From contig OZ242379.1 of assembly GCA_965209225.1 (NCBI GenBank), positions 1,421,289-1,485,288 on the forward strand: 64,000 nucleotides of DNA. The letters run 5' to 3'. Below the pieces are notes generated by a model that saw nothing but the letters and a program-made list of their open reading frames with translations, was not told where the DNA came from and searched no databases. Source of the stretch: Thermodesulfobacteriota bacterium. Its GTDB lineage: Bacteria; Desulfobacterota_D; UBA1144; Nemesobacterales; Nemesobacteraceae. Position numbers and translations under genes: made by a program. Shown here one piece after another: positions 1 through 64,000 of the stretch (its first letter is position 1; each line of letters opens with the position of its first letter).

Positions 1-123
1 GGACTGGCTGGTCTTACAATGACGTCCCGCAAGCGGAGCTTGGGGGAAATGAGTTGTTCAGGTGATTTGTTCATGATTACTGTTATACCAGTAATCATGG
101 GAAAAAGCCAGTAGATTTTTTCA
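1..123 (-). mobile_element. Terminal fragment of an IS-like element; inverted copy of 24457-24567
   Basis: Positions 1-113 are the reverse complement of 24457-24567 with one mismatch. The fragment contains the 10-bp-stem palindrome atgattactg-gtataa-cagtaatcat. The element continues off-window to the left. Confidence 0.7.
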
Positions 124-282
124 ACTCTCTACAGGTTTTAAATAAAATTGCCCCCTCAATTTAGAATAGGACCGCCGTGCGGACGCACGCTCAGGCCTTT
201 ATCACTCATGTTTTTTCCTGAAATATTACCTCAACAACTCAAACTTGAAAAAAAGCCATCAATACAAAACTGATGCTATACT

Positions 283-306
283 AGCCTGAATTCCCAACAA
301 CAATAA
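283..306 (-). repeat. Orphan IS terminal inverted-repeat motif (tagcctgaattcccaacaacaa)
   Basis: Near-identical to the reverse complement of 25395-25418. It shares the core cctgaattcccaac with the IS ends at 14863-14876 and 18275-18288. Confidence 0.6.
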
Positions 307-325
307 ACAGCCTGACATTTCGGAC

Positions 326-364
326 TTCCTGTCTTTTGTCAAGCTTAAATTTTATGTATAGAAT
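326..364 (+). promoter_or_regulatory. Candidate sigma70-type promoter for the abiE operon
   Basis: TTGTCA (326-331), 17-nt spacer, TAGAAT (349-354), followed by TG-TATAAT (357-364). The AbiEi start codon is at 407. Confidence 0.4.
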
Positions 365-406
365 GGTGTATAATACAATATCAATAATTCACATTTTTGG
401 TGATTT

Positions 407-1228
407 ATGGACAGTAATGCTATACAACAAAGATCAATACCGCAAGGCAGGCGCAAACTCGCAACTGTGATCAGAGGGTCTGGTGACATTATTCGAATCG
501 AAGATGTAGTCTCTGCTCTCCCGACAGGACGGTCGGATGCCGCCAAGCTTCTTTCACGCTGGGCCGGCCAAGGCTGGTTAAGACGTGTTGGGCCGGGCGC
601 CTATGTTGCCGTGTCTCTTGATTCGCTTGAAAGTGAGCGGATTCTGGACGATCCCTGGATACTTGTACCGCTTCTTTATGCCCCTGCCTATATTGGCGGG
701 TGGACTGCCGCGGAATACTGGGACCTCACCGAACAGCTGTTCCGCCAGATTCTTGTCATAACAACGAAGACGGTGCGCAGAAAGCGCGAGATACGTGATG
801 GGGCACAATTCATCGTGCGCCATATACAGAAACGAAAGTTCTTCGGCACTAAAGCGGTCTGGCGCGGTCGGTCTAAAGTTCTGGTTTCTGATGTTCACCG
901 TACGATCATTGACATGCTTGATGAACCATCCATCGGCGGGGGGATTCAGCATGTGGCTGACTGTCTGGCTGTTTATCTGAGGCATCCTGATCGAGATGAT
1001 GAAATACTGATAGACTACGCGGAAGGACTTGATAATGGTGCGATTTTCAAAAGGCTTGGTTTTCTGGCTGAAGAATATCCTGACACCGGGGATTTGACCG
1101 AGGCATGTCTAAAACACCTTACCAAGGGCAACGCCAAAATTGATCCCGCGTTAGAGTGTCCTCGTCTGATCTCAAAATGGCGTCTTCGGATTCCGCTGAA
1201 CTGGACAACAGGAGAAAGAAGTGGTTAG
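407..1228 (+). CDS. abiEi: AbiEi-family antitoxin/transcriptional regulator (type IV TA / abortive infection)
   Basis: 273 aa. It resembles the AbiEi antitoxin N-terminal-domain family. It overlaps the downstream nucleotidyltransferase gene by 8 nt. Confidence 0.6.
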   Translation: MDSNAIQQRSIPQGRRKLATVIRGSGDIIRIEDVVSALPTGRSDAAKLLSRWAGQGWLRRVGPGAYVAVSLDSLESERILDDPWILVPLLYAPAYIGGWTAAEYWDLTEQLFRQILVITTKTVRRKREIRDGAQFIVRHIQKRKFFGTKAVWRGRSKVLVSDVHRTIIDMLDEPSIGGGIQHVADCLAVYLRHPDRDDEILIDYAEGLDNGAIFKRLGFLAEEYPDTGDLTEACLKHLTKGNAKIDPALECPRLISKWRLRIPLNWTTGERSG

Positions 1229-2438
1229 CAAGCGCGAGATCATCGATGTAGCGACAATTAAGGGACTCAATCCCCATATTGTAGAGAAGGACTATGTCCT
1301 TGGCTGGTTGCTGTGGGGAATATCTAATCATGAGATTTTAGGCGAAAGCTGGCTTTTTAAGGGCGGCACCTGTCTGAAGAAATGCTTTTTTGAGACCTAC
1401 AGATTTTCCGAAGATCTCGATTTTACTCTTTCCGATGCCGCGCATATCGATGACGGCTTTCTTAAAACCGTGTTTGGGGAGATATGCGAACACATCTATG
1501 AGCAGACCGGCATCGAACTGCCGTCGCATTCTTGCAAGTTTGACATTTACCAAAATCCGCGTGGCGGCAAATCCTGCCAAGCCCGGATAGGGTACCAGGG
1601 CCCGGTGTCGCCGCGTGGCAGGAGCATGCCGAGGATCAAGCTTGACCTGACGGCCGATGAATTCGTAGTGCTGAGCCCGGTTCGCTCTCAGGTCTATCAT
1701 CCTTACAGCGATGCCCCGAACGGAGATATCATCATACGGTCATATGCATACGAAGAAGCGTTTGGCGAAAAGATAAGGGCCCTTGCTGAACGGGGGAGAC
1801 CCCGTGACCTGTACGATGTTGTCAACTTATTCCGCAATGCCGATGCCAGGCCCGCTAGTACTGCCGTATTGATTGATGTGCTCCGCCAGAAATGCGAGTT
1901 CAGAAATATCGATTTTCCTGTTCTCGCCCAACTTGAAATTCATCGGTCTATCCTACAAAGCAGATGGGCGCAAATGCTGTCATATCAATTGCCCGCATTG
2001 CCTCCGTTTGTGACATTCTGGAATGAATTGCCAATCTTTTTTACATGGCTTGAAAGTGGTATCGCACCGCAGGTCCCACCTTCCTGCATTGGAGAGGCGG
2101 GGGGGAGAGTCATACGCGAACGCACATTGCTTCTGCAGGTTTCTGCCAAGGTAAAGACATGTATCGAAATTATCCGTTTCGCTGCTTCCAACCTGCTTTG
2201 CGTTGATCTGGACTATCGAGGAAATACAAGGCGCATTGAACCTTACTCGCTCCGTTTTAATGGAGAAGGCGGTATAATCCTTGAAGTTCATGATGTTGAT
2301 AAAAACGAATGCGACCGTTATTTGGTCGATAATATTCAGGGAGCACAGATTACGGATCAGGTTTTTAATCCCCGTTTTGCAATTGAGCTGATGCCTGCAA
2401 CTGATATCACTGGTGTTCCCGCGGCAAACTCTTCATAA
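1221..2438 (+). CDS. abiEii: AbiEii/AbiGii-family nucleotidyltransferase toxin (DUF1814)
   Basis: 405 aa with the KGGTCL and FSEDLDF motifs typical of the AbiEii nucleotidyltransferase family. It is translationally coupled to the upstream gene. Confidence 0.65.
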   Translation: MVSKREIIDVATIKGLNPHIVEKDYVLGWLLWGISNHEILGESWLFKGGTCLKKCFFETYRFSEDLDFTLSDAAHIDDGFLKTVFGEICEHIYEQTGIELPSHSCKFDIYQNPRGGKSCQARIGYQGPVSPRGRSMPRIKLDLTADEFVVLSPVRSQVYHPYSDAPNGDIIIRSYAYEEAFGEKIRALAERGRPRDLYDVVNLFRNADARPASTAVLIDVLRQKCEFRNIDFPVLAQLEIHRSILQSRWAQMLSYQLPALPPFVTFWNELPIFFTWLESGIAPQVPPSCIGEAGGRVIRERTLLLQVSAKVKTCIEIIRFAASNLLCVDLDYRGNTRRIEPYSLRFNGEGGIILEVHDVDKNECDRYLVDNIQGAQITDQVFNPRFAIELMPATDITGVPAANSS

Positions 2439-2806
2439 AAATACCACGGTTCAAACGAGCGATAAAGACAATAGATTTATATGGGTCTGGGTCGGAACCC
2501 ATAAGAAGTATCAGAGCATGCTGAAAGAATAATCTCAGCAAGTTTTTTGTCCCTGTCTACACCATAATACGCCTTGCTTGCCGCCGATATCTTATGGAAT
2601 TTGCTCTTAAAGAGGAAGCAGGAATCCGACGATTTTTCCTTCTTCGACAGTGGCAGCTTGCTTCGGTTCACTCGAACAGTAATTCAATCGGAATGTGTGC
2701 GCTGTTAACTCAGTCAATCCTCTTTCACGGGAGTCTGGCATGGAGATTGACAGTGGACGGCTTTGCACGTCCCGGCTGTTTCGACCTATCCGGTGAGAAC
2801 TGCGGG

Positions 2807-4402
2807 TTAGTCGTCATATTTTCTTCCCAGGTAACTTTTCACTACGAAGAGAGTTGTCACCGCGAGTGCCAGCCAAGCGAAGATGTCTCCTACCCTCGAG
2901 TAGAGAGTTTCAAGCGAATCGATCAGAACTACTTCTCCCTCCAGATTCTCCGTAGTGAATATCCCCGTGCGGGCCTCGATCTTTCCTGTAGGAGACACTA
3001 TCGCGCTTACTCCGCTGTTTGTTGACCTTACCAGGTAGCGTCGCGTTTCGACCGCCCTTGGAATTGAGAGGAGCAGATGCTGGTAGGGAGCGATACTCTT
3101 TCCGAACCACGCGTCGTTTGTTAGGTTAACAAGCAGGTTGGCTCCCATTTTCACGTATTCACTCGAAATCTTCACCACTATGTCCTCATAGCATATAAGA
3201 GGTCCTATTCTCAAGTTCTTTTCCGGAACCTCAAGCACTCTGAGGCCTTCTCCCGGGGTGAGATCTCCCATCATGGGGAGGACCCTTTTGAGGAACTTAA
3301 GCTCCTCATTTATCAAGGGGAAATATTCGCCCAGAAGAAATAGCCGGGTCTTGCTGTAGTGGCTGAGGATATTGCTTTGCGGATCGACCAGGAAGGCCGT
3401 GTTGTATTTTTTGTGGTCCTCTTCATCCCAGCCGTCCTCAAGCAGGAGAGGATCCCGGGTAAAGGAAAGTCCTCCGATGAGGAAGTGCGCTTGGTGCCCC
3501 GTAGGCACCACGTCTGTCTGTTCTTCGATTCTGTATGATGATCTGTCTTTGGGAAACCAGTACTGAACCGATGTCTCCGGCCAGATCACGAGGTCTGCAT
3601 CCGGAAGTCTTCGCGACATCTCCCTGTGTTTTTCCGTTATAACCGGTTCATTGTCGAGATTTTTTTCCGCGTAATCAAAATTCGCCTGAACCATCCCGAT
3701 TTTCACCCGAGGCTCTGTCTTAAGGAAAGCCTCAATTTCGTTTATCCTGAAAGAGCCGTAGCCGAGCACGATTGCGATTATGGCAATCGAGATCGCGGGC
3801 GCGGCAAGCGCAGGTTTTTTTCTCCGCCGCAAGTCGTCAACTAGGTAGAAAGCCGATACGTTTGCAAAAAACATCAGAAACCCCAGGAAGTTCACCCCGA
3901 GCGTGTCAACCACCTGTATTACCTTCGGGTAGTAGCCTTGGGAGACTCCTATTCCGTATGGGAAGAGAACCGGGAAGAAGAACTCTGCGACCACCCAGGC
4001 AAAAGAGATCATGAGCGCGTTTGCCACACTTTTTCTCCGACAGAGTCCGAATCTCGATATATACCAGGTGAAAATTCCGAACTGAAGCGATGAGTACACG
4101 CAGAACACAAACACGGCCGCCATGCTTGGGAGCAAGGGGATTTCACCGAACCTGTTGAGAGTCCCGACGAGCCAGTAAAGCGAGACGAGATTCATGGATG
4201 CCCCGGATATCATGCCCAGCCTGAGTGACTGCGAAGCGCTTTTTCCCTGAAGCGCCAGGAGCATTGGGGCAAAACATACCCAGCCCAGTACGCCGAGAGT
4301 GCTTGAAAAAAGGGATGCGGAAAAAAGCACCCCGGATCCTGCGGCCAGGATTTCGTTTCCGGTCGGTCTGGTTATCCGGCTCGTTCTGGGAATTATATAC
4401 AT
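2807..4402 (-). CDS. lnt: Apolipoprotein N-acyltransferase
   Basis: 531 aa polytopic membrane N-terminus followed by a CN-hydrolase domain with the ICYE catalytic Cys context. Confidence 0.8.
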   Translation of the reverse strand: MYIIPRTSRITRPTGNEILAAGSGVLFSASLFSSTLGVLGWVCFAPMLLALQGKSASQSLRLGMISGASMNLVSLYWLVGTLNRFGEIPLLPSMAAVFVFCVYSSLQFGIFTWYISRFGLCRRKSVANALMISFAWVVAEFFFPVLFPYGIGVSQGYYPKVIQVVDTLGVNFLGFLMFFANVSAFYLVDDLRRRKKPALAAPAISIAIIAIVLGYGSFRINEIEAFLKTEPRVKIGMVQANFDYAEKNLDNEPVITEKHREMSRRLPDADLVIWPETSVQYWFPKDRSSYRIEEQTDVVPTGHQAHFLIGGLSFTRDPLLLEDGWDEEDHKKYNTAFLVDPQSNILSHYSKTRLFLLGEYFPLINEELKFLKRVLPMMGDLTPGEGLRVLEVPEKNLRIGPLICYEDIVVKISSEYVKMGANLLVNLTNDAWFGKSIAPYQHLLLSIPRAVETRRYLVRSTNSGVSAIVSPTGKIEARTGIFTTENLEGEVVLIDSLETLYSRVGDIFAWLALAVTTLFVVKSYLGRKYDD

Positions 4403-4748
4403 AAGTCAAAACTGTATACTGTTCTTGGCCGAGCAAGACCACTGTCTTGCTTCTCTCTCATCCTTCCGACCATGCGGGACTGCTCGAGTTTCCCACCCGC
4501 TATCGAGATGCCTCGATGAAGGATATTAATTGCAGCGTTTACATCCCTGTCTTCTTGTAGCAGTCAATACGCTCCTCAAGACAGACATTGTAGAGAGTGG
4601 CGCACATTCCGAATACCCGGAACAATGCCTCATGACCCGACCTCGTCAGTTTAGCTTGGCATTTGTAAGTCCTTATCATTACTGTGTTACACCTGATTTA
4701 TTTATGTAGTTCCCCAACTTTTTCATGCGTAGCGGAGAAGTTGCGGGT

Positions 4749-5507
4749 TCAATATGCTTCCTTGTGTCTGCGTAAAGACGTGTATTTAAGCGCTCCGACA
4801 AGGATCAGCGCAAGTGCCATTACCTGCGCTACCGAAAGGCCGGATATCGGGCTTTCGGTGGTGTTTCTTATGAACTCTATAAAGAACCTTTCAAGACCCG
4901 CGAGTCCCAGATATATGCTGGCGAGCCAGCCGACGGGCCTGTCCTTCTTCCTTATCTTCCACAGCACTAAGAACACAAGCGACATTATGATCGTTTCATA
5001 AATCTGAGTCGGATGAACCGCCTCAAGCGTCGGTGGGGAACCCTTTGGAAACGGCATCGCCCAGGGGAGTGTGGATGCGACCCCGTAATCGTCTCCAACC
5101 AGAAGACAGCCGACCCTTCCAGTCGCGTAAGCTATTGCGAGAGCCGGGGCGGTGGCGTCAAGAACTTTCCAGAAACTTTCTTTATGCTTTTTTGTTACTA
5201 CGAAAAAGGCGAAGAGAGCCAGAAAAAATCCTCCGTAGAAGGTAAGTCCTCCCCTTAAAAGAAGATAGTGCACGGGGTAGGAGATAAGGTCGCTTAGGGG
5301 AACATTCTCGACCAGGAAGAGAAGCTTGGCCCCGAGTACGCCTCCCACGAGGCAGGCAAGAAAGCCCTGTTCGTGAAGTCGCCCGGACATCCCTTTTCTT
5401 TCAAATTCCATCCCGGAAACCCAGAAAGCGACAAGAAAAGAGACGGCGACCATCGCCCCGAAGGATGTAATATGAAAATCGCCTATTCTGAGAAGTTCAG
5501 GGAACAT
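4749..5507 (-). CDS. lgt: Prolipoprotein diacylglyceryl transferase
   Basis: 252 aa multi-TM protein with Lgt-like conserved segments (GRVGCLLVGDDYG). Confidence 0.75.
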   Translation of the reverse strand: MFPELLRIGDFHITSFGAMVAVSFLVAFWVSGMEFERKGMSGRLHEQGFLACLVGGVLGAKLLFLVENVPLSDLISYPVHYLLLRGGLTFYGGFFLALFAFFVVTKKHKESFWKVLDATAPALAIAYATGRVGCLLVGDDYGVASTLPWAMPFPKGSPPTLEAVHPTQIYETIIMSLVFLVLWKIRKKDRPVGWLASIYLGLAGLERFFIEFIRNTTESPISGLSVAQVMALALILVGALKYTSLRRHKEAY

Positions 5508-5818
5508 TTAATTCTTCTCTTCTCCGGATTCAAGTTCTTTTTCCGCTTCGGAGTTTGACCTTACGAGAAAAAATATGGACAGAAAAAGAGATGTGCAGAG
5601 GATTATCTGAATCAGCAGGTTGGTTTTCATTTCCATAGTTAAGGGACTTCCTCTTGAACATCCTCCTTAAGTGCGTACTCGCTTAGTAAAGACGAACGGG
5701 ATGCTGTCGTGATTGCGTTTTGGCCGGGCGATGGGAATTCTAACCAACTGTTAAGGAAAATAAAAGTGTCGTTGCGTGCTTGAATAACCCCCGCAAGCCG
5801 GTAAATTAGTCGGCTATT

Positions 5819-6415
5819 ATGCTTCAGTCACCGGTACTGGTTTTGAACAGGTTCTTCGTCCCTGTCTCGGTAACGAGCTTGAAAAGGGCCTTTATCCTTC
5901 TTTACGGAGGTGCTGCGAAGGCTGTAAACGGGGAGTATGAGACCTTTGACTTCGATTCGTGGAAGGATATCCGTTCGGTCGACGCCGAAGACTGCGTAAG
6001 GACCGTTACCAGCGTCATAAAGGCTCCCCGGGTGATAATTCTCGTTAGGTATGAGGGGTATCACAGAAAGCAGCCCAAGTTCAACAGGATAAACATTTTC
6101 AGAAGGGACGCGGACACATGCCAGTACTGCGCGAAGGCTTTTCGGAAAAGAGATCTTACCCTTGACCATGTGATTCCGCGGTCAATGGGGGGAAGGAGTA
6201 CCTGGGACAACATAGTGTGCTGTTGTGTTAAGTGCAACAGGAAAAAGGGAGGAAGGACTCCCGAGCAGGCGAACATGAGACTGCTCACCAAACCTGTGAA
6301 GCCCGCTGCCAGTATTTTTTCCAACCTCCATTTCAGAACCGTGAGGTATGAGGAGTGGGAGCCTTTTCTGAACTTTGTGGATATGTCTTACTGGAACGTT
6401 GAACTGACTGACTGA
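5819..6415 (+). CDS. HNH endonuclease family protein
   Basis: The CQYC...DHVIPRSMGG...CCCVKCNRKKG motif is an HNH zinc-finger nuclease signature. Confidence 0.75.
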   Translation: MLQSPVLVLNRFFVPVSVTSLKRAFILLYGGAAKAVNGEYETFDFDSWKDIRSVDAEDCVRTVTSVIKAPRVIILVRYEGYHRKQPKFNRINIFRRDADTCQYCAKAFRKRDLTLDHVIPRSMGGRSTWDNIVCCCVKCNRKKGGRTPEQANMRLLTKPVKPAASIFSNLHFRTVRYEEWEPFLNFVDMSYWNVELTD

Positions 6416-6489
6416 AGTTTTGTCTCAGGAAATGTCTTTGCCGCGAGATCATTGTCCGTTCGCGGCCTCGGGACCTGGAAAGAAAAAAG

Positions 6490-7755
6490 ATGAGATCAGC
6501 GCTTGCGGTTTTTTTTACGCTCTTGTTTATTCCCTGCCTGGCGACCGCGCAGATACAGCTTCCCCCTGTTGCTTCTCCGATAAAAAAAATACCGGTTGCC
6601 GTCGCGGTGCTTAAGGCCAAGGGGGATTTAAGCGTATACGGGAAGAATTTCACTGATGTCCTGAAGAACGATCTTAACAACGCGGCCCTTTTTGATGTCC
6701 GCCAGGTGAACATACTGTTTTCATCCTCTTTTGAGGATATAGATTTCGAATATTTAGATGCTCAGAAAACCAGGTATCTGGTGAGCGGAAATTTTGATGT
6801 TTCCCCCCGGGAGGTCTCTTACGATCTCATAGTCTATGATGTGCCCGGCAGGCAGGAGCGCATGAGAAGGAAATACGTGACGTCTCCGGGCCACGTAAGG
6901 AATGTGGCGCATAAGTTTGCGGGTGAGCTTATGAGGGAACTTGCCGGCCTCGACGGCTTTTTTGACTCCGAGATCGTGTTTGTCAGAAGGGATGGTCATG
7001 GAAGTGATCTCTTTATCATGGATTACGACGGGCACAACGCGAAAAGGCTTACCAATCACGGATCTTCGGTTCTCTCTCCTGACTGTTCTCCTGACGGAAG
7101 CCAGGTGGTCTTCACTTCCGACAGAAGCTGGGACCATGACGTATACTTGCTGAATTTCAAGGCCACATCCCTCCCCGCCGGGGGCGAGAGAATAACCCGG
7201 GGCATTCACCTCGACAATTCTCCGAGCTGGTCTCCAGACGGCAGCCGTGTGGCATTTAGCCGTAACGGGGATATATACATAGCTTCGTCCTCAGGGGAAA
7301 TACTTAAGCGACTTACCAGGTCTCCCGCCATAGATATCTCCCCGGCTTGGTCTCCCGACGGCAGAAAAATTGCCTTTGTGTCGGACCGGGCGGGAGCGCC
7401 GAACATATACGTGATGAGCTCCGAGGGGGGTCGAGCGGTAAGAATTACCTCGGAGGGTTACAATACCGACCCGGTCTGGTCTCCAAGCCCCTTAGTCAAC
7501 CGTATAGCGTTTGTGAAAGTAAAGAAATCCGAGGCCGACATCTACTCCGTAAGACCTGACGGCCGGGGACAGCAGAGGCTTACCTCTTCGGGAAGAAACG
7601 AGCATCCCTCGTGGTCTCCCGACGGTCACTACGTCACTTTTTCTTCAAAGAGGCTGGGGAAAAGGCAGATATACATCATGTACCTAAACGGTGAGAACAA
7701 GCTCCAGCTTTCCCGGGGCAAAAATGATTCGTTCTCCACTTGGTGCGTGAAGTAG
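6490..7755 (+). CDS. tolB: TolB-like periplasmic beta-propeller protein
   Basis: Signal peptide, TolB N-terminal region and repeated SPDGS/WSPDG propeller blades. Confidence 0.75.
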   Translation: MRSALAVFFTLLFIPCLATAQIQLPPVASPIKKIPVAVAVLKAKGDLSVYGKNFTDVLKNDLNNAALFDVRQVNILFSSSFEDIDFEYLDAQKTRYLVSGNFDVSPREVSYDLIVYDVPGRQERMRRKYVTSPGHVRNVAHKFAGELMRELAGLDGFFDSEIVFVRRDGHGSDLFIMDYDGHNAKRLTNHGSSVLSPDCSPDGSQVVFTSDRSWDHDVYLLNFKATSLPAGGERITRGIHLDNSPSWSPDGSRVAFSRNGDIYIASSSGEILKRLTRSPAIDISPAWSPDGRKIAFVSDRAGAPNIYVMSSEGGRAVRITSEGYNTDPVWSPSPLVNRIAFVKVKKSEADIYSVRPDGRGQQRLTSSGRNEHPSWSPDGHYVTFSSKRLGKRQIYIMYLNGENKLQLSRGKNDSFSTWCVK

Positions 7756-8321
7756 CGGATGGGGAGGCCTTGCTCTTGAGACTTTTTATCGCGGCCTTTC
7801 TTCCCGAGGAAACAAAAGATGCGCTTTTTCGCTACGTCCAGTCGCTTAGGAGTTTTCTTCGAGGGGTAAGGTGGGAGCCGAGGGAGAAACTTCACGTCAC
7901 GCTCAGATTCCTTGGAGATGTCGACGAATCGTGCCTTGAGAACCTGTCAGCCGATATAGGTTCCGCGGTTTGCGGTTCGGGGAGTGTTGAGTCTGGATTT
8001 GACGATTTTTGCCTGTTTCCGGGCTCGAGAAATCCCAGAGTGCTGGCCTTGGGTCTTGTGAAAAACGAGCAGTTCCAGTCTCTTTTTGAGAAAGTGCAGA
8101 GCGCGGTCCTTCGGAACGGGTTTGAGATGGAGAAAAGAAAATTCATCCCGCACGTGACTCTGGGCAGGACAAGAGGGGATTTTGGGGGAGTCAGGATGAT
8201 TCCTCAGCCGGACAGAACGGAGTTCTCCATCACAAGAGTAGGGCTTGTTCAAAGTGAGATCGGATCCCGGGGGTCCCGCTACACCAGCCTCAGGACATGG
8301 AATCTTCAGAGCGGCATTTGA
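7740..8321 (+). CDS. thpR: RNA 2',3'-cyclic phosphodiesterase (2H phosphoesterase, LigT/ThpR)
   Basis: Two H-x-T-L motifs (HVTLRFLG and HVTLGRT). Confidence 0.75.
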   Translation: MVREVADGEALLLRLFIAAFLPEETKDALFRYVQSLRSFLRGVRWEPREKLHVTLRFLGDVDESCLENLSADIGSAVCGSGSVESGFDDFCLFPGSRNPRVLALGLVKNEQFQSLFEKVQSAVLRNGFEMEKRKFIPHVTLGRTRGDFGGVRMIPQPDRTEFSITRVGLVQSEIGSRGSRYTSLRTWNLQSGI

Positions 8322-8375
8322 CAAAAGAATTTTCTAACAGGCAAAATAGTGCTTCCATAAAGCGCGGAGGATGTT

Positions 8376-8690
8376 ATGCACGCTGTTATAAAGACCGGTG
8401 GAAAACAGTATATAGTCAAACCGGGTGACGTTATTGATATAGAAAAAATCTCCGGCGAACCCGGCGAAGAAGTGAACTTTGAGGAGGTTCTGCTTGTGTC
8501 CGCTGACGGAGAGGACGTTAAGGTGGGCAGCCCTGTTGTTGAAAGTGCCAGGGTTGAGGGTAGAATAGTAAAGCAGAAAAAGGGCGAGAAGATAGTAGTT
8601 TTCAAGTTCAAAAGAAGGAAAGGGTACAGGAAAAAGGCGGGCCATCGCCAGAACCTGACCAGCGTCGAGATTACGAGCATAAGCGCCTGA
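8376..8690 (+). CDS. rplU: 50S ribosomal protein L21
   Basis: 104 aa; [12 protein letters not shown]... is a classic L21 sequence. Confidence 0.9.
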
Positions 8691-8709
8691 TTCGCGGAGG
8701 CGAGTAAGC

Positions 8710-8964
8710 ATGTCAACCAAAAAAGGCGGCGGAAGTTCCAAAAACGGAAGGGATTCAATAGGCAGAAGGCTTGGCGTGAAGAAATTCGGAGGCCAGCCGG
8801 TTGTCAAGGGGAACATAATAGTAAGGCAGCGTGGTACCAGCATTAAGCCTGGCCTGAACGTGGGGCTTGGAAAGGATTACACGATATTCGCAATGTCTGA
8901 CGGGGTTGTGAAATTTCAGAAATCCGGAAAGGGCAGAACAAAGGTTTCCGTAGTTCCCGCCTGA
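8710..8964 (+). CDS. rpmA: 50S ribosomal protein L27
   Basis: 84 aa, [13 protein letters not shown]...; it follows rplU in the conserved order. Confidence 0.9.
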
Positions 8965-9066
8965 GCGTTTTCCCGTAAAACTAGTTTTTTGTTTTTCTCC
9001 TATTATAATTACTGAATACTTTTACCGGCATGTTGTCCTTCCGGATAAGTTAGACGGAAATTTACC

Positions 9067-10485
9067 TTGAGTCCTTTGAAAAACCGGAAAAAATCTTTCA
9101 ATCTAGTTCCATTCTTTCCCGTATTCGCTTTCTGTTTCCTGCTTTCATTTCTGGCGGTTTTCGCGTTCCAGTATTTCTATTTCCCGGAGAGGTACGCCGA
9201 CCTGATGGTTGAGGAGATGGAAGAAGCGTTCAGCGAGGAGGTTTTTTTCGCCGCCCGCGCAAGAAGCGTTCTTAATACGAGAAACAATGTCGGGTACGTA
9301 AGGCTGCTTGATCATAACGGGGTGCTTGAGAAGAGTTTCGGTTTTCAGGATGACAAGGGTTTTGAGAAGCTTGCCCTCAAGGGACCTGAGGGTAAGACTG
9401 TCCTTCTGGGTCTGAGAAGTTCTGTTGGCGAAAGCTTCCGCTTTGACGCTTTGCTCTGGAGCCTCGTTTTCGCTTCCCTTATGGCGGTTGTTTTTGCTTC
9501 TCTGATACGTTTTATAAGTGGTCGGGCATTCCGGTTCATGGGGGAATTCTCTGAAGCTGTAAGTTCTGTTGCCGGCGGAGATTACTCGGTCCGCCTGGAT
9601 GGGCGGTCTCCGCTCATTGCGGGGGCGGGGGTTCAGTGGCTTTGCCGTGAATTCAACGAGATGGTCTCCTCGCTTGAAGGCGGGTCGGCCGACCGGGACG
9701 ACACGGAGGATTTGGAAGATGTGGACTTTGACCGTTCGGATGAACTGCCGACGGATTTCCGGCCGAAGATAGTCTTAAGAGAGGAGCAATCTTCTGATGT
9801 TTCTCCGTTTGAGGCTCCCCAAGATTCGTTTGATGAGGGCCTGGTGGAAATCGTGCATGTTGGAGAAGAGGATGCCGAACCTGAACAAGAGGCTTCCTCC
9901 GCCGTTACCGAAATTGCGGATTCCGGGGGAAAGAAGACAGGTGTCGGCATACTCGTCGTAAAGATCGCGGATTTTGAGACCCTGATGGAAGATGTTTCGC
10001 CATCCGGCGTCAACTCTCTTACGGCAGATTACAGAAAATCCGTTTCAACTACCATAGGCTCCTTTGGAGGAACCGTGGAGGCCATACTTCGCGATGAGGT
10101 GGTGGCTTTTTTCACCAGCCCCGACCCCGAACCCGCCGCGAAGCTCAATTGCGTATGCTGCGCGGTTGAGATGATGCAGCTTTTCGCCGGGGTCGTTGAT
10201 GGTCAGAAAGTCTCTGCCCGCTCGGATATAAAGCTCAAGATGGGCATTTCCTCGGCTGATTTGCCGGTGTCAGATGAATCGGACGTTTTCGCGCTTGCGA
10301 AACCCTTTGTGGACGAAGCCAAGGCTCTTTGCAATGGAGCGAGGGCTTGGAGCGTATTTGTTACGACCGGTTTCCGCGAGGGCGCAAGCGATTATCTCGA
10401 AGTGAGACGTGAAAAGGTCGAAGGGAATCTCTGTTACGCCGTTACCGGGGTTGAGGAGGAAGCATTGCAGCGGGCCGGAAGATAG
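9067..10485 (+). CDS. Membrane protein with a HAMP-like linker and a degenerate class III nucleotidyl-cyclase-like domain
   Basis: Two N-terminal TM segments, an acidic linker, and a C-terminal region shaped like an adenylate/guanylate cyclase fold in which the canonical metal-binding Asp residues appear substituted. The start codon is non-ATG and uncertain. Confidence 0.4.
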   Translation: MSPLKNRKKSFNLVPFFPVFAFCFLLSFLAVFAFQYFYFPERYADLMVEEMEEAFSEEVFFAARARSVLNTRNNVGYVRLLDHNGVLEKSFGFQDDKGFEKLALKGPEGKTVLLGLRSSVGESFRFDALLWSLVFASLMAVVFASLIRFISGRAFRFMGEFSEAVSSVAGGDYSVRLDGRSPLIAGAGVQWLCREFNEMVSSLEGGSADRDDTEDLEDVDFDRSDELPTDFRPKIVLREEQSSDVSPFEAPQDSFDEGLVEIVHVGEEDAEPEQEASSAVTEIADSGGKKTGVGILVVKIADFETLMEDVSPSGVNSLTADYRKSVSTTIGSFGGTVEAILRDEVVAFFTSPDPEPAAKLNCVCCAVEMMQLFAGVVDGQKVSARSDIKLKMGISSADLPVSDESDVFALAKPFVDEAKALCNGARAWSVFVTTGFREGASDYLEVRREKVEGNLCYAVTGVEEEALQRAGR

Positions 10486-10600
10486 AGATCTCTCCTTACT
10501 TTGATCCGCTCTTTCAATTCAGTTTTCTACCATTCCTGTTATATTTTCTCATCCGGGCTGAACGGTCTGCTCCTCAGACAGTAACGGTTCACCCTGCTGT

Positions 10601-13237
10601 GTGTCTGGGATTTATCAGATGAAAGGATACGAGGTCAGAAGAGAATTTATCGAGTATTTCTCCGAAAGGGGACACGAACCGGTGCGCAGTTCCATTCTTA
10701 TACCGGAGAACGATCCGACCCTCCTTTTTACCAACGCCGGGATGGTTCAGTTCAAAAATGTTTTCACCGGGAATGAGACCAGGGACTTCAAAAGAGCGGT
10801 TTCTTCCCAGAAGTGCCTCAGAGCCGGGGGAAAGCACAACGATCTTGACAACGTCGGGTATACGGCGAGACATCACACTTTTTTTGAAATGCTCGGGAAT
10901 TTCTCCTTTGGCGACTACTTCAAGGAAGGAGCCATCAATTATGGATGGGATCTTATTACCAATGTTTACGGGCTCCCCAAGGAAAAACTCTGGGTCACCG
11001 TCTATAAAGACGACGACGAGGCTTTTGAGATCTGGAACAAAGATATCGGTGTCGCCAGGAAAAGGATCGTGAGGATGGGGGAGAAAGACAATTTCTGGTC
11101 AATGGGGGATACGGGCCCGTGCGGTCCGTGTTCCGAGATACTGATAGACCAGGGGCAATCGCTTGGCTGCGGGAAAGCTGGGTGCGCCGTCGGATGCGAG
11201 TGCGATCGCTACCTTGAGCTCTGGAATCTTGTGTTCATGCAGTTTGAGAGAAACGAGAAGGGAGAGATGACGCCTCTTCCTCGTCCCAGCATCGACACGG
11301 GGCTTGGGCTTGAAAGACTTGCGGCGGTTCTTCAGGGAGTGCGGAGCAACTATGAGACCGACCTTCTAAGAGGGGTAATAAGCAAGATAGAGGAGCTTTC
11401 CGGAAGAGATTATTCCACCGACCACTCGACCGAGGTTGCGATGAGGGTTATAGCGGATCATTCAAGAGCGCTTGCCTTTCTCATTTCGGACGGAGTATTC
11501 CCGTCAAACGAAGGCAGGGGATACGTTCTCAGGAGAATACTCAGGAGAGCCGTCCGCCACTCCAAGTTTCTGGGAATAGACGAACCCTTTATCTACAGGG
11601 TGCTGCCCGCGGTTGAGGGGATCATGGCGGATGCCTACCCCGAGATCAGGGAAAAGGGGGATTTTGTATCCCAGGTCGTAAAAAGCGAGGAGGAGAGATT
11701 CCTCGAGACGGTGGACAGAGGGCTTGAACTTCTTAACCAGGAAATCGCCAAGCTCGGAAAAAAGAAGAAGCTCCCCGGCAAGGTGGTTTTCAGTCTCTAC
11801 GATACATACGGGTTCCCGGTTGACCTGACCGAAGACATAACCAGAAACGAGGGGATAGATATTGACCTCCAGGGCTTTGAGAAGGAAATGGAGAAGCAGA
11901 GAATCAAGTCAAGAAAAGCCCGCGGCGGCGGAGAAACCGACCTTACATCTGTTCTGCTTGAGCTCGTCGCAGAGATGACGACAGAATTTGTTGGCTACAA
12001 GACCCTGTCTTCCGAAGCCGCGGTCACTGGAATAATAAGCCAGTGTGAGATTTCCGACACAGCCTGGGAGGGTCAGGAAGCGCAGATAATTACCGATATC
12101 ACCCCTTTTTACGGGGAGTCGGGCGGACAGACCGGGGACAGGGGCGAAATTGCCGGGCCGGGATTCCATGCGAAAGTCCTCGATACGAAAAAGCTCACCC
12201 CCACGTTTTTCATCCATAATGTCATTATCGAGAAGGGAAATGCGCAGGTCGGCGACCAAGTGCACATGGATGTTGACCCCGTGTTCAGAGGGGGGGTTAT
12301 GGCTCACCATACCTCAACCCATGTGCTCCACGCCGTTTTAAAGGAAGTCCTCGGCAATCACGTCAATCAGGCGGGATCGTTCGTCGGTCCCGACAGGCTC
12401 AGGTTTGATTTCAGCCACTATTCCTCAATCGAGAAACAGCAGCTCGATTCCATAGAACAGATCATTAACGAGAGAATAAGGCGTGACGACAGGGTCGTGA
12501 CAAGAGAAGACGTTTCATATGACGAAGCCATAAAGGACGGGGCCACCGCCATATTCGAAGAGAAATACGGCGACAGGGTGAGAGTGGTAATGATAGGGGA
12601 CTACAGCAAGGAGCTTTGCGGCGGCACCCATGTCGGGGCCTCGGGTGAGATAGGGATGGTGAAGATAGTGTCTGAGAGCGCGTCTTCCGCCGGAGTAAGG
12701 AGGGTCGAGGCCGTAAGCGGTCAGTCCGCATGGAATTACATCAAAGGGCAGGAGAATATCCTGAACGAATTTTCCACCGCCCTTAACGCACCCCGTTCCG
12801 AACTTCTTTCCAGACTTACCGGAATGATTGATGAAAATGCCCGGCTCCAGGCGGAAATCGAATCTTTCAGGGCGAGGACCCTTGTAGAAACGGCCGCCGG
12901 GCTGATTGACAAAATTGAGGATGTGGGAGGAGTCAATCTCCTTCGGGTCAAAGTTTCTGTTTCGAAACCTGCAGAACTGCGTTCTCTTTGGGATTACCTG
13001 AAGGGGAAAATGAATAACGGCATCGCTGTGCTTGCCGCTGAGAACGGAGGCCGGGTTTTTATCCTTGTGGGTATTACCAAGGACCTTGTCGGCAGCTATC
13101 ATGCTGGAAAAATCGTAAGGGAGCTTGCCGGAATTGTCGGCGGAAAAGGCGGCGGGGGTGCCGAGATGGCGCAGGCTGGCGGAAATATGCCCGGAAACAT
13201 ACCGAAGATGCTTGGTCAATTGGGAAATCTTATATAA
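10601..13237 (+). CDS. alaS: Alanine--tRNA ligase
   Basis: 878 aa; catalytic core, the HxxxH...CGGTH editing motifs and a C-terminal DHHA1 domain are all recognisable. Confidence 0.92.
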   Translation: MSGIYQMKGYEVRREFIEYFSERGHEPVRSSILIPENDPTLLFTNAGMVQFKNVFTGNETRDFKRAVSSQKCLRAGGKHNDLDNVGYTARHHTFFEMLGNFSFGDYFKEGAINYGWDLITNVYGLPKEKLWVTVYKDDDEAFEIWNKDIGVARKRIVRMGEKDNFWSMGDTGPCGPCSEILIDQGQSLGCGKAGCAVGCECDRYLELWNLVFMQFERNEKGEMTPLPRPSIDTGLGLERLAAVLQGVRSNYETDLLRGVISKIEELSGRDYSTDHSTEVAMRVIADHSRALAFLISDGVFPSNEGRGYVLRRILRRAVRHSKFLGIDEPFIYRVLPAVEGIMADAYPEIREKGDFVSQVVKSEEERFLETVDRGLELLNQEIAKLGKKKKLPGKVVFSLYDTYGFPVDLTEDITRNEGIDIDLQGFEKEMEKQRIKSRKARGGGETDLTSVLLELVAEMTTEFVGYKTLSSEAAVTGIISQCEISDTAWEGQEAQIITDITPFYGESGGQTGDRGEIAGPGFHAKVLDTKKLTPTFFIHNVIIEKGNAQVGDQVHMDVDPVFRGGVMAHHTSTHVLHAVLKEVLGNHVNQAGSFVGPDRLRFDFSHYSSIEKQQLDSIEQIINERIRRDDRVVTREDVSYDEAIKDGATAIFEEKYGDRVRVVMIGDYSKELCGGTHVGASGEIGMVKIVSESASSAGVRRVEAVSGQSAWNYIKGQENILNEFSTALNAPRSELLSRLTGMIDENARLQAEIESFRARTLVETAAGLIDKIEDVGGVNLLRVKVSVSKPAELRSLWDYLKGKMNNGIAVLAAENGGRVFILVGITKDLVGSYHAGKIVRELAGIVGGKGGGGAEMAQAGGNMPGNIPKMLGQLGNLI

Positions 13238-13453
13238 AAATTAATTTCTTTGTAAATCTCCTTAACCGCTCCGCAAATAACCGCCGCTACGGACCTGAAA
13301 CTCCCGGAAGGGACGCATCCTACGAAGTTGAAAACAGGTTTTCCACTGCCCGTTTGGCAATAATTCGCCGGTTCTGAATTCAACAAATTCATCAGATTGG
13401 TTTGAACTCAAACCTTTGAAGAGTTCTCTTTGCTCAGAAAATTAATAGAGGGG

Positions 13454-14784
13454 CACTACTGTCCCGACGTTTTGAGCTGAGTGTGTTGTAACCACCTGAC
13501 TACAAAGATAAAACAGCCGTTAAAGGATGCGTCGGACTTGAAGTTTAAAGTTCACTTTCCCATGATACCTGTATCTATCAGCATAACAGGAGGCAGATAT
13601 CATGTACACGGGGAAACTGGTTTTCTCTCAGCTCATGGAGCATCTTCCGTGGGATACTTTCCATAGATACGTAAAACGTTATAACGGCAATCACAAAGTC
13701 AAATCGTTCTTCTGCGCGGAGCAGTATCGCTGTATGGCCTTTGCACAGCTTGCCTACAGAGATAGCCTTCGCGACGTAGAAACCTGCCTGCGCGCCCAAG
13801 CAAAAAAACTCTATCACATGGGAATCTCAAGCGGCATATCACGCAGTACTCTTGCTGTCGCAAACAGAAATCGCAACTGGCAAATCTACGCGGATTTCGC
13901 ACAGCGCCTTATCCGTAAAGCCCGCTTGCTCTATCGTGACGATGACAACGGGCTTGATATCCCCGACACTGTCTACGCACTGGATTCCTCGACCATAGAC
14001 CTCTGTCTCAATTTATTCTCGTGGGCTAATTTCCGAAGAACCAAAGCAGCCGTAAAACTCCATACACTGCTTGATCTGCAAGGCTATATCCCTGCCTTCA
14101 TTCACATTTCCGATGGCAAACTCCACGATGTCAATGTTCTGGACAGAATCATTCTCGAACCCGGAGCCTTTTATGTTATGGACAGAGCCTACCTTGACTT
14201 CACCCGCCTGTATCGCCTCCACCAGTCAATGTGCTTCTTTGTTCTGCGAGCCAAAAAGAACACCAAGTACCGCCGGATTAAATCCCACAAGGTGGACCGT
14301 TCCACAGGACTTATCTACGACTGGACAATTAAACTCTCAGGCCCAAAGAGCATCAAAGATTTCCCCGACTCCTTACGAGCAGTAAAGTATCGGGATAAGG
14401 AACGTGATAAGACCCTCACTTTCATTACAAACAACTTCTCGCTTCCTGCCATTACCATTTGTGAACTGTATCGGAATCGGTGGCATGTTGAACTGTTCTT
14501 CAAATGGATCAAGCAGCACCTGAGAATCAAGAGTTTCTATGGAACCTCGGAGAACGCCGTGAAATCCCAGATATGGATAGCGGTTTCAGTCTATGTTCTC
14601 ATAGCGATCATAAAAAAACGTCTTGGGCTTGAGCATAGTTTCCACACAATTTTGCAGATTTTGAGCCTGACCCTGTTTGAAAAAATACCGTTAAATCAGC
14701 TACTTACGAAAGGACTGGATTTGTCTCCAGACTCAGTGTATCATAACCAGCTGAAATTGTTTGATTAACATCAAGACACTAGTG
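13454..14784 (+). mobile_element. IS4-family insertion sequence with a 9-bp target site duplication
   Basis: Imperfect terminal IRs cactactgtcccgacg (left) and cactagtgtcttgatg (right, reverse complement). Direct repeats ATAGAGGGG lie at 13445-13453 and 14785-14793. Confidence 0.7.
13602..14768 (+). CDS. IS4-family DDE transposase
   Basis: 388 aa with a DUF4372-like N-terminus and a DDE_Tnp_1 core. A 61-aa C-terminal fragment paralog lies at 24204-24389. Confidence 0.75.
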   Translation: MYTGKLVFSQLMEHLPWDTFHRYVKRYNGNHKVKSFFCAEQYRCMAFAQLAYRDSLRDVETCLRAQAKKLYHMGISSGISRSTLAVANRNRNWQIYADFAQRLIRKARLLYRDDDNGLDIPDTVYALDSSTIDLCLNLFSWANFRRTKAAVKLHTLLDLQGYIPAFIHISDGKLHDVNVLDRIILEPGAFYVMDRAYLDFTRLYRLHQSMCFFVLRAKKNTKYRRIKSHKVDRSTGLIYDWTIKLSGPKSIKDFPDSLRAVKYRDKERDKTLTFITNNFSLPAITICELYRNRWHVELFFKWIKQHLRIKSFYGTSENAVKSQIWIAVSVYVLIAIIKKRLGLEHSFHTILQILSLTLFEKIPLNQLLTKGLDLSPDSVYHNQLKLFD

Positions 14785-14965
14785 ATAGAGGGGGATGAAT
14801 GTGGGGTATTTAGGATATCTGGAAAGGTAATTGTAAAAGTGAAACTCAGATTTTTTGCTGAACCTGAATTCCCAACTGTAAGGAGTGAAGTTACATCCAA
14901 GATGAGTTTCATTCCATATTTCCGTATTTTTTCGTAGCAAGCCAATCAGTTTTGTCATTGTTTTA

Positions 14966-16291
14966 GTTAAGGGCACTTCTAAAAATACCCTTATATTCCA
15001 GTTAAACTCTAAACAGGAACAAAAGCATATCTGCCTACCCCCGCCAAATTACAGGGCGGTGGGCACAGATACGATAAAACAATAACCGGAGGAAGGAAAG
15101 TGGAACAGCTGGATTTCGGAGAAAAGAACAGGTACGTGAGACTGGATGACAAGAAAGACCCCCTGGTCAGACTCAACGCAATAATTCCCTGGGAGATGTT
15201 CCGTCCCCTACTGAGGTCGGTGTGGCGGAAGCCCGAGGGGGAGCGCAAGTCAAGCGCGGGGCGCAAGCCGTGGGACGAGATAGTGATGTTCAAGACAATA
15301 ATTCTGTGCGCTCTTTACAATCTGTCTGACGAACAGGTGGAGTACCAGATACTGGACCGTCTGTCGTTCACAAGGTTTCTGGGTCTTGAGCTCAAAGACA
15401 GGGTACCCGACGCAAGGACGGTATGGCTCTACAGGGACAAGCTCGCGCAGGCGGGGGTGATAGAGGAGCTGTTTGCGGATTTCGATGGTTATCTGAACAA
15501 AAGTGGATACAAGGCAATGGGAGGCCAGATAATAGACGCTTCCATAGTGTCGGTGCCGAAGCAGAGAAACACGAGGGATGAGAACAAGAAAATAAAGAAT
15601 GGGGAAGTTCCCCAAGAGTGGAAGAAAGAAAAGCGCGCGCAGAAGGATACCGACGCGAGATGGACAAAGAAACGTGGGACAAGTTATTACGGTTACAAAA
15701 ACCACGTGAACATAGATGCGAAGAACAAGCTGATAAGAGATTACGGGGTGACCGACGCATCTGTGCATGACAGTCAGATGTTTGAAGAGATACTGGATGA
15801 GGATAACAGTGGTGAAGGGGTATGGGCAGACAGCGCTTACAGGTCAAAGGAGATGGAGAAGAAGCTCCAGGAGAAGGGATACAGAAGTCATATTAACCGC
15901 AAGGGGTCCCGGAACAAGCCGCTTGGGAAATGGGCTGAGTATGCCAACAGGATTTATTCGGTGGTGAGGGTGAGGGTTGAGCATGTGTTCGGAGCGCAGA
16001 GCAACGACATGGGAGGAAGGCTTTTAAGAAGCATAGGGATTGTGAGGGCCAGGGCGCACATAGGACTTAAGAATTTGGCTTACAACATGCGGCGGCTGGT
16101 TTATCTTGAGGGAACGGTATAAGGGAAAATAGGATTGGAAATGGTCATGAAACACAGAGAATTGCTTCTTATGGCACGAAAAATGGGACAAAAAGCAGCT
16201 TTGCATGACGAAAACCCTTTGAGTTGAAAGGGAAAATGGAAAGTTGTTCGCAATCCTGAACCGCAAACCAATTTTTAGAAGTGCCCTTAAC
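14966..16291 (+). mobile_element. IS5-family insertion sequence nested inside another IS
   Basis: 21-bp perfect terminal IRs gttaagggcacttctaaaaat at 14966-14986 and 16271-16291 (inverted). No clear TSD. Confidence 0.7.
15100..16122 (+). CDS. IS5-family DDE transposase
   Basis: 340 aa; resembles the IS5/ISL2-group transposase N- and C-terminal regions. Confidence 0.75.
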   Translation: MEQLDFGEKNRYVRLDDKKDPLVRLNAIIPWEMFRPLLRSVWRKPEGERKSSAGRKPWDEIVMFKTIILCALYNLSDEQVEYQILDRLSFTRFLGLELKDRVPDARTVWLYRDKLAQAGVIEELFADFDGYLNKSGYKAMGGQIIDASIVSVPKQRNTRDENKKIKNGEVPQEWKKEKRAQKDTDARWTKKRGTSYYGYKNHVNIDAKNKLIRDYGVTDASVHDSQMFEEILDEDNSGEGVWADSAYRSKEMEKKLQEKGYRSHINRKGSRNKPLGKWAEYANRIYSVVRVRVEHVFGAQSNDMGGRLLRSIGIVRARAHIGLKNLAYNMRRLVYLEGTV

Positions 16292-16431
16292 CTATAAACA
16301 CTTTTTTATAATAATCCACTACCTCAAAACTCAATCCACCAGCACTTCTCTCCCATTCCTTATGTTTCACCCCCGTATCACATTAACCCACTGCAAACAA
16401 ACCATTTGACTCACCTCAACCCCAACAAATA

Positions 16432-18246
16432 TTGCTTGACAATGATGAACATACAGAATATAGTATTAACTATAGTGATAGTGTGTTTATCTGTTTACTA
16501 TCTGCAATGACATCACCACACGCAAAAAGATTCCTGGAACCAACAAACCCAGCCCAAAAACGCTACGAAGCCCTGCGCGCGTATTATGTAGACGGATTGT
16601 CCTCAGTTGAAGTGGCCGGACGTTTCGGATACTCCCACGGAACTGTCCGCAACATGTGTTCGGAATTTGCCAACAGCGATGATCCGGATTTCTTTTTGCC
16701 CAAGCCGCGCAAGCGCAAAGTCGCCCGCAAGGAAGACGACGCCTCCATGCGCAAGGAGAGGATACTTGAGTTACGCAAATCAGACGGCCTTTCCATCTAT
16801 GACATCATTGATGTCTTGAAGAAGGAAGGTGTTTCTGTGAGTTCAGCCTATGTTCACGGTGTGCTTAAAGATGCGGGGGTCGGGAAGCTTGCGCGGAGGT
16901 CTTTGGATGAGAGGCTGGACATTGTACGAGCACATAAAGCGGCTACATCTGATCGAAGGGCGCTTGATCTGAACTCCCGGACGTTTTCCACCAATTTCGC
17001 GGGGTTGTTTCTGTTTGCCCATGATCTAGGGAGAGTGGATATTGACAGCGTAGTGGAGAATATGCCGGGCAGCGGGATGATACCGGCGGGTTGCGCGTTT
17101 CGTTCTCTGCTTGTTTTGAAGCTGTGGGGTATAGGGAGGCCTTCACGGATAATGGCAGAGACTCTTGACGAGGGGTTGGGGCTGTTCAGCGGTCTTAACG
17201 TGATACCGAAGCGAAGCACTCTTACTGAGTATTCGTGCAGGGTTGATCCCCGAGTGAACCCCGGGTGTATGGACAGGTGGTACAAGGCGTTGCGAGGGCT
17301 CGGGGTTGCGCTTGGCGGAGAGGAATCGTTTGATCTTGATTTCCACACTATTCCCTATCATGGGGACGCAGCATTGGTGCAGAGACATTATGTGTCGAAG
17401 AGAAGCAGGCGGCAGAAGGGGGTACTGGCATTTGTAGCGAGGGACGCCGAGGCGAGGATGTTTGCCTGGGCAAACACTGATATACGCAAAGAGGGGATGA
17501 GCGATGAGATACTTCGGTTCATAGAGGGGTGGGAGAAGCGTACTGGGTGGAAGCCGAAGGAGCTTGTGTTTGACAGCGGGTTCACCACATATGCCAATTT
17601 GTGGAAGCTTAACGAGATGGGCATAGGATTTCTGACGTTACGAAGAAGGTCTGAGAAGATGGTTTCAGAGTTGTTTGCGAAGCCGTCATCTGAGTGGAAG
17701 AAGATAAGACTCGGCAATGTGGACAGGGAGTACAGGACACCAAGGGTATATGAGCAGAGAGTCAGGATCAGGGATTATCCGGAGGATGTACGTCAGATAG
17801 CGATAAGGGATCTTGGGCGCAGGAAGCCGGTGTTGCTTTTGACCAATCAGATGGAGGAGAGTGCGTCGGATATTATAGACCGTTACGCGAGGCGGATGAT
17901 AATAGAGAATACGATATCGGACGCTATAGACTTTTTTCACATGGATGCGCTGAGTGCGGCTGTGGCTATGAAGGTAAATGTGGACACTCAGCTCACGGTG
18001 ATGGCAAGTGGGTTGTACAGGTTGCTGGGGAAGCGAGTAGGCAGGGGGTATGAGGTTGCGAGGGCACGGACTATATTCCGTGATCTTGTGAATACGAGCG
18101 GAAGAATTGAGATAACCGCGCAGGAAGTAATAGTAAGTCTGGGTCGCAGGGCGAACAATCCGCTGCTTATAGCAGCTGGCTACGAGGAGATGGAAGAACC
18201 GATCCCTTGGCTTGATGACCGTGTTCTCAGAATCCGGTTCTTCTGA
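16432..18246 (+). CDS. DDE-type transposase (family uncertain; ISNCY/IS1634-like) with an N-terminal HTH
   Basis: 604 aa, carried on an IS bounded by IRs. Family assignment is unverified. Confidence 0.5.
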   Translation: MLDNDEHTEYSINYSDSVFICLLSAMTSPHAKRFLEPTNPAQKRYEALRAYYVDGLSSVEVAGRFGYSHGTVRNMCSEFANSDDPDFFLPKPRKRKVARKEDDASMRKERILELRKSDGLSIYDIIDVLKKEGVSVSSAYVHGVLKDAGVGKLARRSLDERLDIVRAHKAATSDRRALDLNSRTFSTNFAGLFLFAHDLGRVDIDSVVENMPGSGMIPAGCAFRSLLVLKLWGIGRPSRIMAETLDEGLGLFSGLNVIPKRSTLTEYSCRVDPRVNPGCMDRWYKALRGLGVALGGEESFDLDFHTIPYHGDAALVQRHYVSKRSRRQKGVLAFVARDAEARMFAWANTDIRKEGMSDEILRFIEGWEKRTGWKPKELVFDSGFTTYANLWKLNEMGIGFLTLRRRSEKMVSELFAKPSSEWKKIRLGNVDREYRTPRVYEQRVRIRDYPEDVRQIAIRDLGRRKPVLLLTNQMEESASDIIDRYARRMIIENTISDAIDFFHMDALSAAVAMKVNVDTQLTVMASGLYRLLGKRVGRGYEVARARTIFRDLVNTSGRIEITAQEVIVSLGRRANNPLLIAAGYEEMEEPIPWLDDRVLRIRFF

Positions 18247-18599
18247 CCCTCAATGTGTCATCTCAGTTTTTGTAGTTGGGAATTCAGGCTGAAGCGGAGT
18301 CGAGAGTTCCCTATGAACTCACGGCGACCGGCCCTATGCCTTCACTTCTACATGAAACCACCGCCATGTCCCACAAACCACAAGGAACCTCGACCCGCTA
18401 TACTGCTTATTTCATGCCTTCAGTTAAATTTGCAGTCAAGAATAAACCACGCTATCTACCTACTACCATATTATAATTCGAGTGCTGATTCAATTAAAAT
18501 TTGCAAATGTAGTTGAAAAATGAAAAGTTCGTGAATAGTTATGAATTTCAGTGACTTAGAGGTAAGAACCCCCTCGGACTTATGCTTATCCCGAGAATT

Positions 18600-19487
18600 C
18601 TATACGTGAAAATGCTCTTTCTGGAATTCCTTCCTGATCTTGCTAAGAGCGTTTTTTTCTATCTGTCTTACACGTTCTCTTGAGATACCGAATTTGCGGG
18701 AAAGTTTTTCAAGAGTCTCGGGAGAATCGGTGAGAACGCGCCTCTCGATAATGTATCTTTCCCTGTCTTTCAGGTTCGCCAGGGCCTCTTTTATCTTTTT
18801 CGCCACAAGCGGGCGGGTCTGGGAGTCTTCGAGGAACTGCTCCTGGTCAAACGTGTCCCCCAGCATGTCAACATAGGTGCGTTCCGTGCTGCCTTCTATG
18901 TTTGCGTCAAGAGACAGGTCCTTTCCCGACATTATCCGGTCCATCTCGATTACCTGGCTGTCCGGCACATCAAGTTCTCTGGCTATCTCGGAGTAAATAT
19001 CCTCTCCCATCTCCGCTCCGGTGGCTTCGATTTTGTTTTTCGTCGATCTCAGTTTGTAGAAGAGCTTTCTTTGCGACTGGTTCGTACCGATTTTCACCAG
19101 GCTCCAGGTTTTCATTATGTGGTTCTGTATGTAGGCCCTTATCCACCAGACAGCGTATGAGATGAGCCTGTATCCCTTGGTCGGATCAAAGCCTCTTACG
19201 GCTTTCATGAGTCCTATGTTGCCTTCCTGGATAAGATCCATGGTGTTTACGTTGTAGTTTTTGTATTCGTTCGCAATGCGCACGACGAACTTCAGGTTTG
19301 ATACGATCAGTTTTCTGGCGGCCTCAAGATCACCCGTTTCCCTGTGCCTCATCGCGAGTTCATATTCTTCTTCCCTGCTCAAAACAGGGTAGTCCCTGAT
19401 CTGCGCCAGATAGCTTTGCAGGGAGTTTGAAAGCGCGGGAAGAGATGAACTCGCTTCTTCCGGTCTCTTTTCTTTTTTTCCGGCCAT
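18600..19487 (-). CDS. rpoH: RNA polymerase sigma-32 factor (heat-shock sigma)
   Basis: Sigma-70 regions 2-4 are present, together with an RpoH-box-like QRKLFYKLR segment. Confidence 0.75.
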   Translation of the reverse strand: MAGKKEKRPEEASSSLPALSNSLQSYLAQIRDYPVLSREEEYELAMRHRETGDLEAARKLIVSNLKFVVRIANEYKNYNVNTMDLIQEGNIGLMKAVRGFDPTKGYRLISYAVWWIRAYIQNHIMKTWSLVKIGTNQSQRKLFYKLRSTKNKIEATGAEMGEDIYSEIARELDVPDSQVIEMDRIMSGKDLSLDANIEGSTERTYVDMLGDTFDQEQFLEDSQTRPLVAKKIKEALANLKDRERYIIERRVLTDSPETLEKLSRKFGISRERVRQIEKNALSKIRKEFQKEHFHV

Positions 19488-19572
19488 TTTTGCTTCGGTA
19501 TTAGATTTGTTGACTGTTTTTCTTATCTATATAAAATTAACCATTCTTTGGCTTTTTTCTATTTTCTGCAGT

Positions 19573-19648
19573 TCCGGCGTAGCTCAGTTGGCAGAGCAGA
19601 TGACTGTTAATCATCGGGTCGCAGGTTCGAGCCCTGCCGCCGGAGCCA
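19573..19648 (+). tRNA. tRNA-Asn (GTT)
   Basis: Cloverleaf with a 7-bp acceptor stem TCCGGCG/CGCCGGA, anticodon loop CTGTTAA, T-arm GCAGGTTCGAGCCCTGC and an encoded CCA. Confidence 0.9.
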
Positions 19649-19658
19649 AATTCCATCC

Positions 19659-20852
19659 CTAGAAACCTGCTTCATGCAGTTTATGCCAAGGCACGATATC
19701 CCCGTCCGTACGTTGCTGAAGTTGATTTCCTCCATAGGCTATGACTATATTGCACGGACGGGATAATTCGGTTAGATGTTTGCGGACGCGTCGTACCCGG
19801 CTGAACAGACCCGAAGACCCTGTCGCCGTGGACTTGGCGTCGACAAGCGTAATGCGGGACGGGTCCTCGATGATAATATCTACCTCGGCTCCATTGCGGT
19901 CGCGGTAAAATGAGAGACCTCCGGTCTTGCCACTGTTGCTTCGGTGCTTTGTTATCTCCGAGGCTACCCAGGTTTCGAAGATCGGGCCGCGAAGCGGATG
20001 AGAGTTTAACTGTTCGGGTGTCCGGATACCCAGGAGCCAGCAGACTAGCCCTGTGTCATAGAAATGCAGCTTCGGCATCTTTACGAGTCTCTTGCGCAGG
20101 TTCGAGTGAAAAGTCGGAAGGCGGAAAACGATAAAGCTCGTCTCAAGTATGTTAATCCAGGATTTCGCACTCGGCTGCGATATGCCGCAGTCATCAGCCA
20201 GTGAGGAATAGTTGAGCAACTGCGCCGTACGCCCGGCACACAGTTGGACAAACCGTTGGAATGTAGCTATATCAGCTACGTTGCTTACTGTTCGCACATC
20301 GCGTTCCACGTAAGTGGTGACATAAGAGCGAAACCAGTCGGACGGATCAAGATCAAGATCGAATATACGTGGGTATCCGCCGGCAAAAAGGGTCTCCTCA
20401 AGACTCGGGGGATGTCTGTCGAATCGCGTAATCTCGTTGCGCGCGAGAGGAAACAGGTTATATACTGCTGTCCTCCCGGCTAAAGACTGGCTGACCGATT
20501 TGAGTAGAGAAAAGTTCTGTGACCCCGTAAGTATCCAGCGCCCCGGCGCAGGATCTTCGTCGATTATGCCCTGCAGGTAGGAGAGAAGATCAGGCGCACG
20601 CTGCACCTCGTCGATTACGCAGCCTTTTGGAAATTGAGCCAGAAACCCTCTGGGATCCTCAGTTGCGAAAGCCCGTATGTCCGGAGCCTCAAGGCTTGCG
20701 TACGGATGGTGAGCGAACAAGGCCCTGCATAATGTTGTCTTACCGCTTTGCCGGGGTCCCGTAAGCGTGATGGAGGGAAACTTCCACGCTGCTTCGATAA
20801 GCTTTGGTGCTAGGTTGCGATTGATCATAACCAGTCGCAGTCTAACTGACAA
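19659..20852 (-). CDS. AAA+ ATPase (AAA_14/DUF4143 family)
   Basis: Walker A GPRQSGKTT and Walker B VIDEVQ. Its stop codon is 11 bp from the tRNA-Asn 3' end. The true start may be the internal MINRNL. Confidence 0.65.
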   Translation of the reverse strand: MSVRLRLVMINRNLAPKLIEAAWKFPSITLTGPRQSGKTTLCRALFAHHPYASLEAPDIRAFATEDPRGFLAQFPKGCVIDEVQRAPDLLSYLQGIIDEDPAPGRWILTGSQNFSLLKSVSQSLAGRTAVYNLFPLARNEITRFDRHPPSLEETLFAGGYPRIFDLDLDPSDWFRSYVTTYVERDVRTVSNVADIATFQRFVQLCAGRTAQLLNYSSLADDCGISQPSAKSWINILETSFIVFRLPTFHSNLRKRLVKMPKLHFYDTGLVCWLLGIRTPEQLNSHPLRGPIFETWVASEITKHRSNSGKTGGLSFYRDRNGAEVDIIIEDPSRITLVDAKSTATGSSGLFSRVRRVRKHLTELSRPCNIVIAYGGNQLQQRTDGDIVPWHKLHEAGF

Positions 20853-20860
20853 TCTAGGCT

Positions 20861-20901
20861 ATTTCAAATTCTTTTTTTGAAATAGCCTAGATCCTGCTTC
20901 A
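20861..20901. promoter_or_regulatory. Perfect 16-bp inverted repeat (ATCTAGGCTATTTCAA-n9-TTGAAATAGCCTAGAT)
   Basis: It lies between the stop of the 115-aa ORF and the start of the ATPase ORF. It could be a terminator-like hairpin or an operator palindrome. Confidence 0.5.
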
Positions 20902-20909
20902 GGAGTTCT

Positions 20910-21257
20910 CTAGATCAGATAGTAAATCAACATGAAGAGGTACCGCATGTTCGGGCTTGACTTGTGAGTCTCGAGCCTTGCCGAGAGATCCCCTATGCCG
21001 CCGAAGAATGAGTCATTATAGACTTCTGCTACTCTTTTAAACTCATCGAACTTGATAAGCGGCGGTTCGCGAACGGCAAGCGGCCGCACGTTTTTCTCGG
21101 CGGAAGTTATCCTGATTCCGTCACCTTCTGTAGTGGCCAAGAACCATCGCTGGGAGTCTTCGAGCATAAGCTCTATTCCGCCTTCGGTTTTCTGTCTAAG
21201 AATTTCCCACTCTTCTTCCTTGGATTCGCTGAAAGGTATTTTTCTGTCTGCAAGCAT
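20910..21257 (-). CDS. Hypothetical protein
   Basis: 115-aa ORF with no recognisable motifs. Confidence 0.35.
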   Translation of the reverse strand: MLADRKIPFSESKEEEWEILRQKTEGGIELMLEDSQRWFLATTEGDGIRITSAEKNVRPLAVREPPLIKFDEFKRVAEVYNDSFFGGIGDLSARLETHKSSPNMRYLFMLIYYLI

Positions 21258-21325
21258 TTTTTCTCTCCGACAAGATTATTTTTAAGGTTCTATTCTACCC
21301 CATGTCGAAAAAATATATAATCCGG

Positions 21326-24073
21326 CTAACCGAGAAGCGGTCTCAGGTGCTCTCCGGTATAAGAGTTTTCTACCGAAGCAACCTGTTCCGGAGTACCGGA
21401 GGCCACTATGCGTCCCCCGTTATCTCCTCCCTCAGGTCCGAGGTCAACTACATAATCCGCGCATTTTATCATCTCAAGGTTGTGCTCTATGACTATTACG
21501 CTGTTGCCGGCGTCGACAAGCCTGTTAAGAACGTCGAGGAGTTTTCCTATGTCGTCGATGTGAAGTCCGACCGTGGGTTCGTCAAGGATGTAGAGGATGT
21601 TGTTTTTTTCTTTTTTTGAGAGTTCCCGGGCTATCTTTATCCTCTGGGCCTCTCCTCCCGACAGTGTTGTTGCGGGCTGTCCGAGCTTCAGATAACCGCA
21701 TCCGACATCCTTTAGAACCTTGAGCTTTCTGGTAACGGCCAGGTTTCCCGAGAAAAACCCCATGGCCTGATCGACGGTGAGGTTAAGTATGTCGTCTATG
21801 TTTTTCCCCTTGTACCTGTAGGCCAGTACATCTTTTCCAAACCTTTTTCCTCCGCATTCCTCGCACGTCACCATGACGTCGGCGAGAAAGTGCATCTCGA
21901 CCCTGTGACTTCCCTCACCCATACATTTCTCGCAGCGGCCTCCCCTCACGTTGAAGGAAAAATGCGATGGGGTAAGCTTGCGGAGTTTTGCCTGGTAGTG
22001 CCCGGCGAGGATTTTGCGTATGTCGTCGTAAACCTTTATGTAAGTGACGGGATTTGATCTCGAGGTTCTTCCTATGCTCGCCTGATCAAGAATTATCACG
22101 TCGTCTATATACTCTGTGCCTTCTATACGTTCGTGTTTTCCGACCTTTTCGGCTTTCCTCCTGAATTTCCTTAGAAGAGCGTTATGCAGGATGTCGTTTA
22201 CAAGCGAGCTTTTCCCCGAACCCGATACCCCGGTTACGCACGAGAGGGTTCCAAGGGGAAAACGGACGTTTATGTTCTTGAGGTTATTTTCGCTCGCGCC
22301 GATTACGTTTATTGAATTGCCGGTGGTTTCTCTGCGGGAACCGGGAACTTCTATTTTCTTTTCGTTTGCGAGGTATTTTTTCGTGGTCGAGTTCTTCGCC
22401 GAACGCAGGAAACTCTTCAGGGTTCCCTGGTACACGACCTCCCCCCCGCCGTCTCCCGCCCGGGGACCGAGTTCCACTATGTAGTCTGCGGATTTTACGG
22501 TGTCAAGATCATGCTCTATGAGTATGATGGTGTTGTTTCTTCCCCGGAGTTCTCTTATCAGCGAATTGAGGCGGCTCATGTCTCTTGCGTGCAGACCGAT
22601 CGAGGGCTCGTCCAGAATATACAGAGTCTCGGTAAGCCGCGAACTCATCTGGCAGGCGAGGTTTATCCTCTGCGCTTCTCCACCCGAGAGAGTACGGGTG
22701 AGCCTCGAGAGGGTCAGGTAATCAAGTCCCACGTGGATAAGAAAATCAAGCCGTGAGTCTATTTCCTTTATTATGTCGGAGGCGATCTCCAGTTCATAAG
22801 CGGACAGGGTCAAGCGGTCAAACCAGGACTTCAGATCCTTTACGGACATCTGAGAAAGTTGGAATATGCTTTCCCCCTCTATCCGCACATTAAGGGCTTT
22901 TTCCTTGAGCCTGCTCCCCCCGCAGTCCTCGCAGGTAAACGCGGAGCGGTATCTCGAGAGAAAAACCCTTATGTGGGTTTTGTAATTTTTCCGCTCAAGT
23001 CTTTTGAAATACCCTTTCACGCCGTAGTAGTACTCGTCTCCGTTTAAGACGAGATCTTTTTCCCTTGCCGAAAGTTCCGAGAAGGGTCTCTGCGTATCTA
23101 TTCCCGCCTCCTCGGCGGAGGCAAGCAACTTTCTCATCTGTTTTCTGTAGGAAGTTTTCGTGAAGGGTTCTATTGCCCCTTCGGCGAGGCTGAGACCGGT
23201 GTCCGGAACAAGGAGTTCGGGATCGATTTCAAGGTTTTTTCCGAATCCGCTGCATCGTTCGCAGGCACCGTAGGGACTGTTAAAGGAAAACGTGTTCGGC
23301 GTGGGTTTTTCAAACGCGATGTCGCAGAGATCACAGCGAAGTTCTTTTGAGAAACGCAGGCTCTGCCCTGGGACGATGTGTACAAGCGCGCGGCTGCTCT
23401 CGGAAAAAGCGGCCTCGAGCGCTTCTGTAATTCTCGATTTCGACCGCTTTTCTATAACGGTTCTCGCGGTGACTAGCTGGGTCTTTGCGTCCGGATCCTC
23501 CGAGCTTTTTTCCATATCCCGGGTCTTTCCGTTCCGGTAGGTACGTGAGTAGCCTTTTTTCATATATTGTGAAAGATCCGCTCCCTCTTCGGTCTCAAAG
23601 CAGATGACGGCTCTTTCCCCCGGGAATTTTTCGAGCAGCAGCCGGGCGAGGGACTGTGGAGAGTGTTCCATCACTTCCTCTCCGCATTCCGGGCAGCGGG
23701 TTTTTCCGATTTTCGCGAACAGAAGTCTTGTGTAGTCGTATATTTCGGTTGTGGTGCCTACTGTGGAACGGGAATTTATGACGTTGTTTCGGCTTTCGAT
23801 AGCTATCGGGGTCGGGAGACCTTCTATGTCGTCCATCGCGGGGCGCTCGACTTTTTCTATAAACTGTCTCGCGTAGGTTGAAAGGCAGTCGATGTACCTT
23901 CTGAGCCCTTCCTTGTAAACGGTGTCAAGCACGAGAGATGACTTGCCCGAACCGCTGAGACCGGTCACCACCGTGAACCTGTTTTGAGGGATCAGGACAT
24001 CTATGTTTTTCAGGTTGTTTTCCCTGGCGCCTTTTATCTCTATGTATCTGTTTCGTCCAGCGGTCTTCGACAT
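21326..24073 (-). CDS. uvrA: Excinuclease ABC subunit A
   Basis: Two ABC ATPase modules with zinc-finger insertions, starting MSKTAGRNRYIEIKGARENNLKNI. The ORF-track N-terminal extension to 24112 reads through a C11 tract and is probably not translated. Confidence 0.88.
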   Translation of the reverse strand: MSKTAGRNRYIEIKGARENNLKNIDVLIPQNRFTVVTGLSGSGKSSLVLDTVYKEGLRRYIDCLSTYARQFIEKVERPAMDDIEGLPTPIAIESRNNVINSRSTVGTTTEIYDYTRLLFAKIGKTRCPECGEEVMEHSPQSLARLLLEKFPGERAVICFETEEGADLSQYMKKGYSRTYRNGKTRDMEKSSEDPDAKTQLVTARTVIEKRSKSRITEALEAAFSESSRALVHIVPGQSLRFSKELRCDLCDIAFEKPTPNTFSFNSPYGACERCSGFGKNLEIDPELLVPDTGLSLAEGAIEPFTKTSYRKQMRKLLASAEEAGIDTQRPFSELSAREKDLVLNGDEYYYGVKGYFKRLERKNYKTHIRVFLSRYRSAFTCEDCGGSRLKEKALNVRIEGESIFQLSQMSVKDLKSWFDRLTLSAYELEIASDIIKEIDSRLDFLIHVGLDYLTLSRLTRTLSGGEAQRINLACQMSSRLTETLYILDEPSIGLHARDMSRLNSLIRELRGRNNTIILIEHDLDTVKSADYIVELGPRAGDGGGEVVYQGTLKSFLRSAKNSTTKKYLANEKKIEVPGSRRETTGNSINVIGASENNLKNINVRFPLGTLSCVTGVSGSGKSSLVNDILHNALLRKFRRKAEKVGKHERIEGTEYIDDVIILDQASIGRTSRSNPVTYIKVYDDIRKILAGHYQAKLRKLTPSHFSFNVRGGRCEKCMGEGSHRVEMHFLADVMVTCEECGGKRFGKDVLAYRYKGKNIDDILNLTVDQAMGFFSGNLAVTRKLKVLKDVGCGYLKLGQPATTLSGGEAQRIKIARELSKKEKNNILYILDEPTVGLHIDDIGKLLDVLNRLVDAGNSVIVIEHNLEMIKCADYVVDLGPEGGDNGGRIVASGTPEQVASVENSYTGEHLRPLLG

Positions 24074-24187
24074 GCGATTTCCCCGCCCCGGCTTATCCGC
24101 CCCCCCCCCCACGGGATTTCCCCTTTTCCCCGCGCGGCATTTGTAACGAAATTGAGGTTTGCCGAGGTTGCACTATAATAAATATGT

Positions 24188-24420
24188 CACTAGTGTCTTG
24201 ATGTTAATCAAACAATCTCAGTTGGTTACGATACACTGATTCGGGAGAGAAATCCACTGGTTTTGTAAGTAGTTCATTTAACGGCATTTTTTCAAACAGA
24301 TTGACGCTTAGAATCTGCAAAATTGTGTAGAGGCTAACCTCAAGATTAAGCCGCTTTCTGATCATGACGACAAGTACATACACTGACACCGTACGACGAT
24401 CCTATACTAAATAGAGGCAG
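24188..24420 (-). mobile_element. Truncated right-end fragment of the IS4-family element (partial copy of 13454-14784)
   Basis: 24188-24210 is the reverse complement of the IS4 right end (cactagtgtcttgatgttaatca). The 61-aa ORF at 24204-24389 is homologous to the transposase C-terminus. Confidence 0.65.
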
Positions 24421-24446
24421 TAATTTTATTTAAAGCCTGTGGTGAG

Positions 24447-25418
24447 TTAAAAAAGATCACTGGCTTTTTCCCATGATTGCTGGTATAACAGTAATCATGA
24501 ACAAATCACCTGAACAACTCATTTCCCCCAAGCTCCGCTTGCGGGACGTCATTGTAAGACCAGCCAGTCCCGATGAATTCCCCTAGTGGGACAGGCTCAT
24601 GAACGAACATCACTATCTCGGCTTCAAAAAATTTGTAGGCAACCACATTCGTTACGTAGCCGAGCATAAAGGAACCTGGCTCGCTATCGCCGGATGGCAT
24701 ACAGCCGCCTTCATGTGCGCCCCCCGAGACCGATGGATAGGGTGGAACCGGGACTGCCAGTTCAAAAACCTCCACCTTATAGCGAATAACACGCGGTTTC
24801 TGGTGCTGGCCCAACAAGGGGGTATCCCCAACCTGGCCTCTTTTTTCATGGGAGCCATGACAAGACGCATAAGCGATGACTGGACGGAACGCTTCGGACA
24901 TGAACTGCTCCTTGCCGAGAGCTTCGTAGACCCCGGGCGCTTTTGTGGAGCTATGTACAAAGCGTCTAACTGGATATGCGCGGGCGCTACCAGGGGATTC
25001 CCGCAGCAACGGACGTTACAGCAAGCATAACGGGAATCCGAAGAAGCTCTATCTTTATGAGCTGCGCAAAAAATCAAGAAAGATGCTTCGCAATGCCGAC
25101 ACGCTGGGAGAGCGCTACAGCGCGAAAGGGATGCGCACCCGCCGCTCCGACAAGGAGTTGAGGTCTCTTTATGAGGAGCTTGAGTGTGTGGGGGATTTCC
25201 GCAGAGCTCAGGCATTTTACGCTCAACAGGGAAGAGGCTTTCGAGGCTGTGCTCTCGGGTTAGGGCTATCCCAAGTTCGTCAGTTGTTGTGCAAATGAGT
25301 CTCTGGTTGGCCATAAAAGGTACGTAATTCCAGCCCAAATCCCGTTTTTTGCTACCGTACGGGATGATTTTGACTGATTTTCAGTCATGAAAGGGTTTGT
25401 TGTTGGGAATTCAGGCTA
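24447..25418 (+). mobile_element. IS-like element remnant encoding a frameshifted DUF4338-like protein
   Basis: The left part duplicates, inverted, window positions 1-123. The right end is ttgttgttgggaattcaggcta. The ORFs at 24599-25030 and 24945-25298 are in different frames. Confidence 0.55.
24599..25298 (+). pseudogene. Frameshifted DUF4338-like gene
   Basis: The N-terminal 143-aa ORF and the 117-aa continuation ORF are offset by one frame and overlap at 24945-25030. Confidence 0.45.
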
Positions 25419-25895
25419 GGGGGGGGGGGATATCGGACTTTATGGCGGAGATAACGGTGGCCAACTGGCGCATGGGTTCGGGGAGGTCGTCGAGGTTTTC
25501 CTTGAGCGTGGGGAACAGTTCCTGTTGCAAACAAGCGTGGAACCTGTATAATGCAGGAGTGCGTGGGACATGGTGTTTCTCCTTCCATATTATGGATTTT
25601 GGATAACCTGTAGTATGCCGTGAAGGAGGCACCATGTCTTTATTTTGCCCCTTCATTTCAAAGAAATTCACTCGCCTTAAGAATTTTGCAAGAGGTTCTA
25701 TAGTAAATAAAATCTGACAGATTCAAGCAAAAAAGAACCTTTCTTATGTATCTAACCTACTTTCCGCACAAAAAATATTCTTGTTTTCCCGATTTTTTGC
25801 TCTGTAACTGACTCATATTCCTGACAGTTTTTTTACGCCTTTCTACCCTTTTTTTCTCTCAACTCCTTTTTGCCAGGAATTTTCCGTACAAAACC

Positions 25896-26273
25896 CTATT
25901 TCAACCAGTCTTTCTTCTCGGTCGAACTGCTTATTACCTCCGCCTCAAGCTCGTCAATTTCCGCCTGAATCGCTTTCTGAACTGCCCTGAGCTGCTGGCG
26001 GTACTTGCGGAACCTTCTTCTGTTCTCCGTCATGCTTTTAACCCACTGCACTTCTCCCTTCGCAACAGCTCTGGACTTTGAACTGGAACCCTGGAAAAAA
26101 ACTATACGATCCAACGGATGACCATCCCCCCTCGCACACCAGCAGTTGGGCTTCCCGCACTTGCGATAAACAGTGCTGAACGAACCCCTGATCATCCCTC
26201 TGATTCCGACAATGGAGTTCAGCAGTTCAGCGTGTCTTAGTCCCAGCTGTTCAATCTGTTTTATTCTTGACAT
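25896..26273 (-). CDS. Small zinc-ribbon (CGKPNCWC) hypothetical protein, divergent from the IS1634 transposase
   Basis: 125-aa basic protein with a CxxC pair. Its position suggests it is an IS accessory gene. Confidence 0.35.
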   Translation of the reverse strand: MSRIKQIEQLGLRHAELLNSIVGIRGMIRGSFSTVYRKCGKPNCWCARGDGHPLDRIVFFQGSSSKSRAVAKGEVQWVKSMTENRRRFRKYRQQLRAVQKAIQAEIDELEAEVISSSTEKKDWLK

Positions 26274-26306
26274 CTGTACTTGGTATAGTATATATAATGT
26301 ACAGAT

Positions 26307-27986
26307 ATGTCAACCACTCTCAAACGAACGCGTATCGGTGAAATCCCCCTGCTTCAGCATGTGGTTCGACGACTCGGGCTAGACCGCCTGCTGCGCTCTT
26401 ACATTCCGCCCCACGGCAATGAAACCTATCCAGCGGCCGACACTCTTTTGCTTCTGGTGTTCAACATCGCAAGCGGTCGCTGGCCCCTGTATGATCTCCG
26501 ACGCTGGACCACGGACATTGACGGTCGGTTACTGGGACGTAAAAGCGCTTTGCCCGAGGAGGTGTTTAACGATGATCGTTACGCAAGGGCTCTTGACAAG
26601 CTCTTTTCTGTTGACAGGGCCTCTTTTCTTACAGACTGCACGCTTGGAGTGGTTCGCTCAACGGGTCTTGAACTCTCACAGCTTCACAATGATTCCACCA
26701 CGGTTAAAACAACGGGGAAGATGCCGCAGAGAACCCGAAGTGGTCTTTCCTTTGAATACGGACACAGCAAGGACCATCGTCCTGATCTCAGGCAGATAGT
26801 GTTCTCCCTCACGATTTCCGCGGACGGGGCAGTGCCTGTTCACTGCAAGACCTGGCCCGGCAACCGCACGGACGACACCACTCACATTGAGACCTGGACA
26901 GTCCTGCGCGACATGGCGGGGAGAAGTGATTTTCTGTATGTGGCTGACTGCAAGCTGTGCACGGAGAAGCAGCTTTCATTCATAGTGGGCAACGGGGGCA
27001 GGTGCGTGACGATAATTCCGAAGACACGGGGAGAGGTGAAGAAGTTCAAAGAATCCATGAGGGAGAATCCCAGGGGCAAGGAACGTATTATGCGCAGGCC
27101 TGTGTCTGGTCGGGATGGGAGTTTCGAGACTTTCTACAGGATCAGGGGAAGTTATGAGACAGACAAGGGTGGTTACGGGGTTCACTGGATATATTCAACG
27201 GAGAAGAGAAGACAGGACAGCGAACAGAGGGAGCGGCGGATGGATGAGGCTTCCCTGGCTCTTGCTGACATAAGCGGTCGGTTAAACAAGCGCAGGCTCA
27301 AGACGAAAGAGCAGATTCAGGAAAGGGTAGAGAAGATACTGAAGAAACATGATGTCAAGGCTTTTTACGACGTTACGATAGAGCAGTACGAAGAGGTTAC
27401 GCGGAAGCAGAGAGGAAGAGGACGTCCTGGGAGGGGGACAGCGTACAGGGAGGAATCAAAGACGGTGTATTCGCTTAGCTGGAGGAGGGACAGGGAAGCT
27501 CTTGAGAGGGAGAAGAATGTTGACGGCTTGTTTCCGTTGCTGTGTACGGACAGAGAGATGGGGGCGAAGGAGGCTCTTTTGGCGTACAAGTATCAGCCGA
27601 GGCTTGAGAAGAGGTTTGAGCAGTTAAAGAGCGTGCATCTTGCGGCTCCCACATTGTTCAAGAAGACAAGCAGGGTGGAGGCCGTGATGTTTCTGTTTTT
27701 CATGGCTTTGATAATACAGGCGGTAATAGAGAGGGAGGTGCGCAACTCCATGAAGGCCAGGGAGATAGACGCCATAGCGGTTTATCCTGAGCATCGTCTT
27801 GCGTATCATCCTACGACTGCGAAGATAATTGAACGGTTCCATGACACGAGCGTGTATCGTGTTATGCGAGGGGATGAGGTTGAGACGGAGTACCGCGACG
27901 ATCTCTCAGCTGTTCAGAAGGAAGTGCTTGAGCTGCTGGGGATGACGGAACAGGACTACTGGGACAGTCTTGTTCCTCAGCAGTAG
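26307..27986 (+). CDS. IS1634-family DDE transposase
   Basis: 559 aa with a DUF4277-like N-terminus and the HSKDHRPDL motif characteristic of IS1634/IS1549. Confidence 0.75.
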   Translation: MSTTLKRTRIGEIPLLQHVVRRLGLDRLLRSYIPPHGNETYPAADTLLLLVFNIASGRWPLYDLRRWTTDIDGRLLGRKSALPEEVFNDDRYARALDKLFSVDRASFLTDCTLGVVRSTGLELSQLHNDSTTVKTTGKMPQRTRSGLSFEYGHSKDHRPDLRQIVFSLTISADGAVPVHCKTWPGNRTDDTTHIETWTVLRDMAGRSDFLYVADCKLCTEKQLSFIVGNGGRCVTIIPKTRGEVKKFKESMRENPRGKERIMRRPVSGRDGSFETFYRIRGSYETDKGGYGVHWIYSTEKRRQDSEQRERRMDEASLALADISGRLNKRRLKTKEQIQERVEKILKKHDVKAFYDVTIEQYEEVTRKQRGRGRPGRGTAYREESKTVYSLSWRRDREALEREKNVDGLFPLLCTDREMGAKEALLAYKYQPRLEKRFEQLKSVHLAAPTLFKKTSRVEAVMFLFFMALIIQAVIEREVRNSMKAREIDAIAVYPEHRLAYHPTTAKIIERFHDTSVYRVMRGDEVETEYRDDLSAVQKEVLELLGMTEQDYWDSLVPQQ

Positions 27987-28187
27987 GAATGATGATTCCG
28001 GAATGCGGAAATTCGGAAAAACAAGGAATTTTTTTCCGCGGAAAATAGGATCTAAGTTATTTCATTAGGGGATTTTGTTGTATACTAGTCAAGGCTGGAA
28101 AAACGGAATAAATGTTTCCTTTGACCAAAATGAAGAGGTGTGGCGTTCCTTACATGTCCAAGAACTCTTGTTCTGGTCGGATTTATT

Positions 28188-29471
28188 ATGAGCAGGCGTC
28201 ATGAGACAGGACTTCATCGCAAGAATGAATATCCTATAGTCTATCTGGACTATGCTGCCACAACTCCTGCTGACCAATCCGTCATTGATATCATAATCCA
28301 ACATCTGGGATTTGAAGGTGTCTTTGGCAATCCTTCTTCGCAATCTCATCAATTCGGAAGAATGGCAGAAGAAGCAGTGGAAATAGCAAGATCTCACTTA
28401 GCTAAGTTGATCAACGCAGACCCTGTAGAGATTGTTTGGACATCTGGAGCAACAGAATCCATTAATTTAGCCATAAAAGGGGTGGTTTACGGACGTTCTG
28501 GCCGAGGTGCCCATATTGTAACTTCAAGCCTTGAGCACAAAGCGGTTCTTGATTCTTGTGCTTATTTGGCCAGTAAAAGGTTCGAAATCACCTATGTCGC
28601 CCCGGATCAGCATGGGATAATTTCACCAGAAAAAGTCGGTGAAGCACTTAGAGATGATACCGTCCTTGTATCCCTTATGCATGTGAACAACGAGGTAGGT
28701 ACCATCACGGATATTGACGCAATAGGTCAAATTACAAGGGATAGAGGGGTCCCATTCCATGTAGACGCAGCACAAAGTTCTGCGCGATTACCCATTGATG
28801 TAAGCGAGATACCAGTGGATTTTATTTCGCTTAGCGGTCATAAGATGTACGGTCCCAAGGGTGTCGGAGCACTATATATCAGAAAGCGATCAGGTATAAG
28901 CATAGAACCTCAAACGCACGGCGGTGGGCAGGAGTCTGGCATACGTCCAGGAACTCTCCCCACACACCAATTGGTCGGCATGGGAGAAGCGGCTCGATTG
29001 GCAAAACAACGTCTATACCAAGATGCAAAAACTATTGCTGCCCTTGATAGATATTTGTTGGATAGCTTAGCGGATATTGAGTCGGCTATATTGAACGGCA
29101 ATCAGACACACAGGGTGCCTGGGATTTTCAACATAAGCTTCGCTCATGTCGAAAACGAATCTCTTATGATGTCTCTTAAAGATGTTGCAATCTCATCCGG
29201 GTCGGCTTGTACTTCATCTCGTGTTGAGCCCTCCCATGTCTTGCTAGGGCTGGGAGTGTCAGAAGATGCTGCAAATTGCTCGATTCGCTTCAGTATTGGC
29301 AGACAAACCACTAGGGATGAAATTGATTTTGCCGCAATGCGTGTGAAGAAATCCGTTGAGTTGCTGCGTGAATTATCGCCTGAATGGCGGTCTCCTAATT
29401 CCGAGGAGCAACTTCAGAACGACAATAAAGCTAGGTCGAACATTACTGTAACACAGGAAAATGCCGTATGA
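28188..29471 (+). CDS. Cysteine desulfurase (class V aminotransferase; IscS/NifS/DndA/SspA-like)
   Basis: YLDYAATTP start, a PLP-lysine SGHKMYGPKG and an SGSACTS active-site Cys loop. The stop overlaps the next gene's start (ATGA). Confidence 0.8.
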   Translation: MSRRHETGLHRKNEYPIVYLDYAATTPADQSVIDIIIQHLGFEGVFGNPSSQSHQFGRMAEEAVEIARSHLAKLINADPVEIVWTSGATESINLAIKGVVYGRSGRGAHIVTSSLEHKAVLDSCAYLASKRFEITYVAPDQHGIISPEKVGEALRDDTVLVSLMHVNNEVGTITDIDAIGQITRDRGVPFHVDAAQSSARLPIDVSEIPVDFISLSGHKMYGPKGVGALYIRKRSGISIEPQTHGGGQESGIRPGTLPTHQLVGMGEAARLAKQRLYQDAKTIAALDRYLLDSLADIESAILNGNQTHRVPGIFNISFAHVENESLMMSLKDVAISSGSACTSSRVEPSHVLLGLGVSEDAANCSIRFSIGRQTTRDEIDFAAMRVKKSVELLRELSPEWRSPNSEEQLQNDNKARSNITVTQENAV

Positions 29472-30673
29472 ATAAGGAGACTGTACTAGCAAAAGTTGTC
29501 TCATTTGACAGTGATGAAAACATTGTCCGAGCAGTTAAATGCTTCAATACCGCCATTGATGTTATACGGAAAGAATATATGCGCAGGCATAATGACCCGT
29601 GGGTTGTGGCATATTCTGGCGGAAAAGACTCAACACTGTTACTGCAAATGACTTGGGAAGTGCTGGCATCACTACCAAGTTCAGCAAGGCACCGTAAAGT
29701 CTATGTAGTTGGTAACGACACTCTTGTGGAGTCGCCCTTAGTCATTCGCCATATGCGAAGCTCAATGAAAAAAATTGCCGAAGCAGCAACAGCTAGTAAT
29801 TTGCCGATAGAAACAGAGATTACTACACCTAACGTTGATCAGACATTCTGGGTCAATGTTATTGGACGTGGTTACATTCCGCCCACGCGCAACTTCCGCT
29901 GGTGTACCGACCGCATGAAAATCATTCCCACAAATCGGTTGCTGGAAAGGTTAACTCGCTCTCACAAGCGTGCCGTGTTATTGGTAGGAACGCGAAAGAG
30001 CGAGTCCACAAATCGTCGGCGCAACATGAAGAAACACGGAGCTTCGGGAACAACCATGAACCGCCACAGCAGCATACCTGCATGTCGTATGTTTTCCCCA
30101 ATCGCTGAATTTAAAGACGAGGATGTATGGATCACTCTGATACAACGAAAACCTCCTTGGGGAGGTACGCATCGGGACTTGATTACGCTTTATCGCAATG
30201 CTGGGGGAGGGGAATGTCCTCTGGTGCTGACAAAGGAAGATGCTCCTTCCTGCGGGACAACATCTCCAAGATTCGGCTGCTGGACATGCACTGTTGTAAA
30301 CAAAGACCGCAGCCTTCGGGGATTGATTGATTCAGGCCATGATGACACTGATTTTTTTGAGGCTCTTTACGACTTTCGCGAATGGCTCGTGGAAATGCGC
30401 GAGAACAACTCGAACCGGCAGAGTGTTAGGCGAAATGGAATATCCAAGACGCGTGCTGACGGAACTGTTGTACTGGGACCGTTCACCCTTGACGTACGTA
30501 AGTTGATTCTCGACCGGTTAAAGGAGCTTGAGCAAAGTATCGGGGAGCATCTAATCACAGAATCTGAGCTTGATATAATCCATGATATCTGGCGCAGGGA
30601 CCGAGTGGTCCAGTCATGTCGAGACGAGTTGCACGAAGCGGTTTCTTCCCATATGGAGGAGGAACTTGCATGA
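29468..30673 (+). CDS. PAPS-reductase-family PP-loop ATP pyrophosphatase, DndC/SspD-like
   Basis: SGGKDS PP-loop, an FRWCTDRMKI motif, and a C-terminal Cys cluster (CPLV...SCG...FGCWTCT) consistent with an Fe-S site. Confidence 0.7.
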   Translation: MNKETVLAKVVSFDSDENIVRAVKCFNTAIDVIRKEYMRRHNDPWVVAYSGGKDSTLLLQMTWEVLASLPSSARHRKVYVVGNDTLVESPLVIRHMRSSMKKIAEAATASNLPIETEITTPNVDQTFWVNVIGRGYIPPTRNFRWCTDRMKIIPTNRLLERLTRSHKRAVLLVGTRKSESTNRRRNMKKHGASGTTMNRHSSIPACRMFSPIAEFKDEDVWITLIQRKPPWGGTHRDLITLYRNAGGGECPLVLTKEDAPSCGTTSPRFGCWTCTVVNKDRSLRGLIDSGHDDTDFFEALYDFREWLVEMRENNSNRQSVRRNGISKTRADGTVVLGPFTLDVRKLILDRLKELEQSIGEHLITESELDIIHDIWRRDRVVQSCRDELHEAVSSHMEEELA

Positions 30674-32451
30674 CTACTCGGAAAGCATTGATTAAAGCGG
30701 ACTCTCTGCTGTTTTCAAACCTGCTCAGGGAAGGCAAGTTCTCGGTTCCATGGCATCAGCGTTATTACGACTGGAACCCAGGGCACGTTCAGGAACTCCT
30801 TTTTGATATTGAAGAAGCTCTAAAGGAAAAACGGGACTGTTATTTTCTGGGAACCGTGATTTTTGTGGAGAAAGAACCTGAACACTGGGAGATCAACGAC
30901 GGACAGCAGCGCATGATAACGTTTTCACTGATCTGTGCGTCGCTTTGCCGCAGGTTTGCGCACGAGACATCGGATTCTCAGCGCGAAGGAAGGGCGTTAC
31001 GCATTCTATTTGACTTGGATGAAAACACTCCATGTTCACTGGCCGCCGCTCGAAACTATACTCCTCGAATTTCCCCGCAGGAAGATGATGCAGTCTGGTA
31101 CCGGCAGATGATTCAGGGAAACGATATTGGAACTAACGGCACTATCACGGCCGCATGGAAAATTCTCGATGAATTTATCCTGTCGCAAAGCACTGAAGAA
31201 TCCGAGAAATATTTTGATTTCCTCGTCCGAAAGCTTGAAATAGCTCGTCTGCGGGTGCCAACGCAAGTTGACCCAAACGCCGTGTACGAGACTATCAACT
31301 GCAGGGGTAAAATACTTGATGACCTAGATCTAATCCGAAACCACATCTACTCGCATTTTAATAGTGAAGAAAATCATGAAAGAAAAAAGTCAGTGCATGC
31401 GCATCTGGAAAGAATTCGCACTAGGTTGTCTGCCAGGAGAACCTCTGAATATATGCGGTGTCACCTGCAATGTGTGTTTGGATTTCTTCGCAGGGACAGC
31501 TTCTATCGCGATGTACGTAAAGCAATCCGCAATCAAGCACAAGGGAAAAAAAGAAGCCAGGAAGACTATGTGCTTGAACTCGCGGAAAAAGTTGCCGACC
31601 CTAAAAGTCTGTGCCTCTTCTCAGAAGTGATAGTTTCATCCAATCCCGACCCTAAAACCATTCAGGCGTTTAATACTGACTCCGGAAAGGGAAATTTGCG
31701 CAGGAATCTTTCCGTCTTCCTGTGGGAACTGCGCGGATACACGGTAACTCAGCCATTAGTGTTCGCTTTGTTGACGGTTTATTTGCGCGAAACGGACGGT
31801 CGGCGAAGAAAACGGATTGCCAAAAAAGTGCATGAAAATTTGAGTCGGTTGGCAGCATTTGTTCTCAGAACTGCTTTTGTCGCCCCGAAGTTCGAGCCTT
31901 CTCATTTCGAAGCTAGATTCTCCGAGTTTGCGAAAAAAATAATGCAGGACGAGAAAATTCCCGATAAAGAATTTGCTGAGTTTCTGCTGGACTGCGACCG
32001 CGATTACTACAAAGTACTGGATGATTCTAAGTTTGAGGAAGAACTTTATGAAGCACAGATGACGGGTGACAAAAAGATAAAACGATTTCTTTTCGGCATT
32101 AACAGCGATCAGCAGACAGGTTCTCAGGTTTTTAATGACAGTGAATTTTCAGTAGAACACATACTTCCAAAATCAGATAGGCATTGGGACAACTGGAAAG
32201 GTTTCGGGGAAGAGGACCCGAAGGAATGGGTCAGCAGAATCGGAAACCTGACGCTTCTGGGAAGAACCGACAACAAACCGGGGACAAAGTTCAACGGAAG
32301 CTTTAAAAAGAAGAAAGAAATCTATGCGGAAAGTGCTCTGGTAATCACCAGCCAACTGTCTCAGTGGAACGACTGGACTCCTCAAAATATTAAAAAAAGG
32401 CAACGGTACATGGCTAGCCGTGCCGTTGAGGTCTGGAGGTTTATACGATAA
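30670..32451 (+). CDS. DUF262 (DGQQR, ParB/Srx-like NTPase) + DUF1524 (His-Me finger) protein, SspE/GmrSD-like
   Basis: The N-terminus carries a DGQQR motif. The C-terminus carries an EHILPKS...N...N HNH-like motif. The start overlaps the upstream stop (ATGA). Confidence 0.7.
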   Translation: MTTRKALIKADSLLFSNLLREGKFSVPWHQRYYDWNPGHVQELLFDIEEALKEKRDCYFLGTVIFVEKEPEHWEINDGQQRMITFSLICASLCRRFAHETSDSQREGRALRILFDLDENTPCSLAAARNYTPRISPQEDDAVWYRQMIQGNDIGTNGTITAAWKILDEFILSQSTEESEKYFDFLVRKLEIARLRVPTQVDPNAVYETINCRGKILDDLDLIRNHIYSHFNSEENHERKKSVHAHLERIRTRLSARRTSEYMRCHLQCVFGFLRRDSFYRDVRKAIRNQAQGKKRSQEDYVLELAEKVADPKSLCLFSEVIVSSNPDPKTIQAFNTDSGKGNLRRNLSVFLWELRGYTVTQPLVFALLTVYLRETDGRRRKRIAKKVHENLSRLAAFVLRTAFVAPKFEPSHFEARFSEFAKKIMQDEKIPDKEFAEFLLDCDRDYYKVLDDSKFEEELYEAQMTGDKKIKRFLFGINSDQQTGSQVFNDSEFSVEHILPKSDRHWDNWKGFGEEDPKEWVSRIGNLTLLGRTDNKPGTKFNGSFKKKKEIYAESALVITSQLSQWNDWTPQNIKKRQRYMASRAVEVWRFIR

Positions 32452-32468
32452 CGGTTGACAGTTTCCAG

Positions 32469-33851
32469 TTGCGCCGCCTTGCGGAGGAAAAGCTTCGTGT
32501 TCCCGCACTTTTGCACGATTACCAGTGGGAGGGAGTGGCTTTCTTATATCAGTCGCCTTCGGGACTTCTTGCAGATGAAATGGGGCTCGGAAAAACGGTG
32601 CAGACTGCAGTCGCCTTGGGACTGCTTATGCACGCGCAAAACGATGTCAATCGCACAATAATAGTGGCACCCGCTTCCCTGACAACCAACTGGATAGAAG
32701 AACTGGAAAAATGGGCACCGTCGCTTACGGTACGGAGAGTGCAAGGCGACGCACGAAACAGGGAAGCTTTTTACCTGCTTCCGATTCCTGTTATCGTGGC
32801 CTCCTACGAGCAGATCCGCCTTGACGGGTTGGATAGAATTCCCTCAAACGCTTTCGACCTCGTCATACTTGATGAAGCTCAGCGGATTAAGAACAAGGCA
32901 TCTACCACTTCCTTGGCGTGCAGACTTCTCCCAAGAAAGCGCGCATGGGCCTTGTCCGCCACGCCCCTTGAGAACGACGAGGCCGATATTGAATCAATAC
33001 TCGGGTTCCTCGACCCATCATTCGGACAATCTCCTCCTAGATTGGTCTTGAACAAGAAGTTGAGATCAATGATGCTGCGTAGAAAGAAATCCGACGTTCG
33101 AGGGGAACTCCCTCCGGTAATCATACAAGATATTAAAATCGACTTATCATTACAGCAAAGAAACAAATATGAAGATATCTGGTTTAGCAGGACCAATGCT
33201 ATCGGTGACGGCACATCTTCCGGAAATGTTGTCTCTGTATTACTCGGACTTATTACCCGCCTGAAAACTGTGTGCAATTTTGACGAATCAACAGATACCT
33301 CGTCAAAGTGGGATGTTCTCCGGGATCTACTCGATCAGGCCGGGAATTCAGCCCGCATTCTGGTGTTCTCGCAGTTCGTCGAAACCTTGCGCTGGATTTC
33401 CAAACGCCTGGAAATTCCACACAGTCTCCTGACGGGTTCAATGCCCTTGACTCGGAGGCAGAAATCCATAAACGAATTCAAAAGAAATCCGGCTCCTCGC
33501 GTACTGCTGGTTTCGCTTCGTGCGGGCGGAGTGGGATTGAATCTCGGAGAGGCTACCCATGTAGTTCTTTTTGACAGATGGTGGAATCCCGCTGTGGAAG
33601 TTCAGGCGATCTTCCGGGCTCATCGTTTTGAACGCAATGATCCGTTGCATGTTATCAGATTCCTGGCCACCGACACCATTGAGGACCGGATAGCGGAAAT
33701 ACTTGATCGGAAAGAGGACTTGTTTGATGAAGTAATAGAGTCCGTTGAAACCAAGTCTCGCAGTTTTTCACTGCAGGAAATGATGCGCATACTTGAACTC
33801 ACAGAAAATGATCTCTTTTCGGCTAGGGAAGGAAAAAGAACAAAATCGTAA
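32469..33851 (+). CDS. Minimal SNF2-family DNA-dependent ATPase
   Basis: GLGKT Walker A, DEAQ box, LSATPLEN, and a helicase-C domain with RAGGVGLNL and FDRWWNP. There are no accessory domains. Confidence 0.75.
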   Translation: MRRLAEEKLRVPALLHDYQWEGVAFLYQSPSGLLADEMGLGKTVQTAVALGLLMHAQNDVNRTIIVAPASLTTNWIEELEKWAPSLTVRRVQGDARNREAFYLLPIPVIVASYEQIRLDGLDRIPSNAFDLVILDEAQRIKNKASTTSLACRLLPRKRAWALSATPLENDEADIESILGFLDPSFGQSPPRLVLNKKLRSMMLRRKKSDVRGELPPVIIQDIKIDLSLQQRNKYEDIWFSRTNAIGDGTSSGNVVSVLLGLITRLKTVCNFDESTDTSSKWDVLRDLLDQAGNSARILVFSQFVETLRWISKRLEIPHSLLTGSMPLTRRQKSINEFKRNPAPRVLLVSLRAGGVGLNLGEATHVVLFDRWWNPAVEVQAIFRAHRFERNDPLHVIRFLATDTIEDRIAEILDRKEDLFDEVIESVETKSRSFSLQEMMRILELTENDLFSAREGKRTKS

Positions 33852-33962
33852 GGCATTTTCGGAGAGTTCAACATTTGGGATCGGGTCTAGAAAGTGGCTT
33901 TTTTCTCGTAAATCTGCTAACTTATCCAACTAGCTTAAATCGCTTAAAAAAGGGGGTATAAA

Positions 33963-34790
33963 ATGCCAAAAATAATTGAATATAGAGAACTGCCTCTAGA
34001 TGATCTCGTGATAGGAAAGGGACAGGTTCGAACGTTTGAACCAGGGAAGGACATTGAAGAGCTAGCTAACAGTATCAGGGTGCAGGGGCTGTTGCAACCG
34101 ATAGTTGTGTGCGAATCGAAAGAACGACCCGAAAAATGGGAAATCCTTACGGGGCAGAGGCGTTATCTAGCACACAAGCACCTTAAAGAGCAAAGCATAA
34201 CGGCTGCGATCCTAGATGGACATGTTGATGAGCGTACGGCCAAGGCGATTTCTATTACCGAAAACCTGATTCGCCGCAAGCTTTCAGGCTCAGAACTTAT
34301 TGACGGAGTAACGTACTTGTACAACATGTACGGAACGCAAAAAGCTGTTGTTGAAGCTACAGGTCTTCCTGCGTCGGCCGTTCGGGACTACGTGAAATAC
34401 CCTCGGCTTATAGATCCCCTGAAGAAACTTGTTGATGATGGCACCGTTGATATTCATGGAGCTTTAAAAGCTCAGGACGCATCCATTAATGAAGATGGAA
34501 AACCGGACCCGGAAACCGCGGTAAAATTGGCTAAGGAAATGGTTCCCATGTCCGGCATTCAGCGCAAAAAGGTTGTTCAAGCGCGCAAAAAGGATCCCGA
34601 AAAACCAATTGATGACGTGATTGAGGATGCGAAAGGAGCATCCAAGGCAACTCAGGTTGTCGCGACGATTACGCAGAAAACACACACTGCTCTGCAGAAA
34701 TTCGCTAATAACGAAGGAATAAACCAAGATGAAGCCGCTGCTACGCTCATAGAACGTGCTTTGACCAGCGAAGGGCTTCTGGACGAATAA
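33963..34790 (+). CDS. ParB/Srx-domain nuclease-like protein
   Basis: ParB N-domain with a GQRRYLA box and a following HTH-like region. Confidence 0.65.
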   Translation: MPKIIEYRELPLDDLVIGKGQVRTFEPGKDIEELANSIRVQGLLQPIVVCESKERPEKWEILTGQRRYLAHKHLKEQSITAAILDGHVDERTAKAISITENLIRRKLSGSELIDGVTYLYNMYGTQKAVVEATGLPASAVRDYVKYPRLIDPLKKLVDDGTVDIHGALKAQDASINEDGKPDPETAVKLAKEMVPMSGIQRKKVVQARKKDPEKPIDDVIEDAKGASKATQVVATITQKTHTALQKFANNEGINQDEAAATLIERALTSEGLLDE

Positions 34791-35513
34791 ATGCTAGCTG
34801 ATCTCAGTGCTCTCGAGCTCGGGCGTCTCCGAATGTCGGTAGGATACGGTACTCATAAAAAAGGGCGGCCGCTCTCACCAGTTGAAGTCGGAAAATTGAT
34901 TCGCCAAGCTAAAGAAGCGGGCATTTCAACGGAGGATTGCGCCAAAGCAATTAATCTTGACAAAACAAGTATCGGTCGCTTCCTGCGAATTCTTGATCTG
35001 CCTGAAGACGTTCAGCATCTGGTTTCTTGGGGTGCCCAGAAGGATTCTATTGGCTTTTCGGTGGCCGCCCAGTTGGCAAGGTTTGAAGATACAGAAGATC
35101 AGCATGCTGTTATTGAGACAATTTTAACTGATGGGCTTAGCAGGAAAGAAATTGAGCAGGTCTTACAACTCAAGAGTCGATCCGGCAGGAAAATTGACGA
35201 GTGCTTGAAAGAAGTTCTGGGAATGCGTCCTGTGATTGAGAAAAGGCATGTATTCATCGGGATGATAGATGACCAGGATTTGGATGTGACGCTTTCGGGT
35301 CTGACACAAGCACAAAGGGACTCAATACTGCAATCCAGCATCCAAGCACTTGGCTTAGCTGAGGTGTCTGGCCGACTTGGAAAAAACATCCTCACTTTGG
35401 TCGGTTCTCATAGCCTCGGGACATATATCAAAAACATTGGGGCAGACAACCTTGAGGCACAGCTTATAGCCCAGATTCAAAAAGGTATCAACAATGAACG
35501 ACTCCGCGATTGA
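34791..35513 (+). CDS. ParB-like HTH-domain protein lacking the N-terminal catalytic box
   Basis: A ParB HTH-like region (LSPVEVGKLIRQAKEAGISTEDCAKAINLDKTSIGRFLRI) is present. The gene starts 1 nt after the upstream stop. Confidence 0.5.
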   Translation: MLADLSALELGRLRMSVGYGTHKKGRPLSPVEVGKLIRQAKEAGISTEDCAKAINLDKTSIGRFLRILDLPEDVQHLVSWGAQKDSIGFSVAAQLARFEDTEDQHAVIETILTDGLSRKEIEQVLQLKSRSGRKIDECLKEVLGMRPVIEKRHVFIGMIDDQDLDVTLSGLTQAQRDSILQSSIQALGLAEVSGRLGKNILTLVGSHSLGTYIKNIGADNLEAQLIAQIQKGINNERLRD

Positions 35514-36528
35514 TGTTTTCGAGAGCGGGGCTGTCCGTCTGGGCACAAATGTGGTTTGTGACGGTTTCGTGGAAGGATATGACTTCCGTGTCCAGACACA
35601 TGTTCACGATGATCACATGGGGGACTTTGATACAAGTAAAGGCAGACAGGATTTCTTCATGAGCGTGGAGACGTTTAGTCTTCTCAACGCTTTTCTCAAT
35701 GCAGAAATCCCCTACCGATCTAACTTTCACAAAATTCTGCGCGGGGCTGAGTACGAACTTCGTGATGGTTCAAAGCTGACTCTTCTTCCGTCGAACCATA
35801 TGCTCGGTTCATGTCAAGTATCCTTGCAGTTGCTAAATGGCCGACGAGTAGGTTATTCGGGGGATTTCGGCTGGCCTCTCGAAAAAATCATCCAGGTCGA
35901 TGAACTCGTGGTGGATAGCACCTACGGAAGTCCGAATAGCGTACGCGGCTATACACAAGCTGAGGCCGAGGAATGTCTTTTGGAGCTTGTATGCAAACGT
36001 TTGAGGTATGGTTCCGTTCATATCTACGCCCACCGAGGAACAGTTGAACGGGTTCTGCATATCATCGAAGGTAACGTGGGAGTCCCAATTCTTGCCAGTG
36101 ATCGACTTATTCAAGAAGTAGATGTTTATCAGAATTGCGGAATCGCACTGGGAGAAGTTGAGAGCCTTAGTTCAGATGAAGGAGTATCAGCATCCAAACG
36201 AAGGGCTTACGTTCGATTATATTCAAAAGGCGACGGTTTCGGAAACGAACCCATTACTGACACAAGTATCAAATGCAGTGCCTATATGGCCACACGTTTT
36301 GCGAGTAGTCCGTTAATAACCCTCAGTGACAACTCTTACAGCGTGGCATTATCAAATCATGCGGATTTTCGCGAGACGCTTGAATATGTTGAGGCAACGG
36401 GAGCTGAGATAGTAGTCACCGATAATACACGTAACCATGGCATTGAACTGGCCAACGCAATTAACGAGCGTTTATCCGGGATCAAGGCAAGACCATCAAC
36501 AAATAATCCCACACCTCGCTGGCGCTAA
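35494..36528 (+). CDS. Metallo-beta-lactamase-fold hydrolase (probable nuclease)
   Basis: HVHDDH (HxHxDH) motif, downstream His/Asp ligands (NHML, SNHADF) and a beta-CASP-like C-terminal half. Confidence 0.65.
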   Translation: MNDSAIDVFESGAVRLGTNVVCDGFVEGYDFRVQTHVHDDHMGDFDTSKGRQDFFMSVETFSLLNAFLNAEIPYRSNFHKILRGAEYELRDGSKLTLLPSNHMLGSCQVSLQLLNGRRVGYSGDFGWPLEKIIQVDELVVDSTYGSPNSVRGYTQAEAEECLLELVCKRLRYGSVHIYAHRGTVERVLHIIEGNVGVPILASDRLIQEVDVYQNCGIALGEVESLSSDEGVSASKRRAYVRLYSKGDGFGNEPITDTSIKCSAYMATRFASSPLITLSDNSYSVALSNHADFRETLEYVEATGAEIVVTDNTRNHGIELANAINERLSGIKARPSTNNPTPRWR

Positions 36529-36692
36529 CCGAAATTCATCCAATTAATCTAAGGTTAGACGCGCTCGCTCGGGTCTGTGGGGGAAAGGGAGCGGAAACGC
36601 CCCTTTCTACCCAGTCATAAATATTGTATGCGATATTTGACATATATGTAGCGACAATAATATGCTATAGTATCATCTTTGGGAAGTAATTA

Positions 36693-36944
36693 ATGGCTAC
36701 ACGCAAAATACCAGCCCCGGACGGCGGACTTGTTGAGGCGGAAGTTGTTGACATTAAAGACATTAATAGTCGCCCTATCATTATAGAACTCTCCGACGGA
36801 GCGATATTAAGTATGAGAGTAGATATAGTTGAAGTTTGCCGTACTGATAAATTTCCGGATCAAGACGGCAATCCATTTTATAGTATAAGAAGCGGCAATC
36901 TTCTTTCAGTCGTTGAACCTCCGCAGGGGCAAGGAAAAAAATAG
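36693..36944 (+). CDS. Hypothetical small protein
   Basis: 83-aa ORF in an AT-rich segment behind a promoter-like TTGACA...TATAGT region. Confidence 0.35.
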   Translation: MATRKIPAPDGGLVEAEVVDIKDINSRPIIIELSDGAILSMRVDIVEVCRTDKFPDQDGNPFYSIRSGNLLSVVEPPQGQGKK

Positions 36945-36959
36945 AGATCGGTTAGCTAT

Positions 36960-37475
36960 ATGGAAAGCACTAAAACAGTACAAGTAATAGATACGTTTCA
37001 GAACAAGTCTTTTCCACTTTCTTTTTTACAAGAGAAGGTGGTGGGTAGCATTGACTTAGAAAGAAACTACATTTCACTTGACAGCTTGACGAGGAATTAC
37101 ACTGTACTTAAAGAACCTTCCTATTATGAGCCTCCCCGGAACACTTTTCCCGAAGAATATATTGAGTCTTCGTTTACTTTGCTTATGGAAAGCTGGTGCG
37201 AAGAAAAGAAATATATGTCTTTTCTGTCAGATATAGTTACGTGTCCTTCGTATCAAAAAATAATTGAGATGGGAGAATTAGCCCTTTCATTAATATTAGT
37301 TCAACTTAGAAAAGAAGGAGACGACCCAAACCACTGGTTTACCGCTCTTGAAGCTATAACAGGTCATAACCCAGTTCCAGAAAGCGCTTATGGAAATATG
37401 GTAAAGATGGCAGAAACATGGCTTTTCTGGGCCGAAAAAAATAATGTTTCCCGGCTTTCCGAATCTCAATTCTGA
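36960..37475 (+). CDS. Hypothetical protein (possible immunity/partner protein)
   Basis: 171 aa; overlaps the downstream ORF by 32 nt. Confidence 0.35.
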   Translation: MESTKTVQVIDTFQNKSFPLSFLQEKVVGSIDLERNYISLDSLTRNYTVLKEPSYYEPPRNTFPEEYIESSFTLLMESWCEEKKYMSFLSDIVTCPSYQKIIEMGELALSLILVQLRKEGDDPNHWFTALEAITGHNPVPESAYGNMVKMAETWLFWAEKNNVSRLSESQF

Positions 37476-37875
37476 AAATTGTCGCATAACTAGTCCACCA
37501 ACTAATCGCTACAACTGTATAGCTTGGGCGGCTGGTTGTAGTACCAAGTGGTGGTGCCCTTATGGCTATTGGCCTTCCGGAGTTCCCAGAAAAATAACTC
37601 TGTCTGCACTTTCAGAAGTATTTAGAACTCTTGGATACGAAGAATGCGAAGATGGTTTCTTAGAATCTGGATATGAAAAAGTGGCATTGTTCGCTAGTTC
37701 TAATGCTGATAAAGACCTGTTACCTACACACGCTGCAAGACAACTAAGGAATGGGTGGTGGACAAGCAAATTCGGAGATGATATTGAGCATAGGAATCCA
37801 GAAGACCTGAATGGTTCAGCATATGGAACTGTAATTTGTTTTATGCGACGTGCAAAAGAAGGTGGCTTGAAATAA
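37444..37875 (+). CDS. Hypothetical protein with a papain-like Cys...His arrangement (YNCIAWAAG ... PTHAARQ)
   Basis: 143 aa. The Cys/His spacing is reminiscent of NlpC/CHAP-type or other thiol hydrolases. Speculative. Confidence 0.3.
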   Translation: MFPGFPNLNSENCRITSPPTNRYNCIAWAAGCSTKWWCPYGYWPSGVPRKITLSALSEVFRTLGYEECEDGFLESGYEKVALFASSNADKDLLPTHAARQLRNGWWTSKFGDDIEHRNPEDLNGSAYGTVICFMRRAKEGGLK

Positions 37876-38046
37876 TGGGAAAGCTTTTGTGCGTTGGTTT
37901 GAATACACTTAAAGAAAAAAACTGTTTAAAATAAAGGAACCACTTCTTTTCTCCGGGATGCGGCATTATTGCTTGGGCGTTCCGCAGTACGACGCTTGGT
38001 GCTGTAGAGACGTTTTCACAATACTTTTTCGTTTCGAGGTGAGTAG

Positions 38047-39297
38047 ATGAGTCATCTAAGGACGGTTGATGAGCGGATAGCGGAAGTTATCCGTATGGAA
38101 ACACAGCGCCAGGAATGGAAACTCGAGATGATAGCGTCTGAGAACTACGTCAGCGATGCCGTCATGGAGGCCATGGGGTCTGTGCTTACTAACAAATATG
38201 CCGAAGGTCTCCCCGGAAGGCGTTATTACGGAGGTTGTGAATTCGTTGACGTGGCCGAGGACCTGGCGCGAGACAGGGCCCTTGAGCTTTTCGGTGCTGA
38301 CGCCGTTAATGTGCAACCGCACTCGGGAGCCCAGGCGAACATGGCCGTGTTCTTCGCCGCGCTTAAGCCTGGAGAGACTGTCTTGGGCATGAGGCTTGAC
38401 CACGGAGGACATCTTACCCACGGACACCCCGTTAATTTTTCGGGACGGCTCTACAATGTCGTTGCCTACGGGGTTTCAAAGGAAACGGGAACAATCGATT
38501 ACGACGAGCTGAGGGAGCTTGCCCTGGAACACTCCCCGGGGCTCATAATCGCCGGCTGGAGCGCTTACCCGAGGGACGTTGACTACGCGAAATTCAGAAG
38601 CATAGCGGATGAGTGCGGGGCGCTTTTGCTGGCGGACATAGCGCATCCGGCGGGACTTGTGGTTGCCGGACTTCACTCGGACCCCGTGCCCCACTGCGAT
38701 TTCGTGACGACTACCACCCATAAAACCCTCAGGGGACCGCGAGGCGGCATGGTAATGATGAAGGAGCGGCACGCAAAGACCATAAACAGCAGGGTTTTTC
38801 CCGGAACTCAGGGCGGTCCGCTTATGCACGTCATAGCGGCCAAGGCCGTTGCGTTCAAGGAGGCTCTTGCGCCCGAGTTCTTGGAGTACCAGCGCCAGAT
38901 AGTGAAAAACGCACAACGTCTCGGGGAAAATCTCCTGAATGCGGGTCTTAAGCTCGTCTCGGGCGGAACCGATAACCACCTGGTTCTGGTTGATCTCACG
39001 GAGACGGAGTTTACCGGGCAGGTTGTTGAACAGACGCTTGAGCGGGCGGGTATAACGGTCAATAAAAACACTATTCCCTTTGACCCTCGTTCTCCCATGG
39101 TCACAAGCGGCGTAAGGATCGGAACTCCCGCGATTACCACAAGAGGGATGAAGGAGCGGGAAATCGACGCGATATCGGGCTTCATAATGGAAGCTTTTAA
39201 CAATCATGAGAATGAAAAGATTCTCGGTAGAATAAAGGAAGACGTGAAGGAACTGTGCCTGCGTTTTCCAGTTTACGGTCACAGGCTCGGCGGATAA
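38047..39297 (+). CDS. glyA: Serine hydroxymethyltransferase
   Basis: 416 aa; HGGHLTHGH and a PLP-Lys region [13 protein letters not shown]. Confidence 0.92.
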
Positions 39298-39299
39298 TA

Positions 39300-39758
39300 A
39301 TGAAGTGTCCTTTCTGCAAATCTGATGACACCAGGGTAGTTGACTCAAGAGAAGGAAAAGACGGTTTTTCCGTCAGAAGGCGCAGGGAGTGCAACGACTG
39401 CCAGGAGAGATTCACCACCTACGAAAGAATCCACCACGCCGAGGTGATGGTGGTTAAAAAGGACGGCCGCAGGCAAGAGTTTGACCGCAACAAGATAATA
39501 GCCGGAATGCGCAAGGCGTGCGAGAAAAGGCCGGTAAGCACCGAGGTCATAGAGGATTTTGTCTCCGGTCTCGAAAAGGACCTTCTCGAGAGGGGAGAGC
39601 GGGAGATATCAAGCGAAGAGATAGGGAAAAAGCTGATAGACAAGCTTTATGATATCGATCAGGTCGCGTACGTAAGGTTCGCTTCGGTCTACAGGTCGTT
39701 TAAGGACGTAAACGAGTTTCTCGACGAGGTAACGGGTCTCCTTAAGGAGAAAAAATAG
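39300..39758 (+). CDS. nrdR: Transcriptional repressor NrdR
   Basis: MKCPFC zinc ribbon followed by an ATP-cone domain. The start was chosen at the internal ATG rather than at the ORF-track start. Confidence 0.85.
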   Translation: MKCPFCKSDDTRVVDSREGKDGFSVRRRRECNDCQERFTTYERIHHAEVMVVKKDGRRQEFDRNKIIAGMRKACEKRPVSTEVIEDFVSGLEKDLLERGEREISSEEIGKKLIDKLYDIDQVAYVRFASVYRSFKDVNEFLDEVTGLLKEKK

Positions 39759-39763
39759 ATTGC

Positions 39764-40546
39764 ATGCTGGTTGATTCCCACGCCCATCTGCTCAGCATTG
39801 AAGACCCCGTGGGCGCCGTGTCAAAAGCTGCGGCCGGGGGAGTCGGAAAAATCATATCCATCGGGACGGGGATTGAGTCCTCGCTTGCGACCATAGAGCT
39901 TTCGAGGAAATACAGGGGAGTTTACGTGTCGGTTGGAATCCATCCGCACTCCGCTTCCGGTTTCAGTGAAGAGGTGATGCGGGAGTTTGAGGGGATGGCC
40001 GAAGATCCCAAGGTAGTGGCGATTGGAGAAACCGGGCTTGATTATCACTACATGAATTCCCCCAGAGAAGATCAGATAAGGTCGTTTGAGGCGCATATGG
40101 ATCTCGCGAGGAGACGCAGTCTCCCTTTCGTGGTTCACGTAAGGGACGCGGAGGAGGAACTGCTTTCAATGCTCCGCGGGGCTGACCTCGGTCCGAGGCC
40201 CGGGGTTATTCACTGTTTTTCGGGGGATTACGAAACGGCGAAAAAGTATCTTGATCTCGGTTTTTTCATCTCCTTCTCCGGCATAGTGACTTTCAAGAAG
40301 GCCGAGGAGGTAAGGGACGCGGCGGCCAGAATACCCATCGAGAGGCTTCTTTACGAGACGGATTCTCCTTACCTGGCGCCGGTGCCCCAGAGGGGAAAAC
40401 CGAATGAGCCGCGCAATGTAGTTTACGTGGCCAGGCTTATTTCAGAACTCAGGGGGCTCTCTCTTGAGGAATTCACTCAGATTGTTTTTGAGAACGTGAC
40501 GGAGCTTTTCCCGAAAGTATCGAAGGACAGAGACGGTCTTATCTAG
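39764..40546 (+). CDS. tatD: TatD-family metal-dependent DNase/hydrolase
   Basis: MLVDSHAHL start and HxH/E/H/H/D ligand positions. Confidence 0.8.
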   Translation: MLVDSHAHLLSIEDPVGAVSKAAAGGVGKIISIGTGIESSLATIELSRKYRGVYVSVGIHPHSASGFSEEVMREFEGMAEDPKVVAIGETGLDYHYMNSPREDQIRSFEAHMDLARRRSLPFVVHVRDAEEELLSMLRGADLGPRPGVIHCFSGDYETAKKYLDLGFFISFSGIVTFKKAEEVRDAAARIPIERLLYETDSPYLAPVPQRGKPNEPRNVVYVARLISELRGLSLEEFTQIVFENVTELFPKVSKDRDGLI

Positions 40547-40572
40547 CTGAAGAAAAATCAAGAGGTGCTTTC

Positions 40573-41523
40573 GTGAGCGGAAAATCAAAAATAGCTGTAA
40601 CGATGGGAGACCCCAACGGGATAGGCCCGGAGGTCTGCATAAGGGCTTTTTACGACGGTTTTTTCGAGGATATATACGATATCGTGTTTGTCGGAAGCGA
40701 ACCGGTGCTCGAGAGGGCTAACGGCGAGTTCGGAAAAGGCTGTCCCCTGTCGATTATAGACCCCACGGATTTTTCCCTGGGGGATATTGAGGCGGGCGTG
40801 AGGTCTGAAAAAGCGGGGAGGGCCTCTGTTGTGTGCATAGAAAAGGCCGTGGCCATGGCCCTTGCGGGAGAAGTTGACGCCATAGTTACGGCTCCCATAA
40901 GCAAGAGATCCATACACATGGCCGGTTCTACTTACCCGGGACACACGGAAATGCTTATGGACCTCACAGGTTCTGAGAACGTGGTAATGCTCTTTGAAGG
41001 AACGAGGTTCCGCGTCGCGCCCGTGACGATACACGTTCCCCTTCGTGAGGTTCCGGACATGATTACGGAAGAAAGCGTTTATGTGACCGTCTCCATATCC
41101 GCCCGGGAACTCAAAAAAAGATTCGGCGTCGAAGATCCCAAGATAGTTGTCTGCGGGCTCAACCCGCACGCCGGAGAGTCGGGATCTTTCGGAAACGAGG
41201 AGCAGGAGCATATAATTCCGGCTCTTGAGAGGGCGAGAGCCGAGGGAATATCTGTCGAGGGACCACTGCCCGCGGACACTCTTTTCTACGATGCTCTTCG
41301 CGGCAAGTGGGACCTTGTGGTCGCCATGTACCACGACCAAGGCTTCGTGCCCTTCAAGATGCTTTCTTTCGATACCGGGGTTAACGTGACTCTTGGACTG
41401 CCTATACTGCGGACTTCTCCTGACCACGGAACCGCTTTTGACATAGCGTGGAAGGGCGCGGCGCGCCCCGAGAGCATGATTCAGGCGATAAAAGTAGCCA
41501 TGGAGATATGCGACGTGAGGTAA
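40573..41523 (+). CDS. pdxA: 4-hydroxythreonine-4-phosphate dehydrogenase
   Basis: IAVTMGDPNGIGPEV N-terminus and PdxA-family length. Confidence 0.8.
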   Translation: MSGKSKIAVTMGDPNGIGPEVCIRAFYDGFFEDIYDIVFVGSEPVLERANGEFGKGCPLSIIDPTDFSLGDIEAGVRSEKAGRASVVCIEKAVAMALAGEVDAIVTAPISKRSIHMAGSTYPGHTEMLMDLTGSENVVMLFEGTRFRVAPVTIHVPLREVPDMITEESVYVTVSISARELKKRFGVEDPKIVVCGLNPHAGESGSFGNEEQEHIIPALERARAEGISVEGPLPADTLFYDALRGKWDLVVAMYHDQGFVPFKMLSFDTGVNVTLGLPILRTSPDHGTAFDIAWKGAARPESMIQAIKVAMEICDVR

Positions 41524-41593
41524 TAAAGCGCGTCGGCGCCGCAGCAACAGGCTTCAAAGGACAGAAAGTACAGACTTCTGTCTTCATAGGGGA

Positions 41594-43117
41594 TCAGTTT
41601 GATTGCGGTATCCCGGACCCGACTATTTTGCCTGTAAATCCGGGAGGTCTGGAAATGGCTTCACCGGACGGCGGTTCCGCTGATGAAACTCTTGTTCTGC
41701 CCTCTTCTCTCTCGGCAGGAGGACAAGTACCGCTGCCCCGATAGGCAAGAGCTGTTTTGAGAAGAATCTCTTCAGGGTCACCGAGCTGGTGGTTAAAGTC
41801 TTCTGCAACTTGGCAGTGGGGAGTAAAACCATCTTCGAAATCTGCCTCGCCCTTGGCATTTACCCCCCTGAAGTTAATGGAATTGTAAACAGTGCCGCAG
41901 TTCTCAGTTGGAGAGAAACCGTAGGGTTTGCCGCAGGTAGCCGACCCGATTCGGATTACTTCTATGTCAATACCGAGCAAACTGTTTATGACTGATTCGC
42001 TTGCTGAGCAGGTTCGGGGGCTTGTAAGAACAAACAGGCGAGGCAAGCCGAGACTGGGAACCGTTAAGTCTGTGTCGCCAACTATGTCATCCGCCGCAAA
42101 TTCAAAGGTGAACTCCCAGCTATCCGACGGGACCTTGCCGTTTGTCTCAAACTTTTCGAAAACAAGACCCTCTTTTTCAGCTCCGGCGACCATGGACGAT
42201 AATATTTGTGCTACATAGACAAGTCCGCCGCCGTTATAGCGAAGATCAACGATCAGGTCGTTAATGCCTGCGTTTTCCAGATGGTTGCCCGCTTCCACGA
42301 TAGCTTGTGCGGCAGGCGCGTTGTGAGCGTTAAACAGCATGTAACCTACGCGGTTTCCACCGGGAGCGGCAAGGATTTTCACGTTCTGAACCGGATGAGA
42401 AGTTATTTCCATGGAAGTCATGGTTACCGTGCGAGGAGTCTGTGACCCGAGGTCCAGGACAGTGAACGTGTGGCTCTCCCCCGCTGTGTTTGGAAACAGG
42501 CCGTTGTTTAATACGTCTATGTTATCCGAGTCCAAGATCGCTTCGCCGTCAACCTCGAGAATCCGTGCGCCGCGGGAAAGATTGACATCGGGAGCGGTAG
42601 CCGACGAACCGGGTTCTGTGTAGGCGATCCTTACATCTCGCGGCGGGGAGGATCGCAGAAGCACGAATTCGGCGCCGTATCCTATATCAATGCTTGCTCT
42701 GTTTGCCAGGAATTCCGCGGTGGGTACGGTGAAATGAAACCTATCCTTGGGAGATCCGGAAGCAGTTGTTTCAAAGGTCTTCATCAAGTCAAAGTAGACT
42801 GGAGTGCTGCAGCAGGCTGGGTCCTGATCTTTGATCTCATCGTACCAGAGATAATTTTCGTGACTCCAGGACCGAAGCCAGTTGTTTTCATCCGCGTAAA
42901 TGCCGGGAGAAGAGATACTCCTGTAGTAAGCCTTACTGATGTCGGCGCAGGTATCTGCGAAGATATCACTGGGAAGGAACACCGGTTCCTCCGCTGGAGC
43001 TGTTTCATAAGTGTCACCGCAACCGAGAAAAACCGATACTCCGAGCAGCGCCAGACATATCGCGAGCAGGTGTTTCGGGGGTATGTATCGGGAAAGGCGG
43101 TTTTTCCTTTTGTGCAT
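41594..43117 (-). CDS. S41-family (C-terminal processing) peptidase lipoprotein
   Basis: LGCG lipobox, a DLRYNGGG motif and a CSASES catalytic Ser context. Confidence 0.65.
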   Translation of the reverse strand: MHKRKNRLSRYIPPKHLLAICLALLGVSVFLGCGDTYETAPAEEPVFLPSDIFADTCADISKAYYRSISSPGIYADENNWLRSWSHENYLWYDEIKDQDPACCSTPVYFDLMKTFETTASGSPKDRFHFTVPTAEFLANRASIDIGYGAEFVLLRSSPPRDVRIAYTEPGSSATAPDVNLSRGARILEVDGEAILDSDNIDVLNNGLFPNTAGESHTFTVLDLGSQTPRTVTMTSMEITSHPVQNVKILAAPGGNRVGYMLFNAHNAPAAQAIVEAGNHLENAGINDLIVDLRYNGGGLVYVAQILSSMVAGAEKEGLVFEKFETNGKVPSDSWEFTFEFAADDIVGDTDLTVPSLGLPRLFVLTSPRTCSASESVINSLLGIDIEVIRIGSATCGKPYGFSPTENCGTVYNSINFRGVNAKGEADFEDGFTPHCQVAEDFNHQLGDPEEILLKTALAYRGSGTCPPAEREEGRTRVSSAEPPSGEAISRPPGFTGKIVGSGIPQSN

Positions 43118-43613
43118 AGCGGATCTCCTCTGATTAGATGACAGTGTGGACTGGCTGGATGTACATTATCGCCGAACGATCTTACTTGTCAACGTGGGGG
43201 TGGTGGTTCAACCGGTTCTGACGGAAGTGGCGGTGGTGGTTCTGGCGGCGTTATCTCACCTAATTCTGGCTACGAGGTTCCGGCGGAGCTTGCGGAAGAT
43301 GAGATCTCACCGCCTCCGCAGCCCGCAAAACCAAGTATTGCAACCAGTGCCAGCAGTATCCACAGGCATTGTGACATTAATTCACCCGAAAAACAGCGTG
43401 TCTTCCTTTTCCTCAGGAGAGGCGTTTTCCTGCTCCAGCCCCCAGTATTTTATATGCCCGGTTTTTCAAGCGTGGCAGGCAGCTAGCGGCGGGTGTTGCA
43501 GCAGAATGGCGAGATGTGTCGAGGCGCCTGCATTTTCGGTCTTTCCAAGGGTCAGCGAATTCTTTCGGAGTAAATTCTCTCATCCGGGCTCTCGAGACCC
43601 GGCCTGATCTTGG

Positions 43614-44363
43614 TTACATACGGTTTCTGGAGGTTTCGGATTCTACCAGCAGGGGAAGTATTTCTCCCGATTTTCCAATTACGCTTGCGTCGTAAAGACC
43701 CGTGCCCGGGGTTATCTCGATATTGATTTCGACTACGGGCTTTTCGCTTTTTTTCGCTATGAGTCCCATCGAAGCCGCAGGCTCAACCACCCCGGAGGTT
43801 CCCACTATCAGCAGAAGATCGCATTGCTCTATTGCGAACAGGCACCTGTCTATTCTCTCCATAGGGATGATTTCTCCGAACCACACGGTGTTCGGTCTCA
43901 TTGCCGCGTCGCAGGTGCCGCACTTCGGAGGCAGTTCGGGGATAGGCACTTGGTAGTTTTTTTCTACCCTTTCACATTCCGTGCATTTGATTTCCCAGAG
44001 ACTTCCGTGAAGTTCTATTACGTTTCGTGTCCCGGACGCGAAGTGAAGGCCGTCTACGTTTTGCGTTATGAGTGTGAAATCCTTTTTTTCCTTCTCAAGC
44101 GCGGTTATCGCGAAGTGGCCGGGATTGGGCTTGGCGTTTTTCATTATGGCTCTTCTTGAGTCATACCACTCCCACACCAGCTTAGGATTCCTGAAAAAGG
44201 CCTCGGGTGTCGCAAGCTCGTGGGGATCGTAATTTCTCCAGATCCCTTCTTCTCCCCTGTATGTGGGAATACCGCTTTCAGCCGAGATTCCGGCCCCCGT
44301 AAGAACAACGATTTCCTTGGAATTGCTTACAAGTTCGTACGCTTTTGATATCTCTTTTTCCAT
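43614..44363 (-). CDS. cobB: NAD-dependent protein deacylase (Sir2 family)
   Basis: GAGISAESGIPTYRG, a Zn-ribbon CxxC...CxxC, and QNVDGLH. Confidence 0.85.
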   Translation of the reverse strand: MEKEISKAYELVSNSKEIVVLTGAGISAESGIPTYRGEEGIWRNYDPHELATPEAFFRNPKLVWEWYDSRRAIMKNAKPNPGHFAITALEKEKKDFTLITQNVDGLHFASGTRNVIELHGSLWEIKCTECERVEKNYQVPIPELPPKCGTCDAAMRPNTVWFGEIIPMERIDRCLFAIEQCDLLLIVGTSGVVEPAASMGLIAKKSEKPVVEINIEITPGTGLYDASVIGKSGEILPLLVESETSRNRM

Positions 44364-44480
44364 GCTCGGGATATGTTAACCGTTTCACAGGTCTTTTCCC
44401 ATTGCTGACCGTAAAAACAGGTTGAGGGAGCGTGGGACTTTCTTGACAATTCATCCCCTGATACTAACCTTGTCTGTGTT

Positions 44481-44840
44481 GTGTTAGAGCAGTATGTTCC
44501 CGTCTTCCTGATAATAGTAATAGCGATCGTTCTGGCCGCGGCGCTTCTGTCCGTTTCCTATCTGCTCGGCCCTAAAAGATACGGAAGCTGGCGCAAGCTG
44601 ATTCCGTATGAATCGGGGATGGTCCCCAGGGGAGACGCGAGGGAGAAGGTTTCACTCAAGTATTACCTCATAGGAGCCCTTTTCATACTGTTTGACATAG
44701 AAATCGTGTTCCTCGTAGCCTGGGCGGTCGTGTTCAGGGAGCTTGGGATGGTGGCGCTTATCGAGGTGCTGGCATTCCTTTTTGTTGTGATGGGCGGGTA
44801 CTTTTACGTTCTCAAGAAAGGAGCTTTGGAATGGGAGTAA
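44481..44840 (+). CDS. nuoA: NADH-quinone oxidoreductase subunit A
   Basis: 119 aa, 3-TM ND3-like protein. Confidence 0.85.
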
Positions 44841-45316
44841 GCAGCGGGTCGCTTCTCGGCGGAGACGGTTTTCTCACGACCAAGGTCTCCGCGGTTGCCA
44901 ACTGGGGAAGGAAAAACAGCCTGTGGCCGATGGCTTTCGGAACCGCCTGCTGCGCGATTGAGATGATGGGGACTTTCTCCTCGAGGTTTGATATCGCGAG
45001 GTTCGGAGCCGAAGCCGTGAGATTCTCGCCGAGACAGGCGGACCTGATGATAGTTTCCGGTACCATAACCTACAAGATGGCGTCGGTCTGCAGAAGGATC
45101 TACGAACAGATGCCCGAGCCCAAGTGGGTAATAGCGATGGGGTCGTGCACGTGCGGTGGCGGGCCTTTTGACAGTTACGCCGTTGTTCAGGGAATAGACG
45201 AGTTCCTTCCGGTGGATGTTTACGTTGGCGGCTGTCCCCCGAGGCCCGAAGCCCTTATTGACGCCGTCATGAAAATTCAGAAGAAAATAGATAACGAGGG
45301 ACCTCCGATCGTATGA
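44831..45316 (+). CDS. nuoB: NADH-quinone oxidoreductase subunit B
   Basis: Fe-S motifs CCAIEMM and GSCTCGGGP. Confidence 0.9.
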
Positions 45317-45831
45317 CCTCCCCACCTGACCCTGTCGATCAAATAAGGGAAAAAATAAGCGGGTACATCCTCTCGGAGAGCACATTCCGTGGGGAAACCA
45401 CCTTTATTGTAAAGGCGGAATCGATAGTCGAGTGCTGTTCGGTTCTTAAAAACACCCTCGGTTTTACCTATCTTGTGGACGTTACGGTTGTCGACTACCT
45501 GACCGTTAAATTTCCAAGGTACGAGGTTGTCTACCTCCTTCACCGCTTTGGTGAGAACTACGAAGAGAACCTGAAAATAAGGCTCAAGGCTGCTATTGAG
45601 CAGTGCAGCCCCGCAATTGATTCCGTAACGTCGGTGTGGTCCGGGGCGGACTGGCTTGAGAGAGAAGCCTACGATATGTTCGGGATAACTTTCAGGGGAC
45701 ATCCCGACCTGAGAAGAATACTGATGCCCGAGGATTACGATCAGTTTCCGCTGAGAAAGGATTTCGACGTGAGAGACAGGGAATCTTCGAAGAGATGTTT
45801 TGAGCGGGCTCTTGATGAAGGGCTTGAGTGA
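45313..45831 (+). CDS. nuoC: NADH-quinone oxidoreductase subunit C (30 kDa)
   Basis: 172 aa in the conserved operon position; ERE(A/V)YDMFGI motif. Confidence 0.85.
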
Positions 45832-47057
45832 TGGAAAGAGTAGAGATTGTCACGGAAGAGCTCGGCACTGAGGCCGACGGTACGAGAAAGCAGACCATGA
45901 TGCTTAACATGGGGCCCCAGCATCCGTCAACCCACGGGGTTCTGCGTGTGGTTCTTTATCTTGACGGGGAGATAGTCCAAGAGGCCGTTCCTCACATCGG
46001 CTACCTGCACAGGGGAATAGAGAAGCTCTGCGAGGACATCACCTACCAGAAATGTCTTCCGTACACCGACAGGATGGACTACCTGGCCTCGATATGCAAC
46101 AACATAGGCTTCATACTGGCCGTTGAGAAGCTCCTCGGGATTGAGGATGAAATTCCCCCGAGGGCCAAGGTGGCCGAGGTGATAATGTTTGAGCTCGGCA
46201 GAATCGAGTCTCATCTCATAGGCATAGGCGCAAACGCCATGGATCTCGGCGCGATGACCGCTTTTCTTTTCTGCTTCAAGGAGCGCGAGCGTATCTACGA
46301 GATTCTCGAGATGGTGTGCGGAGCGAGACTCACGACTTCATACCCCAGGGTGGGGGGCCTCCCCATGGATCTTCCCGAAGATTTCCAAGACACGATAAGG
46401 AATTTTCTTAAGATATTCCCCGAGACCTTAAGCGAGATAGACAGGCTTCTTACGAGAAACAAGATATGGATCGGTCGCACCAAGGATGTGGCGGTTATAA
46501 GCAAGGAGCAGGCGATTGATCTCGGGATTACCGGTCCCATACTCAGAGGAAGCGGCGTTCCCTACGACGTGAGAAAGGCCGTTCCCTACCTTGATTACGA
46601 AAACTACGAGTTCGACATACCGGTCGCCAGTGAAGGAGACGCGTACGCCAGGTATCTATGCAGGATGGAGGAGATGAGACAGAGCCTTCGCATAATCGAG
46701 CAGGCCCTTCGCAATCTTCCCGACGGCCCCTACATAGCCGACCTTCCTGATATCGTCTTGCCCGAAAAAGAGCTTGTCTACACAAAAATGGAGTCCCTGA
46801 TCAGGCATTTCGTGCTTGTCTACAGCGGTTTTGAGACTCCTCCGGGGGAGATATACCACGCCGTGGAGAATCCCAAGGGGGAGCTTGGTTACTACATAGT
46901 AAGCGACGGTACGGGAAAGCCCTACAGGATGCGGGTTCGCGGGCCGTCGTTTGTGAACCTGCAGGCCCTTCCGGGTATGGTAAAAGGGGGATTTGTCTCC
47001 GATGTCGTTGCCGCAATAGGCAGCATTGACATAGTGCTCGGGGAAGTCGACAGGTAG
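45828..47057 (+). CDS. nuoD: NADH-quinone oxidoreductase subunit D (49 kDa)
   Basis: 409 aa with GPQHP, HRGIEKL and LGEVDR at the C-terminus. Confidence 0.9.
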   Translation: MMERVEIVTEELGTEADGTRKQTMMLNMGPQHPSTHGVLRVVLYLDGEIVQEAVPHIGYLHRGIEKLCEDITYQKCLPYTDRMDYLASICNNIGFILAVEKLLGIEDEIPPRAKVAEVIMFELGRIESHLIGIGANAMDLGAMTAFLFCFKERERIYEILEMVCGARLTTSYPRVGGLPMDLPEDFQDTIRNFLKIFPETLSEIDRLLTRNKIWIGRTKDVAVISKEQAIDLGITGPILRGSGVPYDVRKAVPYLDYENYEFDIPVASEGDAYARYLCRMEEMRQSLRIIEQALRNLPDGPYIADLPDIVLPEKELVYTKMESLIRHFVLVYSGFETPPGEIYHAVENPKGELGYYIVSDGTGKPYRMRVRGPSFVNLQALPGMVKGGFVSDVVAAIGSIDIVLGEVDR

Positions 47058-47146
47058 GAGTAGGGGGGGGGTAATCAGGGCATTTGGCTGGTTTGTCGCG
47101 CGCTTTTGGAGAAAACACCGACGCATGTTAGAATTATCGGCGGTTT

Positions 47147-48490
47147 ATGAGCAGTTTGCCCGAATATCTTGAACGCGGAGAAAAAGCGCGTCTTTTTCCG
47201 GTGCTGGCGGACACTTCAAAGGAGGGCCGCAGCACTTCAATTCTTCTTTCCTGCCTTGTGCATGTGCGCGAATTCGGCCAGGCGATGCTGGGTTCCGTCA
47301 ACCAGCGCGTCGGGAAACTTGCGAGCCTCGCGGCGTACACCGAAGTCACATTCGCGGACCGAGGGGAGGAAAAAGCGCACAGGCCGGACGGGCTGATCGT
47401 GCTCAAGGTTGGCAGGCGCCGGTGGAAAGCGCTGGTCGAAACGAAGACCGGCAACGTCAAGCTCGATGAGGAGCAGCTTGCCGCCTACATGCGCTTGGCC
47501 AGAGAACATAACATTGATGCCGTGATAACCGTCTCAAACCAGTTCACCTCGAGACCGGATCATCACCCTCTCAAGCTCTCCGCCAAAATGCGCTCAAGGG
47601 TGAAAGTCTATCACTGGTCATGGATGTACATTATTACGCAGGCCGACCTGCTGATTTCCAATGACGACATTGAAGACGAGGACCAGTATTTTGTTCTCTC
47701 CGAGATGTTGAGATTCCTGACGCATGCGAGCACGGGGGTAAAAGCTTTTGATCGCATGCCCGAGGCATGGCCCGGTATCGTGCAGAAAATCGCCGCCGGC
47801 GCTTCGCTCCAGACAAAAAGCGAGGAAGTGCAGGATATAGTGGCCGCTTGGCATCAGGAAGTCAGAGACATCTCTCTTCTGCTGACGCGCAAGGTCAATG
47901 TGAAAGTTGAAGTCAGTCTGCCGCGTTCCCACGTTCTGGACCCGGCGGCACGTGCAAAGAAAGACGCCTACGAACTTGCCGAAAAGCAGACGCTTTATGC
48001 CGGACTTAAGATTCAAGATGCGGCAGCACCGATTGAGTTGGTCGTCGATATCGGAAAACGGACGATCAGCGCGTCAATGACGCTTGAAGCTCCCGGCAAC
48101 AGAAAAACCACCCCGGCCCGTCTCAACTGGCTGCTCCGCCAGCTGCGGAAAACCTCCGAAACGGATATCCATATCAGACTGATCTGGCCCGGACGAAGGC
48201 CTCGCACGCAGTATACGCTTGGGGAACTGAGAGAGAATTCGGCGATGGCTTCCGCAAGCGGTCAGGATCTTCCCGTCGCCAGATTTGAAGTATGCATGAT
48301 CCGTCAGCTGGGCAGACGTTTCAGTCAGCGCAAAAGCTTCATTGACGAACTGGAGCAGATGGTGTCAGGGTTTTACGAAACCGCCGGTCAGCACCTGCGT
48401 GCGTACCAGCCCCCCGCCCCCAAGGTAAGCGAAGACAGAACCGCCCCGCAAAGCGTTACTCCCGAAGGATTGCAGCGCACTGAAGAATAA
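47147..48490 (+). CDS. Hypothetical protein with a PD-(D/E)xK-like nuclease motif (RPDGLIVL...ALVETK)
   Basis: 447 aa. GC content is visibly higher and Arg codons are CGC/CGG-biased, unlike the neighbouring genes. It is preceded by a G9 tract. Confidence 0.5.
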   Translation: MSSLPEYLERGEKARLFPVLADTSKEGRSTSILLSCLVHVREFGQAMLGSVNQRVGKLASLAAYTEVTFADRGEEKAHRPDGLIVLKVGRRRWKALVETKTGNVKLDEEQLAAYMRLAREHNIDAVITVSNQFTSRPDHHPLKLSAKMRSRVKVYHWSWMYIITQADLLISNDDIEDEDQYFVLSEMLRFLTHASTGVKAFDRMPEAWPGIVQKIAAGASLQTKSEEVQDIVAAWHQEVRDISLLLTRKVNVKVEVSLPRSHVLDPAARAKKDAYELAEKQTLYAGLKIQDAAAPIELVVDIGKRTISASMTLEAPGNRKTTPARLNWLLRQLRKTSETDIHIRLIWPGRRPRTQYTLGELRENSAMASASGQDLPVARFEVCMIRQLGRRFSQRKSFIDELEQMVSGFYETAGQHLRAYQPPAPKVSEDRTAPQSVTPEGLQRTEE

Positions 48491-48549
48491 AAACACGCTC
48501 GCTTTGAAACCCGCGCTGTCGGAGTTGTCAAATGCGATACGGAAAAGAC

Positions 48550-49209
48550 TCAGGGAAAAGCCTCCATCCCTGCTCCCTTCGGTTTTTTGAAACTGAAAAA
48601 CGAATCGGCAATGCCGAGGTTAACTTCCGGGGTGCCCAGTTTTATGACCGTAGTGTTTCCGAAGACATCGCCGATTATGATTTCTCTTAGCATGTAGGTC
48701 TTTGAATCGACCGCTATCCTTACCTGCTTTGACTGCTCCTGGTTTTTCTGTTTCAGGTCAAGGAGGACATTTCCACGCTCGTCTGTGCTTCCGGCACTAG
48801 GTCGGACATCGAAAAGGCGGTCAAGATCCTCCAGTATGGAAATGATGGTATAGGAACCGAGAGAGTCTGCCCAGACGCTTTCAGTTTCCATCTCGGTTAC
48901 CTGGTTCTCCCGGCTGTCGAAATACCAGACCTTCTTTCCGTCAGAAACAATCGTATCTTTCCATGGCTCTTCGTACTGCCACTTCATCATCCCGGGTTTT
49001 TTGAACCACACCTTGCCCGAGGAAGCGATTTTCTCATCAAGGTCCTTTATCCGGGTCACCTGGGTGAATGGAGAACTGAGGTCGTTTATCGAGGAGTATT
49101 TTTTCTGGATGCCGCTTACAACAGTACTTGGATCCTGGGTCCTCGCGGGCTGCGCGGTAAAAAGAAGGGATGTGGCGAAAAGCGCTGCCGCAAGCGCGAT
49201 TTTTTTCAA
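48550..49209 (-). CDS. lolA: Outer-membrane lipoprotein carrier protein LolA
   Basis: Signal peptide plus LolA fold length and motifs. Confidence 0.75.
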   Translation of the reverse strand: MKKIALAAALFATSLLFTAQPARTQDPSTVVSGIQKKYSSINDLSSPFTQVTRIKDLDEKIASSGKVWFKKPGMMKWQYEEPWKDTIVSDGKKVWYFDSRENQVTEMETESVWADSLGSYTIISILEDLDRLFDVRPSAGSTDERGNVLLDLKQKNQEQSKQVRIAVDSKTYMLREIIIGDVFGNTTVIKLGTPEVNLGIADSFFSFKKPKGAGMEAFP

Positions 49210-51416
49210 TCCGAGTTTCCCCCGTCCGCTTTAATCATGTTCACGTAGACTTCTCTCGGTTTGCCGGCGGCCCCCTGAGGACCTATGAGACCTTCTTTTT
49301 CCATTGTCTCAACGATCCTGGCCGCGCGGTTATATCCTATCTTGAGCCTTCTCTGTATCATGGAGATGGATGCCTGTCCCGTCTCGGCTATTATGCCGAG
49401 CGCGGTTTCGTAAAGCTCGTCTTTTTCGTCTTCGCTGACTCCCGCGCTCTCATCGCCTGAGTCGTCTTTTGTTATCTCTTCTATGTAGACCGGGTCTGCC
49501 TGGGACCTTAGAAAATCCGTTACCCGTTTTCTTTCATCGTCGGATATAAGCGCGCCCTGAAGTCTCAGCAGGTTGCCCCCGCCGGATGCGAGAAAAAGCA
49601 TGTCCCCCTTTCCGAGCAGGGTCTCCGCTCCCCCGGTGTCAAGTATGATTCTTGAATCCACTTTTGAAGATACGAGAAAGGATATGCGCGCCGGGAAGTT
49701 AGCCTTTATGAGTCCCGCCACCACGTCCGCCGAGGGGCGCTGGGTTGAGACTATTATATGAATTCCCGCCGCCCTGGCTTTCTGCGCGAGCCTTATTATC
49801 GATTCCTTGACGTCGCTCGGGGAGACCATCATCAGGTCGGCGAGCTCGTCTATGATAACAACTATGTAGGGAAGCCACCTGAGCTGTTTTTCCTCGATTT
49901 CAAGCGCTTCAAGCTTCCTGTTATAGCTGTCTATGTCCCTTACCCCTTCTTCTGAGAGCATCCTGTATCTGGAATCCATTTCCCCGACCAGCCACTTAAG
50001 GGCGGCCACGGCTTTTTTCGATTCGGTTACCACGGGGTGGATCAGGTGGGGAATGTCTTCGTATATGGAGAGTTCAAGCATTTTCGGGTCTATCATTATC
50101 ATCTTGAGCTCATAAGGGGTCGCCCTGTAGAGCAGGCTTGTGATCGCGGCGTTCAGCAGCACGCTTTTGCCCGAGCCCGTGGTTCCGGCGATCATGAGGT
50201 GCGGGGCGGTCTGAAGGTCCATGTAGCGCGGTTTTCCGGATATGTCTTTTCCGAGCGCGACGGTGAGCATCGATTTTTTCTCCGCAAACGAGCTGCTCTC
50301 GAAAAGTTCCCGCAGCACCACTGTCTCCCTGCTTTCATTGGGAACCTCTATTCCGACCACGTCCTTTCCCGGTATGGGGGCGATGATTCTTATGCTGAGC
50401 GCCTTAAGACCCATTGCAAGGTCTCCTTCAAGGGACGATATCTTGTTTATCTTTATCCCCGGGGCGGGCTTGTACTCAAACATCGTGATAACCGGGCCGG
50501 GGCGTATTTCCATGACCTTTCCGGTCACTCCGAAGTCCGCGAGCTTTTCCTCGATCAAGGTGGCCTTGCTGTACATGGATTCCTTGTCTATCTCCACCGC
50601 CGTGCCGATTTTCGGGTCAAGCAGATCAATTGCGGGCAAAGAGAAGTCAAGCCACCTGCTCTCGGGCGCCGTGGGAGCCGGTTCGGTTTCACTGTCGGGG
50701 GCGGGAGGAGTGAAGACAATCTGCGGTTCCGCCTCGGCCTCTACGTCGGGTTTCCTGCTTTGTCGCGCGTCAGCGGTTTTCGCCGGGCCGGGGGCCGGCT
50801 TCGGTGAGTGCCGTTTCTTTTTTCGCCGGGCTTTTCTCCGCGCTGCGACGCTTCCCAGCGCGCCTGCGAGCGCGGAAATCCCTTTGAGGGCGCCTGAAAG
50901 CAGCAGGCGGATAATTTTCACTGCTGTGGAGATCTTTGTTTCCGTCGTCATTATCACGGAGATGAATATGACGATTATGGCGATAATGTACGTTCCGAAG
51001 TTCCCAAGGATGTTCCGCGCCAGTTCCCCTGAGATCGCAAGACCCAGCCATCCCCCTGCCGGCGAGTAGCCAAGAAGGGGGCTTTTTCCGTAAACAAGCC
51101 CGAGCAGCGTGGTCGCGGAGAGAAGGAAAACAATCGTAGAGACAAGCTTCCAGTATATCTTCCGGGCGGGCCGTTTCCTGAGAATCACGTATGACGCGTA
51201 GAACATAAGCGCGGGAAACACGAAGGAAAGAGTGCCGAAGGAACCTCCAAGGGAGTGCGACACGTAAGAGCCGGCGTTTCCCATAGCGCCTTTCACGTCA
51301 ATTTCAAGAAGGTTGCTGAAGGCCAGAAGACTTACGAAGGTGAATACGCCGAGGGCGAAGAAAAAGACCGCCATCACGTCTACGAATACGCCTTGAGTGT
51401 CCTTGCCTTTCTCCAT
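49206..51416 (-). CDS. ftsK: DNA translocase FtsK
   Basis: N-terminal TM segments, a Pro/Ala-rich linker, a RecA-like motor (GTTGSGKS) and a C-terminal gamma wHTH. Confidence 0.88.
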   Translation of the reverse strand: MEKGKDTQGVFVDVMAVFFFALGVFTFVSLLAFSNLLEIDVKGAMGNAGSYVSHSLGGSFGTLSFVFPALMFYASYVILRKRPARKIYWKLVSTIVFLLSATTLLGLVYGKSPLLGYSPAGGWLGLAISGELARNILGNFGTYIIAIIVIFISVIMTTETKISTAVKIIRLLLSGALKGISALAGALGSVAARRKARRKKKRHSPKPAPGPAKTADARQSRKPDVEAEAEPQIVFTPPAPDSETEPAPTAPESRWLDFSLPAIDLLDPKIGTAVEIDKESMYSKATLIEEKLADFGVTGKVMEIRPGPVITMFEYKPAPGIKINKISSLEGDLAMGLKALSIRIIAPIPGKDVVGIEVPNESRETVVLRELFESSSFAEKKSMLTVALGKDISGKPRYMDLQTAPHLMIAGTTGSGKSVLLNAAITSLLYRATPYELKMIMIDPKMLELSIYEDIPHLIHPVVTESKKAVAALKWLVGEMDSRYRMLSEEGVRDIDSYNRKLEALEIEEKQLRWLPYIVVIIDELADLMMVSPSDVKESIIRLAQKARAAGIHIIVSTQRPSADVVAGLIKANFPARISFLVSSKVDSRIILDTGGAETLLGKGDMLFLASGGGNLLRLQGALISDDERKRVTDFLRSQADPVYIEEITKDDSGDESAGVSEDEKDELYETALGIIAETGQASISMIQRRLKIGYNRAARIVETMEKEGLIGPQGAAGKPREVYVNMIKADGGNSD

Positions 51417-51468
51417 TTTCTGAAATAAAAATCCTCCGCGCCCGGGCGAAAGAAAAACCCCCTGCAGT

Positions 51469-52926
51469 CTAAAACGCGATCGCGGCGAGAAGAGTCGTTG
51501 AGGCCTGAGCCGCCAGATCCCATGACAACAAAGGAAATATACCGAAAAAAACCGTTACTGCGGTAAGCACCGCGATTGTGGCCCCCGAAAGCGGTTTGTT
51601 TGCGCCTGCTCCGTAACTGTCTTCCCTCATAAACGCGTAGACGAGCACCTTGAGGTAGTAGTACGCCGAGATTACGCTTGTTATTATTCCTATTACCGCA
51701 AGCGGCGTCAGGTTGGCGTCGACCGCGGCTAAAAACACCCTGTATTTTGCGAAAAACCCTATAGTCGGCGGGATTCCCGCAAGCGAGAACATAAATACTC
51801 CAAGTGCGAGCGATGCCGCCGGTTTTCTGCTCCATAGTCCCGATATCCTCTCGAAAGTGTCACAGTCGTCCCCCTCCCTGCTCGCGTAGGCGAGGATTCC
51901 GAAAGCTCCGAGGTTCATAAAAGTGTAGGCAAACAGATAATAAAGAACGCTCCCGCTTCCGACAGAAGAGTCCGAGAGGACTGCCGCTACCCCGACGAGG
52001 GCGTATCCGGCGTGCGCCACGCTTGAGTAGGCAAGCATCCTCTTCACGCTTTTCTGATATATGGCGGCTATATTCCCCACTACCATGGTCGCCACCGCCG
52101 CAATCTGCACCGCGGCCGTCATGTAGCCCTCAAATCCCGGAGCGGAGCTGAGAAATATTCTCAGCAGCAGCACGAAAGCCGCCGCTTTTACCGCAACGGA
52201 CATGTATCCCGTAACGGTGAGAGGAGCGCCGTCGTAGATGTCGGGCACCCACTGGTGAAGCGGCACGGCTCCTATCTTGAAAATAACTCCCACCGCCACA
52301 AAGGCGGCTCCGCAGACATACATCGGGAGATTTCCCGGGCTTTTCAGGATTTCCTCAAGAAAAGTGGAACCGGTAGCCCCGTAGAGAAGGGCGATTCCGA
52401 AAAGCAGCACCGCGGAAGAGAAGCCCCCCAGGACGAGGTATTTCACGCCTGATTCCGTCGAGTCGAGGGATTTGCTTCTGAACCCCGAGAGTATGTAGAC
52501 GGCGATTGACATGATTTCGAATCCCACGAAAAGCGTCATGAGTTCGACCGAAGAGGCGAGAACCATCATCCCGCTTGTGCAGAAAAGCACAAGCGCATAA
52601 AACTCCTCAAGCCATTGGGTACGACCCTCTAGGTGATCTTTTGAAAAAAGAATAGTCGCAAGCGCCGCCAGGAGAAAAAGCGAGTTGAAATAGGCGGAAA
52701 AGGAATCGATTACCAATGCGCCGGAAAACGCGGAACTTTCGCCGGAAAACCTGGAGAAGTTAAGAACGAGGGAGAGTACGGTTCCCGAGATTGCGAGGAG
52801 AAAAAGCGACCCCTTCCATCTTTTTTTGAGAATCGGGGTGAAGATCAGTATGAGCACGGCGGCGAGTATGAGTATGCACTCGGGAAGGATAGCCAGAGTG
52901 CTTTCAAACAGAACCTGCATATTCAT
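51469..52926 (-). CDS. nuoN: NADH-quinone oxidoreductase antiporter-like subunit (NuoN-type)
   Basis: 485 aa, about 14 TM segments, ND2/NuoN-like. Confidence 0.75.
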   Translation of the reverse strand: MNMQVLFESTLAILPECILILAAVLILIFTPILKKRWKGSLFLLAISGTVLSLVLNFSRFSGESSAFSGALVIDSFSAYFNSLFLLAALATILFSKDHLEGRTQWLEEFYALVLFCTSGMMVLASSVELMTLFVGFEIMSIAVYILSGFRSKSLDSTESGVKYLVLGGFSSAVLLFGIALLYGATGSTFLEEILKSPGNLPMYVCGAAFVAVGVIFKIGAVPLHQWVPDIYDGAPLTVTGYMSVAVKAAAFVLLLRIFLSSAPGFEGYMTAAVQIAAVATMVVGNIAAIYQKSVKRMLAYSSVAHAGYALVGVAAVLSDSSVGSGSVLYYLFAYTFMNLGAFGILAYASREGDDCDTFERISGLWSRKPAASLALGVFMFSLAGIPPTIGFFAKYRVFLAAVDANLTPLAVIGIITSVISAYYYLKVLVYAFMREDSYGAGANKPLSGATIAVLTAVTVFFGIFPLLSWDLAAQASTTLLAAIAF

Positions 52927-52986
52927 AGTCGCGTCACTCCCGGCATGTACAGCCTTCTGCGGGTCTCGGTTGTCTTTCTCATTACA

Positions 52987-53454
52987 TCACTCGGGATCTT
53001 TGACTACTTCGAATTTTTTTTCTTCAAACTGAAAATCCTGCTCGTTGATGTACCATATTCTCGCGTCGGCGAGCTTCCCGCGACTTACCGAGAAAATTAT
53101 ATACGCCCATCCGGGTGATGCCACCTGTCTGTCGGTCTCAGAAGGTGCTGAAGGGTGGTCCGGATGCGAGTGGTATATGCCGAGAATCTCAAGACCGTTT
53201 TCCCTCGCCCACGAATCCGCCTCTATGTAGGAACGCGGATCAAGCTCAAAGCGATCCCTTAACCGTCCGCTGTCAATCTCTGCTGTTTCCTTAAACGCCG
53301 TTTCAGATTCGTCGTCAGCGACCAGATTGGCGCATTTGCGAAAGTGAGTGACGGTATCTCCTTTCCCGATCATCACTCCGCATACCTCGTAAGGGTAACC
53401 GGATTCGGCGTCCCGTGTCATGCCCAGATAGGCCGATCTGTATATCTTCACCAC
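52987..53454 (-). CDS. JAMM/MPN+ metalloprotease (Mec-like)
   Basis: E...HSHPDHPSAPSETD JAMM motif. Confidence 0.75.
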   Translation of the reverse strand: MVKIYRSAYLGMTRDAESGYPYEVCGVMIGKGDTVTHFRKCANLVADDESETAFKETAEIDSGRLRDRFELDPRSYIEADSWARENGLEILGIYHSHPDHPSAPSETDRQVASPGWAYIIFSVSRGKLADARIWYINEQDFQFEEKKFEVVKDPE

Positions 53455-54389
53455 CAGAGTCCTTCGCTCAGGTACCTTCTGCCCGAGTCGGGAAGAGTCG
53501 TAACAAGTACCCCTTCCTTCAGTTTTTTCGCGTACTCAAGCGTTACGCAGACTGCGGCTCCTCCCGAATGACCCACGAATATCCCCTCGGTATCCATCAG
53601 CCGCTCCATCATCTCATACGCTTTCTCAGTTGAGATAAAAACGACTTCGTCAGCCGCCCCCTCGTCGTATATGCCTGGAACTATTGAAGTTGGCATATGC
53701 TTCATGCCTTCAAGCCCGTGAAGACTTTCTGCGGGCTGGATCGCGATTGTCTTTATGTCGGGGTTGTATTCCTTAAGTCTCCTCCCGGTTCCCATGAAGG
53801 TTCCCGATGTGCCGAGTCCCGCGAGAAAATGGGTCACTTTGCCGTTTGTCTGCTCCCAGATCTCGGGCGCGGTCGTTTCGTAGTGAGCCAGGAGGTTGTT
53901 GATGTTGTTGTACTGGTCCGGCATGAAGTATTTCTCAGGATTATCCGCTTTCAGTCTGTGAGCCATTCTTATCGCTCCGTCGGAACCCTCAAGAGGGCTT
54001 GAGAAGGTTATCTTCGCTCCGTAAGCTTCGATCGCTTTTTTTCTCTCGGTGTTTACATTCTCGGGCGTTACGATTTCAACCTCGTACCCGAGTGCGGCTC
54101 CGAGCATCGCGTACGCAATCGCTGTATTCCCGGAGGATGAGTCCATAATGACCTTGTCTTTTGTGAGTTCGCCGGAGCGTATAGCTTCAAGGATCATCCT
54201 GCGGGCGGGACGGTCTTTTATCGAACCACCTGGATTGAACCACTCGGCCTTTGCGTAAATGCTGACTCCAGGAGAGCATTGCTTAGACATCTCGGAGAGT
54301 TCCAAAAGAGGGGTGTTGCCTATAAGGTCAACCACCGATTCGACTCTTGAACCTCCGGCGGCGGAGGTTCCGGCTTCGGATCTAGACAT
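53448..54389 (-). CDS. cysM: Cysteine synthase (CysM/CysK, PLP-dependent)
   Basis: SIKDR PLP-lysine motif, GTSGT loop; 313 aa. Confidence 0.8.
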   Translation of the reverse strand: MSRSEAGTSAAGGSRVESVVDLIGNTPLLELSEMSKQCSPGVSIYAKAEWFNPGGSIKDRPARRMILEAIRSGELTKDKVIMDSSSGNTAIAYAMLGAALGYEVEIVTPENVNTERKKAIEAYGAKITFSSPLEGSDGAIRMAHRLKADNPEKYFMPDQYNNINNLLAHYETTAPEIWEQTNGKVTHFLAGLGTSGTFMGTGRRLKEYNPDIKTIAIQPAESLHGLEGMKHMPTSIVPGIYDEGAADEVVFISTEKAYEMMERLMDTEGIFVGHSGGAAVCVTLEYAKKLKEGVLVTTLPDSGRRYLSEGLWW

Positions 54390-54390
54390 G

Positions 54391-54630
54391 TCAGCAGCGC
54401 TCGATGATTACCTTGTGGTAGCGGCCGTCTTCCTTCTCTATGGAGAGGACCCTGTGACCTTCCTGCTCCACGCTTCTCGGGAGATTGGAGAGAGGTTCTC
54501 CTTCGCAGAGCCTTACTTCAAGGACTTCCCCGCGCTTCATCTGCTCAAGCTTGAGCTTGGTTTTGACGAATGTCATCGGACAGATGTAGTCAGTTATGTC
54601 TATTTTTTCCTTGCTCTGCGTGTTGTCCAT
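54391..54630 (-). CDS. TusA-like sulfur-carrier protein
   Basis: 79 aa with CPMT...GEVLEV. The conserved Cys sits near residue 17, as in TusA/SirA. There is no C-terminal GG. Confidence 0.6.
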   Translation of the reverse strand: MDNTQSKEKIDITDYICPMTFVKTKLKLEQMKRGEVLEVRLCEGEPLSNLPRSVEQEGHRVLSIEKEDGRYHKVIIERC

Positions 54631-54719
54631 TCTAAAACCTCTTACGCGCGATTTCCCGTTAAGACTAACACAGTCTGTGTTTTACTCAACATGAGTCTGC
54701 GGAAACTTCGGGAAGATGG

Positions 54720-55316
54720 CTACAAGCTTCGCAATCGCCGAAGCAGTGCCGCGGCATGTGGACATGCTGCCTCGACGAGCGACGGATTTACCTTGGCGAG
54801 CACTTCAAAAGAGGTTTTGCCCTTGGAATAGGATTTTCTGCATTTCGAGGTGGCTTTTCCAAGTGTCCCATGGACAGTTTCTTTCAATACCTGTTCTAAA
54901 TGAGGCCACTGCTTGACAACATTACTGTCGAATTGTGTGCCGAAAAAGGACTGCAGTGCGTTCTGGTCGGCGAGAAACCAGGTTTCCATACACTGAACCA
55001 TAAGGAATGCCTGATTATCCTGCGCGTGTTCGGGACGATACCAGTTGTCGTTTTTTAGAAGGTGTTTCCAGGCTGAGCTTCCCTCATCAACCGGAGATTC
55101 GCTGTCGACCAGGAGCATGGGGATCATTCTGGAGGAAACTTCCTCAGTTGCTCTTTTGAATTTCCGGAAAGTCTGTTCGCGTCCTCCTCCGTGCACAATT
55201 TTAATGTTGTGAACTTCGGCCGCTTCAAAGAATTTTCGCCAGCCTTGGCGAAAAGATATTCCAAGAGCTTTGGATTTGGTTCCTCCACCCTCAATATAGA
55301 TCTTCGCTCCTACCAC
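54720..55316 (-). CDS. DUF4276-like (TOPRIM/OLD-related) protein
   Basis: 198 aa with a KIYIEGGG N-terminus. It is encoded immediately downstream of, and overlapping, an ABC-type ATPase gene. Confidence 0.45.
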   Translation of the reverse strand: MVGAKIYIEGGGTKSKALGISFRQGWRKFFEAAEVHNIKIVHGGGREQTFRKFKRATEEVSSRMIPMLLVDSESPVDEGSSAWKHLLKNDNWYRPEHAQDNQAFLMVQCMETWFLADQNALQSFFGTQFDSNVVKQWPHLEQVLKETVHGTLGKATSKCRKSYSKGKTSFEVLAKVNPSLVEAACPHAAALLRRLRSL

Positions 55317-56548
55317 CTGTTACCGCCCAATTCCCCTGAAGTCCACAGGTGCCCTAGGCGATACTCTTCAAGCCATTTCGCAGTATCTTCTCTGTCAAGA
55401 CGTCGCATCTCTGTCTGTCCGTTATGTTTTTCGCAGATTACTACGCTCTGCGGATTGTCGTTGAGGGCGTCAACTAACACATCGGAGTGGGTAGTTACAA
55501 TCAACTGTGTATGGTCCGAGGCTTTTACCAGCAGGTCGCTTAACGTTGGAAGCAAATCAGGGTGAATGCCCAGCTCAGGTTCCTCAATCACCAGAAGAGG
55601 CGGTGGGTCCGGGTGCAGCAGGATGCTCAGGAGACACAGGTAACGTAATGTTCCATCTGACAAACGCGTAATAGGGATCAGGCGGTTATTACTTTCCTCC
55701 AAGTGAAGTGTCATTGACCCCCCAGCAACGGAGCACTCAATGCCGATAATGCCATCAAAAAGCTTGCACAGTTCCACAAGCAGTTCTCTCTTCGCCTCTC
55801 CATGAAAATTCGAGAGGACAAGAGGCAGGTTAGCGCCTCCATCATCAAGAAAGTCGGCGCGATCATGTGTGCTCTGACTCCTTCGCAGTTCAGACGAGGG
55901 TCCAAACGACCAGTTTCTGTAAAGACGGATTTTACTGTACTGCTCCTTCAGATGCCAGAGTCCCGGATAATCGGGGGTGGCCATATAAGACAGCAACGAC
56001 TGTTCCGGATGAAGTTCGTCTGCGAAATTCACTGTGCCGTCGCGGTAAACGGCGAACAGCTTGGGAGTTGTCCATTCACCATTTTTCTTTCCTGAATCCC
56101 CTTGCTCAGCTTCCGCATTGGTTCTTGAAATTTCGAGAGATATCTGTTCATCCCTGGGAGGACGATAGTAGGAGAATGCCTCACGTTCGTTGCTGTGGGT
56201 CTGGCAAGGTTCAACTTGCTCACTGATTACTTTTGGTTGACCATTTCTCTGCGCCATTGTTAGTTTATGTCGTAGCGGGCCACTTGGCGGATAGTCAACC
56301 CAGGCCTCTATGGAGAAGGAATCAGGCGCTTTGGGGCCTTTCCATATCCATTCCCCGGCCCCACCCATGCGGGATATTGGTTCTGAAACACCTCTTGGCG
56401 CCGCTCTCAGCAGGGCTACTGCCTCAAGAAAATTTGATTTCCCCGACCCGTTTGTGCCTATAAGAACATTCAGTGGTTCCATGGGCAGATCAACACCATC
56501 GGGACCAAATGATAAAAAGCCTGAGATTTTCAGCTTTTCAATCAGCAT
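55310..56548 (-). CDS. AAA_15/AAA_21-type (OLD/ABC-like) ATPase
   Basis: Walker A GTNGSGKSNFLEA, Walker B/D-loop LLVIEEPELGIHPDL and a C-terminal TTHSD motif. Confidence 0.7.
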   Translation of the reverse strand: MLIEKLKISGFLSFGPDGVDLPMEPLNVLIGTNGSGKSNFLEAVALLRAAPRGVSEPISRMGGAGEWIWKGPKAPDSFSIEAWVDYPPSGPLRHKLTMAQRNGQPKVISEQVEPCQTHSNEREAFSYYRPPRDEQISLEISRTNAEAEQGDSGKKNGEWTTPKLFAVYRDGTVNFADELHPEQSLLSYMATPDYPGLWHLKEQYSKIRLYRNWSFGPSSELRRSQSTHDRADFLDDGGANLPLVLSNFHGEAKRELLVELCKLFDGIIGIECSVAGGSMTLHLEESNNRLIPITRLSDGTLRYLCLLSILLHPDPPPLLVIEEPELGIHPDLLPTLSDLLVKASDHTQLIVTTHSDVLVDALNDNPQSVVICEKHNGQTEMRRLDREDTAKWLEEYRLGHLWTSGELGGNRW

Positions 56549-56742
56549 ACTTATATTTCCCGCTGCGGATGTGCAGAACGGAGTCTGGCTTCAGTTAAAG
56601 TAAAACCATTTTTCCAGCTATTACCGTTAAAAAGATTATACCAGCATAGAGGGTGTTGGCGAACTCAATGCTCAATCTCATAAGGGATTCCGGTTTTTAT
56701 CCGGAAGTTCTACACTGCAAGAACTCAACTTACCTCAAAGAG

Positions 56743-57519
56743 TCAATCAATATCCCAATCAGGACGTCGCCGAGGGATAGGACGAAGGTCAGATTCGCTG
56801 CCTTTAAGCTCGGCAAGCCGCCGAGCGCTCTCCCTCGCTTTTCGTGATTTTATCCAGAACACGGCGCTCTCGAACATTTTCCTGCCGTCCTCGGAACCGA
56901 ACACTCTTTCAGAGGACCGCTCAGGGTGGGGCATCATCCCGAGTACATTGCCCCGGGCATTTGCCACGCCCGCTATTGCATCCTGAGCCCCGCTCGGGTT
57001 TGCCGCGTCGTCGTACTCTCCATCCGGCCCGCAGTAGCGAAGAACCGTCCTCGGAGCCACCCCCGCTTCCGGCATGAAGTTTCCCTGAGCGTTTGCAACC
57101 GGCAGTTTCAGCACATCTCCCTCGCGAAGAAGGCAGGTAAAGGGCGTATCGGTATCCTCTACCCTCACACAGGTCCATCTGCAGACAAACCTCAGAGATG
57201 AATTGTGAAGGAACGCTCCGGGCAGGAGGCCCGACTCGACCAGTATCTGGAACCCGTTGCATATCCCTATTACGGGAACTCCCTCGGCGGCGAGCTGCGC
57301 AAGCGGACCCATGACCGGGGAGAAGCGTGCTATGGCCCCTGCCCGCAGGTAGTCCCCGTAGGAAAACCCGCCCGGCACGACGACGCAGTCGATTCCCTCA
57401 AGGGACGTTTCCTCGTGCCATATAAATTCGCAGGGCTGGCCCAGAATTTCCTTTATGACGTGACAGCAGTCGTCCTCGCAGTTAGAACCGGGAAAGAAGA
57501 GAACTCCGAAATTAGGCAT
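56743..57519 (-). CDS. purQ: Phosphoribosylformylglycinamidine synthase subunit PurQ
   Basis: Glutamine amidotransferase with GICNGFQ and an H/E catalytic context. Confidence 0.85.
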   Translation of the reverse strand: MPNFGVLFFPGSNCEDDCCHVIKEILGQPCEFIWHEETSLEGIDCVVVPGGFSYGDYLRAGAIARFSPVMGPLAQLAAEGVPVIGICNGFQILVESGLLPGAFLHNSSLRFVCRWTCVRVEDTDTPFTCLLREGDVLKLPVANAQGNFMPEAGVAPRTVLRYCGPDGEYDDAANPSGAQDAIAGVANARGNVLGMMPHPERSSERVFGSEDGRKMFESAVFWIKSRKARESARRLAELKGSESDLRPIPRRRPDWDID

Positions 57520-57775
57520 CCTGCTTTTCCTCTATCTCTACTGAAGAATCTTCGATTACGGGATTGGAAAGGAGTTTCCTGCACATCTCGTCCGCTTTGC
57601 GGCCTACATCTTCGGCGGATTCGCCCTCCATGGTGAGTTCCACTATTTTGCCCACCCTTGCATCTGAGACCCCGCTGAATCCGAGACCCGAAAGAGCGTT
57701 AAGCACCGCCTTGCCCTGGGGGTCCAGCACCACGGGCTTCAGCTTGACCTCTATTCTGACGGAAAACTGCTTCAT
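57512..57775 (-). CDS. purS: Phosphoribosylformylglycinamidine synthase subunit PurS
   Basis: 87 aa, VLDPQG motif; overlaps purQ. Confidence 0.8.
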   Translation of the reverse strand: MKQFSVRIEVKLKPVVLDPQGKAVLNALSGLGFSGVSDARVGKIVELTMEGESAEDVGRKADEMCRKLLSNPVIEDSSVEIEEKQDA

Positions 57776-57814
57776 CTCCTTGTTTTCCTCCTCCGGCGTG
57801 AATCCTGCGGGATA

Positions 57815-58672
57815 TTACCCGCGCTCAAGCAGCATGCCAACAATTCTCTCAAGCTCCTCGGGAGAATAGTACTCTATTTCTATTTTTCCTTTTGTCTTGT
57901 TGCGGCTTATCCTTACTCTGGTTGAGAATAAGCCGGCAAGCGTTTCAGCAAGCTCTCTGGTGAATATGTCTTCTTCCGGTTCCACCGAGACTGGGTCAGC
58001 GGGCGTTCCGGCATCTTCGCTCTTCTTTCTTACAAGCGCTTCGGCGCCCCTTACCGTAAGGTTGCTTCTGAGCACTTCGCCGAGAAGAAAGTCCATTTCT
58101 TCAAGGGATGAGGCGCCGAGAAGCGCTCTTGCGTGCCCTGCGGTTATCGCGCCCGAGACAAGCGCTTCTTTTGCTTTTCCTGAGAGCTTTAGAAGCCTCA
58201 GCTGGTTTGTGATGACGGAGCGGTTTTTCCCCGTTTTCCTAGCTATATCCTCATGTGTAAGCCCGAAGCGCTCCGCGAGCTTTTCATAAGCCTCGGCCTC
58301 TTCAATGGGATTTAAATCCTCTCTTTGTATGTTCTCTATTAACGTCAGTTCCGCCACGTCCTGGTCGGTAGCGGCTCTTATCACTACGGGCAGTTTCTCG
58401 AGCCTGGCCATTTTCGCCGCTCTCCACCTGCGTTCCCCGGCCACTATCTCGAAGCCCCCGTTTTCCTCGCGGACAACGAGGGGCTGAATGACCCCGTTTT
58501 CCCTTATGGACTCCGCAAGTTCCTCAAGAGCGTCCTGGTCAAACCGCTTTCTCGGCTGCGAAGGATTCGGCTTAAGCATATCCGTGCTTACCATCCGGTA
58601 CCCCGGGGATTCCGTTTCCAGGTTCTTCGGGATAAGGGAGTCAAGCCCTCTGCCCAGGCTTTGTCTTTTCAC
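57815..58672 (-). CDS. parB: Chromosome partitioning protein ParB
   Basis: GERRWRAAKMA box plus an HTH. Confidence 0.85.
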   Translation of the reverse strand: MKRQSLGRGLDSLIPKNLETESPGYRMVSTDMLKPNPSQPRKRFDQDALEELAESIRENGVIQPLVVREENGGFEIVAGERRWRAAKMARLEKLPVVIRAATDQDVAELTLIENIQREDLNPIEEAEAYEKLAERFGLTHEDIARKTGKNRSVITNQLRLLKLSGKAKEALVSGAITAGHARALLGASSLEEMDFLLGEVLRSNLTVRGAEALVRKKSEDAGTPADPVSVEPEEDIFTRELAETLAGLFSTRVRISRNKTKGKIEIEYYSPEELERIVGMLLERG

Positions 58673-58673
58673 T

Positions 58674-59459
58674 TCAGTTAACCTCCGCCCTGCTTATTAT
58701 CTCGTTTGCGAGTTTCATGTAGTTCTGCGCTCCGGTCGACTTGATTTCATACAGCAGAAGCGGTTTTCCGTGGCTTGGCGCTTCGGCGAGTTTCACGTTT
58801 CTGCTTATCACGGTGTCAAAGGTTTCTTCACCGAAGTGGTTCCTTACTTCCTCGGCCACGGAGTGACATATGTTGTTTCGGGAATCGAACATGGTCAGGA
58901 GATATCCTTCGACTTCAAGCGAAGGATTGAGCCTCTGCCTGGCGAGCGATATGGTCGTCTGCAGCTGACCTATTCCTTCAAGGGCGTAGTATTCGCACTG
59001 AACGGGTATCAGCACCCGGTCGGCCGCGGCGAGAGCGTTTATAGTGAGGAGGCTAAGAGACGGCGGGGCGTCTATGAATATGTAGTCGTATCCGGCTCTT
59101 ATACCGTCGATGACCTTTTTGAGACGGTATTCCCTGCCATCCGTTTCTATTAAATGTATCTCGGCCCCCGTGAGTTCGTGGTTTGCCGGACACAGGTGCA
59201 GGTAGCCGTTCAGAAGTTCCGGGTAGACATCAATTACGGTGTCCGCAAGCTCTGCTTCTCCCAGTATGACGCTGCAGACATTCTTTGAGTTGACCGATTC
59301 CTTGTCAATGCCGAGCCCCCCGGTCGCGTTTCCCTGGGAGTCAAGGTCTATGAGAAGCGTTCGGCGGTTTGCCACCGCCAGAGATGCCGAAAGGTTGACC
59401 GCGGTCGTGGTCTTGCCTACTCCCCCTTTCTGATTTACCACGCATATTACTTTTGACAT
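58674..59459 (-). CDS. parA: Chromosome partitioning ATPase ParA/Soj
   Basis: Deviant Walker A KGGVGKTT. Confidence 0.88.
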   Translation of the reverse strand: MSKVICVVNQKGGVGKTTTAVNLSASLAVANRRTLLIDLDSQGNATGGLGIDKESVNSKNVCSVILGEAELADTVIDVYPELLNGYLHLCPANHELTGAEIHLIETDGREYRLKKVIDGIRAGYDYIFIDAPPSLSLLTINALAAADRVLIPVQCEYYALEGIGQLQTTISLARQRLNPSLEVEGYLLTMFDSRNNICHSVAEEVRNHFGEETFDTVISRNVKLAEAPSHGKPLLLYEIKSTGAQNYMKLANEIISRAEVN

Positions 59460-59555
59460 TTGGCTGTGAAAAAATGATAAACTTGCCGGTGTTATCAGTC
59501 AAATGAGTCTTGGCGAAAATCCGCTTCCCCGGGCGGGGTTTCCGGAGGTTTAACG

Positions 59556-60008
59556 TTGATAAACAGGATATGCGTCGTTTTTTCGACTTTTTTCGGGGTG
59601 GGATACGTGCCCGGAGCCCCCGGAACCGCGGGAACTCTCGCGGCTGTCGGGGTCGTGTACCTGCTGAGACTTGCCGGCGGCGCGGTTTTTTATTCGGTAT
59701 TCACGTTGGGACTGATCCTTGTTTCTTTTATAGCCGCCGGCCGCTGCGCGGGGATTTTTAAAAGGAAAGACCCGCCCGAGGTCGTGATTGACGAGGTATG
59801 TGGATTTCTGGTGTGCATGCTTTTTGTAACGCCGGACCCGCTTAACCTTGCGGTCGGTTTTTTCCTTTTCAGGTTTTTCGATATAGCGAAGCCGTTTCCG
59901 GTAAGGAGGGCCGAGAGTCTTTCCGGGGGATACGGTATTGTTATGGATGACGTTCTGGCCGGGGTATACGCTAATCTCTGCCTTCAGGTACTCGTCCGGT
60001 TCTATTGA
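59556..60008 (+). CDS. pgpA: Phosphatidylglycerophosphatase A
   Basis: 150 aa with GVGYVPGAPGTAGT. Confidence 0.75.
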   Translation: MINRICVVFSTFFGVGYVPGAPGTAGTLAAVGVVYLLRLAGGAVFYSVFTLGLILVSFIAAGRCAGIFKRKDPPEVVIDEVCGFLVCMLFVTPDPLNLAVGFFLFRFFDIAKPFPVRRAESLSGGYGIVMDDVLAGVYANLCLQVLVRFY

Positions 60009-60040
60009 TGATGCCCGCTGTGTTTTTTGCGGAACCGGGT

Positions 60041-60466
60041 TTACGCGTAAAGCAGAAACGGATTCTGCGCGGTTACCGTGCCGTACATGCGGCCGTGCTG
60101 GAAATCTTCTGAGAACAGTTCCCGTATGCCGTGAACTTCAGCGTAGGCCCAGATATGCGCGTCAAACCACGACAGTCCGTATGCCCCCGCTCCGCGCAGG
60201 GCCATTCGCAGTACAGATTCATCGGGATAGATAATCGGCAACTGGGCCATCAGTTCTTCCGCTTCGCGTCTTGCGTCCGCAAATTCAAGGATTCGATTTC
60301 CTGGTGCTCCCCGGGTTGTCGACGCGACGAATTCAATTATTGACTGGTGCGTGATACGTAAATACCCGCTTTCGGCCCCCTCGCGAACAATCCGCCTCGC
60401 AATCCGTTTCTTGTCCGGGAACCTGCCATCGTAACAATAGACCAGTATGTTGGTGTCAATCAGCAT
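60041..60466 (-). CDS. vapC: PIN-domain toxin VapC
   Basis: MLIDTNILVY start with acidic residues of the PIN fold. The start was chosen at the internal Met overlapping the antitoxin stop. Confidence 0.7.
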   Translation of the reverse strand: MLIDTNILVYCYDGRFPDKKRIARRIVREGAESGYLRITHQSIIEFVASTTRGAPGNRILEFADARREAEELMAQLPIIYPDESVLRMALRGAGAYGLSWFDAHIWAYAEVHGIRELFSEDFQHGRMYGTVTAQNPFLLYA

Positions 60467-60752
60467 TCGGGCTGCCCCGAGTGTAGAGTTCTTCCCGGGT
60501 CCAGCCCCGATCAGTCGCTGGGGCTCGTGTCCTTCCCGCTTCACGGGCATCATGCCGGGCCATTGCCTCATCAAACATACGCAGACGAGTTTCAGTATCG
60601 AGTTCTTTTTTCTGCATACGGGCATTGGGGGGCACAACGCGGATGGTCTCTCCGGCCTCCTCAAAACGTATATCATCCCCAGGCCGGATTCCGTAACGCT
60701 CGGCAATTGCTTTTGGCACCGTTACCTGCAGTTTGCTGCTTACTTTAGCCAT
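60456..60752 (-). CDS. vapB: AbrB/MazE/SpoVT-type antitoxin VapB
   Basis: N-terminal swapped-hairpin motif LQVTVPKAIAERYGIRPGDDI; overlaps vapC by 11 nt. Confidence 0.65.
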   Translation of the reverse strand: MAKVSSKLQVTVPKAIAERYGIRPGDDIRFEEAGETIRVVPPNARMQKKELDTETRLRMFDEAMARHDAREAGRTRAPATDRGWTREELYTRGSPNAD

Positions 60753-61128
60753 ATCTTTACTCTATCAAAGAAAATTTCTTTGTCAATTGTGTCGCAAGGA
60801 ATCTGCGGGGTCGGAAAATGAAAATGACTGTCATTGCGGCCTCTACATCCTGCCCTGCCATCGAAACGGATTCGCTGTTCATTTATTTCGCGGTAACCAG
60901 CATCAAAAAGAAGGTTGGCAAAACCGATTGCTAAGCAGATTCCAAACGGGAACAAGATTGCTTTTGAGGCGTTACCAGAACAGATGCTTCCGGGTGAAGC
61001 GTCTCAGGAAGAAGAGCGAACATCCGATCAAGTTCCGGCCACCCTCTCTCTTTTTTTCGCCCATGCAGATTTCGTCAATCTCTATCTCACCGAAGAACTG
61101 GTTAGCATCCGGCCTGTCTGTCTCTCCT

Positions 61129-61464
61129 TCAGTCGCCGTAGGCAAACATTTCCCGTAACACATCCGCTACCTCCCGCGCGCGCGCATCCGGCAGAACGCC
61201 CAGCCGTCTGACCAGGCGAGACTTGTCCACGGTTCTTATCTGATCGAGCACTACTTGGCCTTTTTTCCGCTGAAAGGTGACATTCACGCGACTGGGGTAG
61301 TATCTCTGCGTTGAAGTCATCGGTGCTACTATGACCGTGCGGATGTACTGGTTCATCTCATCAGGAGAAATAACTACGCATGGCCGCATCTTGCGGATTT
61401 CCGACCCCCGCGCGGGGTCCAGGTTGACCAGGTATATATGATATCGCCGAACCTGCTCTACCAC
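61129..61464 (-). CDS. mazF: MazF/PemK-family endoribonuclease toxin
   Basis: YLVNLDPARGSE and RPCVVIS motifs. Confidence 0.75.
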   Translation of the reverse strand: MVEQVRRYHIYLVNLDPARGSEIRKMRPCVVISPDEMNQYIRTVIVAPMTSTQRYYPSRVNVTFQRKKGQVVLDQIRTVDKSRLVRRLGVLPDARAREVADVLREMFAYGD

Positions 61465-61709
61465 GTCCAGTCCCCGACGTCAAAATCGTTTTCAAGCCCG
61501 GCAGGAACAAGCGGCGCGTCGTCACCGACGGTCGCCATTTTTTCAAAGGCCGCACCCCAGCCCTCGCGCGCGCTCCGTAGCGGCGCAAGCATGATGACTC
61601 CGTTCTCAACACGCATCTCAATCTCGTTGCCCAGGCCGCACTGCTTGATAACCGAGGAAGGGATACGAATTCCTTTTGAATTGCCGATAGATATAAGATC
61701 AATCTTCAT
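61458..61709 (-). CDS. mazE: MazE/AbrB-family antitoxin
   Basis: MKIDLISIGNSKGIRIP; overlaps mazF by 7 nt. The start was taken at the internal Met. Confidence 0.65.
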   Translation of the reverse strand: MKIDLISIGNSKGIRIPSSVIKQCGLGNEIEMRVENGVIMLAPLRSAREGWGAAFEKMATVGDDAPLVPAGLENDFDVGDWTW

Positions 61710-61758
61710 GGGTTTATCTCCTTGTGTAATTACATTGTAATCACCACGTAGGCAGGTT

Positions 61759-62135
61759 TCAAGATCGTCGCCTCGCTTCTTCGGCATCTGGCTCGCCAGG
61801 ATTATCACTGCGAGAATTGGTCATTATTTCTCCGTTGTCGATTATGTCCCGCGCTTTCGCAAAGTCGGCGACAGTTATTTCAGGATGATTCTTGTGACTT
61901 TTGTCCCTCCGGTCGGCAAAAAACTTTACTGAATGGATTTTCCCCGCCCCGAAGATTCTCCTTGTCTCCGCATCCATAACCACAATCGGAAACATCCCCC
62001 GACCTTCCCCTCGAAGAACCTTCGCGGGAACCCCGGCCATCCCCGTGCTTTACGTCCGAGTTGAAATTCATACCAGAAAGCGGCATCAGCCAAGTCCATT
62101 TCCGCTTCTTCGCGGAACCGGATTTCGTAACTCAC
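61759..62135 (-). pseudogene. Probable frameshifted RelE/ParE-family toxin
   Basis: The 61926-62135 frame begins with the RelE/ParE-like N-terminus MSYEIRFREEAEMDL and then degenerates. The adjacent 61759-62040 frame continues the coding potential. Confidence 0.35.
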
Positions 62136-62283
62136 AGTTTTTTGCGAATTTCCGAAATGACCTCATCTGCGGGTCTTCCTGGATATTTAGCAGTTCGTAT
62201 GCGTCAAGCCCTTTGTCAAGCTCGGCTTTCTGTTCGGATGAAAGAGAAATGGAGTTCTGGTCAGAGGCGATGCTGTCCCACAT
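62086..62283 (-). CDS. Putative addiction-module antitoxin
   Basis: 65 aa with LSSEQKAELDKGLD. It is positioned upstream of, and overlapping, the ParE-like remnant. Confidence 0.45.
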   Translation of the reverse strand: MWDSIASDQNSISLSSEQKAELDKGLDAYELLNIQEDPQMRSFRKFAKNCELRNPVPRRSGNGLG

Positions 62284-62717
62284 GTCTTCTGCAAGGCGAA
62301 TCCGTTCATCGACCGGCAGATTTTTCAGACTATGATCCAGGGCAGTTAAAGTATCTTGAATTCCGTGATTTGAAAAAACTGGGTGTCATTAGTCGCGAAA
62401 TCGGGTAGCATGCAATAATAATAGGGACTTACAGATGATGGACGAAAGTGTTTGAGGCGGGGGACAGGATGCTCGTGTACGACCAGTGTCTACCCATGGC
62501 GGAAATTCGTGCCGAAGGTCCTGAGTGAGAAAACATGAGTCTTCAGATGTTTCGTACGTGAACGGCAAAGTGCACAGGGCCTTTCACCTCTTTTTTCGGG
62601 ATGGTGAAGGAGAAAGAAGGGGTGTGGTCTCCCGGTTCAGGATGGATGCGAACAGGGGTGTCCCATAGAGGAAAATTCGATTCGGCTGGAGTTTCGTGAG
62701 AAGAGAGAGGATATGAG

Positions 62718-63026
62718 ATGATTCCCACTATAGAGGAGCGGGCCGAGGAACTGAGATGTCTGTGCCTTCATTACGGGGTTAGGCGTCTCGACCTGTTCGG
62801 TTCGGCTGTAACAGGCCGGTACGACCCGGAAAAGAGCGACTTGGACTTTCTGGTCGAATTTCAGCCGTCGGCATTCGACGCTTATGCGGACGCCTATTTT
62901 GGCTTGCTGGAGGCTCTCGGGCAGCTCTTTGGACAGCCCGTCGACCTGGTCGTGGAGTCGGCCATCAAGAACCCTTACTTCCTGCAATCAGTGGAGCAGA
63001 CGAGGATTCCTGTCTATGAAGCTTGA
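62718..63026 (+). CDS. mntA: MNT nucleotidyltransferase antitoxin
   Basis: GSAVTGRYDPEKSDLDFLVEF minimal nucleotidyltransferase motif. Confidence 0.75.
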   Translation: MIPTIEERAEELRCLCLHYGVRRLDLFGSAVTGRYDPEKSDLDFLVEFQPSAFDAYADAYFGLLEALGQLFGQPVDLVVESAIKNPYFLQSVEQTRIPVYEA

Positions 63027-63363
63027 GACTCGAAAACACCTGTATGATATCCAACACGCTGCAAATCTGGTAAAAGAGTTCACAAATGACAAGACCTTTG
63101 TGGACTATGAAAGCGACTCCATGTTGCGGTCGGCTGTGGAGCGCCAGTTTGAGATCATTGGCGAGGCGATGACCAGTCTCGCCAGAATAGACAAACCGGC
63201 GGCGGAGCGAATCAGCTACTATCAACGCATTATCGCTTTCCGCAATATCCTTATTCACGGATACGCCAATGTGGACGACCGCTTGGTGTGGGATGTAATT
63301 AAGACCAATCTCCCGGTCCTCGAACGCGAGGTTGATGCCATCCTGAAGGAAATCAAATCATGA
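63016..63363 (+). CDS. hepT: HepT (DUF86) toxin
   Basis: R(x4)HxY motif RNILIHGY. The ATG at 63016 overlaps the MNT stop. Confidence 0.75.
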   Translation: MKLETRKHLYDIQHAANLVKEFTNDKTFVDYESDSMLRSAVERQFEIIGEAMTSLARIDKPAAERISYYQRIIAFRNILIHGYANVDDRLVWDVIKTNLPVLEREVDAILKEIKS

Positions 63364-63503
63364 TGACTGGAAAATACCTGCAATTATAACGAGCGCTGTT
63401 ATGCAGAAGATATTCGTCTTTCAGTCTCTTGTCACGTGGTTGATAAGGTTTTGGAAAACTTGTCTTCCCGTGGGGTTTTCTTACCGGTTAGAATTACCCG
63501 GCA

Positions 63504-64000
63504 ATGTGCGTTGAGGTAATCACGACCGGAAACGAGATAATGAGCGGTCTTACCCGGGATACCAACTTCAGCTGGGTGGCCGCGGAACTGTCCTCATACG
63601 GCATTGAAGTTAAGCACCACTGCGCGGTTGCCGATAATCTTGAGGATATTCTCGCTTCTTTTGTCACGGCCTCAAAAAGAGCCAGATTTGTCATAGTCAC
63701 AGGAGGGCTCGGCCCCACCGAGGATGATCTGAGCGCGCTTGCAGCCTCGAAATTTCTGGAAGTTCCTCTTGTTTTTAATCCAGAGCTCTACGAAAACATT
63801 GCTCTAAAGCTAAGGAAGAGGGAAAGGGAACCCAACATCCATCACGAAAAACAGGCCATGTTTCCTGAAAAAGCGGCGGTTATCGAAAATTCCGTCGGCA
63901 CGGCCGCAGGCTTCAGTTTTCTCTCCGGCAACTCGAAATTCTACTTTCTCCCCGGTGTTCCGAGAGAATTCAGGCGTATGTTCAGAGAATATGTTCTCCC
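63504..64000 (+). CDS. cinA: CinA-like competence/damage-inducible protein, N-terminal MoCF-binding domain (partial; runs off the window end)
   Basis: VEVITTGNEIMSG...VIVTGGLGPTEDD. Confidence 0.7.
   Translation, partial: MCVEVITTGNEIMSGLTRDTNFSWVAAELSSYGIEVKHHCAVADNLEDILASFVTASKRARFVIVTGGLGPTEDDLSALAASKFLEVPLVFNPELYENIALKLRKREREPNIHHEKQAMFPEKAAVIENSVGTAAGFSFLSGNSKFYFLPGVPREFRRMFREYVL

What the first reader, a model, noticed from the sequence alone, without database searches (positions are those of the whole stretch)
47062..48490. Single-gene insertion with a PD-(D/E)xK motif between nuoD and lolA, with foreign-looking composition
The 447-aa ORF has RPDGLIVLKVGRRRWKALVETK, a D...E-x-K nuclease-like core. 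It uses CGC/CGG Arg codons and looks GC-richer than the flanking nuo and lolA genes, which use AGA/AGG. It interrupts what would normally be a contiguous nuo operon. It may be a stand-alone defence nuclease of the Shedu-like or another single-gene system.
Basis: partly seen in the sequence, partly recalled or inferred. Interest (0 to 1): 0.55.

Follow-up and report, generated by a model that had tools for sequence, protein, structure and literature searches.

The report
Stand-alone nuclease of an unnamed family
The gene encodes an intact DNA-cutting enzyme from a large family with no curated model or name; it is not part of the respiratory (nuo) genes beside it, and its varied neighbours suggest an anti-virus defence role that remains untested.

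Summary
The 447-aa ORF is real (47147-48490, +), and so is the motif RPDGLIVLKVGRRRWKALVETK (residues 79-100). D81, E98, K100, Q110 and Y114 are kept in 251-252 of 253 relatives, so this is a selectively maintained PD-(D/E)xK nuclease with a RecB-type QxxxY motif. A C-terminal domain follows. Its model is confident (pLDDT 93), but it has no structural neighbour in PDB or BFVD.

The family is large: at least 2,109 clusters at 50% identity, in at least 312 species. It has no Pfam, NCBIfam or PADLOC model and no conserved partner gene. In Actinobacteria the whole module is fused to a TerD sensor domain.

The "insertion into nuo" reading fails. In relatives nuoABCD already ends at nuoD. The nuclease-lolA-ftsK-nuoN block exists in relatives without nuoD, and none of about 89 homologous loci abuts nuo genes.

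"Foreign composition" is mostly unsupported. GC3 and overall codon usage are native; only Arg codons differ.

"Shedu-like" is not supported. A defence or conflict role is plausible: relatives sit beside CBASS, ZorD-like helicase, RES toxin and E1/JAB genes, and the flanks are hypervariable. It is not demonstrated.

The parts
47147..48490 (+). Complete ORF of 447 aa: a stand-alone two-domain nuclease of an uncharacterised family.
   Evidence: ORF list. Full-length homologs number more than 1,188 proteins and 2,109 clusters at 50% identity, nearly all about 440-480 aa. The N-terminus aligns at M1 with the homologs.
47147..47746 (+). N-terminal PD-(D/E)xK (restriction-endonuclease-fold) domain, residues about 1-200.
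   Evidence: The AF2 model (pLDDT 84) shows an alpha-beta-beta-beta-alpha-beta core: H25-39, E60-69, E82-88, E91-99, H108-120, E125-130. The top Foldseek PDB hits are restriction enzymes (EcoT38I, PaqCI, MspJI, BamHI), all at weak E-values of 4e-3 or worse. Pfam VRR_NUC scores 20.6 bits, below its 23.8-bit cut-off.
47381..47446 (+). Catalytic motif RPDGLIVLKVGRRRWKALVETK, with D81, E98 and K100.
   Evidence: Translation. D81 is kept in 251 of 253 sequences, E98 in 252 and K100 in 252.
47474..47488 (+). QxxxY motif (Q110...Y114) in the helix after the E-x-K strand, as in RecB-type nucleases.
   Evidence: Q110 and Y114 are each kept in 252 of 253 sequences. Position.
47744..48421 (+). C-terminal alpha/beta domain, residues about 200-425. 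It has no catalytic-looking invariant acidic or lysine residues, and its function is unknown (a sensor, regulatory or DNA-binding role is inferred).
   Evidence: The separate AF2 model has pLDDT 93 and pTM 0.88. There is no significant structural neighbour in PDB (best E 0.09) or BFVD (best E 6.6e-3, TM 0.27). hhalign finds no relation to the N-terminal domain. Invariant residues are W208, W235, W328 and the FY pair at 409-410.
47086..47146 (+). Conserved 5' flank that travels with the gene. It contains a sigma-70-like promoter match at 47107-47134 (TGGAGA-16-TAGAAT with an upstream TG).
   Evidence: DNA homology with all close relatives starts at 47086-47101, whatever lies upstream. Promoter scan. 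The match is weak evidence, because 0.7 matches are expected by chance in the region.
47058..47085 (.). Rearrangement breakpoint between the nuoD stop and the start of the conserved nuclease unit.
   Evidence: No related locus matches the window to the left of 47086 next to its homolog. The nuoD side matches L094 and L095 up to 47051-47061.
48491..48556 (+). Conserved 3' tail of about 60 bp after the stop codon. It ends where the variable cargo of relatives begins.
   Evidence: Alignment A4. Homology ends at 48494-48556 in L012-L016.

Best explanation
The ORF encodes an active, metal-dependent DNA nuclease of a large, unnamed two-domain family.

Shown:
- The N-terminal domain carries a complete PD-(D/E)xK active site: E26 in helix 1, E66, D81, E98-x-K100, then Q110xxxY114.
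- The C-terminal domain of about 225 aa is well folded in prediction and has no detectable structural relative.
- The gene works without an obligatory partner. It has its own conserved promoter region, and nothing nearby recurs across the family.
- It is not part of the nuo system. In this lineage it belongs to a nuclease-lolA-ftsK-nuoN neighbourhood, normally preceded by an ion-channel gene. In this genome a rearrangement placed nuoABCD directly upstream.

Inferred:
- The rearrangement was probably the loss of a PKS cluster together with the channel gene.
- The protein acts in genetic conflict, restricting phage or plasmid DNA or acting as an abortive-infection effector.
- The C-terminal domain holds the nuclease in check or recognises the trigger or substrate.
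- In Actinobacteria the same module is placed under a fused TerD ligand- or Ca2+-sensing domain.
For: Nuclease identity:
- The catalytic residues are near-invariant in 253 relatives down to 28% identity.
- The model shows a restriction-endonuclease-type core, and the best PDB fold hits are restriction enzymes.
- Pfam VRR_NUC gives a sub-threshold hit over residues 59-126.

Family:
- 2,109 clusters at 50% identity, nearly all full length.
- At least 312 of 185,579 species genomes, patchily spread over Dadabacteria, Rhodothermales, Cyclobacteriaceae, many marine Alphaproteobacteria and a few Gamma- and Betaproteobacteria.

No partner:
- The commonest neighbour family occurs in 10 of about 89 loci.
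- No Pfam family occurs in more than 3 of 132 nearest-neighbour ORFs.

Accessory or conflict behaviour:
- In Dadabacteria of 85-96% identity only the gene is shared between loci, usually together with the ion-channel gene. Both flanks differ in at least 4 arrangements.
- The slot just downstream holds a CBASS cyclase (PADLOC 2e-92) with SLATT_4 and Schlafen in L014, a ZorD/DpdE-like SNF2 helicase with radical SAM in L013, and HTH-IrrE in L016.
- A genome whose housekeeping DNA is 87-89% identical to the window carries an allele only 69.5% identical, at a different locus.
- Other contexts hold transposases, antitoxins, RM genes and a relaxase.

TerD fusion:
- At least 851 actinobacterial proteins of about 650-700 aa consist of TerD plus this whole module.
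- On plasmids they lie beside RES toxins, ThiF/JAB/DUF6602 operons, and radical-SAM with tmk and MazG genes.
- TerD is treated as a sensor of nucleotide derivatives in conflict systems (PMC7159879).

Precedent: single-gene PD-(D/E)xK defence proteins are an established class, 8 of the 13 PD-(D/E)xK systems in DefenseFinder (PMC13099982).
Against: - There is no experimental data for any member.
- There is no hit to any of 5,027 PADLOC models, and no homolog in 50,697 phage records.
- Defence-gene hits are as frequent 8-10 kb away as among the four nearest genes. There is no gradient, and I had no genome-wide baseline, so enrichment is not established.
- Many neighbours are ordinary housekeeping genes, such as CarB, ThiC, AlaRS, RNR and ExoVII.
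- In the window itself the gene sits between housekeeping genes, with native GC3 and codon usage.
- It appears vertically inherited in its sub-lineage. This also fits a conserved cellular DNA-repair or stress function.
- The role of the C-terminal domain is pure inference.
Confidence: 0.5

Rival explanations
1. It is a cellular DNA-repair, recombination or stress-response nuclease. It would process damaged DNA or DNA ends, like other RecB-type QxxxY nucleases, and would not be an immune gene.
For: - The QxxxY motif is typical of end-processing nucleases (family knowledge).
- Codon usage and GC3 are native, and divergence is close to that of the flanking housekeeping genes.
- Some neighbours are repair genes: the Tag glycosylase in L010, and ExoVII and UvrD-like helicases in the neighbour set.
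- Actinobacterial relatives are annotated as 'stress response protein SCP2' or TerD family.
Against: - It is found in only about 0.2% of species genomes, and patchily (a lower bound).
- It has no conserved genomic position and no repair-gene partner.
- Divergent alleles sit at different loci in closely related genomes.
- It is frequently adjacent to mobile and defence genes and is carried on actinobacterial plasmids.
- The 'stress response' name merely comes from the TerD domain, which this protein lacks.
Confidence: 0.22
2. It is the effector of a signal-coupled system. The nuclease module would be switched on by an ion or small-ligand signal. That signal would be sensed by a fused TerD domain in Actinobacteria and by the adjacent, co-travelling voltage-gated-type ion channel in Dadabacteria. 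The copy in this window would then be an orphan effector that has lost its sensor.
For: - The 2.4-kb block of Ion_trans plus nuclease is the only DNA shared between at least 4 different genomic contexts in 7 close genomes. It has a conserved promoter region upstream of the channel gene.
- The TerD fusion occurs in at least 851 proteins.
- TerD is proposed to be a ligand sensor in conflict systems (PMC7159879).
- No channel gene is found anywhere in the 64-kb window by tblastn.
Against: - The channel association is confined to one Dadabacteria sub-clade (9 of about 89 loci) and could be simple shared ancestry.
- Most family members have neither TerD nor a channel.
- Another Dadabacteria clade instead pairs the gene with a small nuclease-like protein.
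- There is no direct evidence for regulation.
Confidence: 0.12
3. It is a selfish or addictive element: a free-standing homing-type endonuclease, or the toxin of a toxin-antitoxin pair, that spreads or persists for its own sake.
For: - The unit relocates between contexts without any recombinase.
- Antitoxin-like genes (HicB, ParD, VapB, Phd) occur near some homologs.
Against: - Insertion sites are all different, so there is no homing target.
- No flanking repeats were seen at the block ends in the alignments.
- No antitoxin family recurs next to the gene.
- The protein is large, with a conserved second domain, and is under strong purifying selection across phyla.
Confidence: 0.06

Closest known systems
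Actinobacterial 'TerD family protein / stress response protein SCP2' fusions (e.g. WP_241065045.1 on Rhodococcus qingshengii pLP337; WP_208869023.1 on Streptomyces glaucescens pSglau1)
   Same: They are homologous over the whole 430-aa module: 28-31% identity, more than 90% of the query covered, tblastn E 1e-32 to 1e-49. E26, E66, D81, E98, K100, Q110, Y114, H156, W159 and W208 are all conserved. They are stand-alone genes in variable contexts.
   Different: They carry an N-terminal TerD domain (Pfam E 1e-43 to 1e-50) and a low-complexity linker, both absent here. They occur in Actinobacteria, often on plasmids. Their function is equally untested.
Cap4 (CBASS effector: restriction-endonuclease-fold nuclease + SAVED sensor)
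   Same: The architecture is the same in outline: an N-terminal restriction-endonuclease-fold nuclease followed by a non-catalytic C-terminal domain of about 220-250 aa in one polypeptide. It therefore serves as a working analogy for a nuclease gated by its C-terminal domain. A Cap4 chain appears among the weak fold hits of the full model (E 0.06).
   Different: The C-terminal domain alone gives no SAVED or CARF match. There is no PADLOC hit. No cyclase is consistently adjacent; the one CBASS neighbour (L014) has its own SLATT effector.
Shedu (SduA, DUF4263)
   Same: It is a single-gene PD-(D/E)xK nuclease proposed or shown to act in defence.
   Different: No DUF4263 or Shedu model matches at E <= 1. 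Here the nuclease is N-terminal, whereas in SduA it is C-terminal (family knowledge).
VRR-NUC and RecB/Cas4-type PD-(D/E)xK nucleases
   Same: The D...E-x-K...QxxxY motif order is the same. VRR_NUC is the only Pfam model that comes near (E 4.8e-4, residues 59-126).
   Different: The score is below the Pfam gathering threshold (20.6 against 23.8 bits). There are no Cas4-type Fe-S cysteines; only C36 is conserved. The protein has an extra conserved H156-x-S-W159 element and a large C-terminal domain.
Restriction endonucleases EcoT38I, PaqCI and MspJI (best fold matches)
   Same: They share the nuclease core fold (Foldseek probability 0.77-0.97).
   Different: E-values are only 4e-3 to 4e-2, TM-scores about 0.15-0.2 and identity 11-14%. 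No cognate methyltransferase is consistently adjacent.
Upx, a single-protein PD-(D/E)xK anti-phage system (PMC13099982)
   Same: It is a precedent for a solitary multi-domain PD-(D/E)xK defence protein whose accessory domains regulate the nuclease.
   Different: Upx is 1,272 aa, with the canonical nuclease at the C-terminus. No Upx entry appears among the 50 fold matches listed, whose descriptions were read by name.

Membership tests
PD-(D/E)xK (restriction-endonuclease-like) superfamily | An acidic residue at the start of beta-2 and (D/E)-x-K on beta-3, conserved across homologs. | tested here: met
   D81, E98 and K100 are kept in 251-252 of 253 sequences. In the model D81 precedes strand E82-88, and E98 and K100 lie at the end of strand E91-99.
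PD-(D/E)xK (restriction-endonuclease-like) superfamily | An alpha-beta-beta-beta-alpha-beta core fold resembling solved nucleases. | tested here: inconclusive
   The predicted topology fits, and the top PDB hits are restriction enzymes. However, the best E-value is 4e-3 with TM about 0.2.
VRR-NUC (PF08774) | A score above the Pfam gathering threshold. | tested here: not met
   20.6 bits against a cut-off of 23.8.
RecB/Cas4-like nucleases | A QxxxY motif after the E-x-K strand. | tested here: met
   Q110 and Y114 are each kept in 252 of 253 sequences.
RecB/Cas4-like nucleases | A match to PDDEXK_1 or Cas4 models, and for Cas4 the four Fe-S cysteines. | tested here: not met
   No such Pfam hit at E <= 1. 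Only one conserved cysteine, C36.
Shedu (SduA) | A DUF4263 nuclease domain, or a match to the PADLOC Shedu models. | tested here: not met
   No PADLOC family at E <= 1. No DUF4263 in Pfam at E <= 1.
Type II restriction-modification system | A cognate DNA methyltransferase encoded next to the nuclease. | tested here: not met
   The neighbours in the window are nuoD and lolA. Methyltransferase models (MTase_II, oMTase) each match only one of the 132 nearest-neighbour ORFs. One of these, in L010/L036, is directly upstream.
Ter / TerD stress-response proteins | Presence of a TerD domain (PF02342). | tested here: not met
   No TerD hit in the window protein. The domain is present only in the distant actinobacterial fusions.
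NADH dehydrogenase (nuo) operon component | Homologs consistently encoded within nuo clusters. | tested here: not met
   None of about 89 homologous loci has nuoD or another nuo gene as the immediate upstream neighbour. nuoABCD ends at nuoD in relatives that lack the nuclease there.
Anti-phage defence gene (operational definition) | Statistical enrichment next to known defence systems across genomes. | tested here: inconclusive
   Strong defence hits occur among the nearest neighbours (Hhe, PDC-S37, RmrA, MTases, GajB-like) and in Dadabacteria (CBASS, ZorD-like). A control set 8-10 kb away has as many (pAgo, type I S subunit, MADS, SoFic). No genome-wide baseline was available.
Anti-phage defence gene (operational definition) | Protection against phage on heterologous expression. 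| not testable with these tools
   This is a wet-lab assay.

The most novel reading that the evidence does not exclude
The 430-aa module is a portable, signal-gated nuclease effector that different lineages have wired to different sensors. In Actinobacteria the sensor is a fused TerD (Ca2+ or nucleotide-derivative) domain. In Dadabacteria it is a co-mobile voltage-gated-type ion channel with an unusual SVEYGD filter. In most other bacteria it is the module's own novel C-terminal domain. Together these would form a new class of anti-phage system that reads ion flux or membrane perturbation and answers by cutting DNA.
Probability: 0.12. Interest if true: 0.8.

Novelty: new variant of a known kind. 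Interest (0 to 1): 0.45.

Why it matters
If the defence reading holds, this adds a widespread single-gene nuclease system: at least 2,100 sequence clusters, plus at least 850 TerD-fused actinobacterial proteins. PADLOC (2023), Pfam and NCBIfam, the libraries searched here, do not recognise it. Its C-terminal domain has no detectable structural relative.

The TerD fusion would also give the long-enigmatic TerD domain a concrete effector to study.

For genome annotation, the result corrects a tempting misreading. The gene is not an insertion into a respiratory operon, and composition alone would not have flagged it. For sponge-associated Dadabacteria, it shows that this stretch of chromosome is a turnover zone for defence genes.

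Tried and rejected
- Sequence searches of the protein and of a 35-sequence profile against all PDB chains found nothing at E <= 10.
- PADLOC found nothing for the focal protein.
- NCBIfam gave only a spurious CtlX hit, 17 bits against a cut-off of 334.
- tblastn against phage genomes found no match.
- The exact protein is not on record in the contig index, so the source contig could not be retrieved.
- Foldseek of the C-terminal domain against PDB and BFVD gave only noise: pilin, p38 kinase and uncharacterised phage proteins.
- hhalign of the N- against the C-terminal half tested for an internal duplication or second degenerate nuclease domain. It found no relation.
- The Anantharaman, Iyer and Aravind 2012 paper on Ter systems, which may describe the TerD-nuclease fusion, is not held in the library. 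I could not check whether the fusion has been noted before.
- The near-versus-far PADLOC comparison was meant to show a defence gradient around the gene. It showed none.
- I considered and rejected a type II restriction enzyme (no consistent methyltransferase), a nuo accessory subunit (context), and a pseudogene or chance ORF (strong conservation).
- The block ends were inspected only by eye in the alignments, and no terminal repeats or attachment sites stood out. No repeat search was run.
Full report
**1. What is in the sequence**

The window carries a 447-aa ORF at 47147-48490 on the + strand. It starts 89 bp after the nuoD stop (47057). It ends 59 bp before the convergent lolA gene (48550-49209, minus strand). 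The neighbours are:
- Upstream on the + strand: nuoA, nuoB, nuoC and nuoD.
- Downstream on the minus strand: lolA, ftsK, nuoN, a JAB-domain gene and a PALP enzyme.

These identities come and from the Pfam labels of the 93%-identical locus L001.

**2. Is the motif meaningful?**

Yes. In 35 homologs of 49-91% identity, E26, E66, D81, E98, K100, Q110 and Y114 are invariant. I then aligned 253 sequences, including 50%-identity cluster representatives and two actinobacterial proteins of about 30% identity. D81 is kept in 251, and E98, K100, Q110 and Y114 in 252 each. H156, W159 and W208 are kept in all 253.

The AlphaFold model (pLDDT 84, pTM 0.73) places these residues on an alpha-beta-beta-beta-alpha-beta core. 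The best PDB fold matches are restriction endonucleases (EcoT38I, PaqCI, MspJI, BamHI). All are weak, with E of 4e-3 or worse and TM about 0.2. Pfam offers only VRR_NUC, below its threshold. NCBIfam, PADLOC and PDB sequence searches give nothing useful.

The protein is therefore a PD-(D/E)xK nuclease with a RecB-type QxxxY motif. It belongs to no curated family.

**3. The second domain**

Residues about 200-425 fold confidently on their own (pLDDT 93, pTM 0.88). They have no significant structural neighbour in PDB (best E 0.09) or in BFVD. hhalign shows no relation to the N-terminal half. The invariant residues of this domain are mostly aromatic or structural (W208, W235, W328, F409-Y410). None looks catalytic. 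Its role as a sensor, regulator or DNA-binding domain is inference.

**4. Composition**

- Overall GC is 0.559. This is at the upper edge of the neighbours' range, 0.495-0.562.
- GC3 is 0.642, indistinguishable from nuoD (0.670), ftsK (0.660) and nuoN (0.631).
- Against a leave-one-out pool of the window's genes, the synonymous-codon likelihood of this gene ranks 27th of 49, which is typical. The true outliers are the ORFs at 28-37 kb.
- The one real signal is in Arg codons: 25 CGN and 14 AGR, against 70 and 137 in the 13 nearest genes (p = 5.6e-4).
- At the DNA level the gene is 89.8% identical to its ortholog in the L015 genome. Housekeeping DNA of that genome is about 92.4% identical.

The gene is therefore not a recent arrival in this sub-lineage.

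**5. Is it an insertion into a nuo operon?**

No, for four reasons.
- In two related genomes the order TatD-PdxA-S41-Sir2-nuoABCD is the same as in the window, and the nuo cluster stops at nuoD. In L094 it is followed by a Phd antitoxin, a permease, a hydrolase, ACPS, ACP and a giant PKS. In L095 only one unidentified 95-aa ORF follows before the contig ends.
- The block nuclease-lolA-ftsK-nuoN-JAB-PALP exists in relatives with no nuoABCD upstream.
- In every close relative, homology with the window begins at 47086-47101. This places a breakpoint at 47058-47085.
- In 7 of the 8 close genomes, all but the window, the upstream neighbour is a 243-aa Ion_trans channel gene. The window has no such gene anywhere.

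In L001, L012 and L024 the channel is itself preceded by the 5' end of a giant PKS gene. That PKS is collinear with the one downstream of nuoD in L094, at 66-74% nucleotide identity. The simplest reading is that the window's lineage lost a segment holding the PKS cluster and the channel gene. That loss would have brought nuoD next to the nuclease. This is inference, not proof.

**6. The family and its contexts**

- More than 1,188 close homologs, none with any precomputed Pfam domain.
- 2,109 clusters at 50% identity with E <= 1e-3, nearly all 440-480 aa and matched end to end.
- At least 312 of 185,579 species genomes, a lower bound from two peptide patterns. They include Dadabacteria, Rhodothermales, Cyclobacteriaceae, many marine Alphaproteobacteria, some Xanthomonadales and a Limnohabitans.
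- No homolog in phage genomes.

I called ORFs in 91 loci and clustered them. No neighbour family occurs in more than 10 of the roughly 89 loci. In 33 dereplicated loci, no Pfam family occurs in more than 3 of the 132 nearest-neighbour ORFs. The gene is therefore a stand-alone unit.

**7. Behaviour in Dadabacteria**

Among seven genomes of 85-96% protein identity, the only DNA shared between most pairs of loci is a 2.3-2.4-kb block of the channel gene plus the nuclease. It has about 75 bp of conserved promoter region and about 60 bp of 3' tail. Both flanks differ in at least four arrangements. The slot just downstream holds different cargo in different genomes:
- Nothing in the window and in L001.
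- A 4.5-kb insert of unknown genes in L012.
- A 6.4-kb insert with a ZorD/DpdE-like SNF2 helicase and a radical-SAM protein in L013.
- A CBASS cyclase (PADLOC 2e-92), a SLATT_4 effector and a Schlafen-type protein in L014.
- An HTH-IrrE regulator in L016.

A second Dadabacteria clade carries a 65-73%-identical version between carB and thiC. It is preceded by a small nuclease-like protein of about 205 aa. The same pair recurs in an unrelated island with SNase and AlpA genes. One genome of that clade has housekeeping DNA 87-89% identical to the window, yet its nuclease gene is only 69.5% identical. This degree of divergence and relocation is typical of accessory, conflict-related genes.

**8. 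The TerD connection**

tblastn against plasmids found 11 Rhodococcus and Streptomyces records. In each, a stretch 28-31% identical to more than 90% of the query forms the C-terminal two-thirds of a protein of about 680-700 aa annotated 'TerD family protein'. Pfam confirms an N-terminal TerD domain (E 1e-43 to 1e-50) and nothing else. The catalytic residues are retained.

At least 851 such proteins exist in Rhodococcus, Nocardia, Prescottella, Tomitella and Streptomyces. This explains the stray 'stress response protein' label on one alphaproteobacterial homolog.

On plasmids these genes stand alone among conflict genes:
- RES-family toxins with HTH partners.
- ThiF/JAB/DUF6602 operons with SIR2.
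- A radical-SAM, tmk, EEP and MazG cluster.
- A polymorphic toxin.

No ter operon genes are nearby. The Aravind group treats TerD as a sensor of nucleotide derivatives in conflict systems (PMC7159879). A TerD-nuclease fusion fits a sensor-effector design.

**9. How it most likely works**

Shown: an intact, strongly conserved PD-(D/E)xK active site, a conserved second domain, autonomy from neighbours, relocation between contexts, and fusion to a sensor domain in another phylum.

Inferred: it cleaves DNA in a metal-dependent way. The C-terminal domain restrains the enzyme or targets it. Its biological role is in conflict with phages or plasmids. I put about 0.5 on this combined statement. The nuclease part alone deserves about 0.85.

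The main rival is a cellular repair or stress nuclease (0.22). A signal-gated effector coupled to a channel or to TerD is the most novel reading (0.12). A selfish or toxin element is unlikely (0.06).

**10. Limits**

The defence association is not statistically established. PADLOC hits are as common 8-10 kb away as next to the gene, and I had no genome-wide baseline. My ORF calls in the fetched loci are crude. No AlphaFold DB fold search was possible. The 2012 Ter-system paper could not be read, so the TerD fusion may already have been noted there.

**11. Verdict**

Shedu is not supported, an insertion into a nuo operon is not supported, and a foreign composition is mostly not supported.

This is a new variant of a known kind: a solitary multi-domain PD-(D/E)xK protein. 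It is of moderate interest as a candidate defence family and as a handle on TerD biology.

Noticed in passing
window 24160-37946: This 13.8-kb stretch between uvrA and glyA (SHMT) is absent from two related genomes, where those genes are adjacent. It has the most atypical codon usage in the window. It encodes DndA/SspA-like (E 8e-154), DndC-like (1e-115), HEC-06/Orf5-type ATPase (6e-72) and DpdE/ZorD-like SNF2 helicase (3e-63) proteins. It is probably a DNA-phosphorothioation-type defence island.
   Followed up: partly
window 54720-56548 (minus strand): An AAA_21 ATPase (411 aa) and a DUF4276 protein (197 aa) match the PADLOC candidate system HEC-01 A and B at E 6.5e-132 and 1.9e-62. In L001 the same slot, between tusA and purQ, holds a 106-aa ORF and a VapB antitoxin instead.
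   Followed up: partly
L001:7084-7815 and the equivalent positions in L012-L016 and L024: A 243-aa Ion_trans/Ion_trans_2 channel gene travels with the nuclease gene as a 2.4-kb block through at least four different genomic contexts. Its pore signature reads TTLASVEYGD rather than the canonical K+ filter TVGYG. It is missing from the window.
   Followed up: partly
L014:11507-13635, L013:6124-12566 and L016:12069-13166: The slot immediately downstream of the nuclease gene is a cargo hotspot in relatives. L014 holds a CBASS cyclase, SLATT_4 and Schlafen/AlbA_2. L013 holds an SNF2 helicase and radical SAM, plus two PD-Lambda-5_A/PDC-M38A-like proteins. L016 holds HTH-Peptidase_M78.
   Followed up: partly
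L005:7237-7842, and L006:7412-8026 with its duplicate L007:603-1217: A protein of about 205 aa with its own D...E-V-K-like motif precedes the nuclease homolog in a second Dadabacteria clade, and overlaps it in L006. It is labelled Phage_T4_End_IV in the precomputed Pfam hits but was not found by my Pfam copy. It occurs in two unrelated contexts.
   Followed up: no
window 44481-47057 and 51469-52926; L094 and L095: The complex I genes are scattered in this lineage. nuoABCD forms one cluster next to a Sir2 gene. nuoN sits alone on the other strand beside ftsK-lolA. No nuo gene was seen in the 40-55 kb ORF list other than nuoA-D and nuoN, but nuoE-M were not searched for across the whole window.
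   Followed up: partly
L001:1-6727; L094:15674-21227: Relatives carry a giant type I PKS of about 3,460 aa with ACP and ACPS genes. It lies between the nuoD side and the channel/nuclease side. The window lacks it at this position. Together with the sample names, this suggests sponge-associated Dadabacteria and a deletion of the PKS cluster in this genome.
   Followed up: partly
L092:4733-7071 and L097:3680-6018: Two hypothetical genes of identical lengths (1,101 and 1,242 nt) lie directly upstream of the TerD-nuclease fusion gene on two different Rhodococcus plasmids. This hints at a three-gene operon in some Actinobacteria.
   Followed up: no

Follow-up and report, generated by a model that had tools for sequence, protein, structure and literature searches.

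A HEC-01-type ATPase-DUF4276 gene pair as a candidate antiphage module in a Thermodesulfobacteriota genome

Two overlapping minus-strand genes lie between cysM and purQ in the 64,000-nucleotide stretch of DNA that we analyzed (the window), and they raise the question of whether the products form a split ATPase-nuclease defense module or serve the cell in another way. The original prediction described an ABC-type ATPase of the AAA_15/21 kind followed, after a 7-nt overlap, by a TOPRIM-like DUF4276 protein of ~200 amino acids, and interpreted the two as a defense module of the split ATPase-plus-TOPRIM type. Our analysis supports that interpretation, with differences in the strength of its parts that are set out below.

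A coupled gene pair of the HEC-01 type

The predicted limits of the pair (54720 to 56548) and its overlap were exact in the ORF list and in the junction DNA. Gene A (55310..56548, minus strand) is a 412-aa ORF with an ATG start encoding an SMC/OLD-like ABC ATPase, and Pfam bore out the predicted domain class (AAA_21, 2.1e-33; AAA_15, 1.1e-15; SMC_N, 6.4e-12). Gene B (54720..55316, minus strand) is a 198-aa ORF with a GTG start whose protein begins MVGAKIYIEGGG, and a Pfam scan identified it as the expected DUF4276 protein (9.4e-14; 52.5 bits, above the gathering score of 30.2). The PADLOC run that had been proposed as a check returned HEC-01A model PDLC04177 for A at 2.6e-132 and 439.6 bits (A residues 1 to 412 against model positions 3 to 393 of 393) and HEC-01B model PDLC04201 for B at 4.2e-63 (B residues 1 to 196 against model positions 1 to 197 of 202). 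Model PDLC04201 was also matched by all 38 aligned B homologues, and the DUF4276 subfamily of B comprises 2589 clusters at 50% identity (E <= 1e-3). Since these HEC-01A and HEC-01B matches are full length for both proteins, the pair belongs to PADLOC HEC-01. Judged by its sequence, it is a fresh member of an already catalogued candidate antiphage system and no new kind of system, and its novelty is lower than first estimated because this kind has already been described.

The catalytic motifs of A are intact. Its Walker A P-loop, G31-T-N-G-S-G-K37-S38 (56435..56458, minus strand), contains G31, N33, S35, G36, K37, and S38 as invariant residues in an alignment of 31 homologues and again in one of 28, the homologues of A being 58 to 93% identical. 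An ABC signature-like motif, S297-D-G-T300 (55649..55660, minus strand; DNA tca gat gga aca), lies within RLSDGTLRYL, where R295, S297, D298, G299, T300, L301, and R302 are invariant in both alignments. Following the general ABC ATPase pattern, we assign by position a putative Walker B motif with its catalytic glutamate to L318-L-V-I-E322-E323 (55580..55597, minus strand) and a putative D-loop to the PELGIHPD that follows. Both alignments show E322 as invariant, and one of them E323 as well; P324, E325, G327, H329, P330, and D331 are invariant in both, as are V351, T352, T353, H354, and S355 of the V-T-T-H-S segment that holds the H-loop histidine H354 (55487..55489, minus strand). The middle insert of A (approximately residues 110 to 180) is poorly conserved. 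Among PADLOC models, A matched HEC-01A best, and AriA, MADS3, OLD, and GajA were also among its best matches; the ATPase half of P2 Old in turn hit models of HEC-01A and mad3 with E values from 1e-19 to 1e-22. The AlphaFold model of A was poor (pLDDT of 61.8, with the N-terminal 73 residues below 50). Since this model is of low confidence, its best Foldseek matches, the heads of PtuA, SMC, and Rad50 at ~1e-7, provide a coarse class assignment only.

The two genes share 7 nt (55310 to 55316). In the ATPase frame the junction reads ...AAC AGG TGG TAG, and the GTG start codon of B spans AGG and TGG. The conserved tail codons of A (G-E-L-G-G-N-R-W) together with the stop codon (55310..55333, minus strand) therefore hold both the B start codon and GGNGG, a Shine-Dalgarno-like motif 7 to 11 nt 5' of that start codon, which marks the junction as a likely translational-coupling site. 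The tail GE[LI]GGNRW occurs in 53 of 78 junctions, G is present at positions -11, -10, -8, and -7 in at least 97% of the 78, and G405, G408, G409, and W412 of the tail are invariant among the 31 ATPase homologues. The stop codon occupies the same frame position in 65 of the 78 junctions, so that the stop/start overlap is kept. The 7-nt length is peculiar to the source lineage because of the TAG stop codon used there; most relatives end in ...TGG TGA, where the sole usable B start is the GTG inside TGGTGA and the overlap is 4 nt. What relatives conserve across the junction is thus the frame relationship, and the 7-nt length is not general.

Across the family, the ATPase gene was directly upstream of the DUF4276 gene in all 75 informative metagenomic loci (51 of 51 with full upstream sequence and 24 of 24 that were truncated). 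The pairing is obligate in these loci, and the junction sequences indicate that the two genes are translationally coupled in the family. Comparison with three diverged relatives gave dN/dS ratios of 0.11 to 0.17 for A and 0.24 to 0.27 for B; the pair is under purifying selection. On the grounds of these ratios and the PADLOC matches, A and B are real genes and no chance ORFs. A promoter-like site (TCGCCA, a 16-nt spacer with TG, and TATAAT; 56635..56662, minus strand) lies ~87 nt upstream of the A start codon and could be the cassette's own promoter. This site is a consensus match only (10 of 12 positions, with an extended -10 TG), and the region holds four such sites against 1.9 +/- 1.4 in shuffled sequence.

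The DUF4276 protein and the TOPRIM fold

The literature places DUF4276 in the Toprim superfamily, and conserved acidic residues of B are consistent with a TOPRIM-type metal site. The AlphaFold model of B (mean pLDDT of 94.4 and pTM of 0.90) has a beta-alpha-beta-alpha-beta-alpha-beta core in which E9 follows strand beta1 and D71 and E73 stand at the end of strand beta3. The proposed TOPRIM glutamate motif, E9-G-G-G12 (55281..55292, minus strand), comes directly after beta1; E9, G10, and G12 are invariant among the 38 homologues, and G11 is conserved in at least 90%. The proposed metal-binding acidic motif, D71-S-E73 (55098..55106, minus strand; DNA gac agc gaa), lies at the C-terminal end of beta3, and L68, L69, D71, and E73 are invariant in the same alignment. 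A second acidic cluster, E111-T-W-F-L-A-D117 (the METWFLAD motif; 54966..54986, minus strand), follows strand beta4, with M106, E111, W113, and D117 invariant, and may bind either a second metal or the substrate.

Profile-profile alignment with hhalign, using 177 DUF4276 sequences against 15 OLD-family TOPRIM sequences, aligned residues 5 to 76 with a score of 21.6 to 23.6 (P of 0.01 to 0.015). The Glu, Gly-rich, and D-x-D/E motifs were all in register, at an hhalign probability of only 3%: E9 aligned with the VEG glutamate of the OLD-family TOPRIM and D71-S-E73 with its D-x-D, the second acidic residue being Glu in B and Asp in canonical TOPRIM domains. None of 300 column-shuffled templates reached the real score (mean of 10.8, standard deviation of 1.9, and maximum of 19.2), and a reversed OLD TOPRIM template scored 17.2. 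These better profiles supersede an earlier hhalign comparison of our first B alignment with the single P2 Old sequence, which gave no match.

Other searches returned nothing for this relationship. When the high-confidence model of B was submitted to Foldseek, neither the PDB nor the viral BFVD yielded a significant match (best E of 0.1, TM below 0.4), so the structure search left the TOPRIM fold unconfirmed; phmmer with B and hmmsearch with the family profile against PDB sequences yielded noise only. PF20469 and other Toprim Pfam models gave no match to the B family at E <= 10, and when 38 family members were scanned permissively against Pfam and PADLOC, DUF4276 and HEC-01B were the only models matched with any weight. 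At E <= 1, PADLOC matches of the B family were to HEC-01B models only, except for weak Csx1 matches of one member. In the reverse test against PADLOC, the TOPRIM region of P2 Old returned only Old and GajA among the best 25 of 36 families; HMM searches in both directions thus gave no connection between DUF4276 and TOPRIM families. A homology search with this P2 Old region recovered only five near-identical fragments, and tblastn with it against plasmids found no match, whereas a search of plasmids with full-length Old did give matches.

The TOPRIM part of the original prediction was therefore only partly reproduced: the weak, in-register alignment that outscored 300 shuffles speaks for it, and the Foldseek and HMM searches found nothing. 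Because Foldseek failed with a model of pLDDT 94, DUF4276 would be a strongly diverged derivative of TOPRIM, if it is one at all. B is probably a TOPRIM-type nuclease, and we propose that it acts as a metal-dependent effector.

Relation to known systems and genomic setting

HEC-01, for Hma-embedded candidate 01, consists of the ABC ATPase HEC-01A and the TOPRIM-like protein HEC-01B (Payne et al., bioRxiv 10.1101/2024.01.29.577857); it was first found inside Hma systems, and its conserved metal site was recognized on alignment to BpOLD. The source pair has the same gene order, two-gene architecture, and proposed metal-binding site. In contrast to the Hma-embedded originals, it lies outside any defense system in a neighborhood of core genes, with purQ, purS, and parAB and with tusA, cysM, and a JAB gene as neighbors instead of an Hma system; such embedding is unneeded for detection.

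A HEC-01-type pair is related to Mad3-Mad4 of MADS, the eight-gene methylation-associated defense system, and analogous to PARIS, AbiL, and OLD. It has in common with Mad3-Mad4 the pairing of an AAA_15/21 ATPase with DUF4276, and the literature groups MADS3-4 with systems of an ABC ATPase plus TOPRIM. Gene A matched mad3 models (PADLOC, 5.5e-23; NCBIfam, 6.8e-23) but reached only 81.5 bits against the 420-bit cutoff of the MAD3 equivalog NF047739, so that it is no Mad3 equivalog, and no mad1, mad2, or mad5 to mad8 is near the source pair, whose operon has neither the MADS core genes (mad6 to mad8) nor the methyltransferase. PARIS is likewise split, into the ABC ATPase AriA and the TOPRIM-class nuclease AriB. 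The match of A to AriA model PDLC02980 (1.7e-33) is far weaker than that to HEC-01A, and by sequence A and AriA would be homologous proteins of different subfamilies. The PARIS effector is a DUF4435 protein of ~300 aa rather than a 198-aa DUF4276 protein, and DUF4435 gave no match to B or its 37 homologues even at E <= 10. PARIS is often borne by phages or satellites, whereas a scan of viral contigs with one peptide pattern found no relative of the source pair.

The OLD family (class 1, P2 Old; class 2, Gabija GajA) has an ABC ATPase homologous to A, P2 Old matching HEC-01A at ~1e-19 to 1e-21, and the intact Walker A, signature, Walker B, and H-loop of OLD are also present in A. OLD proteins of classes 1 to 3 fuse ATPase and TOPRIM in one polypeptide, whereas the source pair consists of two ORFs. 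The proposed core of B aligns with OLD weakly but with motifs in register; B has D-x-E in place of D-x-D and lacks both a PF20469 match and the OLD C-terminal helical region, and the GajB/UvrD partner of Gabija is absent beside the pair. For AbiL, A gave a partial AbiLi match (1.5e-25) and B no AbiLii match. The rloA and rloB genes also overlap slightly and are embedded in hsd operons, as in the Type I restriction-modification (R-M) region of Campylobacter; RloA is an AAA_15/21-type ATPase, and RloB (PF13707) has been assigned to the Toprim superfamily. The effector there is RloB instead of DUF4276, and the source window has no hsd genes.

As predicted, the pair sits between purQ (GATase_5; 56743-57519, minus strand) upstream and tusA (54391-54630, minus strand) and a PALP/CysM-type enzyme gene (53448-54389, minus strand) downstream, assignments that Pfam confirmed; a JAB protein gene also lies downstream on the minus strand. 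All ORFs within 4 kb of the pair were identified: they are purQ, purS, parB, parA, tusA, the cysM-like gene, the JAB gene, and a NuoN-like gene. The window contains no Type I R-M homologues, and the pair is outside any defense island. We found no flanking direct or inverted repeats or mobile-element scars suggestive of recent insertion, and the GC dip at the pair is mild (0.49 to 0.51 against 0.52 to 0.59). At least four diverged relatives carry the pair at this same place in the chromosome, and the synonymous divergence of the pair (0.30 to 0.38) resembles that of flanking core genes (0.19 to 0.74), which argues for vertical inheritance within the lineage. Within the lineage, the pair resides stably in the chromosome. 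In relatives, recA lies ~8 kb from the pair, and ftsK is also among the core neighbors.

The setting elsewhere differs. In each genome that we examined outside the source clade, the pair has wholly different neighbors, a pattern suggestive of a cassette that moves horizontally rather than of a core function. Of 33 loci whose flanks were long enough, at least 10 have Type I R-M genes within two ORFs of the pair, many relatives being placed between hsdS/M and hsdR, and in four such loci hsdR begins at the end of B or within ~15 nt of it. The other ~70% of sampled loci, including the source window and all close relatives, have no R-M neighbor.

Competing interpretations and a proposed mechanism

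We consider it likely that the pair is a self-contained, translationally coupled module of a HEC-01-type ATPase and a TOPRIM-like nuclease that blocks phages or other mobile elements. Published phage data bear on this reading in opposite directions. One HEC-01 representative, challenged with the BASEL collection and classic coliphages, conferred no protection, whereas another, as a stand-alone clone, was reported qualitatively to protect Escherichia coli from one or more of the phages T4, T5, and T7. The defense activity of the HEC-01 family is therefore equivocal, and for the source pair we infer a defense function.

The alternative that survives best, though an unlikely one, is that the pair is an accessory module requiring an R-M or BREX/MADS-like partner, so that a stand-alone copy would be inactive or depend on a partner elsewhere in the genome. 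Its presence inside Type I R-M operons in at least 10 of the 33 loci fits this idea, as do the position of rloA and rloB in Campylobacter and the failure of HEC-01 cloned alone in one study; in MADS, deleting mad3 or mad4 lowered defense and each is required for its full extent, yet both count as accessory genes. Against it stand the large share of loci with no R-M neighbor, the intact and selected genes of the source lineage, and the protective stand-alone clone; moreover, A falls far below the MAD3 cutoff, and B, bar the Csx1 matches of one member, matches HEC-01B models only.

It is quite improbable that the pair is instead a housekeeping or domesticated genome-maintenance module of a small-genome lineage (2.0 to 2.4 Mb), acting in DNA or RNA processing, such as repair, or recombination or chromosome-end processing of the SbcCD, RecN, or RecF kind, with no role in immunity. 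The shared site in diverged relatives, core-like synonymous divergence under purifying selection, the core neighbors (parAB, purSQ, ftsK, and, in relatives, recA), the lack of flanking repeats with only a mild GC dip, and the one negative phage screen would all accord with such a role. A also matches the N termini of RecF, SMC, and Rad50, but these matches span only a ~45-residue P-loop region and score far under the family cutoffs, and the wholly different neighbors outside the clade, the ~30% of loci within Type I R-M operons, and the original discovery of the family inside Hma systems argue against a core function. A related and similarly doubtful reading is that the module was domesticated in this uncultured lineage and kept at one site through ~0.3 to 0.4 synonymous substitutions per site, for cellular nucleic-acid maintenance or as permanent first-line immunity, unlike a transient, shuffled defense gene. 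Finally, the idea that A serves an ABC transporter as its nucleotide-binding subunit, with the small protein unrelated to it, is extremely improbable and effectively refuted, as its weak NCBIfam matches (UrtD, ECF, and AztA; E of 3e-4 to 2e-3) score ~18 to 21 bits against cutoffs of 220 to 330, the best match of A is HEC-01A and its structural neighbors, from a low-confidence model, are PtuA, SMC, and Rad50, no permease, binding-protein, or membrane-protein gene adjoins it, and a DUF4276 partner accompanies it in every informative locus.

For the HEC-01-type defense module that we favor, the most likely mechanism is one modeled by analogy on solved relatives of the same design, namely PARIS, Gabija, Septu/PtuA, and OLD. 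In PARIS, a sensor scaffold releases a tRNA-cleaving nuclease (PMC11464382). We propose A as the sensor and scaffold subunit, which would oligomerize and keep nuclease B inactive. The N-terminal 75 residues of B would form a TOPRIM-like metal-binding core composed of Glu9, a Gly-rich loop with Arg46, and Asp71-x-Glu73. The middle insert of A may sense a sign of infection, for example foreign nucleic acid or a protein of the phage, and ATP binding or hydrolysis would then free or activate the DUF4276 nuclease. Activated B would cut nucleic acid, either DNA or tRNA, and the cleavage would stop propagation of the phage or mobile element, possibly at a cost to the cell. Complex formation, the trigger, the nuclease activity and its substrate, and the defense phenotype are all steps that we infer.

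In environmental genomes, HEC-01 is one of the most abundant candidate defense systems, ranking in the top 12 defense-system types of cold-seep microbes, and yet its phage data are contradictory. The family survey provides targets for mutagenesis in the ATPase (K37 and E322/E323) and in the nuclease candidate (E9, D71, E73, E111, and D117), and a structure of a DUF4276 protein would be informative given how strongly it would have diverged from TOPRIM. If the doubtful domestication reading were true, the DUF4276 fold would be a distinct minimal TOPRIM-derived nuclease with a substrate, such as a specific tRNA or DNA structure, unlike those of OLD, Gabija, and PARIS. The family recurs both within Type I R-M operons and alone, and a HEC-01-type pair can last in a lineage as a stable resident of the chromosome.

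Organization of the gene pair and its assignment to HEC-01

Two overlapping ORFs lie on the reverse strand between the cysM cluster and purQ, confirming the layout of the original prediction in every particular. The upstream member encodes a 412-aa SMC/OLD-like ABC ATPase (protein A; 55310-56548, ATG start) and the downstream member a 198-aa protein (protein B; 54720-55316, GTG start), with a 7-nt overlap at 55310-55316. The junction reads AAC AGG TGG TAG in the A frame, and the GTG start of B takes its first base from the end of AGG and its other two from the beginning of TGG. Upstream of the pair is purQ (GATase_5; 56743-57519, reverse strand), preceded by purS, parB, and parA. Directly downstream are tusA (54391-54630), a PALP/CysM-type enzyme gene (53448-54389), and a gene for a JAB-domain (Prok-JAB) protein, all three on the reverse strand. 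Separated by short overlaps or gaps, these genes form a cluster (52987-54630) reminiscent of a cysteine or thiocarboxylate pathway that depends on a sulfur carrier protein. We detected a promoter-like site by consensus match (TCGCCA, 16 nt with TG, TATAAT) 87 nt upstream of the pair. Because we found no terminator-like site in the B-tusA interval, read-through from the cassette into tusA is possible. No repeats flanked the pair, its GC content was only slightly lower (0.49-0.51 versus 0.52-0.59), and no Type I restriction-modification (R-M) homologues were found across the window.

In PADLOC, protein A matched the HEC-01A model over its whole length (PDLC04177; 2.6e-132) and protein B the HEC-01B model over its full length (PDLC04201; 4.2e-63). 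By profile and architecture, the pair is thus a member of HEC-01 (Hma-embedded candidate system 01; Payne et al., bioRxiv 10.1101/2024.01.29.577857). Other PADLOC matches of A were far behind, including AriA (1.7e-33), mad3 (5.5e-23), AbiLi, Old, and GajA. The predicted likeness to AbiL, PARIS, and Gabija stood as an analogy of plan but not as membership, since the pair lacks the AbiLii of AbiL and the DUF4435 of PARIS. Nor is it a component of MADS, as A scored 81.5 bits against the MAD3 equivalog cutoff of 420 and mad core genes are absent. Its split genes, the lack of a PF20469 match, and a D-x-E motif set it apart from OLD nucleases strictly defined.

Coupling, genomic context, and inheritance

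In four distant genomes, amid wholly different neighbors, the ATPase gene immediately precedes the DUF4276 gene and overlaps it by 4 or 7 nt. Among 80 metagenomic loci retrieved by a DUF4276 profile, the ATPase was present in each of the 51 whose upstream sequence reached 1250 nt or more, and its C-terminal end in all 24 truncated loci, so that the two genes are obligately coupled. The stop codon's frame position was shared by 65 of 78 junctions. In most relatives, A ends CGC TGG TGA and the sole possible B start is the GTG inside TGGTGA, giving a 4-nt overlap; the 7-nt overlap, with a TAG stop and the GTG three bases upstream, is specific to the window's lineage. A Shine-Dalgarno-like GGNGG motif, derived from invariant Gly-Gly codons of the ATPase tail, lies 7-11 nt before the B start. 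As read from these sequences, the junction has the signature of translational coupling, which suggests that A and B may form a stoichiometric complex.

Close metagenomic relatives, including circular contigs of 2.0-2.4 Mb that suggest a small-genome uncultured clade, hold the pair at the same site in a roughly 12-kb collinear block with 86-88% nucleotide identity. Against three relatives, dS of the pair (0.30-0.38) was comparable to the values of core genes on its flanks (0.19-0.74), and dN/dS was 0.11-0.17 for A and 0.24-0.27 for B, indicating purifying selection. Together, these findings identify the cassette as an old, vertically inherited resident that is selectively maintained in the window's clade. 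Across the family as a whole, the cassette is clearly mobile.

The host lineage is poorly represented, its close relatives being metagenome contigs only; the nearest PurQ among matches listed from GTDB species representatives was 57% identical, and these came from scattered phyla. Elsewhere in the window, a toxin-antitoxin hotspot (60044-63357) between pgpA and cinA comprises MazE-PIN (60044-60752), an Unstab_antitox homologue (62135-62328) that is divided between two frames and probably disrupted, and MNT-HepT (62718-63357), and gene content of the pgpA-cinA stretch differs among close relatives L004 and L010-L012. Another region that varies among these relatives lies downstream of lolA (18000-21239 of contigs L010-L012, ENA ERZ24894576). 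It encodes an IS21 IstB, a GmrSD_C protein, HTH-SocA/Panacea, and PIN-PhdYeFM, and looks like a second variable islet of defense and toxin-antitoxin genes, some 7 kb away from the pair.

To survey context, we made crude gene calls at 33 loci and scanned in bulk the two ORFs closest to the pair on either side. Because these neighbors included 7 HsdR, 5-6 HsdS, and 3 HsdM proteins, we count the pair as lying within or next to a Type I R-M operon (order hsdM-hsdS-[A-B]-hsdR) in at least 10 of the 33 loci, about 30% (L117, L121, L123, L125, L129, L133, L139, L154, L155, and L170). In L117, L139, L155, and L170, hsdR is on the same strand, its start coinciding with the end of B or lying no more than about 15 nt from it, and in L154 a gene for a PDC-S02/YhcG PD-(D/E)xK nuclease separates B from hsdR. 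Other neighbors, glycosyltransferases, TPR proteins, and secreted proteins among them, were unrelated. This association of relatives with defense loci matches the guilt-by-embedding logic by which HEC-01 was discovered in Hma systems, and it recalls the overlapping rloA-rloB genes of Campylobacter hsd loci. In a 6.2-Mb genome (L005, 8934-16597), the pair is followed by a 1822-aa SACS/NOV_C protein, a Cas12f-like TnpB, and an IS66 transposase, a context rich in mobile elements, unlike that of the window.

The stable core-gene context and flank-like divergence could also describe a domesticated housekeeping module with a role in nucleic-acid maintenance, but this explanation is disfavored by the embedding of relatives among R-M genes and by a distribution elsewhere that is patchy and free of any fixed context. 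Alternatively, the pair may be an accessory module dependent on an R-M or MADS-type partner, as embedding in R-M operons and one published stand-alone test, in which a HEC-01 representative failed to protect against BASEL and classic coliphages, would suggest. However, roughly 70% of loci are stand-alone yet conserved, and E. coli B carrying another HEC-01 representative on its own was protected from one or more of T4, T5, and T7. Published HEC-01 experiments are thin.

The ATPase and DUF4276 proteins

Protein A was borne out as an AAA_15/21 ABC-type ATPase by Pfam (AAA_21, 2.1e-33; AAA_15, 1.1e-15; SMC_N P-loop region). We rejected A as an ABC transporter subunit, the alternative that the original prediction had named, because transporter ATP-binding models scored just 18-21 bits against cutoffs of 220-330 and no permease gene was found nearby. 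In alignments of 28-31 homologues, its catalytic motifs were intact, with invariant Walker A (G31xNGSGKS38), signature-like SDGT (residues 297-300), Walker B with E322/E323, D-loop, H-loop histidine (H354), and an unusual C-terminal tail, G-E-L-G-G-N-R-W. The variable part is the middle (about residues 110-180), which bears lineage-specific insertions. Foldseek, run on a poor AlphaFold model of A (pLDDT 61.8), ranked PtuA of Septu and retron systems and SMC/Rad50 heads highest (~1e-7).

A Pfam scan identified protein B as DUF4276, as predicted (52.5 bits; threshold 30.2); NCBIfam gave no match. The predicted TOPRIM similarity was partly recovered, by a weak profile alignment with motifs in register, but not by Foldseek or HMM searches. 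The AlphaFold model of B was excellent (m21c02c15d21a; pLDDT 94.4, pTM 0.90), with a predicted beta-alpha-beta-alpha-beta-alpha-beta core followed by a helical region. Residues invariant in 38 homologues were E9, G10, G12, R46, D71, E73, E111, D117, E141, and K165. In the model, E9/G10/G12 lie just after beta1, R46 after beta2, D71/E73 at the end of beta3, and E111 and D117 after beta4. This modeled layout is the one expected of TOPRIM, in which a Glu follows beta1 and an acidic D-x-D follows beta3. Foldseek searches of PDB and BFVD with this model gave nothing significant (best E 0.1, TM < 0.4), though the literature describes the domain as TOPRIM-like, implying either a strongly diverged fold or insensitivity of 3Di search to such a small core. 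HMM searches against PDB sequences returned only noise, and when all 38 members were scanned permissively against Pfam and PADLOC, DUF4276 and HEC-01B were the sole matches of any weight. For the P2 Old TOPRIM region, only Old and GajA models were among the best 25 of 36 matching families.

We then compared a DUF4276 profile (177 sequences from an exhaustive representative search) with an OLD-family profile (15 sequences, drawn from phage P2 and a diverse set of twelve plasmid homologues) by hhalign. DUF4276 residues 5-76 aligned with the OLD TOPRIM core (score 21.6-23.6, pairwise P 0.01-0.015), pairing E9 with the VEG glutamate, the GGGR46 loop with the OLD GKG loop, and D71-x-E73 with D-x-D. 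All 300 column-shuffled templates scored lower (mean 10.8, sd 1.9, max 19.2), as did a reversed template (17.2), and the OLD ATPase half, serving as a control, gave 9 aligned columns (P 0.17). This comparison of profiles lends modest but genuine support to TOPRIM kinship, in keeping with two papers that, on structural grounds, place DUF4276/HEC-01B in the Toprim superfamily. With its D-x-E acidic motif, the domain clearly departs far from canonical TOPRIM, and this likeness is the weakest link of the argument.

A proposed mechanism

By analogy, the pair is best read as a HEC-01 module that stands alone and follows the OLD/PARIS/Gabija/Septu plan. An oligomer of the ABC ATPase would serve as sensor and scaffold, its variable insert probably determining specificity, and the small DUF4276 protein, a putative metal-dependent nuclease, would be the effector, restrained by the ATPase and then released or activated. 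For this pair, we infer complex formation, a trigger, nuclease activity on a substrate, and a phenotype. The PARIS study groups MADS3-4 and AbiL with ABC ATPase and TOPRIM systems, and deletion of either mad3 or mad4 weakens MADS; by analogy only, the pair may work like MADS, PARIS, AbiL, and OLD. Systems of the HEC-01 kind are already catalogued, and the value of this pair lies in the constraints gathered from the survey for a family that is abundant yet mechanistically uncharacterized.
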